Part shown: positions 1 through 64,000 of the stretch, in pieces
Numbering within the stretch: the first letter of the stretch is position 1
Layout of the letters: each line of letters begins with the position of its first letter
Assembly: GCA_950097015.1 (NCBI GenBank)
Contig: CATNEN010000025.1
Span: 5,704,001-5,768,000, forward strand
From: Macrostomum hystrix
Lineage: Eukaryota > Animalia > Platyhelminthes
DNA length: 64,000 nt
Direction of reading: 5' to 3'
The notes under the pieces: generated by a model
What the model was told of the DNA's origin: nothing
Seen by the model: only the letters and a program-made list of their open reading frames with translations
Databases searched by the model: none
Program-made: the position numbers and the translations under genes

Positions 1-3000
1 GAGACATGGAAGAGATGAGACACGGGAGAAATGAGACAGGGATGCGACAAGACAAAAAAGAGATAAGACATGGAAGAGATGTGACACGGGAGAGATGGAA
101 CATGGAAGAGATGAGACATGGAAGAGATGAAACACGGGAGAGATAAGACATGGAAGAGATGAGACGCGGGAAAGATAAGATATGGAAGAGATGTGACACG
201 GGAGAGATGGAACATGGAAGAGATGAGACATGGAAGAGATGAAACACGGGAGAGATAAGACATGGAAGAGATGAGACGCGGGAAAGTCCATCTCTCATGG
301 AAGAGATGAGACATGGAAAAGATAAGACACGGGAGAGATGAGACATGGAAGAGATAAGACACGGGAAAGATGAGACATGAAAGAGATGAAACACGGGAGA
401 AATGAGACAGGGGAGAGATGAGACACGGGAGAGATGAGACATGGAAGTGATGAGACACGGGAGAGATGAGACAGGGGAGAGATGAGACAGGGGAGAGATG
501 AGACACGGAAGAGATGAGACACGGGAGAGATAAGACATGGAAGAGATAAGACATGGAAGAGATGAGACACGGGAGAAATGAGACAGGGATGCGACAAGAC
601 AAAAAAGAGATAAGGCATGGAAGAGATGTGACTCGGGAGAGATATGACAGGGAAGAGATGAGACACGAGATAGATGGAACATGGAAGAGATGAGACATGG
701 AAGAGATGAGACACGGGAGAGATGAGACACGGGAGAGACGGAACATGGAAAAGATGAGACATGGAAGAGATGAGACAGGGGAGAGATGGAACATGGAAGA
801 GATGAGACATGGACGAGATGAGACACGGGAGAGATGAGACATGGAAGAGATGAGACGCGGAAAAGATGAGACATGGAAGAGATGTGACTCGGGAGAGATA
901 TGACAGGGAAGAGATGAGACACGAGATAGATGGAACATGGAAGATATGAGACATGGAAGAGATGAGACACGGGAGAGATGAGACACGGGAGAGATAAGAC
1001 ATGGAAGAGATGAGACACGGGAGAGATGAGACACGGGAATTATCTCTTATTACAATTTTATGTCTTGTGCTTCGTGTCGGATTTGATTGAAAATCTTTTC
1101 CTGATTCTTAAGCTCTTCTTTAGCTTCGCCTCCGATGAGGTTTCAACCAAGATGAACTTTCGCCTGACCTGAACTTTCGCCTCCCAGGGATCTTCAACCA
1201 CTTGTACCTCGGGGAGAGACAGGAGATAGATACGACTGGGAGAGCAGAGTGGTTACACTAAATAGACAGATATGACAGGGAAGCGATGAGACACGGGAGA
1301 GATAAGAAATGGGAGAGATGAGACACGGGAAAGATAAGATATGGGAGAGATGAGACACGGGAGAGATGAGACAGGGGAGAGATGAGACATGGAAGAGATA
1401 AGACACGAGAAAGATGAGACATGGAAGAGATGTGACACGGGAGAGATGGAACATGGAAGAGATGAGACATGGAAGAGATGAAACACGGGAGAGATAAGAC
1501 ATGGAAGAGATGAGACGCGGGAAAGTCCATCTCTCATGGAAGAGATGAGACATGGAAAAGATAAGACACGGGAGAGATGAGACATGGAAGAGATAAGACA
1601 CGGGAAAGATGAGACATGGAAGAGATGAAACACGGGAGAAATGAGACAGGGGAGAGATGAGACACGGGAGAGATGAGACATGGAAGTGATGAGACACGGG
1701 AGAGATGAGACAGGGGAGAGATGAGACAGGGTAGAGATGAGACACGGAAGAGATGAGACACGGGAGAGATAAGACATGAAAGAGATAAGACATGGAAGAG
1801 ATGAGACACGGGAGAAATGAGACAGGGATGCGACAAGACAAAAAAGAGATAAGACATGGAAGAGATGTGACTCGGGAGAGATATGACAGGGAAGAGATGA
1901 GACACGAGATAGATGGAACATGGAAGAGATGAGACATGGAAGAGATGAGACACGGGAGAGATGAGACACGGGAGAGATAAGACATGGAAGAGATGAGACA
2001 CGGGAGAGATGAGACACGGGAGAGACGGAACATGGAAAAGATGAGACATGGAAGAGATGAGACAGGGGAGAGATGGAACATGGAAGAGATGAGACATGGA
2101 AGAGATGAGACACGGGAGAGATGAGACATGGAAGAGATGAGACGCGGGAAAGATGAGACATGGAAGAGATGTGACACGGGAGAGATATGACAGGGAAGAG
2201 ATGAGACACGAGATAGATGGAACATGGAAGAGATGAGACAGGGAAGAGATGAGACACGGGAGAGATGAGACATGGAAGAGATGAAACACGGGAGAGATAA
2301 GACATGGAAGAGATGAGACACGGGAAAGATGAGACACGGGAGAGATAAGACATAGAAGAGATGAGACATGGAAGAGATGAGACACGGGAAAGATGAGATA
2401 CGGGAGAGATAAGACATGGAAGAGATGAGACAGGGGAGAGATGAGACAGGAGAGAGATGAGACAGGGGAGAGATGAGACACGGGAGAGATGAGACAGGGA
2501 AGCAAAAAGACAAAAAGAGATAAGACAGGGATGCGAAAAGACAAAAAAGAGATGAGACAGGGAAAAGACGGGGAAGAGATGAGACAGGGAAGAGATGAGA
2601 CACGGGAGAGATGAGACACGGGAGAGATGAGACATGGAAGAGATGAGACATGGAAGAGATGAGACACGGGAGAGATGAGACACGAGATAGATAAAACATG
2701 GAAGAGATGAGACATGGAAAAGATAAGACACGGGAGAGATGAGACATGGAAGAGATGAGACACGGGAGAGATAAGACATGGTAGAGATGAGACACGGGAA
2801 AGATGAGACATGGAAGAGATGAGACACGGGAGAGATGAGACATGGAATTGATGAGACACGGGAGAGATGAGACACGGGAGAGATGAGACAGGGGAGAGAT
2901 GAGACAGGGGAGAGATGAGACACGGAAGAGATGAGACACGGGAGAGATGAGACACGGGAGAGATAAGACATGGAAGAGATAAGACATGGAAGAGATGAGA

Positions 3001-6000
3001 CACGGGAGAAATGAGACAGGGATGCGACAAGACAAAAAAGAGATAAGACATGGAAGAGATGTGACTCGGGAGAGATATGACAGGGAAGAGATGAGACACG
3101 AGATAGATGGAACATGGAAGAGATGAGACATGGAAGAGATGAGACACGGGAGAGATGAGACACGGGAGAGATAAGACATGGAAGAGATGAGACACGGGAG
3201 AGACGGAACATGGAAGAGATGAGACGGGAGAGATGGAACATGGAAGAGATGAGACATGGAAGAGATGAGACACGGGAGAGATGAGACATGGAAGAGATGA
3301 GACGCGGGAAAGATGAGACAGGGGAGAGATGGAACATGGAAGAGATGAGACATGGAAGAGATGAGACGGGAGAGATGGAACATGGAAGAGATGAGACATG
3401 GAAGAGATGAGACACGGGAGAGATGAGACATGGAAGAGATGAGACGCGGAAAAGATGAGACATGGAAGAGATGTGACTCGGGAGAGATATGACAGGGAAG
3501 AGATGAGACACGAGATAGATGGAACATGGAAGATATGAGACATGGAAGAGATGAGACACGGGAGAGATGAGACACGGGAGAGATAAGACATGGAAGAGAT
3601 GAGACACGGGAGAGATGAGACACGGGAATTATCTCTTATTACAATTTTATGTCTTGTGCTTCGTGTCGGATTTGATTGAAAATCTTTTCCTGATTCTTAA
3701 GCTCTTCTTTAGCTTCGCCTCCGATGAGGTTTCAACCAAGATGAACTTTCGCCTGACCTGAACTTTCGCCTCCCAGGGATCTTCAACCACTTGTACCTCG
3801 GGGAGAGACAGGAGATAGATACGACTGGGAGAGCAGAGTGGTTACACTAAATAGACAGATATGACAGGGAAGCGATGAGACACGGGAGAGATAAGAAATG
3901 GGAGAGATGAGACACGGGAAAGATAAGATATGGGAGAGATGAGACACGGGAGAGATGAGACAGGGGAGAGATGAGACATGGAAGAGATAAGACACGAGAA
4001 AGATGAGACATGGAAGAGATGAGACACGGAAGAGATGAGACATGGAAGAGATGAGACACGGGAGAAATGAGACAGGGATGCGACAAGACAAAAAAGAGAT
4101 AAGACATGGAAGAGATGTGACACGGGAGAGATGGAACATGGAAGAGATGAGACATGGAAGAGATGAAACACGGGAGAGATAAGACATGGAAGAGATGAGA
4201 CGCGGGAAAGTCCATCTCTCATGGAAGAGATGAGACATGGAAAAGATAAGACACGGGAGAGATGAGACATGGAAGAGATAAGACACGGGAAAGATGAGAC
4301 ATGGAAGAGATGAAACACGGGAGAAATGAGACAGGGGAGAGATGAGACACGGGAGAGATGAGACATGGAAGTGATGAGACACGGGAGAGATGAGACAGGG
4401 GAGAGATGAGACAGGGTAGAGATGAGACACGGAAGAGATGAGACACGGGAGAGATAAGACATGGAAGAGATAAGACATGGAAGAGATGAGACACGGGAGA
4501 AATGAGACAGGGATGCGACAAGACAAAAAAGAGATAAGACATGGAAGAGATGTGACTCGGGAGAGATATGACAGGGAAGAGATGAGACACGAGATAGATG
4601 GAACATGGAAGAGATGAGACATGGAAGAGATGAGACACGGGAGAGATGAGACACGGGAGAGATAAGACATGGAAGAGATGAGACACGGGAGAGATGAGAC
4701 ACGGGAGAGACGGAACATGGAAAAGATGAGACATGGAAGAGATGAGACAGGGGAGAGATGGAACATGGAAGAGATGAGACATGGAAGAGATGAGACACGG
4801 GAGAGATGAGACATGGAAGAGATGAGACGCGGGAAAGATGAGACATGGAAGAGATGTGACACGGGAGAGATATGACAGGGAAGAGATGAGACACGAGATA
4901 GATGGAACATGGAAGAGATGAGACAGGGAAGAGATGAGACACGGGAGAGATGAGACATGGAAGAGATGAAACACGGGAGAGATAAGACATGGAAGAGATG
5001 AGACACGGGAAAGATAAGACACGGGAGAGATAAGACATAGAAGAGATGAGACATGGAAGAGATGAGACACGGGAAAGATGAGATACGGCAGAGATATGAC
5101 ATGGAAGAGATGAGACAGGGGAGAGATGAGACAGGAGAGAGATGAGACAGGGGAGAGATGAGACACGGGAGAGATGAGACAGGGAAGCAAAAAGACAAAA
5201 AGAGATAAGACAGGGATGCGAAAAGACAAAAAAGAGATGAGACAGGGAAAAGACGGGGAAGAGATGAGACAGGGAAGAGATGAGACACGGGAGAGATGAG
5301 ACACGGGAGAGATGAGACATGGAAGAGATGAGACATGGAAGAGATGAGACACGGGAGAGATGAGACACGAGATAGATAAAACATGGAAGAGATGAGACAT
5401 GGAAAAGATAAGACACGGGAGAGATGAGACATGGAAGAGATGAGACACGGGAGAGATAAGACATGGTAGAGATGAGACACGGGAAAGATGAGACATGGAA
5501 GAGATGAGACACGGGAGAGATGAGACATGGAATTGATGAGACACGGGAGAGATGAGACACGGGAGAGATGAGACAGGGGAGAGATGAGACAGGGGAGAGA
5601 TGAGACACGGAAGAGATGAGACACGGGAGAGATGAGACACGGGAGAGATAAGACATGGAAGAGATAAGACATGGAAGAGATGAGACACGGGAGAAATGAG
5701 ACAGGGATGCGACAAGACAAAAAAGAGATAAGACATGGAAGAGATGTGACTCGGGAGAGATATGACAGGGAAGAGATGAGACACGAGATAGATGGAACAT
5801 GGAAGAGATGAGACATGGAAGAGATGAGACACGGGAGAGATGAGACACGAGATAGATAAAACATGGAAGAGATGAGACATGGAAAAGATAAGACACGGGA
5901 GAGATGAGACATGGAAGAGATGAGACACGGGAGAGATAAGACATGGTAGAGATGAGACACGGGAAAGATGAGACATGGAAGAGATGAGACACGGGAGAGA

Positions 6001-7080
6001 TGAGACATGGAATTGATGAGACACGGGAGAGATGAGACACGGGAGAGATGAGACAGGGGAGAGATGAGACAGGGGAGAGATGAGACACGGAAGAGATGAG
6101 ACACGGGAGAGATGAGACACGGGAGAGATAAGACATGGAAGAGATAAGACATGGAAGAGATGAGACACGGGAGAAATGAGACAGGGATGCGACAAGACAA
6201 AAAAGAGATAAGACATGGAAGAGATGTGACTCGGGAGAGATATGACAGGGAAGAGATGAGACACGAGATAGATGGAACATGGAAGAGATGAGACATGGAA
6301 GAGATGAGACACGGGAGAGATGAGACACGGGAGAGATAAGACATGGAAGAGATGAGACACGGGAGAGACGGAACATGGAAGAGATGAGACGGGAGAGATG
6401 GAACATGGAAGAGATGAGACATGGAAGAGATGAGACACGGGAGAGATGAGACATGGAAGAGATGAGACGCGGGAAAGATGAGACAGGGGAGAGATGGAAC
6501 ATGGAAGAGATGAGACATGGAAGAGATGAGACGGGAGAGATGGAACATGGAAGAGATGAGACATGGAAGAGATGAGACACGGGAGAGATGAGACATGGAA
6601 GAGATGAGACGCGGGAAAGATGAGACATGGAAGAGATGAGACACGGGAGAGATGAGACATGGAAGAGATGAGACACGGGAGAGATGAGACATGGAAGTGA
6701 TGAGACACGGGAGAGATGAGACAGGGGAGAGATGAGACACGAGATAGATAAAACATGGAAGAGATGAGACATGGAAAAGATAAGACACGGGAGAGATGAG
6801 ACATGGAAGAGATGAGACACGGGAGAAATGAGACAGGGGAGAGATGAGACACGGGAGAGATGAGACATGGAAGTGATGAGACACGGGAGAGATGAGACAG
6901 GGGAGAGATGAGACACGGAATAGATGAGACACGGGAGAGATGAGACAGGGAAGAGAAAAGACAAAAAAGAGATCAGAAAGGGAAGAGATGAGACGGAAGA
7001 GAGATGAGACACGGGAGAGATGAGACAGGGAAAAGAGAATAGACAGGGAAGAGAAAACACATGGAAGAGATGAGACACTA
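1..7080. repeat. 16-bp satellite (GAGATGAGACA[T/C]GG[A/G]A) with higher-order duplications; an approximately 2589-bp block recurs
   Basis: Visible 16-nt monomers throughout. An identical unique spacer occurs at about 1038-1260 and 3627-3850. Confidence 0.97.
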
Positions 7081-7190
7081 ATTTTTTATGATAGATTAGA
7101 TGGGCGAATGATTCTGTAGTAGTTAGTACTTTAGTAGTTAGATTTTTCAACTTTAATTACTTTTGTAGCTGTCAGTTATTTTGTTCGAAT

Positions 7191-7196
7191 TTTATT
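7191..7196 (-). promoter_or_regulatory. Candidate AATAAA polyadenylation signal of the TIS11-like gene
   Basis: TTTATT on the + strand, about 830 nt past the stop and just before the satellite. Confidence 0.4.
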
Positions 7197-8018
7197 TTTA
7201 AACTTTTATACGTAGATGAGTAAATAATTTAAGAAATAATTTCCTAATCCAGTATTTCTGTATTTGTTTTCTAAGACACTAGGTTTAAGTGAAAAATCTG
7301 AAACAGAACTACTATTAGCATGACTAGCATGACTAGCATGACTTATTGGCTTAGCAAATTGTGCCTTTCGCTTGAATAATATGAGGTCCTTAGCTTGAGT
7401 ACGGTGTACATATATATTTGGTGTGGCAGTTATAAAAGTATAAATAGATTAACAAGAAATAATTGTTGTAGAAAAATGCTTACAAAGCAGCTATAAAAAA
7501 TACGTGAGCATTGTGCAAATTTACACTGTAAAGTCAATTGTACAAAAATAGAACGAAAAATTCAGAATAATAGAAAGTTACTAGGGCATGAGCTAGTTGA
7601 AAATTATTTAGTTCAATTTAATACAGGATTCATAATGTTAACTTTACAATTAATAGTTTTTGAAATGCAAAACACTGAATGCTGCTTTATATCATTTGTT
7701 CACACACTACTCACAACAGTAATGTGTATATGATTCGCGCCGATTAATTAGAGAATTAGAATGATTAAAAAATTACTTGATGTATAAATGAAACCAAGCT
7801 CGATGAAGTTTAACATCTTTAACATGTAGGAGACTTAGATTAAGCTTATTTAAATAATAAATTTCGAATTAGAATGAAGTGCAGAATTTAAAAAAACTGT
7901 TCAAGCAATTAATAATATGCATTTGTCAAGGCAGTATGGGTACTCAGGTGAACCTGTAAAACATGCACAGCAATTAAGTAGAGTCATGATTATTATATTG
8001 TTACAATAATATTTTCGC

Positions 8019-10427
8019 TCAGCCGCTCATGCTGACGCTGTGAATGAAATGGCATCGGCTGCCGTAGGCGCAGAACCCAACAGAGTTGTACTGGATGCAT
8101 TTGATAGTCTTGTACTTGTTAGGCCGTTCCCGGCTGCGCAACTGATGGGACCCGTGTGCGAATGTGCAGCGATCGCCAAACGGACAGGTTGACAGGATCT
8201 GCAAACGGTTTGAAGATGAGGATCTAGCATGCTAAAAATCAAATCATTAAACCTGTTCCTATTTTAACCAGATGTGCACAGCCACAGCTATTGAAGGTTG
8301 TGTACGGCTGTTCAGTCCATGGACTGGGGAGACCCACAACCACCCTCAGTTACCTGCAGAGCTGATGCTACCTAGATAGGTGAACTGAAGGGGGTCGGTA
8401 GCAGAGCGGTTAACGCGTCTGCCTCTCGCACCACGGTTTCCGTGGCGAAGCCTAATTTATGTAGGTAGGGCTCAGCCGCGTAGAGAAGGCTTGGGGGCTT
8501 GTCGTGCAATTTACGCTCTTTAGGGACAACCTCCAAGGCACAGTGAGAGTGTAACTGCCTGACGATGAGAAAGTCAGGGCAGATGTACACACCTGTGTGA
8601 GCGTGTGCCTGCGTACGTGTGTGCTCTGTGTGTGTATCTGTGTGCGTGTGTGCTCAGGAGTCCGCGAAATGGGCAGAATTGCCTCCTCGCTGGCTGCGGA
8701 TCTATAGTGTCACCATATGATGTGCAATTGCCCGCAGATCTCGTGCAAATGTTTTATTATTATTATTGTTAGGTGCAATCTTGCGATAGGGGCCTCGCGG
8801 CCTATTCGCGGCGTCTCGCCCCCCCGCCAGTAGTTAGGTGCAATCGAGAGTTAATTATTTTGCTAAAGAACACACATATTCCCATTTTTTGTTTAAAAAC
8901 GCTAAAATATGATTAATAAATAAAATGCTGAAGTCGGAGCCTACCTCGAAGTGCCTGCAAAGCTCAGTCTTGTGCTTGCCCGGCTCCAGATTCGGAGAGA
9001 TGGCCACTCGACACTTCTGTCCCCCCATCGGCTGCTGGCACAGTGTCGGCGAGGGCAACAGCAGCAGCAGCGGCTGCGGCGACAGCGTCAGGGGCGGCGA
9101 TGATTGCGACTTTAAAGGCGAAAGCAAATTATTGACATGTAGCGTTGGAGTATGTAGAGTTCTCGCTGTTTGCTTTGTGTTAAAATGGCTAATGTCAACT
9201 ATGGCTAATTCCTGCCCGCAAACAAACCTCATCTGTCTCATCTCTCCCCTATCTCCTCTCTCCCCTGTCTCATTTCTCTCCTGTCTCATCTCTCCCCTGT
9301 CTCATTTCTCTCCTGTCTCATCTCTCCCCTGTCTCATCTCTCCCCTGTCTCATCTCTCCCGTGTCTCAACTCTCCCCTGTCTCATCTCTCCCGTGTCTCA
9401 TCTCTCCCCTGTCTCATCTCTCCCCTGTCTCATCTCTCCCTTGTCTCATCTCTCCCGTGTCTCATCTCTCCCCTGTCTCATCTCTCCCCTGTCTCATCTC
9501 TCCCTTGTCTCATCTCTCCCGTGTCTCATCTCTCCCCTGTCTCATCTCTCCCCTGTCTCATCTCTCCCGTGTCTCATCTCTCCCCTGTCTCATTTCTCCC
9601 GTGTCTCATCTCTCCCCTGTCTCACCTCTCCCTTGTCTCATCTCTCCCCTGTCTCATCTCTCCCGTGTCTCATCTCTCCCCTGTCTCATCTCTCCCCTGT
9701 CTCATCTCTCCCTTGTCTCATCTCTCCCTTGTCTCATCTCTCCCGTGTCTCATCTCTCCCCTGTCTCATCTCTCCCCTGTCTCATCTCTCCCGTGTCTCA
9801 TCTCTCCCCTGTCTCATCTCTCCCCTGTCTCATCTCTCCCTTGTCTCATCTCTCCCCTGTCTCATCTCTCCCGTGTCTCATCTCTCCCCTGTCTCATCTC
9901 TCCCCTGTCTCATCTCTCCCCTGTCTCATCTCTCCCTTGTCTCATCTCTCCCTTGTCTCATCTCTCCCGTGTCTCATCTCTCCCCTGTCTCATCTCTCCC
10001 CTGTCTCATCTCTCCCTTGTCTCATCTCTCCCCTGTCTCATCTCTCCCCTGTCTCATCTCTCCCTTGTCTCATCTCTCCCCTGTCTCATCTCTCCCGTGT
10101 CTCATCTCTCCCCTGTCTCATCTCTCCCTTGTCTCATCTCTCCCCTGTCTTATCTCTCCCCTGTCTCATCTCTCCCCTGTCTCATCTCTCCCGTCTCATC
10201 TCACTCCTGTCATCTCATCTCACTCCCCTGTCTCTCCCCCCTGTTTATCCTGCCCGCTCCCGTCTTTCCGATGTCATCCCTGGCTTGCAAGAAAAAATGT
10301 TCTGATCCAGCTGAGTAGAACAATATGAATAACAATAAGGTACGAGTAGTATGGCTCAATTGTCGCGTAATCTTACCTGTCCGTAAACGCTGGACACATC
10401 GGACATGATGGAACTTGCGCTGGACAT
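8019..10427 (-). CDS. TIS11/ZFP36-like tandem CCCH zinc-finger RNA-binding protein, about 165 aa; exons 10427-10377, 9211-8945, 8198-8019
   Basis: Splicing in phase 0 gives KHKTELCRHFE|ILSTCPFGDRCTFAHG (C-x8-C-x5-C-x3-H) and a second finger KYKTIKC...C...C...H. All junctions are GT-AG. The start exon is less certain; an upstream in-frame ATG exists at 10661. Confidence 0.85.
8270..8390 (-). mobile_element. SINE family A, 3' portion
   Basis: Shares CAGTCCATGGACTGGGG and TGAACTGAAG with the copy at 60170-60455. Confidence 0.7.
8391..8770 (+). mobile_element. tRNA-derived SINE family B with an (ATT)n-like tail
   Basis: Reverse complement of the element at 29920-30285 (GTTAACGCGTCTGCCTC, AAGGCTTGGGGGCTTGTCGTGCAATT, GATGAGAAAGTCAG). 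Confidence 0.75.
9225..10230. repeat. 16-bp satellite (TCTCATCTCTCCCCTG), same family as 1-7080 but inverted; in TIS11-like intron 1
   Basis: Direct tandem monomers. Confidence 0.95.
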
Positions 10428-10899
10428 TGCGTGCTGGATTCGTTTCAGTTTCTTGAGATTAAAAAATCTAATCGCTATCGGTCGATTGAGTGCAAAGCAA
10501 TTTTGTGTAAATTGCCGGCCAAAAATCATTGTTGTATTTATATTGAAGTTGCTAGGGAATGTTGTGCGCGGAGGTGGGGTTGTTGTCGTTTTTGCGCAAT
10601 CGTATAAGCCAATAGGGAGCAGTTTGCAGTTGAATGGCCATAGAATTTGGTTGGCGGCCACTCTGAGGGGAGTTTTCCTCAGAAAATCATGGGATGAGAT
10701 GAATAGGAGTGAGTTACTCTAGTGGAATTGGAAAGGGATTTGAGGGGATTATAACGAAAAGGAATGGGATTTCTGCGTTGCTCGCAGATTCTACGGCATG
10801 TAAGATTGATATTTGCCTGTATGAAAAAGTTGGATTAGGATTTTATTTCACACAAGGCCAAATGCTTTATCATGGATGAAACTAATAAAATGGCTGTCC

Positions 10900-11670
10900 G
10901 AAAGATTTTGGGATTAACTGCCTGTTTAAAGGATCGTGGGATTAACAGGCTTATGAGATTGTGAGAGACAGTGGGATTAACAGGCTTATGAGATTATGAG
11001 AGACAGTGGGATTAACAGGCTTATGAGATTATGAGAGACAGTGGGATTAACAGGCTTATGAGATTATGAGAGACCATGAGATTAACAGGCTTATGAGATT
11101 ATGAGAGACAGTGGGATTAACAGGCTTATGAGATTATGAGAGACAGTGGGATTAACAGGCTTATGAGATTATGAGACAGTGGGATTAACAGGCTTATGAG
11201 ATTATGAGAGACAGTGAGATTAACAGGCTTATGAGATTATGAGAGACAGTGGGATTAACAGGCTTGTGAGATTATGAGAGACAGCGGGATTAACAGGCTT
11301 ATGAGATTATGAGACAGTGGGATTAACAGGCTTATGAGATTATGAGAGACAGTGAGATTAACAGGCTTATGAGATTATGAGAGACAGTGGGATTAACAGG
11401 CTTGTGAGATTATGAGAGACAGCGGGATTAACAGGCTTATGAGATTATGAGACAGTGGGATTAACAGGCTTGTGAGATTATGAGAGGCAGTGGGATTAAC
11501 CGGCCGGTCAATAGGCAGTGGGATTAAAGGCTTGTCAAGAGATGATGGGATTAACCGGCCGGTCAATAGGCAGTGGGATTAAAGGCTTGTCAAGAGATGA
11601 TGGGATTAACCGGCCGGTCAATAGGCAGTGGGATTAAAGGCTTGTCAAGAGATGATGGGATTAACAGGCT
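10900..11670. repeat. 35-bp satellite (GGGATTAACAGGCTTATGAGATTATGAGAGACAGT), switching to 55-bp units near 11490
   Basis: Monomer spacing counted directly: 10973 to 11008, and 11492 to 11547. Confidence 0.95.
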
Positions 11671-12179
11671 TACGAAGACACATTGAGATTATAAGTATTA
11701 TATTATGGTTACGACAAAGACGGCAAGGTTTTAAGTGCTTTCCTTACGCGGTTTCCTTAAATTCCCTAATATGTCAAAGTTTTCTTCCATTAATACCTCT
11801 GGCATAGGCATTTGGGAAGAGATAGTGATTTGGCAACCATCCGAAACTCGACATTTATAACCCGACCTACTCAGTTTAAATTGACTTCTTATCAAAATTA
11901 TGACATGGACTTGACAAATATTGAAAATTTGCATCTACAGTCACAATATCAAAAGAGTGGCATGCTTGCAGAGGTCCTTCCTTGACTTCTTATCGCTTCA
12001 TAGCTATACAAAATAGTGTATTACATATATGCTACATTATATACACAATATGTATAGCACATTATGCACTCAATATATTATTAGCAATATTCGTTAAATT
12101 TCCTTAACTTCCTTAGCAGAATTTGTATAAATTTGCCAAAGGTGCCAGCTAATTTATCTTTTCACCACTCTATTCCCCC

Positions 12180-13190
12180 TCTTCTCTCCCTTGCCTGCCT
12201 ACCCCATCTCCGCTGCTCCCATCTCCCTTCTTCCGATTCCCCCTACTCCCCTCCCCTATTTTCCTATCTCCATTTCTAATCTCCTATTTTCTCATCTCCT
12301 TTTCTATCCTCTCCCCTTCTCCCATCTCCCCTCCCCTTCCCTTTCCTATCTCCCCTTCCCTTTTCCCATCTCCCCTTCCCTTTTCCCATCTCCCCTTCCC
12401 TTTCCCATCTCCCCTTCCCTTTTCCCATCTCCCCTTCCCTTTTCCCATCTCCCCTTCCCTTTCCCATCTCCCCTTCCCTTTTCCCATCTCCCCTTCCCTT
12501 TCCCATCTCCCCTTCCCTTTTCCCATCTCCTCTTCCCTTCTCCATCTCCCCTTCCCTTTTCCCATCTCCCCTTCCCTTTCCCATCTCCCCTTCCCTTTCC
12601 CATCTCTCCTTCCCTTTCCCATCTCCCCTTCCCTTTTCCCATCTCCCCTTCCCTTTCCCATCTCCCCTTCCCTTTCCCATCTCCCCTTCCCTTTCCCATC
12701 TCCCCTTCCCTTTCCCGTCTCCCCTTCCCTTTCCCATCTCCCCTTCCCTTTCCCATCTCCCCTTCCCTTTCCCGTCTCCCCTTCCCTTTCCCATCTCCCA
12801 TTCCCTTTTCCCATCTCCCATTCCCTTTTCCCATCTCCCATTCCCTTTTCCCATCTCCCCTTCCCTTTCCCATCTCCCCTTCCCTTTCCCATCTCCCCTT
12901 CCCTTTCCCATCTCCCCTTCCCTTTCCCGTCTCCCCTTCCCTTTCCCATCTCCCCTTCCCTTTTTCATCTCCCCTTCCCTTCTGCATCTCCCCTTCCCTT
13001 CCCCATCTCCCATTCCCTTCTCCATCTCTCATCTCTCCTTCTGTGCTCTTCTCTATTCCTATCTCCTCTTCTCCCATCTTCCATTATTTATTTTCCCCTT
13101 CTCCTATCTCCAATAATATTTTTCCTATTTCCCTTTTCTTCCCCTCTATCAAATCTAAAGTCCTGCCCTTTTTCCTTATCTCTAGTTTTC
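12180..13190. repeat. Polypyrimidine/polypurine minisatellite, 19-20 bp (CCCATCTCCCCTTCCCTTT)
   Basis: Direct reading of the monomers. Confidence 0.95.
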
Positions 13191-14699
13191 CTTCCTAGTC
13201 TCTAGTTGGCAAATATTGAGAAGAGCTCATTTTCACAGCCAATTATTTTCAGATTTCCACCCTTTGCTTTTCATAGCTCTTTTTTTTCTATCAGTCAGTT
13301 TATTGTTGTCCAATTATTAACAAGTTATTCCTGCTGCGATTCGGTTTGACAACTCGATGCTTATCTGTCATAAGTAAAAGCACTTCAACTTGCCTGTACG
13401 ATCGTATTATGTGTAACAAATATTTTAGCATAAACTGTTTTATCTTACAATTTACAGTGAATACACCGAAATCATCTGTGTTCAAACACACGTTTATTAT
13501 ATACAAATCAAGTGTTGCAATGCGCTGAAAGACATTATCAGTCTTAGTATTATTCTTGTAATATAGAAAGTCGATACAAAAAACCGTTCGAGCGTAATTT
13601 AAGCTTTTATCAGTGAATTTGTTCAAGTCAAAACGCTAACGCCAACGACAAAGTGGTTATTCTCTGATTTTGGATATCAATTAACTGTATGCACTGACTT
13701 TGAATTAAATATAGGCCTTAATATTCCCACATTCTACCTGCCCTGTAGCAAACATATTATCGGAAATGAAAGAAGACAATAAAACAGGAAAGAACAGACT
13801 GCCTATGGTGATTAAGATCTGTGCCGCAATATTATCTAAGCATTGTGGCGCCCCACTCACATGTGAATGTAAAGTGAGGATATCATACATATTGTGGTAG
13901 GTAAATAGTTTTTTCCAAACTGTGATTTATTGTCGCTTGACGCAAGTCACCAGACTGTAACAAAGTCGGGAGGCTATGACTGTCACTAGCTTGTCCCCAT
14001 ACACTAGAGCCTCTTAAAAAAGTGGCTATGGAATTAATTTAGCATCGTGACTTTCTCAAACACGAGGCCCGCACAGCGATGGCCACGCCCCTACCCTGAG
14101 GGGTTGGTTTTTGCGGCTATAGATTTTTATAACATTTTTCTCCCAAAATCGAACACCGAAATTGAGAAACGTTGTAAATTTTCTTCAGAAAATAGCTTTG
14201 AAACAGTTGGGACGACAGACTGGGGGCGGTCAGACACAGCAGAGAATTCGCATAGTTACTAAACCAGCATTGTGATATACCCGAGCTCCATTGGTTGGCG
14301 GTGCATGGCGGACCGCGGTGGGTCTAGCTCCTGTTCTCCAGATCGCTAAACAATAGAGAAATAATTTAGATAAACGATAAACTACGAGTAATAAGTGAAG
14401 ACAGCAGCTAGACATGTGAGTATAAAACTTTGATCATGACTCCATGGCATGTGAATTTGAATGGAAACACTTAATTTGGCTTTCATGTAACATCCGTTCC
14501 TTAAATTGCAATAAAATGTTATTCTCAGCTTAAATTGCGCCAATAATTTCATCAGTTTTATTATGCCACTTCATCATAAAGTCACTGCGTGTATCATCAA
14601 TATAATGAACCGAATAATAATGAGCATAACAATGAAAAAAACTGAATGTTGTTATAGTGCTACTATCTAAAAATAGCTGATCCATTGACAATAATTCAG

Positions 14700-15110
14700 C
14701 TGATTCTCTGAAAGACTGGACGTTTGCGACTGAAGCCTTGAAGGACTGGGGGATAGCGGCTGAATTCCCTGAAGGACTGGAGGAGAGCGGCTGACTCCTT
14801 GAAGGACTGGAGGATAGCGGCCGATTCCCTGAAGTAAGGGAAAATAGCAGCTGATTCCCTGAATGTCTGGGGGATAGCGGCCGATTCCCTGAAGGACTGG
14901 AGGATAGCGGCTGGCTCCTTAAAGGACTGGACGTTTGCAGCTGAAACCCTGAAGGACTAAAGGGATAGCGGCTGACTCCCTGAAGGACTGGGGGATAGCG
15001 GCTGACTCCCTGAAGGACTGGGGGATAGCGGCTGACTCCCTGAAGGACTGGGGGATAGTGGCTGACTCCCTGAAGGACTGGGGGATAGCGGCTGAAACCC
15101 TGCAAATGCC
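14700..15110. repeat. 30-bp satellite (GCTGACTCCCTGAAGGACTGGGGGATAGCG)
   Basis: Units start at 15001, 15031 and 15061. Confidence 0.9.
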
Positions 15111-15292
15111 GACTCCCAGCTGATGCTAGCACCCATTTAACAGCTGAGTGAACTGAAGCAATAGAGAGTTGAGTCTCTTGCTAAAAGACACAAATTGTTC
15201 CAGTGGGAGTCGGGAATTGAACCCCCGACCTTTAAGTCGTGAGTCCGACGCTCTAACCAGTAAGGCTAAAACCCACCTAGATAAACCCCCTA
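15110..15292 (-). mobile_element. SINE family A, tRNA-like head plus central domain
   Basis: The - strand reads AGCCTTACTGGTTAGAGCGTCGGACTC...GGGTTCAATTCCC (A and B boxes), then GTGTCTTTTAGCAAGAGACT, which resembles CORE/Meta-type SINE domains. Confidence 0.75.
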
Positions 15293-16639
15293 GATCAATA
15301 CGTGAAAGCGCCCCTCCAAACCTGTTCTGGAGTTACTACGCTCGTAAAAGAACATCAGCCGGAGCAGTGCTCATCTCCGCTCATCTTAAAACTAAATTAG
15401 CGGTCTTTGTCTATACTCTTTGTCCGGGTCGCCAGCTTTCTTCTCTATCTTCCCACACTTGTGGACATATTGCTTCTCAGATTAAATCAAAAGACAAACC
15501 GCGCTGGCTTCTGTTCTCACGATTCTATGGGAAAGCTTGTGCCCACATCGACCCGCGCCCGCACGATCCCGGTATTCAGAGTAGAAGAAATTTAGTTTTC
15601 AAAGCTCCCAAAGTTAAGGGCGGTAACAACTGCGGCAGTACTTTTGCCTATTCGCGCAGCCCTTTTAATTCTTGCCCCTCTTATCTCACGAATCTCACCG
15701 ACTAATAAATCATATTTTGTTTAGTTCAGTCCGGTTGTCGGGTCAGACATTTGTTTGAAATCCGCCCCCTCCCCCACAGGCACAATGAGATGGGAACAAA
15801 GAAATGCTTATTGAGTTAAGGGTTGAAAAAATATGGCCACCAGTACTGGACGTGGACAGTACTGAAGCAGAGTTAAATGCATTTTTTAGTCTTAATCAGT
15901 CTCAAAGTGCAAAGTTCAATGAGATCATATCAAAGAATCGGTTTGCTTTCACATGAGGTTTCCTGTTCTCCATATAGATTTTTCTTTTACAAATTCTGTT
16001 ACCTTGTTTGCGGCAGTCGGCGCTTTTAGAAGCTAAAAAATATGAGTTTTAGTTGCATTGTCTTATCTGTAACTCTTTGTTGGCAAATAAGAAGTCTATA
16101 AGAAGCCAGCGTAGATCGAGATAACGAATAGATAAGATTTGAATCTTTAAATATTATAAGGCCGTGACCTCCCCCGAGTGGGATTTTAAACAGACTCTGT
16201 GGGTCGTTAATATTGACTGTTGCACAAAAGCTTACTAAACTGCGGAATCTAAATAGTTTTATCAACTCGGTCCTATCTAAGAATCCCATGAATTAAAAAC
16301 CAACCATAAAAATTCTTCCCTGACTGGCGTGGCTTGACAATGCCGCCTTAAAAATCCCCATAATTTTTTGTTCCTATCTTTTTATCCCACTACAAAAGTC
16401 CAATTCAACAGAAATTACAAGATAAAAAAGTATTTTAAAAACCTGCCACGAAAAATTCCCCATTCCACGGATCCCCGTTCCTAAATCGCGCACTTAAACT
16501 ACCACCCGAAAAATCCCACCCGAAAAAAATCCCAACGAATGATCCCATTCGTAAAAGCGAAATTTCTAGGGTCGGCGAATTTTGTCATGAAAGCATTTTA
16601 GCAACACAAGCTGCTAACAAGATGCTAGTACTTCTGGGA

Positions 16640-17700
16640 ATTAGCCCCGCTATCCCCCAGCTCTTCAGGAAGTCAGCCGCTATCCCTTTAGTCCTTCAGG
16701 GACTGAGCCGCTATCCCCCACTCCTTCAGGGAGTCAGCCGCTATCCTCCAGTTCTTCAGGCAGTCAGCCGCTAGCCCTTTAGTCTTTCAGGGAATCGGCA
16801 GCTATTTGCAAGTCCCTCAGGGAATCAGCTGCTATCTGCAAGTCCTTCAGGGAATCAGCTGCTATCTGCAAGTCCTTCAGAGAATCAGCCGCTATCCCCC
16901 TGTTCTTCAGGGAGTCAGGGCCTGACACCCAGTCGTTCAGGAATCAGACGCTACCCTCCAGTCCTTCAGGGAGTCAGCCGCTTTCCTCCAGTCCTTCAGG
17001 GAGTCAGCCGCTTTCCTCCAGTCCTTCAGGGAGTCCGCCGCTTTTCTCCAGTCCTTCAGGGAATCAGCTGCTACCTCTCAGTCCTTGAGGGAATCAGCTG
17101 CTATCAGCAAGTCCTTCAGAGAATCAGCCGCTATCCCCCTGTTCTTCAGGGAGTCAGGGCCTGACACCCAGTCGTTCAGGAATCAGACGCTACCCTCCAG
17201 TCCTTCAGGGAGTCAGCCGCTTTCCTCCAGTCCTTCAGGGAGTCAGCCGCTTTACTCCAGTCCTTCAGGGAGTCCGCCGCTTTTCTCCAGTCCTTCAGGG
17301 AATCAGCTTCTATCTCTCAGTCCTTCCGGGAATCAGCTGTTATCTCTCAGTCCTTCAGGGAATCAGCTGCTATCCTCCAGTCCTTCAGGGAATCCAGCTG
17401 CTATCCTCCAGTCCTTCAGGGAATCCAGCTGCTATCCTCCAGTCTTTCAGGGAATCAGCTGTTATCTCTCAGTCCTTCAGGGAATCAGCTGCTATCCTCC
17501 AGTCCTTCAGGGAATCCAGCTGCTATCCTCCAGTCCTTCAGGGAATCCAGCTGCTATCCTCCAGTCTTTCAGGGAATCAGCTTTTATCTCTCAGTCTTTC
17601 AGGGAATCAGCTTTTATCCCTCAGTCCTTCAGGGAATCAGCCGCTATCTCCCAGTCCTTCAGGGAATCAGCCGCTATCTCTCAGTCCTTCAGGTAATCAG
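16640..17700. repeat. 30-31-bp satellite, reverse complement of the 14700-15110 array
   Basis: CCGCTATCCCCCAGTCCTTCAGGGAGTCAG units. Confidence 0.9.
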
Positions 17701-18970
17701 CTGTTGTTATCTCTAGGAATCTGTTGTTATCTCGAGGAATCTGTTGTTATCTCAAGGAATCTGGTGTCATCTCAAGGAATCTGTTGTCATCTCAAGGAAT
17801 CTGTTGTTTTCTCAAGGTATCTGTTGCCATCTCAAGGAATCTGGTGTCATCTCAAGAAATCTGGTGTTATCTCAAGGAATCTGTTGTCATCTCAAGGAAT
17901 CTGTTGTTATCTCAAGGTATCTGTTGCCATCTCAAGGAATCTGTTGTTATCTCAAGGTATCTGTTGCCATCTCAAGGAATCTGTTGTTATCTCAAGGAAT
18001 CTGTTGTTATCTCAAGGAATCTGTTGTCATCTCAAGGAATCTGTTGTTTTCTCAAGGTATCTGTTGCCATCTCAAGGAATCTGTTGTTATCTCAAGGAAT
18101 CTGTTGTCATCTCAAGGAATTTGTTGTTATCTCAAGGAATCTGGTGTCATCTCAAGGAATCTGTTGTTATCTCAAGGAATCTGTTGTCATCTCAAGGAAT
18201 CTGTTGTTTTCGCAAGGTATCTGTTGCCATCTCAAGGAATCTGTTGTCATCTCAAGGAATCTGTTGTCATCTCAAGGAATCTGTTGTTTTCTCAAGGTAT
18301 CTGTTGCCATCTCAAGGAATCTGGTGTCATCTCAAGGAATCTGCTGTCATCTCAAGGAATCTGTTGTTTTCTCAAGGTATCTGTTGCCATCTCAAGGAAT
18401 CTGGTGTCATCTCAAGGAATCTGTTGTCATCTCAAGGAATCTGTTGTTTTCTCAAGGTATCTGTTGCCATCTCAAGGAATCTGGTGTCATCTCAAGGAAT
18501 CTGTTGTCATCTCAAGGAATCTGTTGTTTTCTCAAGGAATCTGTTGTCATCTCAAGGAATCTGTTGTCATCTCAAGGAATCTGTTGTCATCTCAAGGAAT
18601 CTGTTGTTTTCTCAAGGTATCTGTTGCCATCTCAAGGAATCTGTTGTTATCTCAAGGAATCTGTTGTCATCTCAAGGAATCTGTTGTTATCTCAAGGAAT
18701 CTGTTGTCATCTCAAGGAATCTGGTGTCATCTCAAGGAATCTGTTGTCATCTCAAGGAATCTGTTGTCATCTCAAGGAATCTGTTGTTTTCTCAAGGTAT
18801 CTGTTGCCATCTCAAGGAATCTGTTGTTATCTCAAGGAATCTGGTGTCATCTCAAGGAATCTGTTGTTATCTCAAGGAATCTGTTGTCATCTCAAGGAAT
18901 CTGTTGTTTTCTCAAGGAATCTGTTGCCATCTCAAGGAATCTGTTGTTTTCTCAAGGTATCTGTTGTAAT
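17701..18970. repeat. 20-bp satellite (ATCTCAAGGAATCTGTTGTC)
   Basis: Direct tandem monomers. Confidence 0.96.
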
Positions 18971-19345
18971 CTTAACAATAACAAATAAAGCCAACAGGCT
19001 TCATGTCGGAAGCTTTTTCATGCTTTTATAAGCGCTTGTTTATTTGCCTTTCCTGAGACAGGACGACATTAAATTAAGTAATGCAGGAAAAATGTGCACA
19101 TTTTTTAAGTGATTGCAAAAGTAATTTCATTGTGAGCAACAATCTTGATAATAAGAATTATGCTGGCAATGATGTAGTAAATAGAAGAAGGATATTAATT
19201 TAAAATCGTTCTGATTCGTCACACTCTAAACAATCAAAAGAGAGCGGACTACTTTTTTATACGCTAACAAACTACTGCACAGTAGTGCCTGGTGTGTAGC
19301 TGTCTGTTTGGAGAACAGACAACAGAAAAATAAAAAAATTATTTT

Positions 19346-20143
19346 TCAATTTTTAAACGGAGCTTGATAGGTTAGCACAAGAAGCTTGCGATTCGCACAG
19401 ATAGTTTTATATCCCGGATAATGTTGACTGATTCGACGCAGTCTGGCTGTATTGTTGTCCAAAACAACAATGCTACCTCCTGGTCGCAGAAGGTTGGTCA
19501 AGCACTCCGCTAGTCCACCCTGAAGCGTCTCCTTGGCATTGGCGTAGCTCAGGGTGATCAAGTCGTATTGAACGGCTGCTTGAAAGCCAGCTCCAATGTC
19601 GGCCATTGCTTTCAAAATCATAGCCTTACGGAGCACAAAGTTGCGCATTTCGGCGGTGCAAAAATCTGTTATAACCTTCGGGCAGTTGAACTCCGGGTCT
19701 CGGATTAGTCGCCTACTCGTCAGCTGCTCAACTTTCTGCTTGAAGCTCTTCCGATCCCAAGGCATCAGATCGACTCCTGTACACTGTATGCTGCACTTTG
19801 CCGACAGTCCCTGGTCTAACAGGCACTCAATGCCAGCCAGTAGGTCGCTTCCAGGACCGCAGCCCAGCGATAGCAGGCGCACTTCGGTCTCCATGGGCCT
19901 CAGTTTGAGTAGACGCTCGGACGGCTTTCTGAGCCACTTGAGCGCCACCCTGGCCCGCTTGGGCATCTCGTGCTTGGCGTACTGCAGCCGGAAGCTCTCG
20001 CTCTGGTAGTGCGACAGGTTGTCCTTGTCCGGCGTTTGGCGCCAGAGCTTTAAAGTTTCGGATTCGGACATTGTGTTGAGTGAATGCTCGTGTATAGTCT
20101 CTTGTTTTGAAGTTGTAGTATGCATCCGCAGTATCCGAGCCAT
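19346..20143 (-). CDS. Intronless class I SAM-dependent methyltransferase-like protein, 265 aa
   Basis: Motif I RLLSLGCGPGSD, acidic post-I motif GVDL, and later YDLITLSY and LLRPGGSIVVLD motifs. Kozak accATGG lies 5 nt after a CTAACAG acceptor-like site. Confidence 0.8.
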   Translation of the reverse strand: MARILRMHTTTSKQETIHEHSLNTMSESETLKLWRQTPDKDNLSHYQSESFRLQYAKHEMPKRARVALKWLRKPSERLLKLRPMETEVRLLSLGCGPGSDLLAGIECLLDQGLSAKCSIQCTGVDLMPWDRKSFKQKVEQLTSRRLIRDPEFNCPKVITDFCTAEMRNFVLRKAMILKAMADIGAGFQAAVQYDLITLSYANAKETLQGGLAECLTNLLRPGGSIVVLDNNTARLRRISQHYPGYKTICANRKLLVLTYQAPFKN

Positions 20144-20459
20144 GGTCTCTGTTAGTTATATACACATGCAGTTACAGTCACAGCCTCTCCAGAAGTACTT
20201 ATCTGTGCAGTTTCAGTCCCGTTTACTCCCAATGTACATGTAAATGCATTCCAATGTCGTCCAAAGAACATTGAATCTATTTTTAGACACCATGCAGCTC
20301 ACCATGAAGCAGCGTTGACTTTGTAGTGAATAGTGCAGTTACATTTTTTCTTGGAAAATGCAAGTGAATTTTTGCGCTAAAATTTCTGTCCTTATTTTCT
20401 TGTCAATATTAGAACTTTTAATTAAATTATAATTGATTATACCTAACCGCATTGCATGG

Positions 20460-20652
20460 TCAGATGTGCAGCCAACAGCACAGCTAGCCGCTTCACAATG
20501 CTTCTTGAGCTGCTTATGGTGCCAATTTAACAGCTTTTGATATTAAGCAATGCACAGTTAAGTGTCTTGCTAAAGGACACAAATCGTTTCAGTAGAGTCG
20601 AACCCCTGACATACGAGTCCGACACTCTATAACGACTATGGGCTACAACACC
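20460..20652 (-). mobile_element. Degenerate SINE family A copy
   Basis: Contains GTGTCTTGCTAAAGGACACAAAT, GAGTCCGAC and GGCTACAAC. Confidence 0.6.
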
Positions 20653-22149
20653 TAGTCAGGATAAAAAATCAATAATACTGCAGGTCCAGAGTTAGTTGTT
20701 ATGCCTGTATGCATACCGTGTTTATGCATATATGGTGACTATATAAGAAACACAAACAAAACGTTAAGTTAAGCATTCCCCCACTGGATACGCCACTGCT
20801 GACGAACAGCGTTACATATATGTTATTTTGCATTCTGTGTGTTTTCTTGTTGGCTCTGCAATAAGAATACTAAGGCTTTGTTTGCATTGTGCTGTTAGTT
20901 ATCCGTGCCTGTGCCCGCTCTAATAGGACTCAACAACAGCTTTTTCCGCCGTTTTCTCAAAGCTGCGCCCTGTAGACGAATTCCGATCTTGCATGTTTAT
21001 ATTTTATTTAAAATTATTATTCGCCCTTTTTTATTTTGTTTTTTAAAAACAATTTTACTAAAAGCACGATGCAAAAAAATTTACTAATATAGTTTATTCC
21101 TTTTGTTGTCCTTCGAATGCCCGATAGCGCTACAGTGCTACACCATATAAAGATCACGCAGCGTATAACCAAACGCGTCGATTTCCCTATTGTCCTGATG
21201 TAATATAAAAATCTGATGGAAGAAGTGCATTTTGTACCTGTACATTTACATTTGGCCTGTTGTAAGTAATGTACATGCCGTATTGCACAATAGTTTAGCC
21301 GTCACAAAAATTGAGTCTTTGGTAATTTTTTAGAAAATAACATTTTTGTGCCCTGACTTTTAGATGATATTATAATATTTCGGCTTCACAATTCATCTCA
21401 AAACATCATATTTCCAAATATTTTTCTTTCTTGCAAATATTATCTTCCTGTATATAGTAGGCTGAGTTGCGAGAATTGAAAGTATTGAAATGTGGATTAT
21501 TTATGTCTAAATGATACTATATGTACGGTAACGACATACTAGCACATGTTACATAATTCGTATTCTGAAAAGAAACAGCAGCGCTACTATAGTCTAAGTA
21601 GTACGCAGGTATGCAATCATAAAATATGAGATCTTATTATGAAGCCATCGTTGAATTGAAAGAATCAAGTAGGGTGTTTGATGATTGATGATGTAATATT
21701 CATATATATTGATACTTAATATTCATCAGTTTGATACTGAATATTGCGGATGAGCCTCAATTATCGTGCACACAAATTATATCTAATTCGAAATAATTTG
21801 TCTGGTACTTTTCTAGTTAAAAGACAACAAGAAACTATCAAAAGTAGTTTTAAATAAAAGAAAAAAATTATTTCTTTAACAAAAATACGTTAGCTGGTTT
21901 TATTTTTAGAAAATATTGTTTTACCTTGAGCATTGTATAAATTGAGCAATAGCAAATTCAAATTAACGCGAACGACGTCCTTGCCTCTTCAACATTCTTA
22001 CATGAAACTATCACTATTTTTATTCGTTGGTTTGAGGCAGCTCAACTGAATCAACTTTATACCGTGTACATCGTCTTGCTTTATATAATATCTCGTAGAT
22101 TTTTTATGATGCACATTTTTTAAGTTCTAAAACAACAAAAACATTAATT

Positions 22150-25100
22150 ATGTCTCAGATAACTGCCAGTCAACAGCTTCCTCCTAAGGAGCAATCAATT
22201 TTCAAACGCATAGTCGTGAGTAATTTTTTTACTTTTAGTTTAATATACTTATGTTAAACATTTTCTTTACAGTATTGTTTACAGCATTCGTTATTATACC
22301 TTTATGACATTTTTTATTGTGCTTTGCGGCTATATACTATAGTGTTATCTTTGTTGTAGGCCTCTTTCTTATTTCTTATTAAACTCAAAATTCCAATAAT
22401 ACCAATCCTACTGCTGTTACCAAAGTTTTTGTAGTGCTTATACACTTTATTCAAGTACTGTCTTTATGTCAATCTTATGAATGTCTTTACTTTATTTGCT
22501 TTATGTACTTTCTTAATTCAAATTGGTAGCATTTTATGTATCTAATCTGGTAGCATTATAATATGGCCGACTTCTATTTTATTTCTTTATTTATAACTTT
22601 ACCGTATTATTCCTATAAATATCTTATATCAATCTTTATCCATCTATATCAGTCTTTATCAATATTTATCCGTCTTTAATTCAATCTTTAGTCCATCTTT
22701 AATTCAATCTTCAGTCTGTCTTTAATTCAATCTTTAGTCCGTCTTTAATTCAATCTTCAACCAGTGGATCTAGATTTACAGCGTTTCTTAACTCTATTTA
22801 CTTCTCTTTCCAATGTCTCTTTCTCAAATAACTTCAACACAAATACTTCACGTTTAAGCTTTTTCAATATAAACTCTTTTCCCAACCGAGGTTGTCCGAG
22901 TTAGTTTTTCTCTTTATTTTGCTCGTGTATTTATACTGTTTTTCATTCCTTTCTTCACTTCATTAAAACTTTTATATTTTGGTGCATTCAGTGCATAAAA
23001 TCATTTGGTGCATTTTAACAAAATTAGCCAAACAAACAGTGTATTAAAACAAACATACTAAATTCGCAAGAACATTTCTAAGAAACTAAAATGATTGGAG
23101 GCCCTATTTCATCTTTTGCATATAAAATATTTACTTTAAACTCTTGAAATATTTAGTGACTTAGGCACACAAAATAAGATCATAGACTTTGCTTATATTC
23201 ACTTTAAAGCCTATAGGTACCATTAAATTGATACCTATAATTACTTAATGCTACAGTTAAATGAAACTAAATATATTTCTAATTATTCCATAATTATAAT
23301 GTCTAGAATACGTAACAACTAGCAGACTTTATACAACTATTTTGAATTTGTGAAAACTGAAAAGTTGATATTTTTGTGAAGTTGACGTGTATTTATTGTA
23401 GTACTTTGTCTTGCTTATTATTGTATCTGAATTCGGCATTAGTATGCCTATATGCCATATGGTTAAACAGGATAACTTTGTTTGCCATAAAACAACTAGT
23501 GTAATGCCATATAGTCAGAAAAGTGGCAGTGTGTTCTGGAACAAATTTTTGCCTCAAAAAATTGTGCACTGATACAAAGACTCAATTGTGCCATTGTGCG
23601 CCTATCATTACCTGCCTTGCAACATAAAATACTTTTTTGTGCTACATAATATTATCCCTAAGCCCTCCCCTATAATATTTTTAATATTATTATAGTACAG
23701 GCATTCAAAAAATATAGCCATATACAAGAAAAGAGATGAGAGTCACAAATTAAGAGACTGTTAAAGCAATTATATAAATTGAAAATAAATAAAATAAAAT
23801 ATTTTTCAATCTTTTTTAATTTGCATTTTGCAAAAAGAGTATCACACTAAATAGAACATTGAATAGTATACTGTAGCAAATAATGACTTGCATCATTACA
23901 TGTGTAACACTGCATGCGCTAGTGTCCTCTGGTGTGTACCAGAAAGTTGTTAATTTATGATGGAAAGTTTAGCAAACTCTGCCACCTTCCTGAATGTGTA
24001 ATGAGGACAATATGGGTTAATAAAAAACAAACTGTAGCAGGTAACATTCCATGATATAGCAAAATAAATTCTAGGAGTAGTGGTGCAGGTGAAAAAGTTT
24101 TTGTACTACAAAAAACTTGAAAAAATTATTTTTAATTCTGCTTAAATTCAATGCCATAATCTATGTGAATATTTCAGCAATAGACAATGCTATAGCTAAA
24201 TACAAGTAGCTATATATAGCTATATACTTGTAATATATGCTTCCAATTAAAGTTTAATGTTATTAGAAGTTGAATAATATCTCAATCTTGATTATCAAGA
24301 TCTCGGCACTTTTTACAATCACAATCTCAGTTTTGAAATCTCTAAGAAGGTCAAGGTTAAATTTTTATATTATTATTTTTTAGTATACAATTGTACTTTG
24401 TCACTTAAAAAACATTTTTTGTTCATTTGCAAGTGACAGACTTCTTGAAAAAAACTGTAAAAGCACTAGAGTTTTAGTCTCAGCAATAGACAGAATATAG
24501 ATAGAATAGAGCAAAAACTAAGTCGCACAGCCGGCTAAGATTTGGGAGGTTGCGCATGTATGTCTCAGTTGCGACTTAGTTCATTTGATTGCTCTATTTA
24601 CAACTTAGTTTGCTCTCGTTTGCTCTATTTTTCTCTCCCCCTTTTCCTCTTCTTCATGCCTTCCTTTTTGTCCCTTGGTCCCCCCTTTGATGTTTTTGCA
24701 CTTGGTTGATTGGTTTTTGCAACTTACCTTGCTTAGCCCTCGTTTAACCTGGCTGGGTTGGCCAGGTGTTGCGCATGTATGGTTTTAATCATGTTAGATA
24801 AATATTTAAAATTGGCTTTATTAGATCAAGTGGTGTTTTTATTGATAGTATCCAGGGCACCTTTGCTTGCTGTCAACATTGTAATTATGGACACTAAAAT
24901 ATACACTAAAATCAATTCAAACAAATATTTTGTGCTAGAAAAATTTAGAGAATTAAGTGTTTACTTTTTGTACTTTGATTTTTTGTACTTTTCTTATTGG
25001 ATTATTCTTAGTGCCTTTACCTAATCTTTCAAGTTGAAGTAAAACTAATTGATTTTTTAGAATCAGTGTAGTGTTTATACAGTTAGTTTGAAATGTTTTA

Positions 25101-28100
25101 GACTACAAACAAAAGTTCTCCTACTTAGATTTCTATTATTTCTTGATTAATTTAGTAATTTTTTTAGAACTCCTACTGAAGAAAGTTTTCGCTCTAACTA
25201 ATTAATTTTACTCTAATCATAAAATTGTTTTTATATCTCAAGTGATGTCTATTCAATACTTAAGAATTGTAATCTTCAATGTAAATTCGTTCTGCTGCTC
25301 TTGGTTATTTTTTTCAATTTCTAATTCATTTTAGAAATGCTACGAACAGAAATTGTACAAAAATGGTTTAAAGTTTGCCAAGCAGATCCTGTCCAACCCA
25401 AAGTACTCCGAACATGGAGGTAAGTACATGCTCGCCAGGAATTTATTTGCTATTTTACTAAGGTTTTATTTGTTTTATTCAGTCCATATTTAAACTTCGC
25501 TATTTTTCAGAAACCTTAGCTATGAAAGGCCTTATACTCAGCTACTTGGGAAAGAAGGATGAGGCATGGGAGCTTGTTAAGCGTGGCCTGAAAAACAACT
25601 TGAAAAGTTGCATATGTAAGTTTTTGAGCGTGTTTAAAAGCTAGGCTTTGAAATTTATTGCTCGTATATGAATGAAACATTTTCTGTCACCTCAGGCTGG
25701 CACGTGTTTGGCCTACTACAACGAGCTGAACGCAAATACGACGAAGCTATGAAAGCTTACAAATGCGCATTGCGCTTCGAATCAGACAATATGCAGATTC
25801 TGCGTGATTTGTCATTGCTGCAGGTGCAAATGCGCATCTTGGATGGCTATAGGGATACACGCTATCAACTGTTGCTACTTAGGCCCCAACAAAAAGCATC
25901 CTGGATTGGCTACGCGATGAGTTTTCACCTATTGGGCGACTATGATGGCACTTTAGCCATTTTGAAGGAGTATTGCAAGACCCAGAAACCGTCTGGACAG
26001 TACGACTATGAACATTCTGAACTGCTGCTGTACATGGTGTCCGTAATGCTCGAAGCTGGACAGAAGCAGGCCGCATTAGACTTCCTAACAGAGCACGATT
26101 CTAACATTATGGATCGCACCTATGCTAAAGAGGTTCGCTCTCGCCTATACGCCGATCTTGGCCAGCGATCCGATGCCGAAGCCCTAATTAGGGAATTAAT
26201 CGAAGTTAATCCGGAGAATCGGGCCTACTATGCTCAACTAGAAGAGTTGTTAAAACCGGCTGGACCAGCTGAACAGATGGCCATGTATGCCGAATTGCGC
26301 AAAGCGCATCCCAGAGCCGCAATGCCCAGACGCCTACCGTTGGACTTTCTAACCGGAGACGAGTTTGTCAAAGAATTTGATGCCTATTTGAGACAGGCAT
26401 TTCACAAGGGTGTACCTCAGCTATTCCGATTGGTCGAAGGCCTGTACGATCAGCCTGGCAAAGCTGATGTTGCTCATCGATTAGTCGACGGCTACAGGAT
26501 TAGCCTGACTGCCTGCAGCCGCTTCGGCGAATCGGATCCGCCGTCTAGTGTTGAACCACCGTCGACCATAGTGTGGGTCTGGTATTACCTGGCCCAGCAC
26601 TATAGCAAGCTCGGCCGGCCAGCTGAAGCGCTCAGACTCATCGATCTAGCTATTGAGCACACCCCAACCCTAACTGAGCTCTACTCACTCAAGGGCCAAA
26701 TCTACAAGGATGCCGGTGATTTAGTCTCTGCTTGCGAATATTTAAAAGAGGCGCAAAGCTTAGACACTGCGGATCGCTACGTGAATTCCATGTGCGCTCG
26801 CTATCTAATTCAGGCTGGCAAGATTGAAGAGGCCGAACAATTTCTTGGCCGATTCACTCGCGTAAGTAAAATATAATTAGTTTGCTGAATAAAACACTCA
26901 AACTCTCAGTTATCAAGCTACTGTTAGTAGCATGAAATACCAACTTCCTAAACTTAAAACAGGTAAGCTTGAAGAGTCTCAAGTTGAGATTTGAGCAAGT
27001 TGGTATTTCGACCATTTGGACCAAACACCATATGGGGATGCAACACCATATGGGGATGCAACTTTTATTCACAATGCCCTCGAAATGCAATTTCCCATTA
27101 CTTTTCTCTCCCTCTCTTTTTCCGTTGTGCTGTGCCCCGCAATAATGGAATAGAAGTGTAAGATGTAAGATGGCCAAGGCCTCAGTTTATGATGCCAATC
27201 TTGCCTATCAATTGTCGGCTGGCCAAATGGTCTAGGGGTATGATTCTCGCTTCGGGTGCGAGAGGTCCCGGGTTCGAATCCCGGTTTGGCCCCATAATTT
27301 TTTTGAATTCTCTAGTTTAATAAACATTTTTTTGTAAATGACATGGTCCTGTAAAGTATATATTCATTAAAACATTATCTTTAAATAAAATTAACATTTT
27401 TGGTTAACAATATGATAATGCATCCCTCGCTTTTCAATGGCCGATATGTATCGAAAAAGTTGTAGCTCACTGCGTAGATATTTTTTCCCTCAATCTTTTT
27501 TTTTAGTTGTAAAATATATCTCTAATATGCAGGTGCATGCATTTTTATCCGAGTGTTTGATTTCAATCTTTTTAGGAAGGCACAGTCGCTGGTGAGCACT
27601 TGGCGGACATGCAGTGCATGTGGTACTTGACCGAGTGCGGTGCCTCCTATAAACGTCTGGGCCAATACGGCCTAGCGCTAAAGAAGTGCCACGAAGTCGA
27701 ACGGCATTTCAACGAGATGGTTGAAGACCAGTTCGACTTTCACTCGTATTGCCTTCGTAAAATGACGCTTAGAGCCTACGTGTCTATGCTTAGACTCGAG
27801 GACAGGCTCAAGGCGCATCCCTACTATTTTACTGCGGCTCGGTTGGCCATCGAAACTTACCTAATGCTGCACAGGCGGCCGCTCAACGCGCAGGCCAATG
27901 ATTCTGTAGGCGACACCGATGGCCTTTCTGCCGGAGAAGCAAAAAAGCTGCGAAGCAAGCAGCGAAAAGCGCAAAAAAGGGCCGAACAGGTATTTACGGA
28001 TTTTACATACAAAATTAATAAAGCGCATTTATTTTAGGTTAATATTTTTTGGTAAAATTGCAAATAAACCGATTGATGCTACTAATAGTATTTTGTTCGG

Positions 28101-29234
28101 TCAACTTTTCGACTTCAATAGGAGCGACAAAAGGCTGAACAAGAGCTTGCGGCGCGTCAGGCCGCCAGAAAAACGCACAAAGAGCACGACGCCGATGCGG
28201 ATGCCAGCGCTTTTAAAGAAGAGGCCCTCGACCCCGAGAAGCTTGCCCGCACTGATCAGCCATTGGACCAGGCTGTGACCTTCCTGCGCCCCTTGCTCAC
28301 ACTCTGCTCAGATAGTGTAGAAGCTCAGTGCCTCGGCTTCGATGTCTACAGAGCGCGACAAAGGCCTCTTTTAATGCTTCGCTGTCTGCTTAAAGCCAGA
28401 TCTATTGACTCCAATCATCTTTGGCTGCACGCCTGCCTAGTTCGCTTCCTGGCTATGACGGCCGATCAACAGGGCGCTATGGCTGCCATGGAGCCGGCAG
28501 TTCGCGGAATGATCGTTCAACACCTGCCAGATCTGTTTGGCGACGCTAAAGTCTCGCCTACCGAATACAATCAGGCTTTCCTGGCTAAGAGTGCCGGCAA
28601 TCTAGAGTACACCTTCTGGGGTATGATCGGATCAGGATCTCGTGTTTTTGTGTTTGAGTATTCCGTGTTCAGAAGTAATGTCTATTTGAAGGAACTAAAA
28701 AAATCAGAGTCTTGTGGTTTCAGGGTTCTCGAATATAATTTTTTTATCAGTGGCAGGATCAAGTATCCAAAAAGTCAAGATTTACAGTCGGGATCAAGAA
28801 TCGGGAAGTGTTAGGACTAAGAGTTTGGATCAAATATGAGGATAAACTGCTCAACAACACATCGTTTTGCTCCCTACCTGTCTTACTGTCGTTTAGGTCT
28901 CCGCCTGAAGTACGAGCTGGAAGGCTCTGGCAGTCAATCTGCCTGCCTGTCTGGCCTGACCGCCGCCCTATCTGGCACCGGTCTGGAGCGCCAACTTGAT
29001 GCCTGCTCGCGCGCCTACGCCGATCTGCGCGCCGGCGAATTATTCGGCCAGGTGGAGCCGGCAGAATTAGATCGGGTGCGCAGTCTGCTCAGGGAATTAT
29101 TCCCATTCTCTAAGGATTTCATGTCAGCCGCCGATGCAGCCGCAGCTGACTCTGTGCCTATTAAGATTGCGCCACGGTCAATTATTAACGGTTGCGACTC
29201 GGCTGATGCTAGTAATGGCGAGGAGCGGCACTGA
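22150..29234 (+). CDS. NAA15: N-alpha-acetyltransferase NatA auxiliary subunit, about 890 aa; exons 22150-22215, 25335-25419, 25511-25615, 25696-26861, 27576-27989, 28122-28620, 28897-29234
   Basis: Recognisable motifs [13 protein letters not shown]|[43 protein letters not shown] and [18 protein letters not shown]. All junctions are GT-AG and phase-consistent (2673 nt). Confidence 0.95.
27221..27292 (+). tRNA. tRNA-Pro (CGG), inside NAA15 intron 4
   Basis: Acceptor stem GGCCAAA/TTTGGCC, anticodon arm CTCGC-TTCGGGT-GCGAG, T-loop GTTCGAATC, and a downstream T-run terminator. Confidence 0.95.
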
Positions 29235-29919
29235 GGCCTGTTAGTGTTCTTTTTTTACTCGTAGTGCCATTAGGCCGCCATGATTTCTTTGTTGCCTGGG
29301 TTCGACTTCAAAGTGAATTTGATTCTGGATACTTGTTTTTTTAGAAAAAATCATAGATTGTTCTGTTCACTGTGAACAATATGGAATTGAAATTCAAGTT
29401 ATTCTTGCATGATGCTTTAAATTATGATTTTTGCTACAAAAAAATTTGGAAAAAAAAACTAGAGAAACGTCTCGGGTGCCTACCATTATTCTTTACTCAA
29501 TGAAGGGGGCAATTTCGCGCCTCAATTACTTTATTACCACACGCCCTACTTCTTAGCTATCGTTCTTGTACTGTTTGCATACTCTTAAATTTCAATATCT
29601 TCATTAAAGCTAATTACTCTCCTCTGTTAAGCTAGTAATATATTTGGCCAGTGAATTTCAAGCACTTATGACATGATCTATTCTTATCCTTTCTGAGCTC
29701 TAAATCCCGATGCTTCTATTAGAGAACGAGCCTGTTCCGAGGAAAATAAATTCTCGTAAAATTATTTTTATCTTTATTGCTTATTACTGAAAAGTTTAAC
29801 AAAAAAAGTTATTGAAATATTTCAATTTCTAATTTCAATTTCAATTTCTAAGTCGCTCCCCTTTTGTGTTTTGCACGAACTATTTTTGTAGTTAAAATTA
29901 ACTTTAATTGCTAACTTAA

Positions 29920-30285
29920 TAATAATAATAATAATAATAATAATAGTTGCAGGAGAGGCGTCAATGATATATAATTTGGTGACACTAGACCCGCAACATG
30001 CGAGGAGGCAATTCTTCCATGATTCCCCAATTCCTGAGCACACGCGCACACAAATACTGTACGCAGGCACACGCTCACACAGGTGTGTACATCTGCTCTG
30101 ACTTTCTCATCGTCAGGCAGTATAGACTTTCACTGTGCATTGGAGGTTGGCCCTCAATGGCGTTAATTGCACGACAAGCCCCCAAGCCTTCTCTCTGCGG
30201 CTGCGCCCTCAATGAATGTGGGCCTCGTCGCGAAATCGAGCTCAGGGACCATAGTACGCGAGGCAGACGCGTTAACCACTTAGCC
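29920..30285 (-). mobile_element. tRNA-derived SINE family B, near full length with an (ATT)n tail
   Basis: Head GGCTAAGTGGTTAACGCGTC...GAGCTCGATTTC; matches 8391-8770. Confidence 0.75.
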
Positions 30286-30564
30286 ATTCACCCATCTGCT
30301 AATTCTTGTCCGAAACTGTTTAGAATAAATTAATTTGAAAAACTGTTTATTATACTAAACAATATTTCACTTGTTGAATTAGTATGATTATAGCCTAATT
30401 ATTTACCGTGCAGTCCTTTAAGTGTGCATGTTAGTAAAATTTAATATTTTTCCGTCAGTCACTATCCAACTAATAACGCTATCTTTATATATTTGCATTG
30501 TACTCGTAGTACCGAAATGCCCAAGCGAAAGTCATACAACAGCAAATTGGCCAACTTTAATGGG

Positions 30565-31221
30565 TCATTTTGTATTCCTTCGCAAATCATGTTTTACTTT
30601 TACTGTTCCTCGTTCACCTCGGGCATAACAAGGGGGGCAATTAATCCTTAATTGGGCAATATATTGCTTAGGATAAGTTTTATTACTCGTAGTTTGCTTC
30701 ACCAAACCAGTGACATTCGCTTGTCTTACTTTCACTTAACAAAAAACGGTATATTTTTGTAATTCATTGTCTAACTTATGTAAAGCTGGATAACTTTTGT
30801 TTTTGCTTCAGGCTAAAACCATAGCCTCTATGCCTGCTTAAATTAATATTTCTTAACCATTTTCGCTATTGTAGCTGAACTAACACCCTATCCTATGACT
30901 TATTGTGTTCTCTATAGATCTATTGTCTGTCTTACTTTTTCTATGTTTTGTTTCGCTGTGAGCACTCGCCCACGCCAATTTATGATACCGTGTTTTGTAG
31001 CTTCGATTAACTTCTGCGTCAAAAAAATATTTTTTTTCGCTAGGATTTACTAGAAAAATAAATTTGCTAGGCAACGACAGCTTTAAATTAAATTAGAATA
31101 TTTTGGGAACTTAAAACCTGTTCAAAATGATCATTATATACTTAGTGTGTCTTCTGCTAGGTAACAAGTACTGCTTGCAGCTTTTTTGACCCCTGCTCCC
31201 GTTCACCCGTCTGTTTTTCTC
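30565..31221 (-). CDS. Tentative small multi-exon gene absent from the ORF track; exons 31221-31172, 31013-30936, 30812-30776, 30734-30565
   Basis: GT-AG exons join in phase: EKQTGEREQGSKKLQA|KLIEATKHGIINWRGRVLTAKQNIEK|PEAKTKVIQLYI|MKVRQANV...RINCPPCY. No start exon was resolved and one intron is only 41 nt. Confidence 0.3.
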
Positions 31222-31289
31222 CTATTTAAATGAATTCATGAGATACGCTTCAGCACTTTCTGACCCGTTCATTACCTGTACTAGTAGTA

Positions 31290-31302
31290 GTTGCTATGAA
31301 AC
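31290..31302. promoter_or_regulatory. X-box (RFX)-like motif GTTGCTATGAAAC
   Basis: Near-consensus RFX palindrome, lying between RPL30 and the tentative antisense gene. Confidence 0.35.
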
Positions 31303-31552
31303 AAAAATTATTGTTTATCTAACACATTTGAATGTGCATAAAATAAGTTAGTGCCGGAAAAGCGTTCAAGCACATTTCCTTATATTTAGTGTGCGCGAGA
31401 TTTCACTTTTATTCATTTTATTTAAACGTGAATCTAATTACATTTTGTTAATAAAATGAAAAGTACTACTTTTAAGTAGGACTATTTGCATATTTTAATT
31501 GAATCCATTTTTGCTATACTTGCAGCTCTTTGAGTAGGACTCTACAGACAGA

Positions 31553-31894
31553 ATGAGCGCAGCTAAGAAAGTTTCAAAGAAGGCGCAGGAGAACATCAAC
31601 GCCAGGCTGGCTCTAGTAATGAAGAGCGGTAAAGTTGTTCTGGGACTCAACCAGACTGTCAAGAGCCTCCGACAGGGCAAGGCCAAGCTAGTGATCCTGG
31701 CTAACAATACCCCGGCCCTCAGAAAGAGTCTTATCGAGTATTACTCGATGCTGGCTAAAGCTGGCGTGCATCACTACAGCGGTAACAACATCGAGTTGGG
31801 AACAGCGTGCGGCAAACACTTCAAAATCTGCACAATGGCCATAATTGAAGCCGGAGATTCCGACATCATCCGTGAGACCATCGCCGGAAACTAA
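31553..31894 (+). CDS. RPL30: 60S ribosomal protein L30 (eL30), 113 aa, intronless CDS
   Basis: [13 protein letters not shown]...[11 protein letters not shown]...GDSDII. An acceptor (CTTGCAG) lies at 31527 and AATAAA at 31979-31984. Confidence 0.98.
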
Positions 31895-32149
31895 TTTCCT
31901 GTGTTATAAACAGGAAAAATTATTTGTTATGGATGGACTGACAGTCGTTCAGATGCAACAGTAAAGCTTTGCGCTTAAAATAAACTGAGTGTTCTTTGGA
32001 GTGGCTCGCTTGCTATTCGCGGAGCCTTCCAAACAATTTGTGGATTATTTCTTTTTGTTGTGTTTTTCATTTATTCCAAGACTCTGGTTACTCCAGAAGT
32101 TTAAGATAAGAGTCGGTACTTATATTTTGATTCAAGGGTGTGCACTCAG

Positions 32150-33015
32150 AGTCGGGATCAATTGTCGGGACTAAGTATCAGGATCCAGTGTCTGGACTAA
32201 GTATCGAGATCAAGCGTTGGGACTAGGTATCGGGATCAAGTGTCGGGACTAAGTATCGGGATCAAGTGTCGGGGACTAGGTATCGGGATCAAGTGTCGGG
32301 ACTAAGTATCAGGATCCAGTGTCTGGACTAAGTATCGAGATCAAGCGTTGGGACTAGGTATCGGGATCAAGTGTCGGGACTAGGTATCGAGATCAAGCGT
32401 TGGGACTAAGTATCAGGATCCAGTGTCTGGACTAAGTATCGAGATCAAGCGTTGGGACTAGGTATCGGGATCAAGTGTCGGGACTAAGTATCGGGATCAA
32501 GTGTCGGGGACTAGGTATCGGGATCAAGTGTCGGGACTAAGTATCAGGATCCAGTGTCTGGACTAAGTATCGAGATCAAGCGTTGGGACTAGGTATCGGG
32601 ATCAAGTGTCGGGACTAGGTATCGAGATCAAGCGTTGGGACTAAGTATCAGGATCCAGTGTCTGGACTAAGTATCGAGATCAAGCGTTGGGACTAGGTAT
32701 CGGGATCAAGTGTCGGGACTAAGTATCGGGATCAAGTGTCGGGGACTAGGTATCGGGATCAAGTGTCGGGACTAAGTATCAGGATCCAGTGTCTGGACTA
32801 AGTATCGAGATCAAGCGTTGGGACTAGGTATCGGGATCAAGTGTCGGGACTAGGTATCGGGATCAAGTGTCGGGACTAAGTATCGGGATCAAGTGTCTGG
32901 ACTAAGTATCGAGATCAAGCTTTGGGACTAGGTATCAGGACCCAGTGTCTGGACTAAGTATCGGGATCAAGTGTCGGGACTAAGTGTCGGGACTAAGTAT
33001 CGGGATCAAGTGTCA
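32150..33015. repeat. About 26-bp satellite (GGACTAAGTATCGGGATCAAGTGTCG) with an approximately 235-bp higher-order period
   Basis: The variant ATCAGGATCCAGTGTCTGG recurs at alternating spacings of about 130 and 104 bp. Confidence 0.93.
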
Positions 33016-33048
33016 GTACTGGCATTTTGCTGTGCGATTTGCTTCCAG

Positions 33049-36011
33049 ATGTCCCTGTACGACGATCTTGACGTCACACCCAGTGGCGGTAGCGGCAGCA
33101 CTGGCGGCGTCGGTGGCGGCGGAAGTGCCGCTTCTGGCTGGAGTCTGCCAATGCAGAAGACCCTGCTACTGCAACAGCAGAAACGATTGCAGCAGCAGCA
33201 GGCGGCTGCGGCTGCGGCGGCGTCTGGCACCGGCAGTGGAGGAGCTGGCCATCAGCGCACAGGCAGCGGCGGCACCACGTCGTCCTCTGGCCCGACTCTG
33301 GCGCCAGTGTTAAATTTGCGTGGCGGAAAACAGCAGCGCGACTCGCGACACGGCGTTATTGTTGGCAATCTGGGCAGCGGAATAGGCGGCGGCGAATACC
33401 GGTTTGTTGCTTATCGGAATTGCTAAATAATACATGCAGCTAGAGGCTAGAGATCTTGAGTATCTAAGGGCCCGGTGAATGTCTAAATCCCGCCTGGCCT
33501 CTCAACATCTACTCCATCTTATAGATCTCCCCCGCGTCATCTCTCCACAGTCTCTGCGGATCCTATTTCATCTCCCCCACGTCATCTCTCCCCTGTCCTA
33601 TCTAATGGGGATCTTATCTCATCTCCCCCCACTTTATCTCTCCCCTATCTAAGGGGATCCTATCTTATCTCTCCCCTGTCTAAGGGGATCCTATCTCATC
33701 TTCCCCAGACATCGTGCTTACCACAAATACAGACCATTGTTCTGTAAAAAAAGCGTCTATTCATCCGTATTCAACAAGCTGTTAGTTGTATTTGGCCTGC
33801 TGTTCATAGGTTCAACCAGCGCACCGGGCGCATGGAGCGAACCGAGCTAACCGCCGCTGTCGGCCCTAAAGCCGGCGTCAACGATCCAACCCTGGCTCTG
33901 GGACCAGACGACGATTATAACCCGTTTTATCCTAACGAGTACGACGAAGTTGTCGGCATGGTTCGAGCGAAACGAAAAATGCAAGAATTAGCCGATACAG
34001 ACAGACAGGCAAAAGAGAAGCAACAGAAGCGGCAGCAGCAGCAGCAGCAACAGCAACAGCAATCGTCTAGCCATGATTCTGATGGCAGCTTCGACCGGTC
34101 GGGCTCAGACAGCGAAGAAGAAGAGGAAGAGAAAAAACGACGCATGGGTCGCGGCGCTTACATCGCTCCGCCCAGCTCACTACTTGAGCAGGACTCAAAG
34201 CCAACTAGCGAACCGCCAGCTGGCGCCGCCGGCTCTTCTCAGTTTCCGCCGTTTGGCGGCAAGCAGAGCCTAGCCGAGAAGCACAATGTTAGCAATGCTG
34301 CTGCCAAAATGATGGCCAAAATGGGCTATAGACACGGACAGGGCCTCGGTCGCGAAGGCCAGGGCATGGCATCGGCCCTCTTAGTAGAGAAGACAAGCAA
34401 ACGCGGAGGAAAGATAGTCAGCGAATTGGATCGCTATAAGAATCCGTCCCTTGTAAGTAAAAAGCTGGGGCAAGAGGGAGTTCATATCTGGCTTTTTAAG
34501 GATTTATTAAAGCGAGTGTAATCTTCCGCAAACTCCAGCCCGCGGGCCAGGTGCGGCCCTCAAAGCTCCCAAGTCTCTTCCCGTTGCCACTTCTAACACC
34601 TATGGTATCCTGTCTCATATTCCCGTCTTATCTGAAGATAAAGAGTCTCATCTCTCGTTTTTCATCTCTCCCCTGTCTCATCTCTCCCCTGTCTCATCTC
34701 TCCCCTGTCTCATCTCTTCCTTGTCTCATCTCTCGTTTTTCATCTCTCCTTGTCTCATCTCTCCCCTGTCTCATCTCTCCAGTGTCTCATCTCTCCAGTG
34801 TCTCATCTCTCCAGTGTCTCATCTCTCCAGTGTCTCATCTCTCCAGTGTCTCATCTATAGTTTTTTATCTCTCCCTGTCTCATCTCTTCCCAGTCTCATC
34901 CCTCCCCTGTCTCGTCTATCCCGTGTCTCAACTCTCCTGTGTCTTATCTATCCCCTGTCTCATCTCTCCCCTTCCTCATATTGCTACAGAAAAAGCGGCC
35001 CGCTGTCGTATTTTAGGTTCTCTGCGTGACACGCACGCTAATAAGTTTGCCGACCCCTGTTCTACATAATATCCCTAAGCTCATATCCCTTAAACTTATC
35101 GCCTAAATTCACTCATGCACCATTTTCCCCTAATTAACTTTCCATCCCTAGACCCCAGTTCCCCAAAATATAATGCTCTATGTCCCAATTAACTTCAAAT
35201 CCCTTAAAATTCACATTAACTTAAATTCGCATTTCGCAACCCACAAACTTCTCATCCCCTAATCTTCCCATTTACTTTATTTTAAATCCTCGAATTTCGT
35301 TTCCACAAAACATGTAAAAATTCCGTTAACCGTTCAGCGAATATACGTAGGGTGTCCCAGAAATAGCGGGAAAAATCGATGCACAGGCAAACTGGTGAAA
35401 CATAGTTTATTGAAACTTATGTCACTGATAAATAAACATTCAGCAGTTCTAACGCTTTTTAAATTAAGTAAATATGTCAATTCATTAAAAAGTTATGGCT
35501 AAAATTAGAACTGCTGCCGGTTCAGATACATTTGTGATGTGATGAAAACAATTTACAGGCTATTTGACACAGCTTTGCGTGATATGCATTCCACCAACTC
35601 TGATTAAAAAAGCGACACATATCTTAATGGAATTGTTGGAGAATTCCCCCCCAATATAAATTGTGTTACTTTTAATGTGTCCCCCTTCCCCAGGTGATCA
35701 TGCTCACCAACATGGTGGGCCCCGGCGAGGTTGACGACGAACTAGAAGACGAAATCAAAGACGAATGCCAAAAGTACGGCCCAGTGGTCCTAGTTACTAT
35801 ATATGAACTGCCGCAGCCAAATCTACCAGCAGAGGAGGCTGTTAGAATCTTTGTCGAATTCGAGCGCATGGACTCGGCTATTAAGGCTATGAACGAACTG
35901 AATGGCCGATTCTTTGGCGGCCGCACTGTCACTTGCCGATTCTACGATACAGAGAAGTTTCGCGACTTAGAACTCGATGGCCTGCCTTTGCCTTTGGAAT
36001 TGAATGAGTAA
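33049..36011 (+). CDS. RBM17: Splicing factor 45 (G-patch plus UHM), about 437 aa; exons 33049-33401, 33810-34452, 35694-36011
   Basis: MSLYDDL N-terminus, DDYNPFYPNEYDEVV, RGAYIAPP, G-patch KMMAKMGYRHGQGLGREGQG and UHM NMVGPGEVDDELE...LNGRFFGGRTV. Junctions are in phase. Confidence 0.95.
33520..33700. repeat. Degenerate ATCTCTCCCC satellite remnant in SPF45 intron 1
   Basis: Resembles the 16-bp family. Confidence 0.55.
34610..34980. repeat. 16-bp TCTCATCTCTCCCCTG-family satellite in SPF45 intron 2
   Basis: Direct reading of the monomers. Confidence 0.85.
35345..35520. mobile_element. Possible Tc1/mariner-type MITE remnant
   Basis: TAGGGTGTCCCAGAAA resembles TACAGGGTGTCCC-type termini. The second end was not found. 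Confidence 0.3.
35534..35608 (+). ncRNA. Box C/D snoRNA family A, copy 1 (SPF45 intron 2)
   Basis: C box GTGATGA at 35539-45 and D box CTGA at 35600-03, preceded by TCCACCAACT, which is complementary to conserved 18S AGTTGGTGGA. It ends 90 nt before the 3' splice site. Confidence 0.8.
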
Positions 36012-36089
36012 TGCTTATGCTTAGAGAATAATTTGACTTGTTCACAATTGCTAGCTAAGACAAATCGAGATTCCAATTCCCAGAGACAT

Positions 36090-36420
36090 CGAGATCCCCC
36101 ATCCCCAGTCACGCCGTGATCCCCATTTCCAGTCATGCCGTGATCCCATCCCCAGTCATGCCGTGATCCCATCCCCAGTCATGCCGTGATCCCCATTTCC
36201 AGTCATGCCGTGATCCCATCCCCAGTCATGCCGTGATCCCATCCCCAGTCATGCCGTGATCCCATCCCCAGTCATGCCGTGATCCCATCCCCAGTCACGC
36301 CGGGATCCCCATTCCCAGTCACACCGATATTCCTATTATCAGTCATACAAAGGTCCCCATTCCCAGTCACAATGTGATCCCTATTGCCAGTCATACCGAG
36401 ATCCCTGCTCCCAAACACAG
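36090..36420. repeat. 23-24-bp satellite (CCCCAGTCATGCCGTGATCCCAT) just after the SPF45 stop
   Basis: Direct reading of the monomers. Confidence 0.9.
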
Positions 36421-37054
36421 CGAGATCTAATTTATGGTGCATTTTATCCCATGCAGCCTAACTGTTTGCTATAATTAGAAATGTCCTAGCTTATGAGATT
36501 TCTATTCAAATCTTTATGTTCTTTGCTGGCTTCTGTAACTCATAGTTTATTCTTCTCATTAGGCTCCTTATTATCCGAAAATGTGTTTTTAACATAACAC
36601 TGATGTCTGCCTTTCAGATTTACATGTTTCTGTGTACATTTCTGTATAACTGTGTTCTCGTTATTGTATGTTTTTCGTGTATAATAATTGATATGCTTCT
36701 CTGTTAATTATGTTTGAATGTGCAGTTTAGTGATTGACGTTGAGACGACGGAGTCTATAAATCATAAGTTTTTTTTGCCTCAGGTGTCTTTAGCAATGGG
36801 CAATATGGAAAATGTGATTGTGTTGACAACCCTTAAAGTCTAGCAGTTGACAACCTTAGCAATTTCAGTTTATCTCGTAAGTATAAAAATATGGTTTTGA
36901 TTTTCCGTTCAATTTATAATATTGTTAAAGACAGTTAAAGTTAAAGGCCGTTCTAACAGTCTTGTAGTGTTAAGAAGTCGCTCCGTAAAATAAAGTAAAA
37001 ATTAAATAACGCTTTGTTGTTTAAACTTTATTTCTTAAAAATCTATTGAAAAGA

Positions 37055-37164
37055 GCCGTAATGATGATAATTATCAAATGGCTATTTGACATGGCGGGCA
37101 TTGTTGGCCTATAGCCGCATAGTCACGCCTAATTGATACTTAACTCCACCAACTCTGATGCGGC
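37055..37164 (+). ncRNA. Box C/D snoRNA family A, copy 2 (between SPF45 and ZC3H13)
   Basis: Terminal stem GCCGTA/TGCGGC, C box ATGATGA at 37061-67, guide ACTCCACCAACT at 37143-54 and D box at 37155-58. Confidence 0.85.
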
Positions 37165-37219
37165 TGTTCTAGATTTTAGATTTCTAGGTTAATTATTAAG
37201 GCTTTCGATAATAGGGACA

Positions 37220-38203
37220 GGTGTAGGATTGTGATGGTGGGTGCCAGTTGTAGGATTGTGATGGTGGGTGCCAGTTGTAGGATTGTGATGGTGGGTGCCA
37301 GTTGTAGGATTGTGATGGTGGGTGCCAGTTGTAGGATTGTGATGGTGGGTGCCAGTTGTAGGATTGTGATGGTGGGTGCCAGTTGTAGGATTGTGATGGT
37401 GGGTGCCAGTTGTAGGATTGTGATGGTGGGTGCCAGTTGTAGGATTGTGATGGTGGGTGCCAGTTGTAGGATTGTGATGGTGGGTGCCAGTTGTAGGATT
37501 GTGATGGAGGGTGCCAGTTGTAGGATTTGTAGGTGGGTGCCAGTTGTAGGATTGTGATGGAGGGTGCCAGTTGTAGGATTGTGATGGTGGGTGCCAGTTG
37601 TAGGATTTGTAGGTGGGTGCCAGTTGTAGGATTGTGTAGGTGGGTGCCAGTTGTAGGATTGTGATGGTGGGTGCCAGTTGTAGGATTGTGATGGTGGGTG
37701 CCAGTTGTAGGATTGTGATGGTAGGTGCCAGTTGTAGGATTTGTAGGTGGGTGCCAGTTGTAGGATTGTGTAGGTGGGTGCCAGTTGTAGGATTGTGATG
37801 GTGGGTGCCAGTTGTAGGATTTGTAGGTGGGTGCCAGTTGTAGGATTGTGTAGGTGGGTGCCAGTTGTAGGATTGTGATGGTGGGTGCCAGTTGTAGGAT
37901 TGTGATGGTGGGTGCCAGTTGTAGGATTGTGATGGTGGGTGCCAGTTGTAGGATTGTGATGGTGGGTGCCAGTTGTAGGATTTGTAGGTGGGTGCCAGTT
38001 GTAGGATTGTGTAGGTGGGTGCCAGTTGTAGGATTGTGATGGTGGGTGCCAGTTGTAGGATTGTGATGGTGGGTGCCAGTTGTAGGATTGTGATGGTGGG
38101 TGCCAGTTGTAGGATTGTGATGGTGGGTGCCAGTTGTAGGATTTGTAGGTGGGTGCCAGTTGTAGGATTGTGTAGGTGGGTGCCAGTTGTAGGATTGTGT
38201 AGG
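37220..38203. repeat. 27-bp satellite (GTGATGGTGGGTGCCAGTTGTAGGATT)
   Basis: Direct reading of the monomers. Confidence 0.96.
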
Positions 38204-38265
38204 TAAATGTAATTTGTGTGATTACGCAGGTGTTAAATCGTTGCTAACCCCCCAACCCTTTCCAG

Positions 38266-40011
38266 TCTGATAAGCATCGCAAGCGGGACAGGTCCAGTCC
38301 GGCTAAGCGGGACAGGGATCATGAGCCGGAAAAGAACAGAAAAAACAAAGAACAGAGCAGCAAAGACAAAGACACATCTGGGCCCGATCAGCCAAGCAAA
38401 TCTGCCGGCGCCAGGCCTAGCGTGTTCGATCGGCTCGGCCTGCGCACTGACGACAAGCCGCGCGGCGGTCAGCCGCCTGCATTGAAGAAGCCGAAGAAGG
38501 ATGGGGACGGAGAGTCTACTACGACTCATGCGGGCGCCCCGATTGAGGCCGGCGACAAGCCGAAGGACAAAGAAAACGATCGAGAAGACCGGAAGTGCCG
38601 TTCCTCGTCGCCTGGAACAGCAACAGCTGCGCCGGCGACCTCGGCAGAATCTACTAATAATCAACAGCAACGGCCTAGAAAGTTTACAGCTCTGAACCTC
38701 AGTCAGCGCGTGCAGCCTTCTTCAAATAGGCAGCCAGCCGGAGCAGCCGATGCTGATTCCACCAAAGCTGCTGGCAGACGCCTGGAACGCGGCGGCGGAA
38801 GTCGATCGCGCCGGGGAAGAAATCGTCGCATTAGAAACGACTTGGCGCCATCTCTGCGACTGTCGGCTAAGCGTCACGCCAGACGCGACGCTGACGATGG
38901 CGACTATGACAATGTCGACGACAACAAGCAGCGCAGCCGGAGCAGGTCATTGTCAACAGGCAGTAGCAGGCACTCTTCCGCTGGTTCTAGATCCTCAGCG
39001 TCAGCATCCGGCTCCTCGGACAAATCTCGCTCGCCTTCTAAATCAAAATCTAAGTCGCCGGTGCCTCCGCTGATGGCGCCTCCAGCACAGAAACAGCAGC
39101 AGCAGCAGCAGCAGCAGCAATCTGATCAGACAATCGATCAGGTAGAGCTGGCCAGAGAGCTATACAGGCGGAAGCTGGCTAACCTGCCGCAGCCGTCAGC
39201 CATCAAGGAGCGTCGTGAGCGTCGACGCAAAGCCGAAGCTGAGGCTGCAGCTGCGGCGTCCTACGCCGGACCGCCCGGCACCAATATTGTTGTAGGCCTT
39301 GACGACGATCTGCCGTCGCCGACGCGCGGGCACCGCTACAAGTACGCCAATATGCCGTTCGCTCCGCCCGGCCGCAGGCGACTGCGCGACGATGAAAGTC
39401 CGGCCGCTGTCGGTGCTGCCGCCGTCGCTGCTGCGAAAGCCGCCGCCGCTGCCGAAGCGGCCCGCCTAGCCGAGCCGTGCATCCTGACTGAGGTGCTGTA
39501 CGACCTGGAAGATCTGGAGGATGTGTCAGATTCTGAGCTCACCCTGCCAGAGGAGGAGGATCGCCTAGCAGCGCTACTCGGTCCGCCCCCGGCGCCGCAC
39601 CGCGGCATCGTTGAAAGCCTAGGCGTCGATTGGAATGTCCTCAGATCGGCTGGCGCAGCTGCCGCCGGCCATCAGCATCAGCAGCAGCAGGATCACCATC
39701 ACCATCAGCATCAGTACTACTATCAGCGACCCGCAGATCTGCTTCCTGGCCCCGTCCTCTGCCGTCTCGGCGTTTCTAAGCGACTTGCAGGCGAGCAGCT
39801 CTACCGACTGGTGTCCGGCCGACTGGCTCCGCCCGGCCTTCTTAACGATCGGCCCTACGCGCACCGAAGCCAGCTGGCCCGCCTGCGCGCCCGGGAAGCT
39901 CCGCTGCTCGGCTGCGCCGGGCCTCACGGAGGCGGCGCCCTCAGCGCTCGAGTCGATTTGGCTGTTAGACGGTTTCTGCTGGCTTCGCTAAGCAGCGCCG
40001 TACAGGGCTAG
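38266..40011 (+). CDS. ZC3H13: ZC3H13/Flacc-like m6A writer complex subunit; single 581-codon exon with no N-terminal ATG
   Basis: N-terminal RPSVFDRLG (human RPSVFERLG). C-terminal LGVDW, LLPGPVLCRLGVSKRLAGEQLY and ALSARVDLAVRRFL resemble the conserved ZC3H13 C-terminal domain as I recall it. The frame is open from the acceptor at 38265. Confidence 0.8.
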   Translation, partial: SDKHRKRDRSSPAKRDRDHEPEKNRKNKEQSSKDKDTSGPDQPSKSAGARPSVFDRLGLRTDDKPRGGQPPALKKPKKDGDGESTTTHAGAPIEAGDKPKDKENDREDRKCRSSSPGTATAAPATSAESTNNQQQRPRKFTALNLSQRVQPSSNRQPAGAADADSTKAAGRRLERGGGSRSRRGRNRRIRNDLAPSLRLSAKRHARRDADDGDYDNVDDNKQRSRSRSLSTGSSRHSSAGSRSSASASGSSDKSRSPSKSKSKSPVPPLMAPPAQKQQQQQQQQQSDQTIDQVELARELYRRKLANLPQPSAIKERRERRRKAEAEAAAAASYAGPPGTNIVVGLDDDLPSPTRGHRYKYANMPFAPPGRRRLRDDESPAAVGAAAVAAAKAAAAAEAARLAEPCILTEVLYDLEDLEDVSDSELTLPEEEDRLAALLGPPPAPHRGIVESLGVDWNVLRSAGAAAAGHQHQQQQDHHHHQHQYYYQRPADLLPGPVLCRLGVSKRLAGEQLYRLVSGRLAPPGLLNDRPYAHRSQLARLRAREAPLLGCAGPHGGGALSARVDLAVRRFLLASLSSAVQG

Positions 40012-41103
40012 CCGATTTTTATTATTTGGAAGAACTAAAACTACCCTTGTTTGTGTAATGTTAATTGTCTGGAAATTATGGTCGCCGCATACTACTAAGA
40101 GTATGAATATCAAATATACTCCAATTTTGTTCGATTGCATTTGCATTTCTCCTATATAATTGCTAAGTGCTAAGTTAGCGCTGTTTGTTTGTTACTTGCC
40201 TGTTTTTTGTTCTCAATTACTGCAGTCTGCTTGCAGGTATCAATTATGTTAAAACATGCTTTCTTAAGCTTATATATATGTAATTAGAGATTGGTATCAC
40301 GGCACTATTTTTATATATTAGTCACGAGCAAGATATAATTTTATAGGCTAAAGATTCCACGTAGACTAAGAGATTGAGTTTCATATTGTTTGGCTAACCA
40401 ATCAGCATATAACAATAAGTAATAGACTCAATACAATACAATTAGTAATCAGTAATTTGATTAATCGGCATAGGTTATCAAGCAAGCTTAACAAAAATGT
40501 TGTAATGTATGTAAATATTTTGCTTATTTAAATTAATACATAAAAAGTGCTAATTACTTTGTATGACGTTAATTACTCGTTCTCGGTCACTTAATTGTCT
40601 TCTTGATTTGTTTTTAATTTGATTAGATATATATATATTTACATTCTGATAGCCATAAAAAACACGTGCTGTACATATCCGCTATTTTAATTTTTGTTCG
40701 TGCAATCGTTATTCGTTATGCAACTATAAAAACATGTTTGTAAACGGTTAGTAAATAGGCATTATCTTCAGTTTAGAACAATAGAGAATTCGTGGCAATA
40801 GTTACTACAAATTTAGTAAGATAATAACATATTTCCATAAGAAAGTAAATAATGTTTAGTAAATCATTGATCATTTGCCCAATTTATATTATACTTATTT
40901 TTATAGATATGAGGTATTTTTTACTTATAAGCTCAACATGAAATCAGAATGTTTCAAGCTCTGTCCAATAATAATTCCAGCAAAGAGAAGCATTGACAAA
41001 AACTGTAAGCTCTGAACGAACTAAAAATAATTGGAAAGAATTGTCAGAAAAACACTTCTAAGGTGAGTCAACAAATCTATATTCGTTTTTTTACATTTTT
41101 TGC

Positions 41104-41170
41104 TTTTTATGATGCTATATTCAATAGATACTACTGATGTTAGTTTGATGCGATTCGGATTCTGATGTCG
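41104..41170 (+). ncRNA. Box C/D snoRNA family B, copy 1
   Basis: C-like box ATGATGC at 41109, guide CAATAGATACTA followed by D' CTGA at 41134, C' TTGATGC, and D CTGA at 41162. It lies 82 nt before the acceptor at 41247, inside a GT-AG interval (41063-41247). Confidence 0.7.
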
Positions 41171-41835
41171 TAAAGTAAATAGTAAACAGTAAATAGTAAA
41201 AAATCTATTGACTGGTTTACTAGAACTGTACGCATTTCTCTTTTCAGATAGTCAACAATTTCAAGACGTACAATTCGAAAGATAGTTTTATTTGTAAGTA
41301 CTCTAAATAAAAATTATCTTCTCCGAATTTTACTGCAGAATTTTTTTAATGGTATGATGCTTATTATAATAAACCCGATGAAAAAAGGGTCGCCGTTGTG
41401 GGTCAAAAGTGTCTCAACTCCGCTAAGTGCAGCACCCCAGTTAGCTATTTTAAGAGGGGTAAGAGTTATGACGCTTTATCAACTTTAAACCCAAAATGTC
41501 AAACGCAGACCGCGATTTTGACTCAAAAACGTCTTAAAAACGGATCACATGAGCCGCCAGTTGGGGGGTGGTGTACGTGGCGCATGGTTGTGCGTACATT
41601 ACTGGGGTGGTAGGGAAACCCCAGCTGCGCATGTGGGCTATAGACGGCTAAAAAACTGGTCAATTATGACTGTGGCGTCCCAAATGTTGTTTCAAAGTTG
41701 TCAATACGGCTAAAGTGTTGGTTAAATGAATGATGGTTAAGCGGCTCAAATGGTGGATTCCTTTAAAAAGCAAAAAAATAAGCAATAAGCAAAAATAAAG
41801 AAATGTGCATTTTAACACCCGTCACTCATTACTCA

Positions 41836-42300
41836 TGACGCTTAGTTTTACCTATGTAGGAGATGTTATGTTTGTACACAAGGGTTAAGGAGCATTGGAT
41901 TAGAAATTCTGCCATCAATGAGCACCTTCTCTCGTGTAACTCCTGTTGCAATAAGAACTGTTGTGATATGTTTAAAGTGATTGATTCCTGTAGCCAAGAA
42001 AACAAATTGAACATTCTCGAGGCTATCTACATTAAGGCTCAGAAACCATTTTTGAACAGCCAGTTAGCCATGGGGGGTGCAAGCCGCCAATTCAATGTGT
42101 TTTAGCTATGTTAGAAGCGTCTTTGAACTTTATTTGGTTTTTGTTTTTTTTCTGTTGTTAACCGGACTGGACCGAAATTGATTCGCACTTTGCATTGTAC
42201 AGTTTTCATTTCTTAAATATATATATAACTTGGTTCTGTGTGTTTAATTGATGTGTCTGCCCTGAAGATGACCGATTGTGGTCGAAATGCATTGGAAAAA
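41836..42300 (+). mobile_element. 5'-truncated Penelope-like retroelement: GIY-YIG endonuclease C-terminus, inverted 5' piece and hammerhead motif
   Basis: LYTRVKEH...ILEAIYIKAQKPFLNSQ on + and HNISYIGKTKRH on - at 41836-41870. The CTGAAGA...GAAA hammerhead core is at 42262-42287. Confidence 0.85.
42255..42297 (+). ncRNA. Minimal type I hammerhead ribozyme motif
   Basis: CTGAAGA-T-GACC(gattgt)GGTC-GAAA, a palindromic stem III ATGCAT, and only a short CC/GG stem I. Confidence 0.6.
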
Positions 42301-42436
42301 TTCTAAGAAAATTTAAATGTTGATTCTGAGTTTTCTCGATTCAATTGTTGTCAAGCGAGCTACTCTACCTGAATTATTGGTATCAATTTACCTTAATATG
42401 GCAGGTTATCAGTTTGAGCTGCACTACAAACTTATC

Positions 42437-45400
42437 ATGGTTAGTCCAGGCGACACTACTCAAACTGCTACTGGGCAGGACAATTCACCTGCCAGCCTAA
42501 AATCGGCCGGCAATCAGGAATTCCAATTAGGGAATTATCAATCGGCGCTGGATATTTATAGTCGGGCCCTAGGTCAGCCTGGTAGCCTTCCAATCGACCT
42601 GTCTCTGGCGTTGCGTAGCAACCGAGCACAGTGCGCGTTAAAACTCGGCCAACCCGAGTCCGCTTTAGCCGACTGCTCAGTCGTGCTCGAGCACCGGCCT
42701 AACGATCCTAAAGCTCTGTTCCGCCGGGCTCAGGCCTACGAAATGTTGAACAAACTGGCCGACGCCTACAAGGATGCTAGTCAGCTGTTTAAACTGGATC
42801 CCGGCAATAAGGCTGTGCAACCAATGCTGGCGCGACTACAGGTAGGAATTTGTTTTGGAGCTCGGCGAAGGTCTCATTAGCTTGGGCCGCTTGCCGCGCA
42901 ATTTTAGTGTTTTTTTTAAGGCTAACCTGCAGAGTACAGTGTGAGAGTTTACGATTTCCGACCATAAGAAAGTCAGGGCAGATGTACTATAATATAATAA
43001 TAATATAAAGCGCACGCCATCAATAATAATAATAATAAATCAAGGTAACACTCCCAGTGCGACTAGTCAAAGTTTCTTCTCGTTGGATACGGGTCTTGTG
43101 TTACCAATAATATATACTCGTATAGTCATAAAATATACACCCCAATCGGGCCAAATGTGCAGCCGACAGCACAGCCGCAGCTATTGCGCGGCGCATCTGT
43201 AGGCTTCGTAGGGCTGTCCAGTCCATGAACTGGGGGGACTCCGCACCCACCCTGAATTACCCCAGCTGATGCTGGTACCCATTTCACAATCGAAGCTAAA
43301 AGACACATTTTCCAGTGGCGTTGGGAATCAATTTCACCAAATCATGTGTCAGTGCCCACAGCCCATCTGCAATTATTATATTTTACACACTAAGCGATAA
43401 ATAAAACCACCTACTTATAGTAGCAATAGACAATATATAAGGAAATGTTTTTTATCCCTGATATATTGCAATGATGAAAAAATATTTTATCAGGCTATTT
43501 TGATTTTTAAACAAAAATCTGATATTCATACTCCACCAACTCTGAATATTCTTTTATAAAAAAGAAACGTTAAACGATATGCAACTACGAATCAAACCAT
43601 TCTTTTTTTTACATCGGATCCTCATTCATTATTAAAACATATTCGCTAGGTGGCCCTGGAAAAGCGTCGGGAAGAGGTCGGCACAACCGAGGCCAAGACT
43701 CGCTCCATGCTGGACATGATTGTTGGCGATGAAGTCGAAACTGACGAAGAGAAGCGCGTACAGTGTCTGAATAACATGACCGCTCTGTGCCGCCAGCCTC
43801 CCTGCCGAGCCGCTCTGTGGGACTCGGCCGGCCTAGTGCCCCGGCTCCTTCAATTGGCCACTAAATCTGTGAACTCTTCTCCTAATACCTTTGAAGCAGC
43901 AGCTCGCCTATTGTCTAGCCTTACCAAGGACTCGCCTGACCGAAGTCGCATTCTATTGGACACGCTATCTGTTCAGGGCGTGCATCGCCTGCTAGTACTT
44001 TCTGAGTCTGAGCCTATTTCTAGGTCTCTATTGATGCTGCTCAAATCACTGGTGTGGGAGATGGCCGGCATTGAGGAGTACAGGTACGAGAGGCCATGTC
44101 TACGTGTCTGTTATTTGGGAATGGCATGTTCTTTTGGCTTTTGTAATGGCATGTCTTTTAGGCTTTTGTAATGGCATGTCTTTTTGGCTTTTGTAATGGC
44201 ATGTCTTTTAGGCTTTTGTAATGGTATGTCTTTTAGGCTTTTGTAATGGCATGTCTTTTTGGCTTTTGTAATGGCATGTCTTTTAGGCTTTTGTAATGGT
44301 ATGTCTTTTGGCTTTTGTAATGGCATGTCTTTTTGGCTTTTATAATGGTATGTCTTTTTGGCTTTTGTAATGGTATGTCTTTTTGGCTTTTGTAATGGCA
44401 TGTCTTTTAGGCTTTTGTAATGGTATGTCTTTTGGCTTTTGTAATGGCATGTCTTTTTGGCTTTTATAATGGTATGTCTTTTTGGCTTTTGTAATGGTAT
44501 GTCTTTTTGGCTTTTGTAATGGCATGTCTTTTTGGCTTTTATAATGGTATGTCTTTTTGGCTTTTGTAATGGTATGTCTTTTTGGCTTTTGTAATGGTAT
44601 GTCTTTTTGGCTTTTATAATGGCATGTCTTTTTGGCTTTTGTAATGGCATGTCTTTTAGGCTTTTGTAATGGTATGTCTTTTGGCTTTTGTAATGGCATG
44701 TCTTTTTGGCTTTTATAATGGTATGTCTTTTTGGCTTTTGTAATGGTATGTCTTTTTGGCTTTTGTAATGGCATGTCTTTTTGGCTTTTATAATGGTATG
44801 TCTTTTTGGCTTTTGTAATGGTATGTCTTTTTGGCTTTTGTAATGGTATGTCTTTTTGGCTTTTATAATGGCATGTCTTTTTGGCTTTTGTAATGGCATG
44901 TCTTTTTGGCTTTTGTAATGGCATGTGCGTTGGCTTTTATAATGGCATGTGCTTTGGCTTTTATAATGGCATGTGCGTTGGCTTTTATAATGACATGTGC
45001 GTTGGCTTTTATAAATAGCATGTGCGTTGGCTTTTATAATGGCATGTGCTTTGGCTTTTATAATGGCATGTGCTTTGGCTTTTATAATGGCATGTGCGTT
45101 GGCTTTTATAATGGCATGTGCGTTGGCTTTTATAATGGCATGTCTTTTTGGCTTTTATAATGGCATGTGTGCTTTGTGAAGTGTTAATAGTATCATGCTT
45201 TTATGATAGGAGAGCATGCATTTTCACAGACGTGTTTTAATTGAAAGAAACTTACTATACTATGATGCGCTTAAACAATAGATACTACTGATCTCTACTG
45301 ACGAGACTCGGATCTGATCATACTATGTGCGTTTTGATCTTCTAGCTTAATTTTGTAACTTTGTTCTACTCAATAAAAATCTGCTCAACTTTCCTTTCGC

Positions 45401-48400
45401 AGGCAACGCCGCGGCAAAGCCGAGGAAGAGCGCCGTAAAGCCTTGTCAATGGGAATGATTGCTAAGCCGCTGCCCCAGCTGCAGCTGTCTGAAGATATTG
45501 CTATCAGGATTGACGCCCTGCTGCGCGAACTGCTGCAGGCTTCGCATAGCAACCGACTGCAAGCCTACACTAGGGATGCTGTGCTAGAGCTACTGGTCAT
45601 GCTCATCAACAAGAAGGAATCTCTCACCTGGTATAAACAGTTCATAGATTGCGGCGGTATTGAGACTATACTCAATGTCACCTGCGCATTTCACAAAGGC
45701 TCGCACGAGCATCTGAAAGTGACTGAGGACACTAGGCGACACGCGTCTCTGTTGCTGGCTAGAGTGTACGAGGACCTGACCTCCGATCAGCTGCGCCAGG
45801 CCTTTCGCGACGCCGCCTCCACCTTTGTCATGGACCTGCTGACTGATAAGTTCTTCGACTCCAAGATTGAAGCTTTGAATGCGCTCAGCGCACTGTTGGA
45901 GGGGCCGCACGAGATTGCTCAGTCTATCATTGGCAGCGAAGGCATTCTGGAGGGTGAGTGAACTTTTTTAACTTTTTGCTAAAGGACACAATTTTTTCAA
46001 GTGGATTTGGGAATCGAACCCCCGACCTTCAAGTTATGATGAGTCCGACGATCTAACCACAATAGGTTACAACCCCATTCATTGTAGTGACCCTTGCATT
46101 ACCTGTTTATCTACATCTAGGCGAAAATGGTTTTCAAGCTGTCACCAAAATGACTGCCGCCAGTGCCCACAGCCCTCCTGCAATCATTTTTTATCTTAAT
46201 CCTTATAGGAGTTCTACTCCTAGCCCAGAGCGGCATCGAGCTGCACCAGCGACTGGCCTTAGAAACATTAGTACTGGCCATCAGTAAGAAGGCCAAAGCT
46301 GATTCTGTACTGCGCTCAGCTCTACCCGTACTTCAGAAGATGTACACTAGTGGCAAGGATGCTATTAAAGTTCGAGCCCTGGTTGGCCTGTGCAAACTGG
46401 GCACCGCCAGCGGCTCGGACAGCTCCGGCCGTGGCCTGGCCGACGGCTCCAATCTGGTGCTGGCCAAATCGTGCCGACGCTTTTTAGCTAATCCGGACAA
46501 AGACCTAGATCTGCGCCGATGGGCGGTTGAGGGACTGGCCTTTCTATGTCTGGATGCCGAGGTGCGCTTTATAAAAAATCATTTCCCAGTCCTTCATTCA
46601 GTTGGTCATAGCCCAGTCCTTCATTCAGTTGGTCATAGCCCAGTCCTTTATTCAGTTGGTCATAGCCCAGTCCTTCATTCAGTTGGTCATAGCCCAGTCC
46701 TTTATTCAGTTGGTCATAGCCCAGTCCTTTATTCAGTTGGTCATAGCCCAGTCCTTCATTCAGTTGGTCATAGCCCAGTCCTTCATTCAGTTGGGTCATT
46801 GCCCAACCCGTCCTTCATTCAGCTTGGTCATAGCCCAGTCCTTCATTCAGTTGGTCATAGCCCAGTCCTTCATTCAGTTGGTCATAGCCCAGTCCTTCAT
46901 TCAGTTGGGTCATTGCCCAACCCGTCCTTCATTCAGCTTGGTCATAGCCCAGTCCTTCATTCAGTTGGTCATAGCCCAGTCCTTCATTCAGTTGGGTCAT
47001 TGCCCAACCCGTCCTTCATTCAGCTTGGTCATAGCCCAGTCCTTCATTCAGTTGGTCATAGCCCAGTCCTTCATTCAGTTGGGTCATTGCCCAACCCGTC
47101 CTTCATTCAGCTTGGTCATAGCCCAGTCCTTCATTCAGTTGGTCATAGCCCAGTCCTTCATTCAGTTGGTCATAGCCCAGTCCTTTATTCAGTTGGTCAT
47201 AGCCCAGTCCTTCATTCAGTTGGTCATAGCCCAGTCCTTTATTCAGTTGGTCATAGCCCAGTCCTTTATTCAGTTGGTCATAGCCCAGTCCTTCATTCAG
47301 TTGGTCATAGCCCAGTCCTTCATTCAGTTGGGTCATTGCCCAACCCGTCCTTCATTCAGCTTGGTCATAGCCCAGTCCTTCATTCAGTTGGTCATAGCCC
47401 AGTCCTTCATTCAGTTGGTCATAGCCCAGTCCTTCATTCAGTTGGGTCATTGCCCAACCCGTCCTTCATTCAGCTTGGTCATAGCCCAGTCCTTCATTCA
47501 GTTGGTCATAGCCCAGTCCTTCATTCAGTTGGGTCATTGCCCAACCCGTCCTTCATTCAGCTTGGTCATAGCCCAGTCCTTCATTCAGTTGGTCATAGCC
47601 CAGTCCTTCATTCAGTTGGGTCATTGCCCAACCCGTCCTTCATTCAGCTTGGTCATAGCCCAGTCCTTCATTCAGTTGGTCATAGCCCAGTCCTTCATTC
47701 AGTTGGGTCATTGCCCAACCCGTCCTTCATTCAGCTTGGTCATTGCCCAACCCCAGTCTTCCTGTTAGTTGGTCATTGCCCAACCCCAGTCTTTCTGTTA
47801 GTTGGTCATTGCCCAAACCCAGTCTTACTGTTAGTTGGTCATTGCCCAAACCCAGTCTTTCTGTTAGTTGGTCATTGCCCAAACCCAGTCTTTCTGTTAG
47901 TTGGTCATTGCCCAACCCCAGTCCTACGGTCAGTTGGTCATTGCCCAACCACAGTCCTTCGGTCAGTTGGTCATTGCCCAACCACAGTCCTTCGGTCAGT
48001 TGGTCATTGCCCAACCACAGTCCTTCGGTCAGTTGGGTCATTGCCCAACCACAGTCCTTCGGTCAGTTGGTCATTGCCCAACCACAGTCCTTCGGTCAGT
48101 TGGTCATTGCCCAACCCCAGTCCTACGGTCAGTTGGTCATTGCCCAACCCCAGTCCTACGGTCAGTTGGTCATTGCCCAACCACAGTCCTTCGGTCAGTT
48201 GGTCATTGCCCAACCACAGTCCTTCGGTCAGTCGGTCATTGGCCAACTTCAGTCGTTTAACCCAATCGCTTACCAATTTTACATTTTTTATAAAGTTGTA
48301 CCTATCAACAAGACGAAACTGGGTTTTAACAGGTGAAAGAAGACCTATGCGAGCATACGGACGCACTGCAAGCCCTCTCAGACTTGGCCCTGCGCTCGCG

Positions 48401-50240
48401 CGATCCGGCCATTGTGTATCCGTGCGCAGCCGTTCTGGTCAACCTGACAAACAGCTACGACCGGCAGGACGTCATGCCAGAGCTAGTTGAGCTGGCCAAG
48501 TTTGCTAAGCATCACGTGCCCGAGGAGCACCCAAAAGATGGCCACGACTGGGTTGAGGGACGAATTAACAAATTAGTGAAAGCCGGAATGCTGCCAGCCC
48601 TGGCCCAGCTGGCATCCGTTTCTGATAAGGCTCTACAGGTGAGGCTGGCTTCTCAGCTGCATTGTTTTACAGGTTTTTGAAATAGAAGAAAGCTTCCAAA
48701 CGTAACGGAATAACTACTCAAGTAACGCCTCCGGTGACAGAAATTACTGCTTTCTCGAATTGAGCAGCTAAACGTATTGTCAGAGGAAGGAAGCCAGAAG
48801 CAATTAATGCACAATGCGGGTAGCACGACACAATGACGATACGAACTCTTTGAACTCTGTAATATTTACGGATAAGAGACAATCATCTTGTGCATCTTTT
48901 ATAATTAAAAACAATCCAATATAATAAATAAAAAGTTTAAATGCGCTGGCAGTTAGTTGTACTAGAGAAAACCGCCTTATAATCCACCTAGCTTCAATAG
49001 ATAATATATAGAGGAACAGGAACAGGAAACATGATCCAAAGTTCTCTCGATTAAGTGTCCCTTCTATATATATGGACGCAAATAATTACAGGTAACCAAC
49101 ACCTGCCGCGAGCTGCTCAGCCGAGTGTTCCTGGCAGCTCTGACACTCCCTGAGCACCGCGGCCCGGCCGTGGCAGCCGGCGCCGTTAAGTCGCTGCTCT
49201 CCCTGGCCAATGGTCGCAACACAGACGGTGGTCAGGTACTGGCAGCGCAAGCCTTAGCCAGGCTAGCTGTCAGCCTCAATCCGGAGACCGCTTTTCCCGG
49301 CCAGCGGGCCGCCGAGCTGGTCCGGCCGCTGAATCAGCTGCTGCACGCCGAGGCCAATTCTCTGCAGGTAAATTGTTGTTTTAGTGTATTGTTGCAGATT
49401 ATTCTGACACCTGAGTTTCAAGCTCAGCTTACCAGTTCTTACATCCTGACCAAACCTGTACTCAAATATCAGGTGTACGAAGCCCTGCTAGCCCTGACCA
49501 ATCTGGCCAGCTCCAGCGACAGTCTCCGCAGCCGCCTGTTATCCGAGATCGGCCTGGCCCGCATTCGGCACTACATGTACGATGACCACAGGCAGTTGAG
49601 GGCTGCCGCCACCGAGTGCTTCTGCAATCTCTGCCTCTCGGATAAGGTTGGCGACTCCATGGCTGCCGCCGCTGCCGCTGGCACCTCCGAGGACGTCAAA
49701 CTGTTGCTACTGTTCTGCGCGCCGCCCAGAGACGACGAGCCAACAGCGGACAAGGATAAACTGATGCCGATCGCCGAGGGCAGCCAGGACGATGGCGACG
49801 GTGATGGCAAGCTGGAGCCTCTGGCCAAGCCCGAGAATGATGACGAAGCCGCTGCCGCTGCTCTGCCAGCGGAGGCACAGGAAACTCCGGCTGATCGGGA
49901 GCGCCTCATGCTAGCCGCTTCCGGCGCACTGGCTCACCTCACCACCCGGGTGGAGATTGTCGGCCGGATGCTGTCCTACCCCATGTGGCCGGACGCCATG
50001 TCTCACCTGGCCTCGCACCCCAACCCGCTGATTGCCCATCGCGGGCTTTATATTATGCGCAACGCGTGCGTCAGCAGCGACACGGAGCTGGCAGCTCGGG
50101 TGGCCGCCTCGCCGCTGCTGGAAGTGCTGATGGCCGTCAGCCGGCTGGACGATCCGGCATTCAAAGCTGCGAAGGAGCTGGCCAAGGAGGCGCTAGACTG
50201 TCTGGCCAAGGCCGGCTTCATACGGTCTGTGGCACCCTGA
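42437..50240 (+). CDS. UNC45: UNC-45 myosin chaperone (TPR, central ARM, UCS), about 1030 aa; exons 42437-42841, 43650-44083, 45403-45953, 46209-46561, 48333-48638, 49092-49367, 49473-50240
   Basis: TPR SNRAQCALKL...PKALFRRAQAYE, KVRALVGLCKLG, WAVEGLAFLCLDAEVKE, LAKFAKHHVPEEHPKD, AAQALARLAVSLNPE and EALLALTNLAS. Junctions are phase-consistent (3093 nt). Confidence 0.95.
42930..42990 (+). mobile_element. SINE family B fragment
   Basis: AAGAAAGTCAGGGCAGATGTAC is shared with the 8391-8770 element. Confidence 0.55.
43140..43330 (-). mobile_element. SINE family A partial copy
   Basis: GCAGCCGACAGCACAGCCGCAGCTATTGCGCGGCGCATCTG is identical to the sequence near 60200. Confidence 0.75.
43462..43550 (+). 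ncRNA. Box C/D snoRNA family A, copy 3 (UNC-45 intron 1)
   Basis: C box ATGATGA at 43471-77, guide ACTCCACCAACT at 43530-41 and D box at 43542-45; 104 nt before the 3' splice site. Confidence 0.82.
44110..45170. repeat. About 25-bp satellite (GGCTTTTGTAATGGCATGTCTTTTT) in UNC-45 intron 2
   Basis: Direct reading of the monomers. Confidence 0.95.
45257..45322 (+). ncRNA. Box C/D snoRNA family B, copy 2 (UNC-45 intron 2)
   Basis: ATGATGC at 45262, the same CAATAGATACTA-CTGA as copy 1, C' TGACGA, and TCGGAT-CTGA at 45314; 85 nt before the 3' splice site. Confidence 0.72.
45975..46075 (-). mobile_element. SINE family A head fragment
   Basis: Contains TTGCTAAAGGACACA, GGGAATCGAACCC and GAGTCCGACG. 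Confidence 0.65.
46575..48250. repeat. 27-bp satellite (CAGTCCTTCATTCAGTTGGTCATAGCC) with drifting variants, in UNC-45 intron 4
   Basis: Direct reading of the monomers. Confidence 0.96.
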
Positions 50241-50965
50241 GTGCCTTGATTTTAGCTGCTCAGATTTTTTGCCGGGATCGGAGAAATTGCTAGTTGCTAT
50301 GGGGAAAATACATTATTCCTTTGTTTAATCAGGCCTTCTCTTTATTAAGAGACTTTTCTAATCCATCTAGTCAAATTGATATTTAGTGTGCTGTGCCTCC
50401 ACACCTGCATGTACAAAATGCACTCACTATCAAACCTGGCAGTGCTTCCAACCCAACCAACTTAGTCCCGCATGCTTGGAATGGACAAAATCGTGTGCCT
50501 TTTCTCAGTTGAACCTTCATTTAGCCTATTTATTTAGTCTACCCTGTGTGCGCTTTCTAGCCAAAGTATTTGCATGCGCGACGCGTGGCTCACTTTATTA
50601 TCGCGTGAACTTTTAGTTAGAACAACAAAATCTGTGGTTTAAGTTGTGCTACTTAAAACGACATAAATAAACAATTACCTGTTTGCCCCATTGTGAAATT
50701 TTTTCATCGCCTAATAATCACAGCTTGCTATTATTTATCACGTCACTCGCGCTTATAAACAATTGCGGCATAAAAAATAAAATTGGGCTTGTTTTGTATG
50801 GCAGTTGTTTTTCATGTTAACCGTTTTTTACCCAGAAATATACTTACTGCAGCTCGAATAGTCCGTTAATTTACTTATTTTACAATAATTGTTTTCACCT
50901 GCCTACCAACATGTACAAAAATTCGCCCGGAAACGATAAATCCGGGCTAGCAGATAGTCCAATTT

Positions 50966-51039
50966 CAGGGGCTTAGCCAGGATTTCTTGGGCTATCGGTT
51001 TTAGGTTCTGATAGCCGATACCCCCTGGCTACGCCACTG
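50966..51039. mobile_element. 74-bp hAT-type mini-MITE with an 8-bp target site duplication
   Basis: TIRs CAGGGGCTTAGCCAGG and CCTGGCTACGCCACTG match at 14 of 16 positions. TCCAATTT flanks both sides (50958-65 and 51040-47). Confidence 0.8.
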
Positions 51040-51099
51040 TCCAATTTCAGGGCGAAGGTCCGGGATCAGCAAAAACTAACCCGAACCACGATTTTCTTC

Positions 51100-51520
51100 G
51101 GGTAACGGGCCAATGAGCGGGCCAACCAACGGGCCGGTTTAGAACGGGCCAATCAGCGGGCCAACCAGCGGGCCGGTTTAGAACGGGCCAATCAGCGGGC
51201 CAACCAACGGGCCAACCAGAGGGCCGGTTTAGAACGGGCCAATGAGCGGGCCGATGAGCGGGCCAACCAACGGGCCGGTTTAGAACGGGCCAATGAGTGG
51301 GCCAGTGAGCGGGCCAACCAACGGGTCAGCCAGCGGGCCAACCAACGGGTCAGCCAGCGGGCCGGTTTAGAACGGGCCAGTGAGCGGGCCAACCAGCGGG
51401 CCCAGAAGCGGGCCGTAGAACGGGCCGATTTGAGAGACTCGTCGATTTGGAAAAATGAGCGGGCGTTTAGAGCGGGCTTTTCTGACACGAAGTGGCCGAT
51501 GAGCGGGCCAATTTCAATGG
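51100..51520. repeat. GC-rich 12-15-bp minisatellite (CGGGCCAA.../CGGGCCGGTTTAGAA)
   Basis: Direct reading of the monomers. Confidence 0.85.
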
Positions 51521-52111
51521 GCTAATCCAGTATTTTTTCAACCGGGACTAATCCGGGTCATGACATGAGATTTTTATCCCGAACAATACTTTATCCAATC
51601 TCTGACAATCGTGATAGTTCTGGTAATGGTTATACTCGTAAATGACGAGAAGATAATAAAACCCGTATATTTATTAGCATCCTTCTAAAAAGTTCAAAGC
51701 CTTCGCCATCAGTTAAATTACAGTCATCTACTCGTATTATCTGTGAATATCTAGTAATAAGGTTCAGATACATTACGGATCAAATTGTTGAATTAAAGCT
51801 AATGATAAGATTACACAATTAAACACCTGCCTCAAGCTTACTATAAATTTTAAGTTTTTAATTTAAATCGGTTTCTAACAGAGTTTTGGCATCTGCAACA
51901 CACGCTCGCGTGTTAATGGGATTTTGGCGCATTTAAAAGGAGCAGAAGAAAAGTACGTTCTGGCTGCACATCGACTGGCAAAAGCATGAATCGACATGAT
52001 GTCCATTCATTGCTCGTTCGCTGCTTGTACGCTGACTTCTCTGAAATATGAAAGGGCAATGCTGCTTGTTAGGAATGCAAGAAGTTCAACTGCACCCACT
52101 CAGGATGTGAC

Positions 52112-55100
52112 TTACGCTGCCTTGATAACCTGCGTTCTGGCTAAATAGAACTTCTTAGTCGTTTCCACCACCCAGGAGGAAATCTGCTTCGGGTAGGTTG
52201 CTGCCTGTGAAGCGGTGTCAGTGGCCCTGTTCTTCGGAACAACGTCGCACTGAGTCATGGCGAAATTGATCTTGTTGATCATGGACAGCACATCGTGATC
52301 AGCTGCCAGCTCGTAGGCCACTGTGCAGAACGCGCTGATAAATCTGGAACCGCTGTAGGCCAGTCCGAAGCACTTGTTTCCAGGCGTGGTGGCATGTCCG
52401 ATGATTAGCCCGGCGCAGTTGGGAGAATTATCGATTAGTGACACGCTCTTTGAGTCGTAATAGGCTGCACCGTATCGCCAGGCAGTGTTTCGCGCACTTC
52501 GGCCCAGCGGGGCCGGGTTGCTGTATTCGCTACTTGCAACCGACTCCTCATCTATGCGGCAGGTGTTGACGAGGATCAGCTTGGGCCGGCCAGCCAGTGC
52601 GTTGGAGTTGACAAATGGCTGTGTTAACACCTCAAGTGAGATTCGCTCTCCGTCGTTGCCGTAAACAAAGTCATTGCTTCCATGTGAGAGGATCACAAGA
52701 ATAGCAAAGTCTCCATGTGCAGGTTTGGAACCAGTTTTTTCGTCTTTATTTTTCTCAGCGCCGTCACCTGCGAAACTAGTTATATCGTCCAGCATTTCCT
52801 GACAGGCTTTGTCTGTCAAAACTGTGATGTTTTGTGTCAGGTAACCCAGCTTTGAGAAAAGGTCTAGCAGGTTCTGTACGTCGAGTCTCGTGCCTCTCCG
52901 GAAATCATTGTTGCTCTTGAATTTCTCATTCGATATAATCAGAACCCGTCCGTTGCAGCTGTTGACATAACTTTCGTCCGCGTCTTGTCGTATGAGTGAA
53001 ACACTCTTTGCAAATGGGTTAAAATCTTCCCATTCGCACTGCACTGCAACTTTCTGTCTGAGAAGGCTGCTCTCGAAAGTGCGAGCTTCGACTCTAAGCT
53101 TTACACCATTTTGAAGCCGGTTAATCATGCTGAAATTCGGGTGCTTCAATGACGTCAGCTCAACGAAGTTCAATGTGCTTATGCACGGTCTTCCTCCTGG
53201 ATAGTCTTCGTCCTCTGTTTTGTCATACCAATCTTTAATCTGAGTCAAAAACAACTCTAGACCTGATACATCAGCCGCCAGATACAACAGGAAAAAGTTC
53301 TTTATGTCAAATGCCGGCGGTTGACGAAGTGCTGCGATTTCTTCCTTTGTAGCTTCAGTCGGCGTTTCGTTAAACGGTATCTGCCGACAGAAAATCAACA
53401 GCTTGGGAGACTCGCTCGACAGTACCTCCATCCCTTCAATAGCTTTGATTGGAGTGTGCTCGTGAGTCTCGCAATCATTTGATTGGAGTTCCCAATACAC
53501 AAATATCGAAACCTGATTAGTCTTGTTCACCTTGCTCCTGCTTTCAGCAGCGCGAGCGCCTTCAATGAATACGTTTAGTCCGATGCTTCTAAACCAATTC
53601 TCGTAGACTTCGAGAATGGCCTTCTTTTCGACATCTTCAGAAAAGTCCACAATGTAGGCAGCTCCGCGGCTGTTGTCTGTAACTAAGAGCGAATCGGTGG
53701 AGGTTTCAGATCAACTATTCCATGTTTATTGCGTTTGCTTCATTCCGTTTTTTCACGGTCATTCGTTAGATTTCTTAGACAGTTAAATTGTTATTCAAAC
53801 AAACCATGTATGCCGCTTTACGAATTTCTTGGCAGCCCCATTGCACTAAACTGCAAAACTGCTTATTACTTCATATCGATGCTGCATGTAGGACATATCT
53901 TTTTGCAAAAATGAGAGATATATAATGAGATAATGAGATAACATTTACGAGTAATCTTATATGAGAGGAACCTTTAATAGGCCAGATTAGCTAAAAAGAA
54001 TCTACATACTCTCAACGATTATGCTCAACAGTCCCTAACATCTGAGACATCTGGAGAAGGATTTTTGTAAACAGTTGTGTTCGTACGAATAATACGTGCT
54101 TGTAGAACTTGCAGTACTGGTGGGAAAAGGTGTGAAAATTTGATTGCGAAACTAGACTGCGATAGGTATATTTGAAAGCAACTATAACAATACGTCAAAA
54201 CTCACTGGGAACAAGACTGCTGGGCTTGCCTTCATGCCTGCCGCTAGGCCGACTGCCACTGTCGTCTAAAATTGGACCGTTTCAGTATTTAGCGAAATTC
54301 TGCTTGCATAAAAAATTAACTTACAGCTCTCACTACCAAGCTCCGAAGAACTTACCAGCCGAAGCAGAAGTGGTCAAGTTCGGAACTGCGGCATCAGGCC
54401 GTTCTTTGTGGTGTGCCATTTCTTCTCCCAGGCTTACTAAAAACCGGGGAAAAAGAATAAGCGAATAATAAAATACAACCCAAAGTACAAAATTGATTGA
54501 TCACACTTTTACAACTACAAAACCCGCGTAAAACATTTAGCTACTAATGTGCTCAGTATGTGCGTGTATGTGCTCAGAGGTCAACGGAAAGGCATGAAAA
54601 ATCGCCTATTCACGCGATGGATATTTCCAGAATGTTCTCAGTTCCATTCCAACAACTATTAATTAGCAGCCTGCGATCGCACAATCTTAACCCCTTTCAC
54701 TATTCTTATCAGAAGTTAATCAACAAACAAAGAACCACCGCCTAGCTCTTGTCTCAGTCTTTTTAAGCACAACAAAATGGTGCGTCCGTGGCCATTGTCC
54801 CATGCAACAATCAGTACTATATAATACTCGTAGTATACTCGGATAGAATCGTAAATTAACACACCTTCTGCTTCACTACTACCGCACGGATCGGACAGCT
54901 TTGTAGAGCTGGTTCCAGTGACGTTCGGACTTTCGCCCATCGCACCGCAGTCTGGAATGTTGTCAGATATGGTGGATTTGGAGGAATGAGATATTTCCAA
55001 AACGGCACGGGCGATTTGGAATGATAAAACAAGCTTTTTGTTTTGAAAAGCTGAATGTTGGTGGATGCCTCCTCGGTTTAAATTGAGCTGGAAATGGCCT

Positions 55101-55398
55101 TCATGAGACTAATCACTTGTTCTGGTGGCGCTTGAGTAAGATTATTTGTATTGTAAGGTATCGTCTGTGTACGCTATGTACATTCTCGCATGTGCATCGT
55201 GCAACGTTCTGGGGTGCGTGTCGGCGCCACCCCAAACTTTCAAATAAAAACCTGCAGTCAGCTTAGGCTGTCTCTCATGGGCTTCGGGCCTATACCTAAA
55301 CGCTAGTCTTACAATATGTAAATCTGGATAGATAGATATTAAGTTTCACAACTTACCAGCAAGGCTAGGGATTGCATCCTCTGCAGAGATTCGTTCAC
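52112..55398 (-). CDS. Caspase-like protein 1; main exon 53676-52112, probable upstream exons 55050-54865 and 55398-55357; start not resolved
   Basis: LVILSHG (catalytic His), PKLILVNTCR (catalytic Cys), GSRFISAFC and p10-like motifs. The upstream exons have phase-1 GT-AG junctions compatible with the phase-1 acceptor at 53677. Confidence 0.85.
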
Positions 55399-55869
55399 CT
55401 GCAAAATTGTGGTTGGATTTTTGTTGAAGTATTACCAATTAAGGCAGCATTCACTGAAAAAAATCTTAATTCCGACTTCACCGGCCATTATTGCGACTCA
55501 AATCTAACAGTTTAAAATTTTAACATAACTGCATAACTTTTAGCACTTATGCGAGAGTTAAATAGAAATTTGTACTCGTAAAAATAAGATTTTTCGCTTG
55601 AATGTTTTTCTTTAATTCAGAGTACTTTTCTTGACTACTACTACTACCTTGACTACCGTAATTATCCACACGAACGCCTTGCAGTATGGCCTACAGTGCG
55701 CATCGAATCTCATGAGAAGACAGCGGCAAGAAACTGATCTTTTAGCTGATCCACGTTCACGTTGTGCACATCAATGGATTTCAATGTTCACCAGTTTGAA
55801 AAGTAATTTTGTGACGGATAATACTCGTAAGCCAGCTCAACACCTACACAGCTTTGGCACCCCAAGCTC

Positions 55870-57900
55870 TGGCGCGGTCAAAATGTCGTAGGTTGCGGCG
55901 AGGATGAGCGTTTGGTGTATGACCAAGACGTCCGATGTTGAGCTGCTACAAGAGCTAGGCGGGATTGCTTATCGCAGGAGAGAAAGTCCAGGCGACTGAC
56001 CTGATTTATTGTCTGTTCGCGCACGTCACCAATGAAGATTTTACAACTGAGCACTCGCGGATGCTGTCCTCGCGGCTGGGGGCGGGCCAAAGCGCAGCGA
56101 GTGGTGGATGAGAGTAAGAAGGCCGCCCCTCTGCCCCCCCCCCGATGGTCTGTCTTGGCGGAGGATGGAGTAATTGGCGATCTCTGGCAGTTTAGTCCCG
56201 GGACTAAGTTTGGTTTCTTGGACTAGTTGTCTGAGATTCCAGGAACAGTTTAAGCTCCGACCACCTGTTCGCGTTCCTTTGGCAGATGGGCTGAGGGGTC
56301 GATCTGGGTTGGCTGGTGTGTCCAGGCCACGGGTTCTCTTCGATGTCGCCAGCCCAAATAAGAAGCTCGCCGATCAGCCTGGCCGGCAAGGGTTGTCTGC
56401 GTACCGAAAAATGGACGATTGACGTTGCAGTTGTTCTTATTATTTGCAGGGGGCCCGGGGCACTTGACGCACAAGCGCAGGAACGGCATGCCTCCAGGCC
56501 GGCGAACTAAGCGGGAGTCGCCCATCGCGCCATCTGGACCCCTGGACTCAGGCAATTCACACACAGCCGCAAGCCAAGCGGGGAAGGGGGCGGCAGCCGG
56601 AGTGCCTCTCACCCCAGGCCCGCACACGCACAGAGCAGACCAAACCAGGGGAGGACTTAAATGCCTGAAGGGTAGGGACGAGAGGACCAAGCCACGCGCG
56701 CAGACGGCTGGTGACACCCGCCGCTCAGAGCACGCATGGCTGGTGCACACCCGCCCCACCCCCCATACAACGCCTCACACCCGGCCCAACGCACAAACAC
56801 AAACTCACACAAGCAGGCCTGCAGAAGGCAGGGGTTAAGCTATTTAAATTAGCTTTGGTTGCACAGAAAAAGGTGCATCTCCGCAAGTCACTGCTTCGCA
56901 AACCTCCAACCAAGCCCGAAATTAATCGTGACTTGGAGGGAGGAACGAACCAGGGACTATTGGAAAGTGAGGCAGCGACACTAGCCGCTGACCCACTCAC
57001 CCCCCTGACGTTGCAGTTGACATTGACGCTGACTTTCCTGATGGCTGCCTCCATCGGGGGCCCTTGATCAGGGGCCTTGAGAAGGCGTGCGTCCCATTTG
57101 CTCTCGGGTCTGCGGCAGGCGTACCGGAAACGTCGAGAGTTCGAACCACCACGAACAGGCGGGTCGCATAGGTCGGATTTCTTCCTTTGTTGCTTTTTAA
57201 TCGTATATGCTGACAGAAAATCAGCAGCTTGGGAGACTCGTCTGACAGTAAACTTTTAATACCTTTAAATAGCTTCGATTGGGTTATGCTTTGGTTCGAT
57301 ATAGTCTGGACTTCCTTAAACTTTCATTCTATTTGCAATTATATCTTGTTCATTGCTAATTTGCTAATTTTTCAAAGGCAGCTAAATTTGGTGACTGCTG
57401 ATTTTTTTGCAAGATTTTATGCCATTTTTCAATTTATACCCATAGACTCATAATCATAGTTTTTCCGGATGGCTAAAAACAAGAAACAGGGAAGGAACAA
57501 TTAAGGAAATATTTATCCAGGACAGAAGAGTTATTTTATTTTCTCTTCAAAATCTTTTTTCCCAGCGAAAGAAAATCTAATCATCTCGGGAGGAGAGACG
57601 GAGCGGTACCGCACCATCATTCACACCGAGGTCCCTGAGCTCGATTCGGTTGCTAGGCGAGTCTCAGGTATCAGCGGAATGGGCGAATGCCCGTCGCATC
57701 AGAGCCCACATCATCCCTACAATACTATACTATAAGTATTATTTACCATCTTGGCTTAAACCGCAAGGATCGGACAGCATTGTTGAACTGGTTACAGTGG
57801 CGTTTGCATTCGCCGTATTGCCGCAGTCTGAAGTGTGTACAGGCGAGCGAGCAATTTACAAGAAGAATACAGAAAATCTAGATACAGAAGATTTTGCGAA
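55870..57900 (-). pseudogene. Degraded paralog of caspase-like gene 1, split by a retrotransposon fragment
   Basis: About 57200-57330 encodes KHNPIEAI*, then frameshifted GIKSLLSDESPKLLIFCQ (gene 1: EHTPIKAIEGMEVLSSESPKLLIFCR). About 57747-57870 matches the 54865 exon (SDCG...SSTMLSDPCG), with CAA changed to TAA. Confidence 0.7.
56030..57078 (-). mobile_element. 5' fragment of an Ingi/I-group-like non-LTR retrotransposon: 5' UTR, 2A-like peptide and start of APE endonuclease, frameshifted
   Basis: LLIWAGDIEENPWP, then ICQRNAN...ELKLFLES, QETKLSPGTKLPEIANYSILRQDRP and GGLLTLIHHSLRF, which are typical APE N-terminal motifs. Confidence 0.75.
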
Positions 57901-58244
57901 AAATCTGCTGCCCATTACCAACTGCGGGCGTTCCCTGGGTGTCAATTGAGGTGTCAGCTGCACCCGATGCATCTGGGACTGATGGCGCGTCTGCAAGGTG
58001 TTGTTGTATAGGTAGTACTAAGTGTTAGCAAAACCTATTCATGTTATTAAAGTACATTACCTGTCATTTCCCGGCCTTTGAAATTGAATGGCAGTTGAAA
58101 TGCAATACTGTAGTTGTCACGTTTTTTTGTTAGTGTAAGTTATCAGTCTGAAAAAATTACCGTGTCCTGCAGTAAATACGAATATGATTGCTAAACAATT
58201 GCCATAAATGAAAACCAGAAGATTACTTCAGCTTATAAAATATT

Positions 58245-58685
58245 TACAATGAGGAGTTACGCAATCGAAAAGTTCTTGAAGCGATGCTCAGCTGCGTAGA
58301 AGATTGGGGCTTTGTCAATTTTAACAAACTCTGCCTCTTAGTATTCACATCAAGCGTACATAAGCAGAGGTACAGAAGTACTGAGGTTGGCAGAAATGGC
58401 CAATATACTTGCACATTGTTGGATTACGGTCTGTATCGCAGCAATGTCTTGCACTGGACAGGCCTTTGCATATGACTCAGAGCCATGGTTGAGAAATACT
58501 CTAAAAGCACCATAGAAATCTCGCTACACCCCTCTATGCGCAATGTACTCTGCATTGCCAGCAGCAAATTATCCAAATCTGAGCCAATTGAAGTGACCCA
58601 ATGCACACATTTTCATATGCACTTACAGAAAGTTCATTGTAGTTCCCTTTTCTTTCCGTTTGAAAAAATGAAAAATCTGGACTGA
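58245..58685 (+). pseudogene. Possible degraded Tudor-domain fragment
   Basis: KLCLLVFTSSVHKQRYRSTEV...YTCTLLDYGL resembles the Tudor pattern C.A.F..D..WYRA...V.FVDYG. There is an in-frame stop at 58473-75. Confidence 0.3.
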
Positions 58686-59029
58686 AAAATAACTACAGAA
58701 TTCAGGCACACATATCTGTCGCTCGCAATTCTCTTCTGTTTCTTAGACACAATCTTAGACACACATACAATACGAACGAGAGGGTATACTAGTACATAGG
58801 CGAGTGAAGAAGGTGGCAGGTGTAATCACTGAGACAGAGGCTAGAACTTGCAGTGAAAACGACCCTTAGAAGCTAGCCCTGATTGGGCGTTGTTCTTTAT
58901 ATTTAGGGCGAGACGCCCACCTCAATCAGCTCACGTGTACGGGACCGTCAGATGTACATACAATCGTAGCTCATAGCATAGCGCGTCTAGTAAATATGCC
59001 ACGCAAGTGCATATACACGGAACACCACA

Positions 59030-59910
59030 ACAGGTAGATGGCGGAAGGTGACAGGTAGATGGAGGAAGGTGACAGGTAGATGGAGGAAGGAGACAGGTAG
59101 ATGGAGGAAGGTGACAGGTAGATGGAGGAAGGAGACAGGTAGATGGAGGCAGGAGACAGGTAGATGGAGGAAGGAGACAGGTAGATGGAGGAAGGAGACA
59201 GGTAGATGGAGGCAGGAGACAGGTAGATGGAGGAAGGAGAAAGGTAGATGGAGGAAGGAGACAGGTAGATGGAGGAAGGAGACAGGTAGATGGAGGAAGG
59301 AGACAGGTAGATAGAGGAAGGAGACAGGTGGATGGAGGAAGGAGACAGGTAGATGGAGGAAGGTGACAGGTAGATGGAGGCAGGAGACAGGTAGATGGAG
59401 GAAGGAGAAAGGTAGATGGAGGAAGGAGACAGGTAGATGGAGGAAGGAGACAGGTAGATGGAGGAAGGAGACAGGTGGATGGAGGAAGGAGACAGGTAGA
59501 TAGAGGAAGGAGACAGGTGGATGGAGGAAGGAGACAGGTAGATGGAGGAAGGTGACAGGTAGATGGAGGAAGGTGACAGGTAGATGGAGGAAGGAGACAG
59601 GTAGATGGAGGAAGGTGACAGGTAGATGGAGGAAGGTGACAGGTAGATGGAGGAAGGTGACAGGTAGATGGAGGAAGGTGACAGGTAGATGGAGGAAGGT
59701 GACAGGTAGATGGAGGAAGGAGAAAGGTAGATGGAGGAAGGAGACAGGTAGATAGAGGAAGGAGACAGGTGGATGGAGGAAGGAGACAGGTAGATGGAGG
59801 AAGGTGACAGGTAGATGGAGGAAGGAGACAGGTAGATGGAGGAAGGTGACAGGTAGATGGAGGAAGGTGACAGGTAGATGGAGGAAGGTGACAGGTAGAT
59901 GGAGGAAGGT
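59030..59910. repeat. 21-bp purine-rich satellite (GGAGACAGGTAGATGGAGGAA)
   Basis: Direct reading of the monomers. Confidence 0.96.
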
Positions 59911-60169
59911 GAACATGACAATTAATATTTGCGCTCACAAGGATGTAAAACAAGCAGAAACTGGATTTTGACATGGGAAGGCTCTCGAAGAAAAGAAAAC
60001 GTCATTGTTGATGGCATTGGCTGGCATATACGAGCGTATAAAGTTTATCCTATTCTGTGCTCAATCTGTAACAGCGGCAAAGTAAGGATTAGTATTGAAG
60101 AACTACTAGGCTGTTGTTTTAGACATAGGCTAAACATTTGGCATATATGAACTAATCATTTTTTTTTAT

Positions 60170-60455
60170 TTTTTACGCCTGCCTGAATTGGGCCAGAGTT
60201 GCAGCCGACAGCACAGCCGCAGCTATTGCGCGGCGCATCTGAAGGCTGCGTACGGCTGTCCAGTCCATGGACTGGGGGGACGCCACACCCACCCTAAATT
60301 AGCCCAGCTAATGCTGGTACCTATTTAGCAGCTGGGTGAACTGAAGCAATGCATAGTTAAGCGTCTTGCTAAGAGACACAAATTGTTCCAGTGGAGTCGG
60401 GAATCGAACCCTCGACCTTGTGAGTCCGACGCTCTAACCACAAGGCTACAACCTC
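60170..60455 (-). mobile_element. SINE family A, near full length with an A-rich tail
   Basis: tRNA-like head GTTAGAGCGTCGGACTC...GGGTTCGATTCCCGAC, central GTGTCTCTTAGCAAGACGCTT, and a tail AAAAAATAAAAAAAAA on the - strand. Confidence 0.8.
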
Positions 60456-60489
60456 CTTGTGAGGCATATGTAGGACAGAGCAAACAGCA

Positions 60490-62735
60490 GGTTAAACATT
60501 GGGGATTAAGCAAACCAGACAGAATCGAAGGAGGTTAAACATTGGGGATTTAGCAAAGCAAACAGAATCGAAGGAGGTTAAACATTGGGGATTAAGCAAG
60601 CCAGACAGAATCGAAGGAGGTTAAACATTGGGGATTAAGCAAAGCAAACAGAATCGAAGGAGGTTAAACATTGGGGATTTAGCAAAGCAAACAGAATCGA
60701 AGGAGGTTAAACATTGGGGATTAAGCAAACCAGACAGAATCGAAGGAGGTTAAACATTGGGGATTAAGCAAACCAGACAGAATCGAAGGAGGTTAAACAT
60801 TGGGGATTAAGCAAAGCAAACAGAATCGAAGGAGGTTAAACATTGGGGATTAAGCAAAGCAAACAGAATCGAAGGAGGTTAAACATTGGGGATTTAGCAA
60901 ACCAGACAGAATCGAAGGAGGTTAAACATTGGGGATTAAGCAAAGCAAACAGAATCGAAGGAGGTTAAACATTGGGGATTAAGCAAACCAGACAGAATCG
61001 AAGGAGGTTAAACATTGGGGATTAAGCAAAGCAAACAGAATCGAAGGAGGTTAAACATTGGGGATTAAGCAAACCAGACAGAATCGAAGGAGGTTAAACA
61101 TTGGGGATTAAGCAAAGCAAACAGAATCGAAGGAGGTTAAACATTGGGGATTAAGCAAAGCAAACAGAATCGAAGGAGGTTAAACATTGGGGATTAAGCA
61201 AAGCAAACAGAATCGAAGGAGGTTAAACATTGGGGATTTAGCAAACCAGACAGAATCGAAGGAGGTTAAACATTGGGGATTAAGCAAAGCAAACAGAATC
61301 GAAGGAGGTTAAACATTGGGGATTAAGCAAAGCAAACAGAATCGAAGGAGGTTAAACATTGGGGATTTAGCAAAGCAAACAGAATCGAAGGAGGTTAAAC
61401 ATTGGGGATTAAGCAAAGCAAACAGAATCGAAGGAGGTTAAACATTGGGGATTAAGCAAACCAGACAGAATCGAAGGAGGTTAAACATTGGGGATTAAGC
61501 AAAGCAAACAGAATCGAAGGAGGTTAAACATTGGGGATTAAGCAAAGCCAACAGAATCGAAGGAGGTTAAACATTGGGGATTTAGCAAAGCAAACAGAAT
61601 CGAAGGAAGGTTAAACATTGGGGATTAAGCAAAGCCAACAGAATCGAAGGAGGTTAAACATTGGGGATTAAGCAAGCCAGACAGAATCGAAGGAGGTTAA
61701 ACATTGGGGATTAAGCAAAGCAAACAGAATCGAAGGAGGTTAAACATTGGGGATTAAGCAAAGCAAACAGAATCGAAGGAGGTTAAACATTGGGGATTTA
61801 GCAAAGCAAACAGAATCGAAGGAGGTTAAACATTGGGGATTAAGCAAACCAGACAGAATCGAAGGAGGTTAAACATTGGGGATTAAGCAAAGCAAACAGA
61901 ATCGAAGGAGGTTAAACATTGGGGATTAAGCAAAGCAAACAGAATCGAAGGAGGTTAAACATTGGGGATTTAGCAAAGCAAACAGAATCGAAGGAGGTTA
62001 AACATTGGGGATTAAGCAAAGCAAACAGAATCGAAGGAGGTTAAACATTGGGGATTAAGCAAAGCAAACAGAATCGAAGGAGGTTAAACATTGGGGATTA
62101 AGCAAAGCAAACAGAATCGAAGGAGGTTAAACATTGGGGATTTAGCAAAGCAAACAGAATCGAAGGAGGTTAAACATTGGGGATTAAGCAAAGCAAACAG
62201 AATCGAAGGAGGTTAAACATTGGGGATTAAGCAAAGCAAACAGAATCGAAGGAGGTTAAACATTGGGGATTAAGCAAAGCAAACAGAATCGAAGGAGGTT
62301 AAACATTGGGGATTTAGCAAAGCAAACAGAATCGAAGGAGGTTAAACATTGGGGATTAAGCAAAGCAAACAGAATCGAAGGAGGTTAAACATTGGGGATT
62401 TAGCAAAGCAAACAGAATCGAAGGAGGTTAAACATTGGGGATTTAGCAAAGCAAACAGAATCGAAGGAGGTTAAACATTGGGGATTAAGCAAAGCAAACA
62501 GAATCGAAGGAGGTTAAACATTGGGGATTTAGCAAAGCAAACAGAATCGAAGGAGGTTAAACATTGGGGATTAAGCAAACCAGACAGAATCGAAGGAGGT
62601 TAAACATTGGGGATTAAGCAAAGCAAACAGAATCGAAGGAGGTTAAACATTGGGGATTAAGCAAAGCAAACAGAATCGAAGGAGGTTAAACATTGGGGAT
62701 TTAGCAAAGCAAACAGAATCCAAGAGGTTAAACAT
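60490..62735. repeat. 43-bp satellite (GAATCGAAGGAGGTTAAACATTGGGGATTAAGCAAAGCAAACA), about 52 copies
   Basis: Period measured directly from 60522 to 60565. Confidence 0.97.
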
Positions 62736-63012
62736 GGCTAGAGTGCAGTTCGTCTCTCTAGTTTGTCTATAATATTAAATTTAGAGGATTCTTTATCGAC
62801 GAAAGCGGTTGGCACGATGCATTTTTCATTTGCGTATATGCATGCGCATTCGAACGTGGGAAGAATCTGCTAAATTGAGTCGCCTCAATCATCGGAGCCA
62901 GGGCATTCAGCGTTAGCGTTCAGAAGCAACCTAAAAAGCAACAAATGAAAAGAACTTTGGCAACTAGATCTCACAAGTAAGATCGAGTGTCGCGAATAGC
63001 AGCTTGCAATAC

Positions 63013-64000
63013 TCACCCAGTGAAGTAAAATCGCTTGACAGTTTGTACAGTCCATGAAGACACCTGCTGTGATTGTGCGTGTGATTCTGCTTGTGATTCT
63101 ATTTTTTTCCTTGCCTGCGTCATTATGTAATTCACCCAGTTAATCATGGACACTACATCCAGCTCATGAGCCCTCTTGTAGTAGACTCGGCACAGACTGT
63201 TGATAAAACGCGAACCAGTGAAGCTGTTTTTATAACAAAAGTCTCCATCAGCAGTTGAGTAAGCCACAATCAGTCCTGAACTGTTCGGTGACGCGTCGAT
63301 TAAATATACCGAGTTGGTGTCGGCATTCCATCTCGCATTCTGCAGCGCCAAATCATTATGTTGTCCAGCTTCACTGCCCGTATTCGTACGGGACGATTTT
63401 AGCAAACCGCTTTCACTTTTCGTGGAATTGCGACAAGCTCTTATTATAAAAAGTCTTGGCTTTCTAGCTAGCTTTTCCGATCTAGCCATGATGTCGGTTA
63501 GCTCTGCAACTTGGCAGGATTGATTTTTGTCATCGAGAAGGCAACCATTATTTCCGTGAGACAAAACTGCGAGAATGCAAGAATCCAGGTGATCATCTCT
63601 TTTAGAGAACTTTTCTATTGCTTTCTTTATGGATTTTTTGTCGGTGACTTCCTTTTCAGAGACCGTATAGCCAAGCCACTCAAAGAGATCCGTCAGATTT
63701 TGCTTGTCTATGCAAATAGCCTTCCAGTCATTGGCATCTGATTCGTTGTATTTGACGAATAGAATAAGTGCAAGTCCTTTTCTGTGGTTCTCATAGCATG
63801 GACCAACGGAACTTTCGTCGATGTTTACTTCTTTTATCGACGTCTGCTGGGCCTCTTTCAGCTCTGGATCCGCCTTCAAAAGACAGTCCTCGAATTTTCG
63901 AGCCTCTAGAGTGAGCCTTTCCACCGAAGATAAGTGCTCGCATTTCTTTTTGTATATTTCTTTAGCTTGTTGTAACGTTTTTACAGCTTCGCTGATAGTC
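63013..64000 (-). CDS. Caspase-like protein 3, partial; the frame stays open past the window end
   Basis: LAVLSHG, PRLFIIRACR and GSRFINSLC. LTLEARKFEDCLLK aligns to gene 1 LRVEARTFESSLLR. Confidence 0.85.
   Translation of the reverse strand, partial: TISEAVKTLQQAKEIYKKKCEHLSSVERLTLEARKFEDCLLKADPELKEAQQTSIKEVNIDESSVGPCYENHRKGLALILFVKYNESDANDWKAICIDKQNLTDLFEWLGYTVSEKEVTDKKSIKKAIEKFSKRDDHLDSCILAVLSHGNNGCLLDDKNQSCQVAELTDIMARSEKLARKPRLFIIRACRNSTKSESGLLKSSRTNTGSEAGQHNDLALQNARWNADTNSVYLIDASPNSSGLIVAYSTADGDFCYKNSFTGSRFINSLCRVYYKRAHELDVVSMINWVNYIMTQARKKIESQAESHAQSQQVSSWTVQTVKRFYFTG

What the first reader, a model, noticed from the sequence alone, without database searches (positions are those of the whole stretch)
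38244..38270. ZC3H13 has no start codon of its own; the spliced leader may supply the AUG
Seen: a textbook acceptor (branch point CTAAC at 38244-48, pyrimidine tract, CAG at 38263-65) opens in phase 0 onto SDKHRKRD...RPSVFDRLG, a motif near the N-terminus of human ZC3H13. An in-frame TAA lies at 38245-47 and the first in-frame Met is more than 250 codons downstream. The nearest clean upstream exon (36784-36876) has no usable ATG, and the satellite-end donor at 38203 is preceded by an in-frame TAG. Known: flatworm spliced leaders end in AUG, and this AUG can initiate translation in Schistosoma. Inference: SL trans-splicing creates M-SDKH..., which would make an m6A-writer subunit obligately dependent on trans-splicing.
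Basis: partly seen in the sequence, partly recalled or inferred. Interest (0 to 1): 0.82.

Follow-up and report, generated by a model that had tools for sequence, protein, structure and literature searches.

The report
Spliced leader supplies this gene's AUG
In this Macrostomum flatworm, RNA data show that a likely ZC3H13/Flacc (m6A-writer) gene has no start codon in the genome and gets its only usable AUG from the trans-spliced leader, a mechanism known in flatworms since 2006.

Summary
CTAAC lies at 38244-48 and the acceptor CAG at 38263-65. A 581-codon ORF runs from 38266 to the TAG at 40009-11. There is an in-frame TAA at 38245, and the first genomic in-frame ATG is codon 270.

In three runs of one study, one contig per run starts with 23 letters identical to the 3' part of the published Macrostomum spliced leader, then follows the window from 38265. 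Nothing covers 38200-38264. The mRNA therefore reads ...GCAUG|UCUGAUAAG, giving M-S-D-K in frame. The next seven AUGs are all out of frame.

The N-terminal 269 codons are coding: the frame stayed open in only 1 of 20000 shuffles, and dN/dS against M. lignano is about 0.17. The M. lignano orthologue has the same acceptor, phase and upstream stop, and GenBank calls it 'partial'.

Initiation at the leader AUG is inferred, not shown. ZC3H13 identity is probable but weak: the best PDB hit is the human ZC3H13 Barding domain at E 0.02, and no zinc finger is present.

Leader-donated AUGs are established in flatworms and already noted for Macrostomum. First readers of this scan flagged at least 14 similar, unchecked cases in this genome. 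This is a well-documented new member of a known kind.

The parts
38244..38248 (+). Branch-point-like CTAAC, 18 nt upstream of the acceptor AG
   Evidence: Sequence. Its use as a branch point is inferred.
38249..38262 (+). Pyrimidine-rich tract (CCCCCAACCCTTTC)
   Evidence: Sequence.
38263..38265 (+). Trans-splice acceptor CAG. The leader is joined between 38265 and 38266.
   Evidence: in X4, X5 and X6 the contig fits from 38265 and carries 23 leader letters before it. The G at 38265 coincides with the G of the leader's ATG. The M. lignano orthologue has the same ttccag|TCTGA.
38266..40008 (+). Coding sequence of the ZC3H13/Flacc-like protein: 581 genomic codons, 582 residues with the leader's Met. 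It is a single coding exon in this species.
   Evidence: ORF. mRNA contigs cover 38265-39081 and 39127-40200; the gap is a skipped CAG repeat. It is 88% identical to M. lignano P0001 over the C-terminal 290 residues. N-terminal dN/dS is about 0.17.
38413..38439 (+). RPSVFDRLG motif (codons 50-58), identical in M. lignano
   Evidence: Its likeness to the human ZC3H13 N-terminus is recalled from memory only.
39073..39075 (+). First genomic in-frame ATG (codon 270). It is not conserved in M. lignano, and seven out-of-frame ATGs precede it.
39739..39999 (+). Stretch that matches the human ZC3H13 Barding (VIRMA-binding) domain
   Evidence: 7VF2_B is the top PDB hit. It aligns profile positions 98-184 to chain 416-509, which is about human residues 1521-1614.
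40009..40011 (+). Stop codon TAG
40012..40372 (+). 3' UTR as far as the contigs reach. The poly(A) site is not mapped.
   Evidence: contigs cover 39127-40200 and 40195-40372.
36012..38265 (+). Outron or intercistronic region after the SPF45-like gene (stop at 36009-11). It holds a C/D snoRNA (about 37053-37166) and a 27-nt satellite (37218-38199).
   Evidence: Apart from the acceptor, only the snoRNA guide and D box are conserved with M. lignano.
40978..41060 (+). Internal control: the acceptor (CAG at 40978-80) and first exon (40981-41060) of the next gene, UNC45, which carries the same leader
   Evidence: One search gives the same 23 loose letters before 40980, plus GT..AG joints 41060/41246, 41293/42405 and 42839/43648. 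Here the leader AUG is out of frame and opens a 27-codon uORF.

Best explanation
The window comes from a Macrostomum flatworm. The gene at 38266-40011 is a single-coding-exon orthologue of M. lignano BOX15_Mlig009547g1, most likely the ZC3H13/Flacc subunit of the m6A writer complex in a form without a zinc finger.

Its pre-mRNA has an outron that ends at the acceptor CAG at 38263-65. The spliceosome joins the genus-wide spliced leader there. That leader ends in AUG, so the mature mRNA is leader + UCU GAU AAG... The leader's AUG is the first AUG of the mRNA and is in phase 0 with the ORF.

Scanning ribosomes start at that AUG and make a 582-residue protein, M-SDKHRKRD.... The 5' UTR is nothing but the leader.

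Shown: the junction, the frame, the lack of any genomic start codon, selection on the N-terminal codons, and the same layout in a second species. Inferred: that initiation happens at the leader AUG, and that the gene is the downstream member of a polycistronic unit RPL30 - SPF45 - ZC3H13 - UNC45.
For: Organism and leader:
- the closest proteins and the syntenic locus are from M. lignano.
- the published Macrostomum leaders end ...TGCGAAGACTCAATTTATTGC-ATG.

The junction:
- Three runs each give an 875-nt contig with 23 letters of the leader, then the window from 38265, with 0 to 3 mismatches in 817 nt.
- Depth in the first bin equals 132/197 of the contig depth, so nothing covers 38200-38264.
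- The same leader is joined at 40980/81 on the next gene. GT..AG introns are skipped, so the runs are mRNA.

The frame:
- the leader AUG opens the 582-codon ORF. The next seven AUGs are all in the +1 frame with ORFs of 53-107 codons. The next in-frame AUG is at mRNA position 843.
- frame 0 has no stop in 269 codons (1 of 20000 shuffles), and dN 0.50 against dS 2.9 versus M. lignano.

Conservation:
- M. lignano has the same acceptor and phase, an in-frame TAA 33 nt upstream, and no in-frame Met anywhere in its 234-codon first exon. Similarity starts at codon 1 (SDKHRKRD against SDKNRKRD).
- no conserved upstream exon.

Precedent:
- the leader AUG is an established initiator in Schistosoma (Cheng et al. 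2006, as cited).
Against: - There is no ribosome profiling, N-terminal peptide or reporter data, so the initiation site is inferred.
- The leader AUG has a weak context (U at -3, U at +4). On the neighbouring UNC45 mRNA the same AUG is out of frame, so it cannot be used efficiently on every mRNA, or else reinitiation occurs.
- All the RNA evidence is assembled contigs from one study. Contigs hide rare isoforms and say nothing about 5' ends.
- In M. lignano, a transcriptome ORF (P0003) joins SPF45 in frame to this ORF through a 25-nt mini-exon, so a route without the leader exists at some level.
Confidence: 0.85

Rival explanations
1. The mRNA is trans-spliced, but translation starts at the internal AUG at 39073. 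That would give a 312-residue protein holding only the C-terminal part, and 38266-39072 would be 5' UTR.
For: It is the first genomic in-frame ATG. Its context has a purine at -3 (CTGATGG). The leader AUG has a weak context.
Against: Seven out-of-frame AUGs lie before it. The upstream 269 codons are open (1 of 20000 shuffles) and show dN/dS of about 0.17. They contain blocks conserved with M. lignano, including RPSVFDRLG, from codon 1 on. This Met is absent from the M. lignano protein.
Confidence: 0.05
2. The main mRNA is cis-spliced. An upstream exon, from the gene's own promoter or from SPF45 read-through, supplies the AUG, and the leader form is a side product.
For: M. lignano P0003 is an in-frame fusion of RPL30, SPF45, a mini-exon and this ORF. 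Parasitic flatworms are reported to share acceptors between cis- and trans-splicing (PMC12582326).
Against: All three runs give a leader-bearing contig running unbranched into the exon, and nothing else overlaps 38200-38396. No upstream exon is conserved between the two species. The exon-like stretch 36784-36876 has an in-frame stop. The M. lignano mini-exon sequence is not kept in the window.
Confidence: 0.05
3. Initiation is at a non-AUG codon inside the exon or the leader, and the leader AUG is bypassed.
For: Near-cognate initiation on spliced leaders is proposed for nematodes and other taxa (PMC9851317).
Against: An in-frame AUG is the first start codon a scanning ribosome meets. Conservation begins at the first exon codon. 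Nothing calls for a rarer mechanism.
Confidence: 0.03
4. The gene is not ZC3H13/Flacc but an unrelated, lineage-specific R/S/K-rich nuclear protein. The leader-AUG conclusion would stand, but the link to m6A would fall.
For: There is no Pfam hit and no Atlas hit. phmmer against 1.84 billion proteins finds only Macrostomum proteins. The PDB match is only 16-18 bits. The AF2 model is unusable, with pLDDT 39.9.
Against: It aligns collinearly within the most conserved ZC3H13 segment, the Barding domain at residues 1492-1643 (PMC9652331). ZC3H13 homologues are known to be very divergent: fly and human share 21% identity, and fly and Ciona lack the zinc finger (PMC5900714).
Confidence: 0.17

Closest known systems
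[quoted passage not shown]
   Same: The leader ends in AUG and is trans-spliced in phase onto an ORF that has no AUG of its own. As reported in PMC9851317, the AUG is in frame in 28% of trans-spliced S. mansoni transcripts, and more than 40 cDNAs need it.
   Different: This is a free-living macrostomid with a different gene. Here the junction is shown only by RNA contigs. Translation was tested in Schistosoma but not here.
Macrostomum SL trans-splicing and operons (Ustyantsev & Berezikov 2021, PMC8629364; Wiberg et al. 2023, PMC10468722)
   Same: The leader is the same over the 24 nt seen here. About 20-30% of genes are trans-spliced, and repeat-rich intercistronic spacers are described. The G3 paper says the leader's final ATG is likely a translation start codon.
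   Different: In the text I read, those papers do not list genes that depend on the leader AUG and do not mention this gene.
ZC3H13 / Flacc / Xio, subunit of the m6A-METTL-associated complex (PMC5900714; PMC9652331; PDB 7VF2 chain B)
   Same: The C-terminal segment aligns to the VIRMA-binding Barding domain (...PG.V..R.G.SK.LAG..L...). The remainder is R/S/K/D-rich and of low complexity. It lacks a zinc finger, as fly Flacc does.
   Different: It is much shorter (582 residues against 1668 in human). The match is only 16-18 bits. No interaction or m6A data exist for it.
slORFs: ORFs created by SL addition in nematodes, Oikopleura and trypanosomes (slORFfinder, PMC9851317)
   Same: The leader supplies the start codon of the translated ORF.
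   Different: Those cases mostly use near-cognate NUG codons and often make alternative ORFs. Here a true AUG opens the conserved main ORF.

Membership tests
Flatworm genes whose initiator AUG is donated by the spliced leader | The organism's spliced leader ends in AUG | tested here: met
   The loose end ...TTATTGCAT plus a shared G appears at two acceptors in three runs. It is identical to the published leaders of M. lignano, M. cliftonense and M. hystrix.
Flatworm genes whose initiator AUG is donated by the spliced leader | The leader is trans-spliced exactly at the 5' edge of the ORF | tested here: met
   The contigs of X4, X5 and X6 switch from leader to window at 38265/38266, with no coverage of 38200-38264.
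Flatworm genes whose initiator AUG is donated by the spliced leader | The leader AUG is in frame with the conserved ORF, with no stop between | tested here: met
   AUG-UCU-GAU-AAG opens a 582-codon ORF.
Flatworm genes whose initiator AUG is donated by the spliced leader | No genomic in-frame AUG upstream of the conserved N-terminal coding sequence | tested here: met
   There is a TAA 21 nt upstream, and the first ATG is codon 270. The M. lignano orthologue is the same. The N-terminal part is coding.
Flatworm genes whose initiator AUG is donated by the spliced leader | Translation shown to begin at the leader AUG | not testable with these tools
   This needs ribosome profiling, N-terminal proteomics or a reporter assay.
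ZC3H13 / Flacc | C-terminal Barding domain, the most conserved segment, which binds VIRMA | tested here: inconclusive
   7VF2_B is the top PDB hit, at E 0.074 for the single sequence and 0.02 for the two-sequence profile, over about 90 collinear residues. The exhaustive phmmer search found no non-Macrostomum relative.
ZC3H13 / Flacc | CCCH zinc finger near the N-terminus | tested here: not met
   There is no Pfam zinc-finger hit, and the protein has only four Cys. The feature is not universal: fly Flacc and Ciona lack it (PMC5900714).
ZC3H13 / Flacc | N-terminal RPSVFERLG-type motif | tested here: inconclusive
   RPSVFDRLG is present and identical in M. lignano. The human counterpart is recalled from memory, and no tool gave me that sequence.
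ZC3H13 / Flacc | Association with WTAP, VIRMA and RBM15, and a requirement for m6A | not testable with these tools
   This needs biochemistry or RNAi.
Macrostomum operon (downstream gene resolved by SL trans-splicing) | Same-strand neighbours, a trans-spliced downstream gene, and a repeat-adjusted spacer under about 1 kb (criterion of PMC8629364) | tested here: inconclusive
   About 600 nt separate the ZC3H13 contig end (about 40372) from the UNC45 leader site at 40981. From the SPF45 stop to 38266 is 2254 nt, of which about 1.3 kb is satellite. M. lignano fusion ORFs P0002 and P0003 point to read-through RNA. Poly(A) sites and the primary transcript were not seen.

The most novel reading that the evidence does not exclude
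RPL30 - SPF45 - ZC3H13 - UNC45 is a conserved Macrostomum operon. Its intercistronic outron also yields a C/D snoRNA, and the ZC3H13 cistron is untranslatable unless it is trans-spliced. Output of the m6A writer subunit would then be set by the trans-splicing step, with cis-spliced read-through giving either no protein or an SPF45 fusion. That would be a regulatory link between SL trans-splicing and mRNA methylation in a stem-cell-rich animal.
Probability: 0.12. Interest if true: 0.55.

Novelty: new member of a known kind. Interest (0 to 1): 0.3.

Why it matters
The main value is practical.

- **Annotation.** The M. lignano orthologue is deposited as 'partial', and gene finders will truncate or miss genes like this one. 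Adding the leader's ATG at mapped trans-splice sites gives the true N-terminus.
- **Gene identification.** The result gives Macrostomum a candidate for its very diverged ZC3H13/Flacc orthologue, which ordinary sequence searches do not link to ZC3H13. That helps anyone studying m6A in flatworm stem cells.
- **Transgene design.** A cDNA cloned from the genomic exon alone would have no start codon.

Conceptually it adds one clean, two-species example to a mechanism described in 2006.

Tried and rejected
**Searches that gave nothing useful**
- Pfam on the 581-residue protein gave nothing significant.
- The ESM Atlas feature search of residues 395-581 gave no usable hit.
- phmmer of the C-terminal 292 residues against 1.84 billion proteins returned only the two Macrostomum entries.
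- phmmer of the whole protein against the PDB gave only His/Gln-rich noise. The ZC3H13 hit appeared only after trimming to the C-terminal segment.
- The AlphaFold2 model of the C-terminal 187 residues, built from a 2-sequence alignment, had pLDDT 39.9. It was too poor for any fold search, so none was run.
- The leader sequence itself is not encoded in the window (0 matches at up to 3 mismatches).
- Rfam found nothing in 36000-38300.

**Ideas rejected**
It has an in-frame stop and is not conserved in M. lignano.
- The species could not be named from the leader, because M. lignano, M. cliftonense and M. hystrix share it.
- The window is not M. lignano. The N-terminal half is only 107/225 identical, with dS of about 2.9.

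**Limits on the read laying**
Cis joints to upstream exons could therefore only have shown up as loose ends.
- The laid stretch was 5901 letters.

Full report
**1. Observation**

Reading 36600-39600 and translating from 38248 confirms each sequence statement.
- CTAAC sits at 38244-48, followed by a pyrimidine-rich tract and CAG at 38263-65.
- The codon series from 38266 reads SDKHRKRD..., with RPSVFDRLG at codons 50-58.
- A script shows the frame is open for 581 codons to TAG at 40009-11.
- The nearest upstream in-frame stop is TAA at 38245-47.
- The first in-frame Met is codon 270 (ATG at 39073).
- The GTA at 38203, at the end of the 27-nt satellite (37218-38199), is preceded by an in-frame TAG.
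- In the exon-like stretch 36784-36876, the in-frame ATGs run into TAG at 36841.

**2. Organism and gene**

The word search found three relatives, all from Macrostomum.
- P0001 is M. lignano BOX15_Mlig009547g1, annotated 'partial'. It is 88% identical over the C-terminal 290 residues.
- P0002 and P0003 are two transcriptome ORFs (sequences read).

The M. lignano locus (L001) has the same gene order on one strand as the window (tblastn): RPL30, a G-patch/RRM SPF45-like gene, this gene, then UNC45.

The window is not M. lignano itself. The N-terminal half is only 107/225 identical, and dS is saturated at about 2.9.

**3. The decisive test**

The look-up of sequencing runs returned four runs of one study (organism C) that hold 86-94% of the sampled words. 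I laid three of them (X4, X5, X6) plus X1 on window:38200-44100. That stretch is 5901 letters and leaves out the upstream satellite.

Results for X4, X5 and X6:
- Each run gives one 875-nt contig that fits 38265-39081 with 0 to 3 mismatches.
- Each contig carries 23 loose letters before 38265, TGCGAAGACTCAATTTATTGCAT.
- Mean depth in bin 38200-38396 is exactly 132/197 of the contig depth. So nothing covers 38200-38264, and no second contig overlaps the exon start.

The 35-nt M. lignano leader ends ...TGCGAAGACTCAATTTATTGCATG (PMC8629364). [quoted passage not shown] The G at 38265 is shared by the leader's ATG and the acceptor AG. Either way, the mRNA reads ...GCAUG UCU GAU AAG.

Two further results show the runs are mRNA and give an internal positive control:
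- The same 23 letters precede 40980, the acceptor of UNC45.
- UNC45's GT..AG introns are skipped (41060/41246, 41293/42405, 42839/43648).

Further contigs run 39127-40200 and 40195-40372, through the stop codon. The coding region is therefore a single exon in this species. The only gap, 39082-39126, is a CAG repeat that the tool skipped.

**4. Does the leader AUG start translation?**

This step is inferred. The arguments are:
- On the mature mRNA, the leader AUG is the first AUG and opens the 582-codon ORF. The next seven AUGs are all in the +1 frame, with ORFs of 53-107 codons. The next in-frame AUG is at mRNA position 843. Leaky scanning to codon 270 is therefore very unlikely.
- Codons 1-269 are coding. 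There is no stop in frame 0, against 2 and 20 in the other frames. Only 1 of 20000 shuffles stayed open. dN is 0.50 against dS 2.9.
- Similarity to M. lignano starts at the first exon codon (SDKHRKRD against SDKNRKRD) and includes RPSVFDRLG, DKPKDKENDR and RKFTALN.SQRVQP.
- M. lignano has the same ttccag|TCTGA acceptor in the same phase and an in-frame TAA 33 nt upstream. Its 234-codon first exon has no in-frame Met at all. The window's Met270 is not conserved there.
- Between the two species, the spacer keeps only two blocks: the acceptor with the exon start, and the guide/D-box part of a C/D snoRNA. There is no conserved upstream exon.

Precedent from the literature:
- All flatworm leaders end in AUG (PMC12582326).
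- In S. mansoni the AUG is in frame in 28% of trans-spliced transcripts, and more than 40 cDNAs need it (Cheng et al. 2006, as summarised in PMC9851317).
- The Macrostomum genome paper itself marks the final ATG as a likely start codon. Its supplement says the leader AUG is sometimes the initiation site.

**5. Caveats**

- The leader AUG has U at -3 and U at +4.
- On the UNC45 mRNA the same AUG is out of frame and opens a 27-codon uORF ahead of the true Met in exon 3. Recognition cannot be absolute, or reinitiation occurs.
- The evidence is contigs from one study. Contigs drop rare forms.
- In M. lignano, P0003 is an in-frame chain of an RPL30 part, an SPF45 part, an 8-codon mini-exon and then SDKNRKRD.... 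I traced that mini-exon to L001 at about 9166-9190, where it overlaps the 3' end of the snoRNA.
- P0002 likewise fuses this gene to UNC45.
- These fusions look like products of read-through polycistronic RNA. They show that 'obligate' is stronger than the data allow.

**6. Is it ZC3H13?**

Most searches did not link the protein to any family:
- Pfam gave nothing.
- The Atlas gave nothing.
- An exhaustive phmmer search of 1.84 billion proteins found only Macrostomum proteins.
- The AF2 model had pLDDT 39.9 and was not used.

Against the PDB, however, the C-terminal 147 residues hit 7VF2 chain B, human ZC3H13 (1106-1668), as the top match of 177,635 sequences, at E 0.074. A two-sequence profile improved this to E 0.02. 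It aligns about 90 collinear residues to chain 416-509, which is about human 1521-1614.

That range lies inside the Barding domain (1492-1643), the most conserved part of ZC3H13, which binds VIRMA (PMC9652331).

ZC3H13 homologues are notoriously divergent: fly and human share 21% identity. Fly Flacc and Ciona lack the zinc finger (PMC5900714), as this protein does. I put the identity at about 0.8.

**7. Comparison and verdict**

This works like, and meets every testable criterion of, the known class of flatworm genes that use the leader's 3'-terminal AUG as initiator.

First readers of this scan flagged at least 14 further genes of the same genome with the same pattern, among them CHMP6, NDUFA5, SFMBT, PPP2R3C, DPH7, NSA2, HYI and a NUDT12-like gene. 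Those notes are unchecked. They fit the expectation that the pattern is common.

The finding is therefore real and its interpretation is right, but the mechanism is established. I score it as a new member of a known kind, with modest interest, mainly for annotation, for transgene design, and as a pointer to the flatworm ZC3H13 orthologue.

Noticed in passing
window 31619-46543 (+); L001 1-22586: RPL30, the SPF45-like gene, the ZC3H13-like gene and UNC45 lie head to tail in the same order in the window and in M. lignano. M. lignano transcriptome ORFs P0002 and P0003 fuse neighbouring genes. The gap from the ZC3H13 contig end to the UNC45 leader site is about 600 nt. This looks like a conserved operon.
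   Followed up: partly
window 40981-42839: UNC45 is trans-spliced to the same leader, but here the leader AUG is out of frame. It opens a 27-codon uORF that ends in exon 1, and the real Met (MVSPGD...) is in exon 3. The same AUG thus acts as initiator on one mRNA and as a uORF start on its neighbour.
   Followed up: partly
window about 37053-37166; L001 about 9048-9176: A C/D-box snoRNA-like element lies in the outron upstream of the acceptor. It has a C box ATGATGA, a guide TCCACCAACT next to a D box CTGA, and a short terminal stem. Its guide/D-box block is the only spacer sequence conserved with M. lignano. It has no Rfam match. It belongs to another finding of this window (s1-405185).
   Followed up: partly
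window 37218-38199; L001 9252-9900: Both species carry a G/T-rich satellite between the snoRNA and the trans-splice acceptor, with a 27-nt unit in the window and a 29-nt unit in M. lignano. The units share only a GTGGGTGNCAG core. Whether they are homologous or functional is unknown.
   Followed up: no
L001 about 9166-9190: In M. lignano, a 25-nt mini-exon uses the snoRNA's D-box CTGAG as its acceptor. It restores the frame between the last SPF45 codons (donor GA|GTGATT at the stop codon) and the ZC3H13-like ORF, as seen in P0003. The window has a similar GA|GTAATG donor at the SPF45 stop (36007/08) but no matching mini-exon.
   Followed up: partly
window 36098-36396: A 23/70-nt satellite sits just after the SPF45 stop. 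A 15-nt block that follows the stop directly in M. lignano lies 600 nt further on in the window (36606-36620). The satellite was probably inserted into the 3' UTR.
   Followed up: no
window 43125-43321: Contig depth is very high here (about 800-1750, against about 20 elsewhere) inside a UNC45 intron, with many loose ends. This points to a highly expressed or repeated element, which I did not identify.
   Followed up: no
L001 10697 onward: The M. lignano orthologue has an intron after ...KSPVASQQ. The window species has a continuous exon there, with a CAG/polyQ tract. This is an intron gain or loss between congeners.
   Followed up: no

Follow-up and report, generated by a model that had tools for sequence, protein, structure and literature searches.

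Does the caspase encoded at this locus of the flatworm Macrostomum hystrix carry a second, catalytically dead caspase fold in front of its protease domain, or is it preceded by a domain of another kind? The locus was analysed in a window of 64,000 nt from contig CATNEN010000025.1 (positions 5,704,001-5,768,000; GCA_950097015.1), and all coordinates given here are counted along this window. The original prediction had read the N-terminal half of the protein as a degenerate copy of the caspase that follows it, on the strength of six short sequence strings reminiscent of caspase landmarks, and had proposed that the two halves pair within a single chain.

Gene structure and tandem array

The open frame of gene 1 starts at 53676 on the minus strand and runs for 521 codons to a stop at 52112. 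This frame forms exon 2 (52112..53676, minus strand), which holds the rest of the coding sequence up to and including the stop and encodes a prodomain, a linker and a caspase domain. Its 5' end lacks an in-frame ATG. Exon 2 starts directly after a ttacag splice acceptor at 53682-53677, and the original prediction had correctly ended the coding region at 53676, the first base behind this acceptor. Further upstream, a putative exon 1 (54865..54951, minus strand) follows an acceptor-like ttccag site and contains an ATG at 54940 as well as a GTGTGT donor. Its predicted coding sequence comprises 76 nt (25 codons plus one base, phase 1) and is an exact fit to the acceptor at 53677, with the G of exon 1 and the AC of exon 2 joining to form an Asp codon. 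The intervening predicted intron (53677..54864, minus strand) would be 1188 nt long and bounded by GT...ttacAG. Upstream of gene 1, the exon 1 block is the only one that is kept in a neighbouring pseudogene remnant (57760..57836, minus strand), to which it aligns with 79% identity over 81 nt (blastn). Gene 1 is probably a two-exon gene; its first exon, its expression and its actual N-terminus are predictions from the DNA. All protein searches were performed with the exon 2 product as query, leaving out exon 1, and residue numbers refer to this product.

Two further ideas about the start of the protein were tried and rejected. The spliced leader of Macrostomum, which we take to end in ATG, would supply a start codon, but trans-splicing to either of the two AG sites near 53677-53684 would put this codon out of frame. 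N-terminal myristoylation of the MGES… start was also dismissed, as the PROSITE pattern for this modification disallows Glu following Gly. The open reading frames between gene 1 and the remnant were searched with Pfam for a hidden upstream domain and none was found, while look-ups of the exact products of ATG- and GTG-started open reading frames returned no record.

The pseudogene remnant belongs to a decayed copy of gene 1. Besides the exon 1 block, it keeps only a piece of the N-terminal half, equivalent to residues 78-111 (57159..57290, minus strand; tblastn E 0.001; blastn 71% over 129 nt), and this piece is flanked by stops and frame changes. A third copy, gene 3 (63013..64000, minus strand), encodes a paralogous caspase that matches Peptidase_C14 with an E-value of 1.3e-30 and is 33% identical to gene 1 in the caspase domain. 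The N-terminal domain of gene 3 lies beyond the window end, since its frame is still open there. Gene 1, the decayed copy and gene 3 are all found on the same strand with satellite arrays between them, and the locus is thus a same-strand tandem array.

A caspase domain in the C-terminal half

The last 270 residues of gene 1 match Peptidase_C14 with an E-value of 3.7e-25 (Pfam, cut-off 21.4 bits), and the domain itself spans 52145..52951 on the minus strand. Searched against the PDB with phmmer, the C-terminal half matched more than 140 distinct caspase sequences, of which CED-3 (E 1.8e-14) and caspase-2 (~1e-11) are the closest solved relatives. The string ILVILSHG is identical in gene 1 and CED-3. 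In the alignment of the two proteins, the predicted catalytic His falls into the SHG motif (52679-52687, residues 331-333), which aligns with the SHG of CED-3, and the predicted catalytic Cys falls into NTCR (52556-52567, Cys 373), which aligns with QACR. Judged by its sequence, the C-terminal half is a caspase (Peptidase C14A) that has a His/Cys dyad and resembles CED-3 and caspase-2 most.

The pocket that receives the P1 residue appears to be altered. By alignment with CED-3, the first Arg of the S1 residues is kept (FRRGT), whereas Asn takes the place of the Gln preceding the catalytic Cys (NTC) and Gly that of the W-R motif's Arg (W-R to F-G), leaving the canonical Asp-binding S1 set incomplete. 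The P1 specificity may therefore differ from the canonical Asp, and with the Asp pocket altered it is uncertain whether the enzyme cleaves after Asp itself.

An orphan domain in the N-terminal half

The front half is certainly real coding sequence. None of 20000 DNA shuffles of the region encoding the first 236 residues stays open (analytic P ~7e-7), and the other two frames of the same region contain 12 and 17 stops. The N-terminal ~200 residues of the exon 2 product (residues 1-200; 53078..53676, minus strand), in which hydrophobic runs alternate with amphipathic helices, are an orphan globular domain. When compared with Pfam, NCBIfam and PADLOC, the front half matched no family at E-values up to 10, whether it was searched whole or in three pieces. 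An exhaustive phmmer search of the N-terminal half against 1.84 billion protein representatives gave 0 matches at E-values up to 0.001. Word-index protein searches with the N-terminal half and with gene 3 revealed no relative; the same kind of search with the whole protein came back blank and is not informative on caspase relatives. A feature search of the ESM Atlas, run twice, found no relative of the front domain, and metagenome scans with the N-terminal half and with the caspase alignment found nothing. The survey of homologues that the original prediction had suggested was thus empty.

The only relatives of the front part that came to light are those in the window itself. The original prediction had noted that SPKLLIFCQ is kept in the pseudogene and that gene 3 shares the linker, and both observations hold: the string is present in the frames and the tblastn alignment of the remnant at 57159-57290, and the stretch that precedes the caspase domain in gene 3 is homologous to residues 192-241 of gene 1 (z 3.8; 10/2000 shuffles). 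Judging by the remnant and this linker, the front domain is common to the paralogues. In gene 1, the linker (residues 201-242; 52952..53077, minus strand) is probably helical at first and then acidic, and its …RQDADES… is kept as …IDES… in gene 3.

In gene 3, the stretch equivalent to residues 164-236 has a charged sequence, and its only matches are coiled-coil and helical chains. It corresponds to the region in which the original prediction needs helix alpha5 and the interface strand beta6 of a caspase.

Structural models are in line with an alpha/beta domain. AlphaFold had to be run without an alignment because no relative of the N-terminal half exists in any of the searched collections, and in these single-sequence predictions the whole protein reached a pLDDT of 31 and the N-terminal half one of 38. 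The genuine caspase domain was left unfolded too, so that the low pLDDT says nothing about the N-terminal half, and a Foldseek search with the low-confidence model of this half returned only noise. Two low-confidence models placed strands at residues 5-11, 37-40, 56-62, 93-97, 128-133 and 169-173, and helices at residues 16-31, 111-116, 137-153 and 182-188. In the real caspase domain, the low-confidence run recovered alpha1-3, beta4, beta5 and alpha5. From these models, whose pLDDT is below 50, the front domain most likely belongs to the alpha/beta class. Five beta-alpha units of a flavodoxin- or TIR-like fold (residues 5-153), followed by a helical linker, would fit the modelled segments equally well as a caspase topology. 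The charged helical stretch of gene 3 makes the flavodoxin/TIR-type option gain ground.

Taken together, we propose that gene 1 encodes a lineage-specific long-prodomain caspase, in which an orphan alpha/beta front domain, joined to the protease by a helical and acidic linker, would control its dimerisation. As a whole, we give this explanation an even chance of being right.

Search for a caspase fold in the front domain

The reading that survives best next to the one we prefer is that of the original prediction, according to which the front domain would be a strongly diverged and catalytically dead caspase copy that packs onto the active domain and serves it as an inbuilt partner. We regard this as less likely than not, and we hold the same view of the model that goes with it, in which one chain would unite the parts that cFLIP and caspase-8 play in their heterodimer, as has been proposed for caspase-X and caspase-16. 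Such a protein would have originated from a read-through fusion of two adjacent intronless copies in the tandem array, and an array of single-exon caspase bodies makes a fusion of this sort easy. A dead/live caspase design also exists elsewhere (PMC12292325, PMC4715348).

All six strings on which the claim was built occur in the order given in the translation of exon 2: SRGAAYIV (53648-53671), WFRSIGLNV (53570-53596), VSIFVYW (53492-53512), SPKLLIFCR (53384-53410), DIKNFFLLY (53282-53308) and LFLTQIKDW (53228-53254). If they are aligned with the caspase in the way the original prediction did, the front half has lost the His (YWE) and retains the Cys-Arg (FCR), in a part of the protein where no alignment is reliable. 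Over ~195 residues, the hydrophobic and amphipathic segments further agree in number and succession with beta1-alpha1-beta2-alpha2-beta3-alpha3-beta4-linker-beta5-alpha4-alpha5-beta6. However, the five-unit beta-alpha fold suits residues 5-153 just as well, and the region proposed to form alpha5 and beta6 is a charged segment in gene 3, with matches to coiled-coil or helical chains only.

No calibrated test bore out a resemblance of the six strings to caspase landmarks above chance, and all such tests for a caspase in the front half were negative. Smith-Waterman alignment of the N-terminal with the C-terminal half gave a z of -1.0, and global alignment a z of -0.85. Against a local HMM of the two caspases of the window, the N-terminal half obtained -1.3 bits, a score that 52 of 500 shuffles equalled (p ~0.1), and hhalign assigned a probability of 0.25% to the match between the N-terminal half and the alignment of these two caspases. 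Peptidase_C14 left the N-terminal half unmatched at E-values up to 10, whole or in pieces, and phmmer found no caspase among all PDB chains. The profile comparison with Peptidase_C14, put forward as a check of the dead-caspase idea, thus turned out negative; a lack of C14 similarity is one half of the outcome that the original prediction had named as refuting it.

Only alignments with low gap penalties showed an excess. With such settings, the N-terminal half aligned collinearly with both caspases of the window at a z of 1.1-2.8, pairing FRSIGLNV with FSKLGY, PKLLIF..CR with PKLILVNTCR and SMINRL with SMINKI (N-terminal and C-terminal half, respectively). These values lie above those of all five controls, namely the two caspases reversed, a Rossmann-type methyltransferase ORF, NatA and UNC45 (z -0.4 to 1.0). 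The z of 2.8, however, is the best of 16 combinations of parameters and targets. The excess is weak and depends on the parameters (p ~0.01-0.1, with several parameter settings tried), and while suggestive, it provides no evidence of homology.

Other readings of the front domain

According to a further reading, a diverged DCN1-like PONY domain (DCUN1), an all-helical module that binds cullins and E2 enzymes, would be fused to the caspase as its front domain. It would be supported by the only calibrated match of the N-terminal half anywhere, to a DCUN1-domain protein of Galdieria (3kev_A; E 0.004-0.005, 19-20 bits). This match pairs residues 15-92 with chain residues 3-81 at ~28% identity and with one 1-residue gap, includes KKAILE, EG, W.L and CE, and begins at the N-terminus of the 199-residue chain; the domain lengths agree. 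Further on, human DCUN1D1 may also run collinear with the front domain of gene 1. The genus Macrostomum has, in addition, been reported to join many unrelated modules to caspases (PMC11463336).

Nevertheless, the similarity to 3kev_A hinges on the shared KKAILE hexamer and is lost once the 23 N-terminal residues containing it are trimmed. No other DCN1 chain of the PDB is among the matches listed, the second half of the front region has no DCN1 match, and the Pfam family Cullin_binding is unmatched. On the hydrophobic runs, the low-confidence models place strands rather than helices, the Atlas feature search yielded nothing in favour of a PONY domain, and we found no caspase-PONY fusion described in the literature. 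On balance, we consider a PONY domain improbable. If it were there, cullin and NEDD8-E2 binding would be wired to a caspase, providing an undescribed link between neddylation and caspase activation. The match is also instructive in another respect: by eye, the motifs of the front half fit the unrelated, all-helical DCUN1 about as well as they fit caspases, which means that landmarks picked out by eye cannot carry the claim of a pseudo-caspase.

The front part might also be a decaying relic, or remain untranslated if translation begins internally, at Met 83 of exon 2. Exon 2 lacks an ATG of its own at its 5' end and the neighbouring copy has decayed, as would be expected on this reading; an open frame of 236 codons (P ~7e-7) next to frames with 12 and 17 stops, a phase-matched and conserved ATG exon upstream and a linker that is conserved with gene 3 make it very unlikely. 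Least probable of all is a hidden death-fold prodomain (CARD, DED or PYD) like those of CED-3 and caspase-2: CARD caspases are the nearest relatives of the caspase domain and a CARD caspase-2 has been published for flatworms (PMC11463336), but CARD, DED, Death and PYD gave no match at E-values up to 10, no death-fold chain occurs among the PDB matches, and 200 residues with six long hydrophobic runs are unlike a 90-residue six-helix bundle.

Proposed mode of action

For the long-prodomain caspase that we favour, the role of the front domain is most likely the control of dimerisation-driven activation, by analogy with other long-prodomain caspases and with the caspase-X experiment described below. 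A linker of ~40 residues, first helical and then acidic, would join the front domain to the protease. Like the prodomains of such caspases, the front domain would determine when the protease domain can dimerise; to do so, it could either bring the zymogen to a partner or lie against the protease itself. Cleavage within the acidic part of the linker could then set the front domain free; the sequence …RQDADES…, with its counterpart …IDES… in gene 3, is a candidate site. Further candidate cleavage sites in the protein are the two KSVSLI sites. Should the front domain be something else than the readings considered here, it would be another alpha/beta fold or a new fold, to which we assign the remaining probability.

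Comparison with known caspases

The original prediction had assumed that no family with a dead and a live caspase in a single chain had been described. This is incorrect, as both caspase-16 (PMC12292325) and the coral caspase-X (PMC4715348) have been published, and the architecture is therefore not new.

Mammalian caspase-16 has a CASc-like prodomain of ~204 residues, which is similar to its own catalytic domain and lacks the His and Cys (PMC12292325). An intramolecular interaction between the two has been proposed but has yet to be tried (Eckhart et al., reviewed in PMC12292325). Like gene 1, caspase-16 places an N-terminal domain of ~200 residues before a caspase domain with His and Cys, and neither protein has a long intersubunit linker within its front domain. 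In contrast, the prodomain of caspase-16 is significantly similar to its catalytic domain and is encoded by homologous exons, whereas the two halves of gene 1 have no detectable similarity and lie in one exon. The caspase domain of gene 1 is also closest to CED-3 and caspase-2, and not to caspase-14.

Caspase-X of Acropora is a protein of 721 residues that combines an inactive and an active caspase domain (PMC4715348). Deletion of the inactive domain raised killing in HeLa cells, and the model put forward for caspase-X resembles cFLIP/caspase-8 (PMC4715348). As in gene 1, a single chain holds a front domain and a caspase domain, and for gene 1 a regulatory role would likewise be inferred. Unlike the front half of gene 1, both domains of caspase-X are recognised as peptidase_C14/CASc by domain searches. 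That the dead domains of caspase-16 and caspase-X can both be recognised by sequence, and the front domain of gene 1 cannot, speaks against a dead caspase in gene 1. Any dead/live design in gene 1 would have an origin independent of caspase-X.

In the cFLIP(L)/procaspase-8 pair (PDB 3H11, cited in PMC4715348), on which the original prediction was modelled, a dead caspase fold pairs with an active one and tunes it. These partners are separate polypeptides that carry DED prodomains, and the sequence of cFLIP plainly resembles that of caspase-8; a pairing of this kind in gene 1 is putative.

Within the flatworms, a survey of lophotrochozoans described ANK caspases and one kinase-like prodomain in Macrostomum lignano, and no other unexpected flatworm prodomain (PMC11463336). 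These proteins come from the same animal group as gene 1 and, like it, have prodomains other than CARD and DED. Their prodomains are recognisable Pfam domains, unlike that of gene 1. The PONY domain of 3kev finally has a length similar to that of the front of gene 1 and, beginning at the domain start, resembles it weakly and collinearly along 78 residues, yet this resemblance is not robust to trimming and Cullin_binding remains unmatched.

The genus Macrostomum appears to attach many different front modules to its caspases. Gene 1 and its copies contribute a further, tandemly arranged family with a ~200-residue prodomain that cannot be named, in line with a rapid diversification of caspases in Macrostomum. 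Were the prodomain to prove a dead caspase fold, it would be one so diverged that its sequence no longer shows its caspase origin, and the third independent case of a built-in regulatory partner after caspase-X and caspase-16. Gene 1 would then offer a small, intronless and easily expressed test case for how a single-chain pair controls its own protease.

Genomic neighbourhood of the caspase genes

The window carries three further genes on the plus strand, encoding a NatA auxiliary subunit (25668-29234; E 3.6e-91), a G-patch protein (33832-34521) and an UNC45-like protein with TPR and UNC45-central domains (42317-50240). A single-exon, methyltransferase-like ORF lies on the minus strand (19346-20143; Methyltransf_23, E 1.5e-4, below the cut-off). 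Long minisatellite-like arrays (295-7150, 8925-10328, 12191-13198, 17085-19031, 44111-44924 and 46600-48336) produce very large spurious ORFs in more than one frame, such as those with …SHLSRVSSLPCLISP… units; some of these arrays fall within introns of the UNC45-like gene.

A GC-rich repeat with units of 39-63 nt (51104-51414) follows immediately downstream of gene 1, the caspase gene. Between gene 1 and its decayed copy lies a GC-rich island (56250-56840) with overlapping ORFs on both strands, which are without Pfam match. This island may be an insertion that contributed to the break-up of the decayed copy. The decayed copy is in turn separated from gene 3, the paralogous caspase, by two highly regular satellite arrays (95-96% matches), a 21-mer in 42 copies (59030-59909) and a 43-mer in 52 copies (60489-62735).

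First exon and front domain

A short conserved block on the minus strand, found upstream of both gene 1 (54865-54951) and the decayed copy (57760-57836), looks like a small first exon. It carries its own ATG and is preceded by an acceptor-like ttccag, which could be a spliced-leader acceptor.

In the orphan front domain of gene 1, residues 15-92 of exon 2 (53400-53635) show a weak, collinear similarity to the first 80 residues of the DCUN1/PONY domain of a Galdieria protein (PDB chain 3kev_A; E 0.005). The match to 3kev_A was gone once the hexamer KKAILE had been trimmed from the front-domain query.

Putative processing motif and substrate pocket

The hexapeptide KSVSLI is present twice in the gene 1 protein, directly ahead of the caspase domain (residue 224; 52988-53008, minus strand) and in the intersubunit linker, directly ahead of beta5 (residue 410; 52430-52450, minus strand). 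Caspase processing commonly takes place at these two positions. Recent DNA duplication is excluded as the source of the repeat, because four of the six codons differ synonymously, and by our own post hoc estimate the chance expectation for such 6-mer repeats is ~0.006. KSVSLI may be a repeated processing or recognition motif. At the second site, gene 3 reads NSVYLID.

When gene 1 is aligned with CED-3, one of its closest solved relatives, QAC and W-R of the S1 pocket are replaced by NTC and F-G (52556-52567 and 52355-52372, respectively, minus strand); the gene 3 counterparts are RAC and Y-K. As read from this alignment, the P1 specificity of the gene 1 caspase may be for a residue other than Asp.
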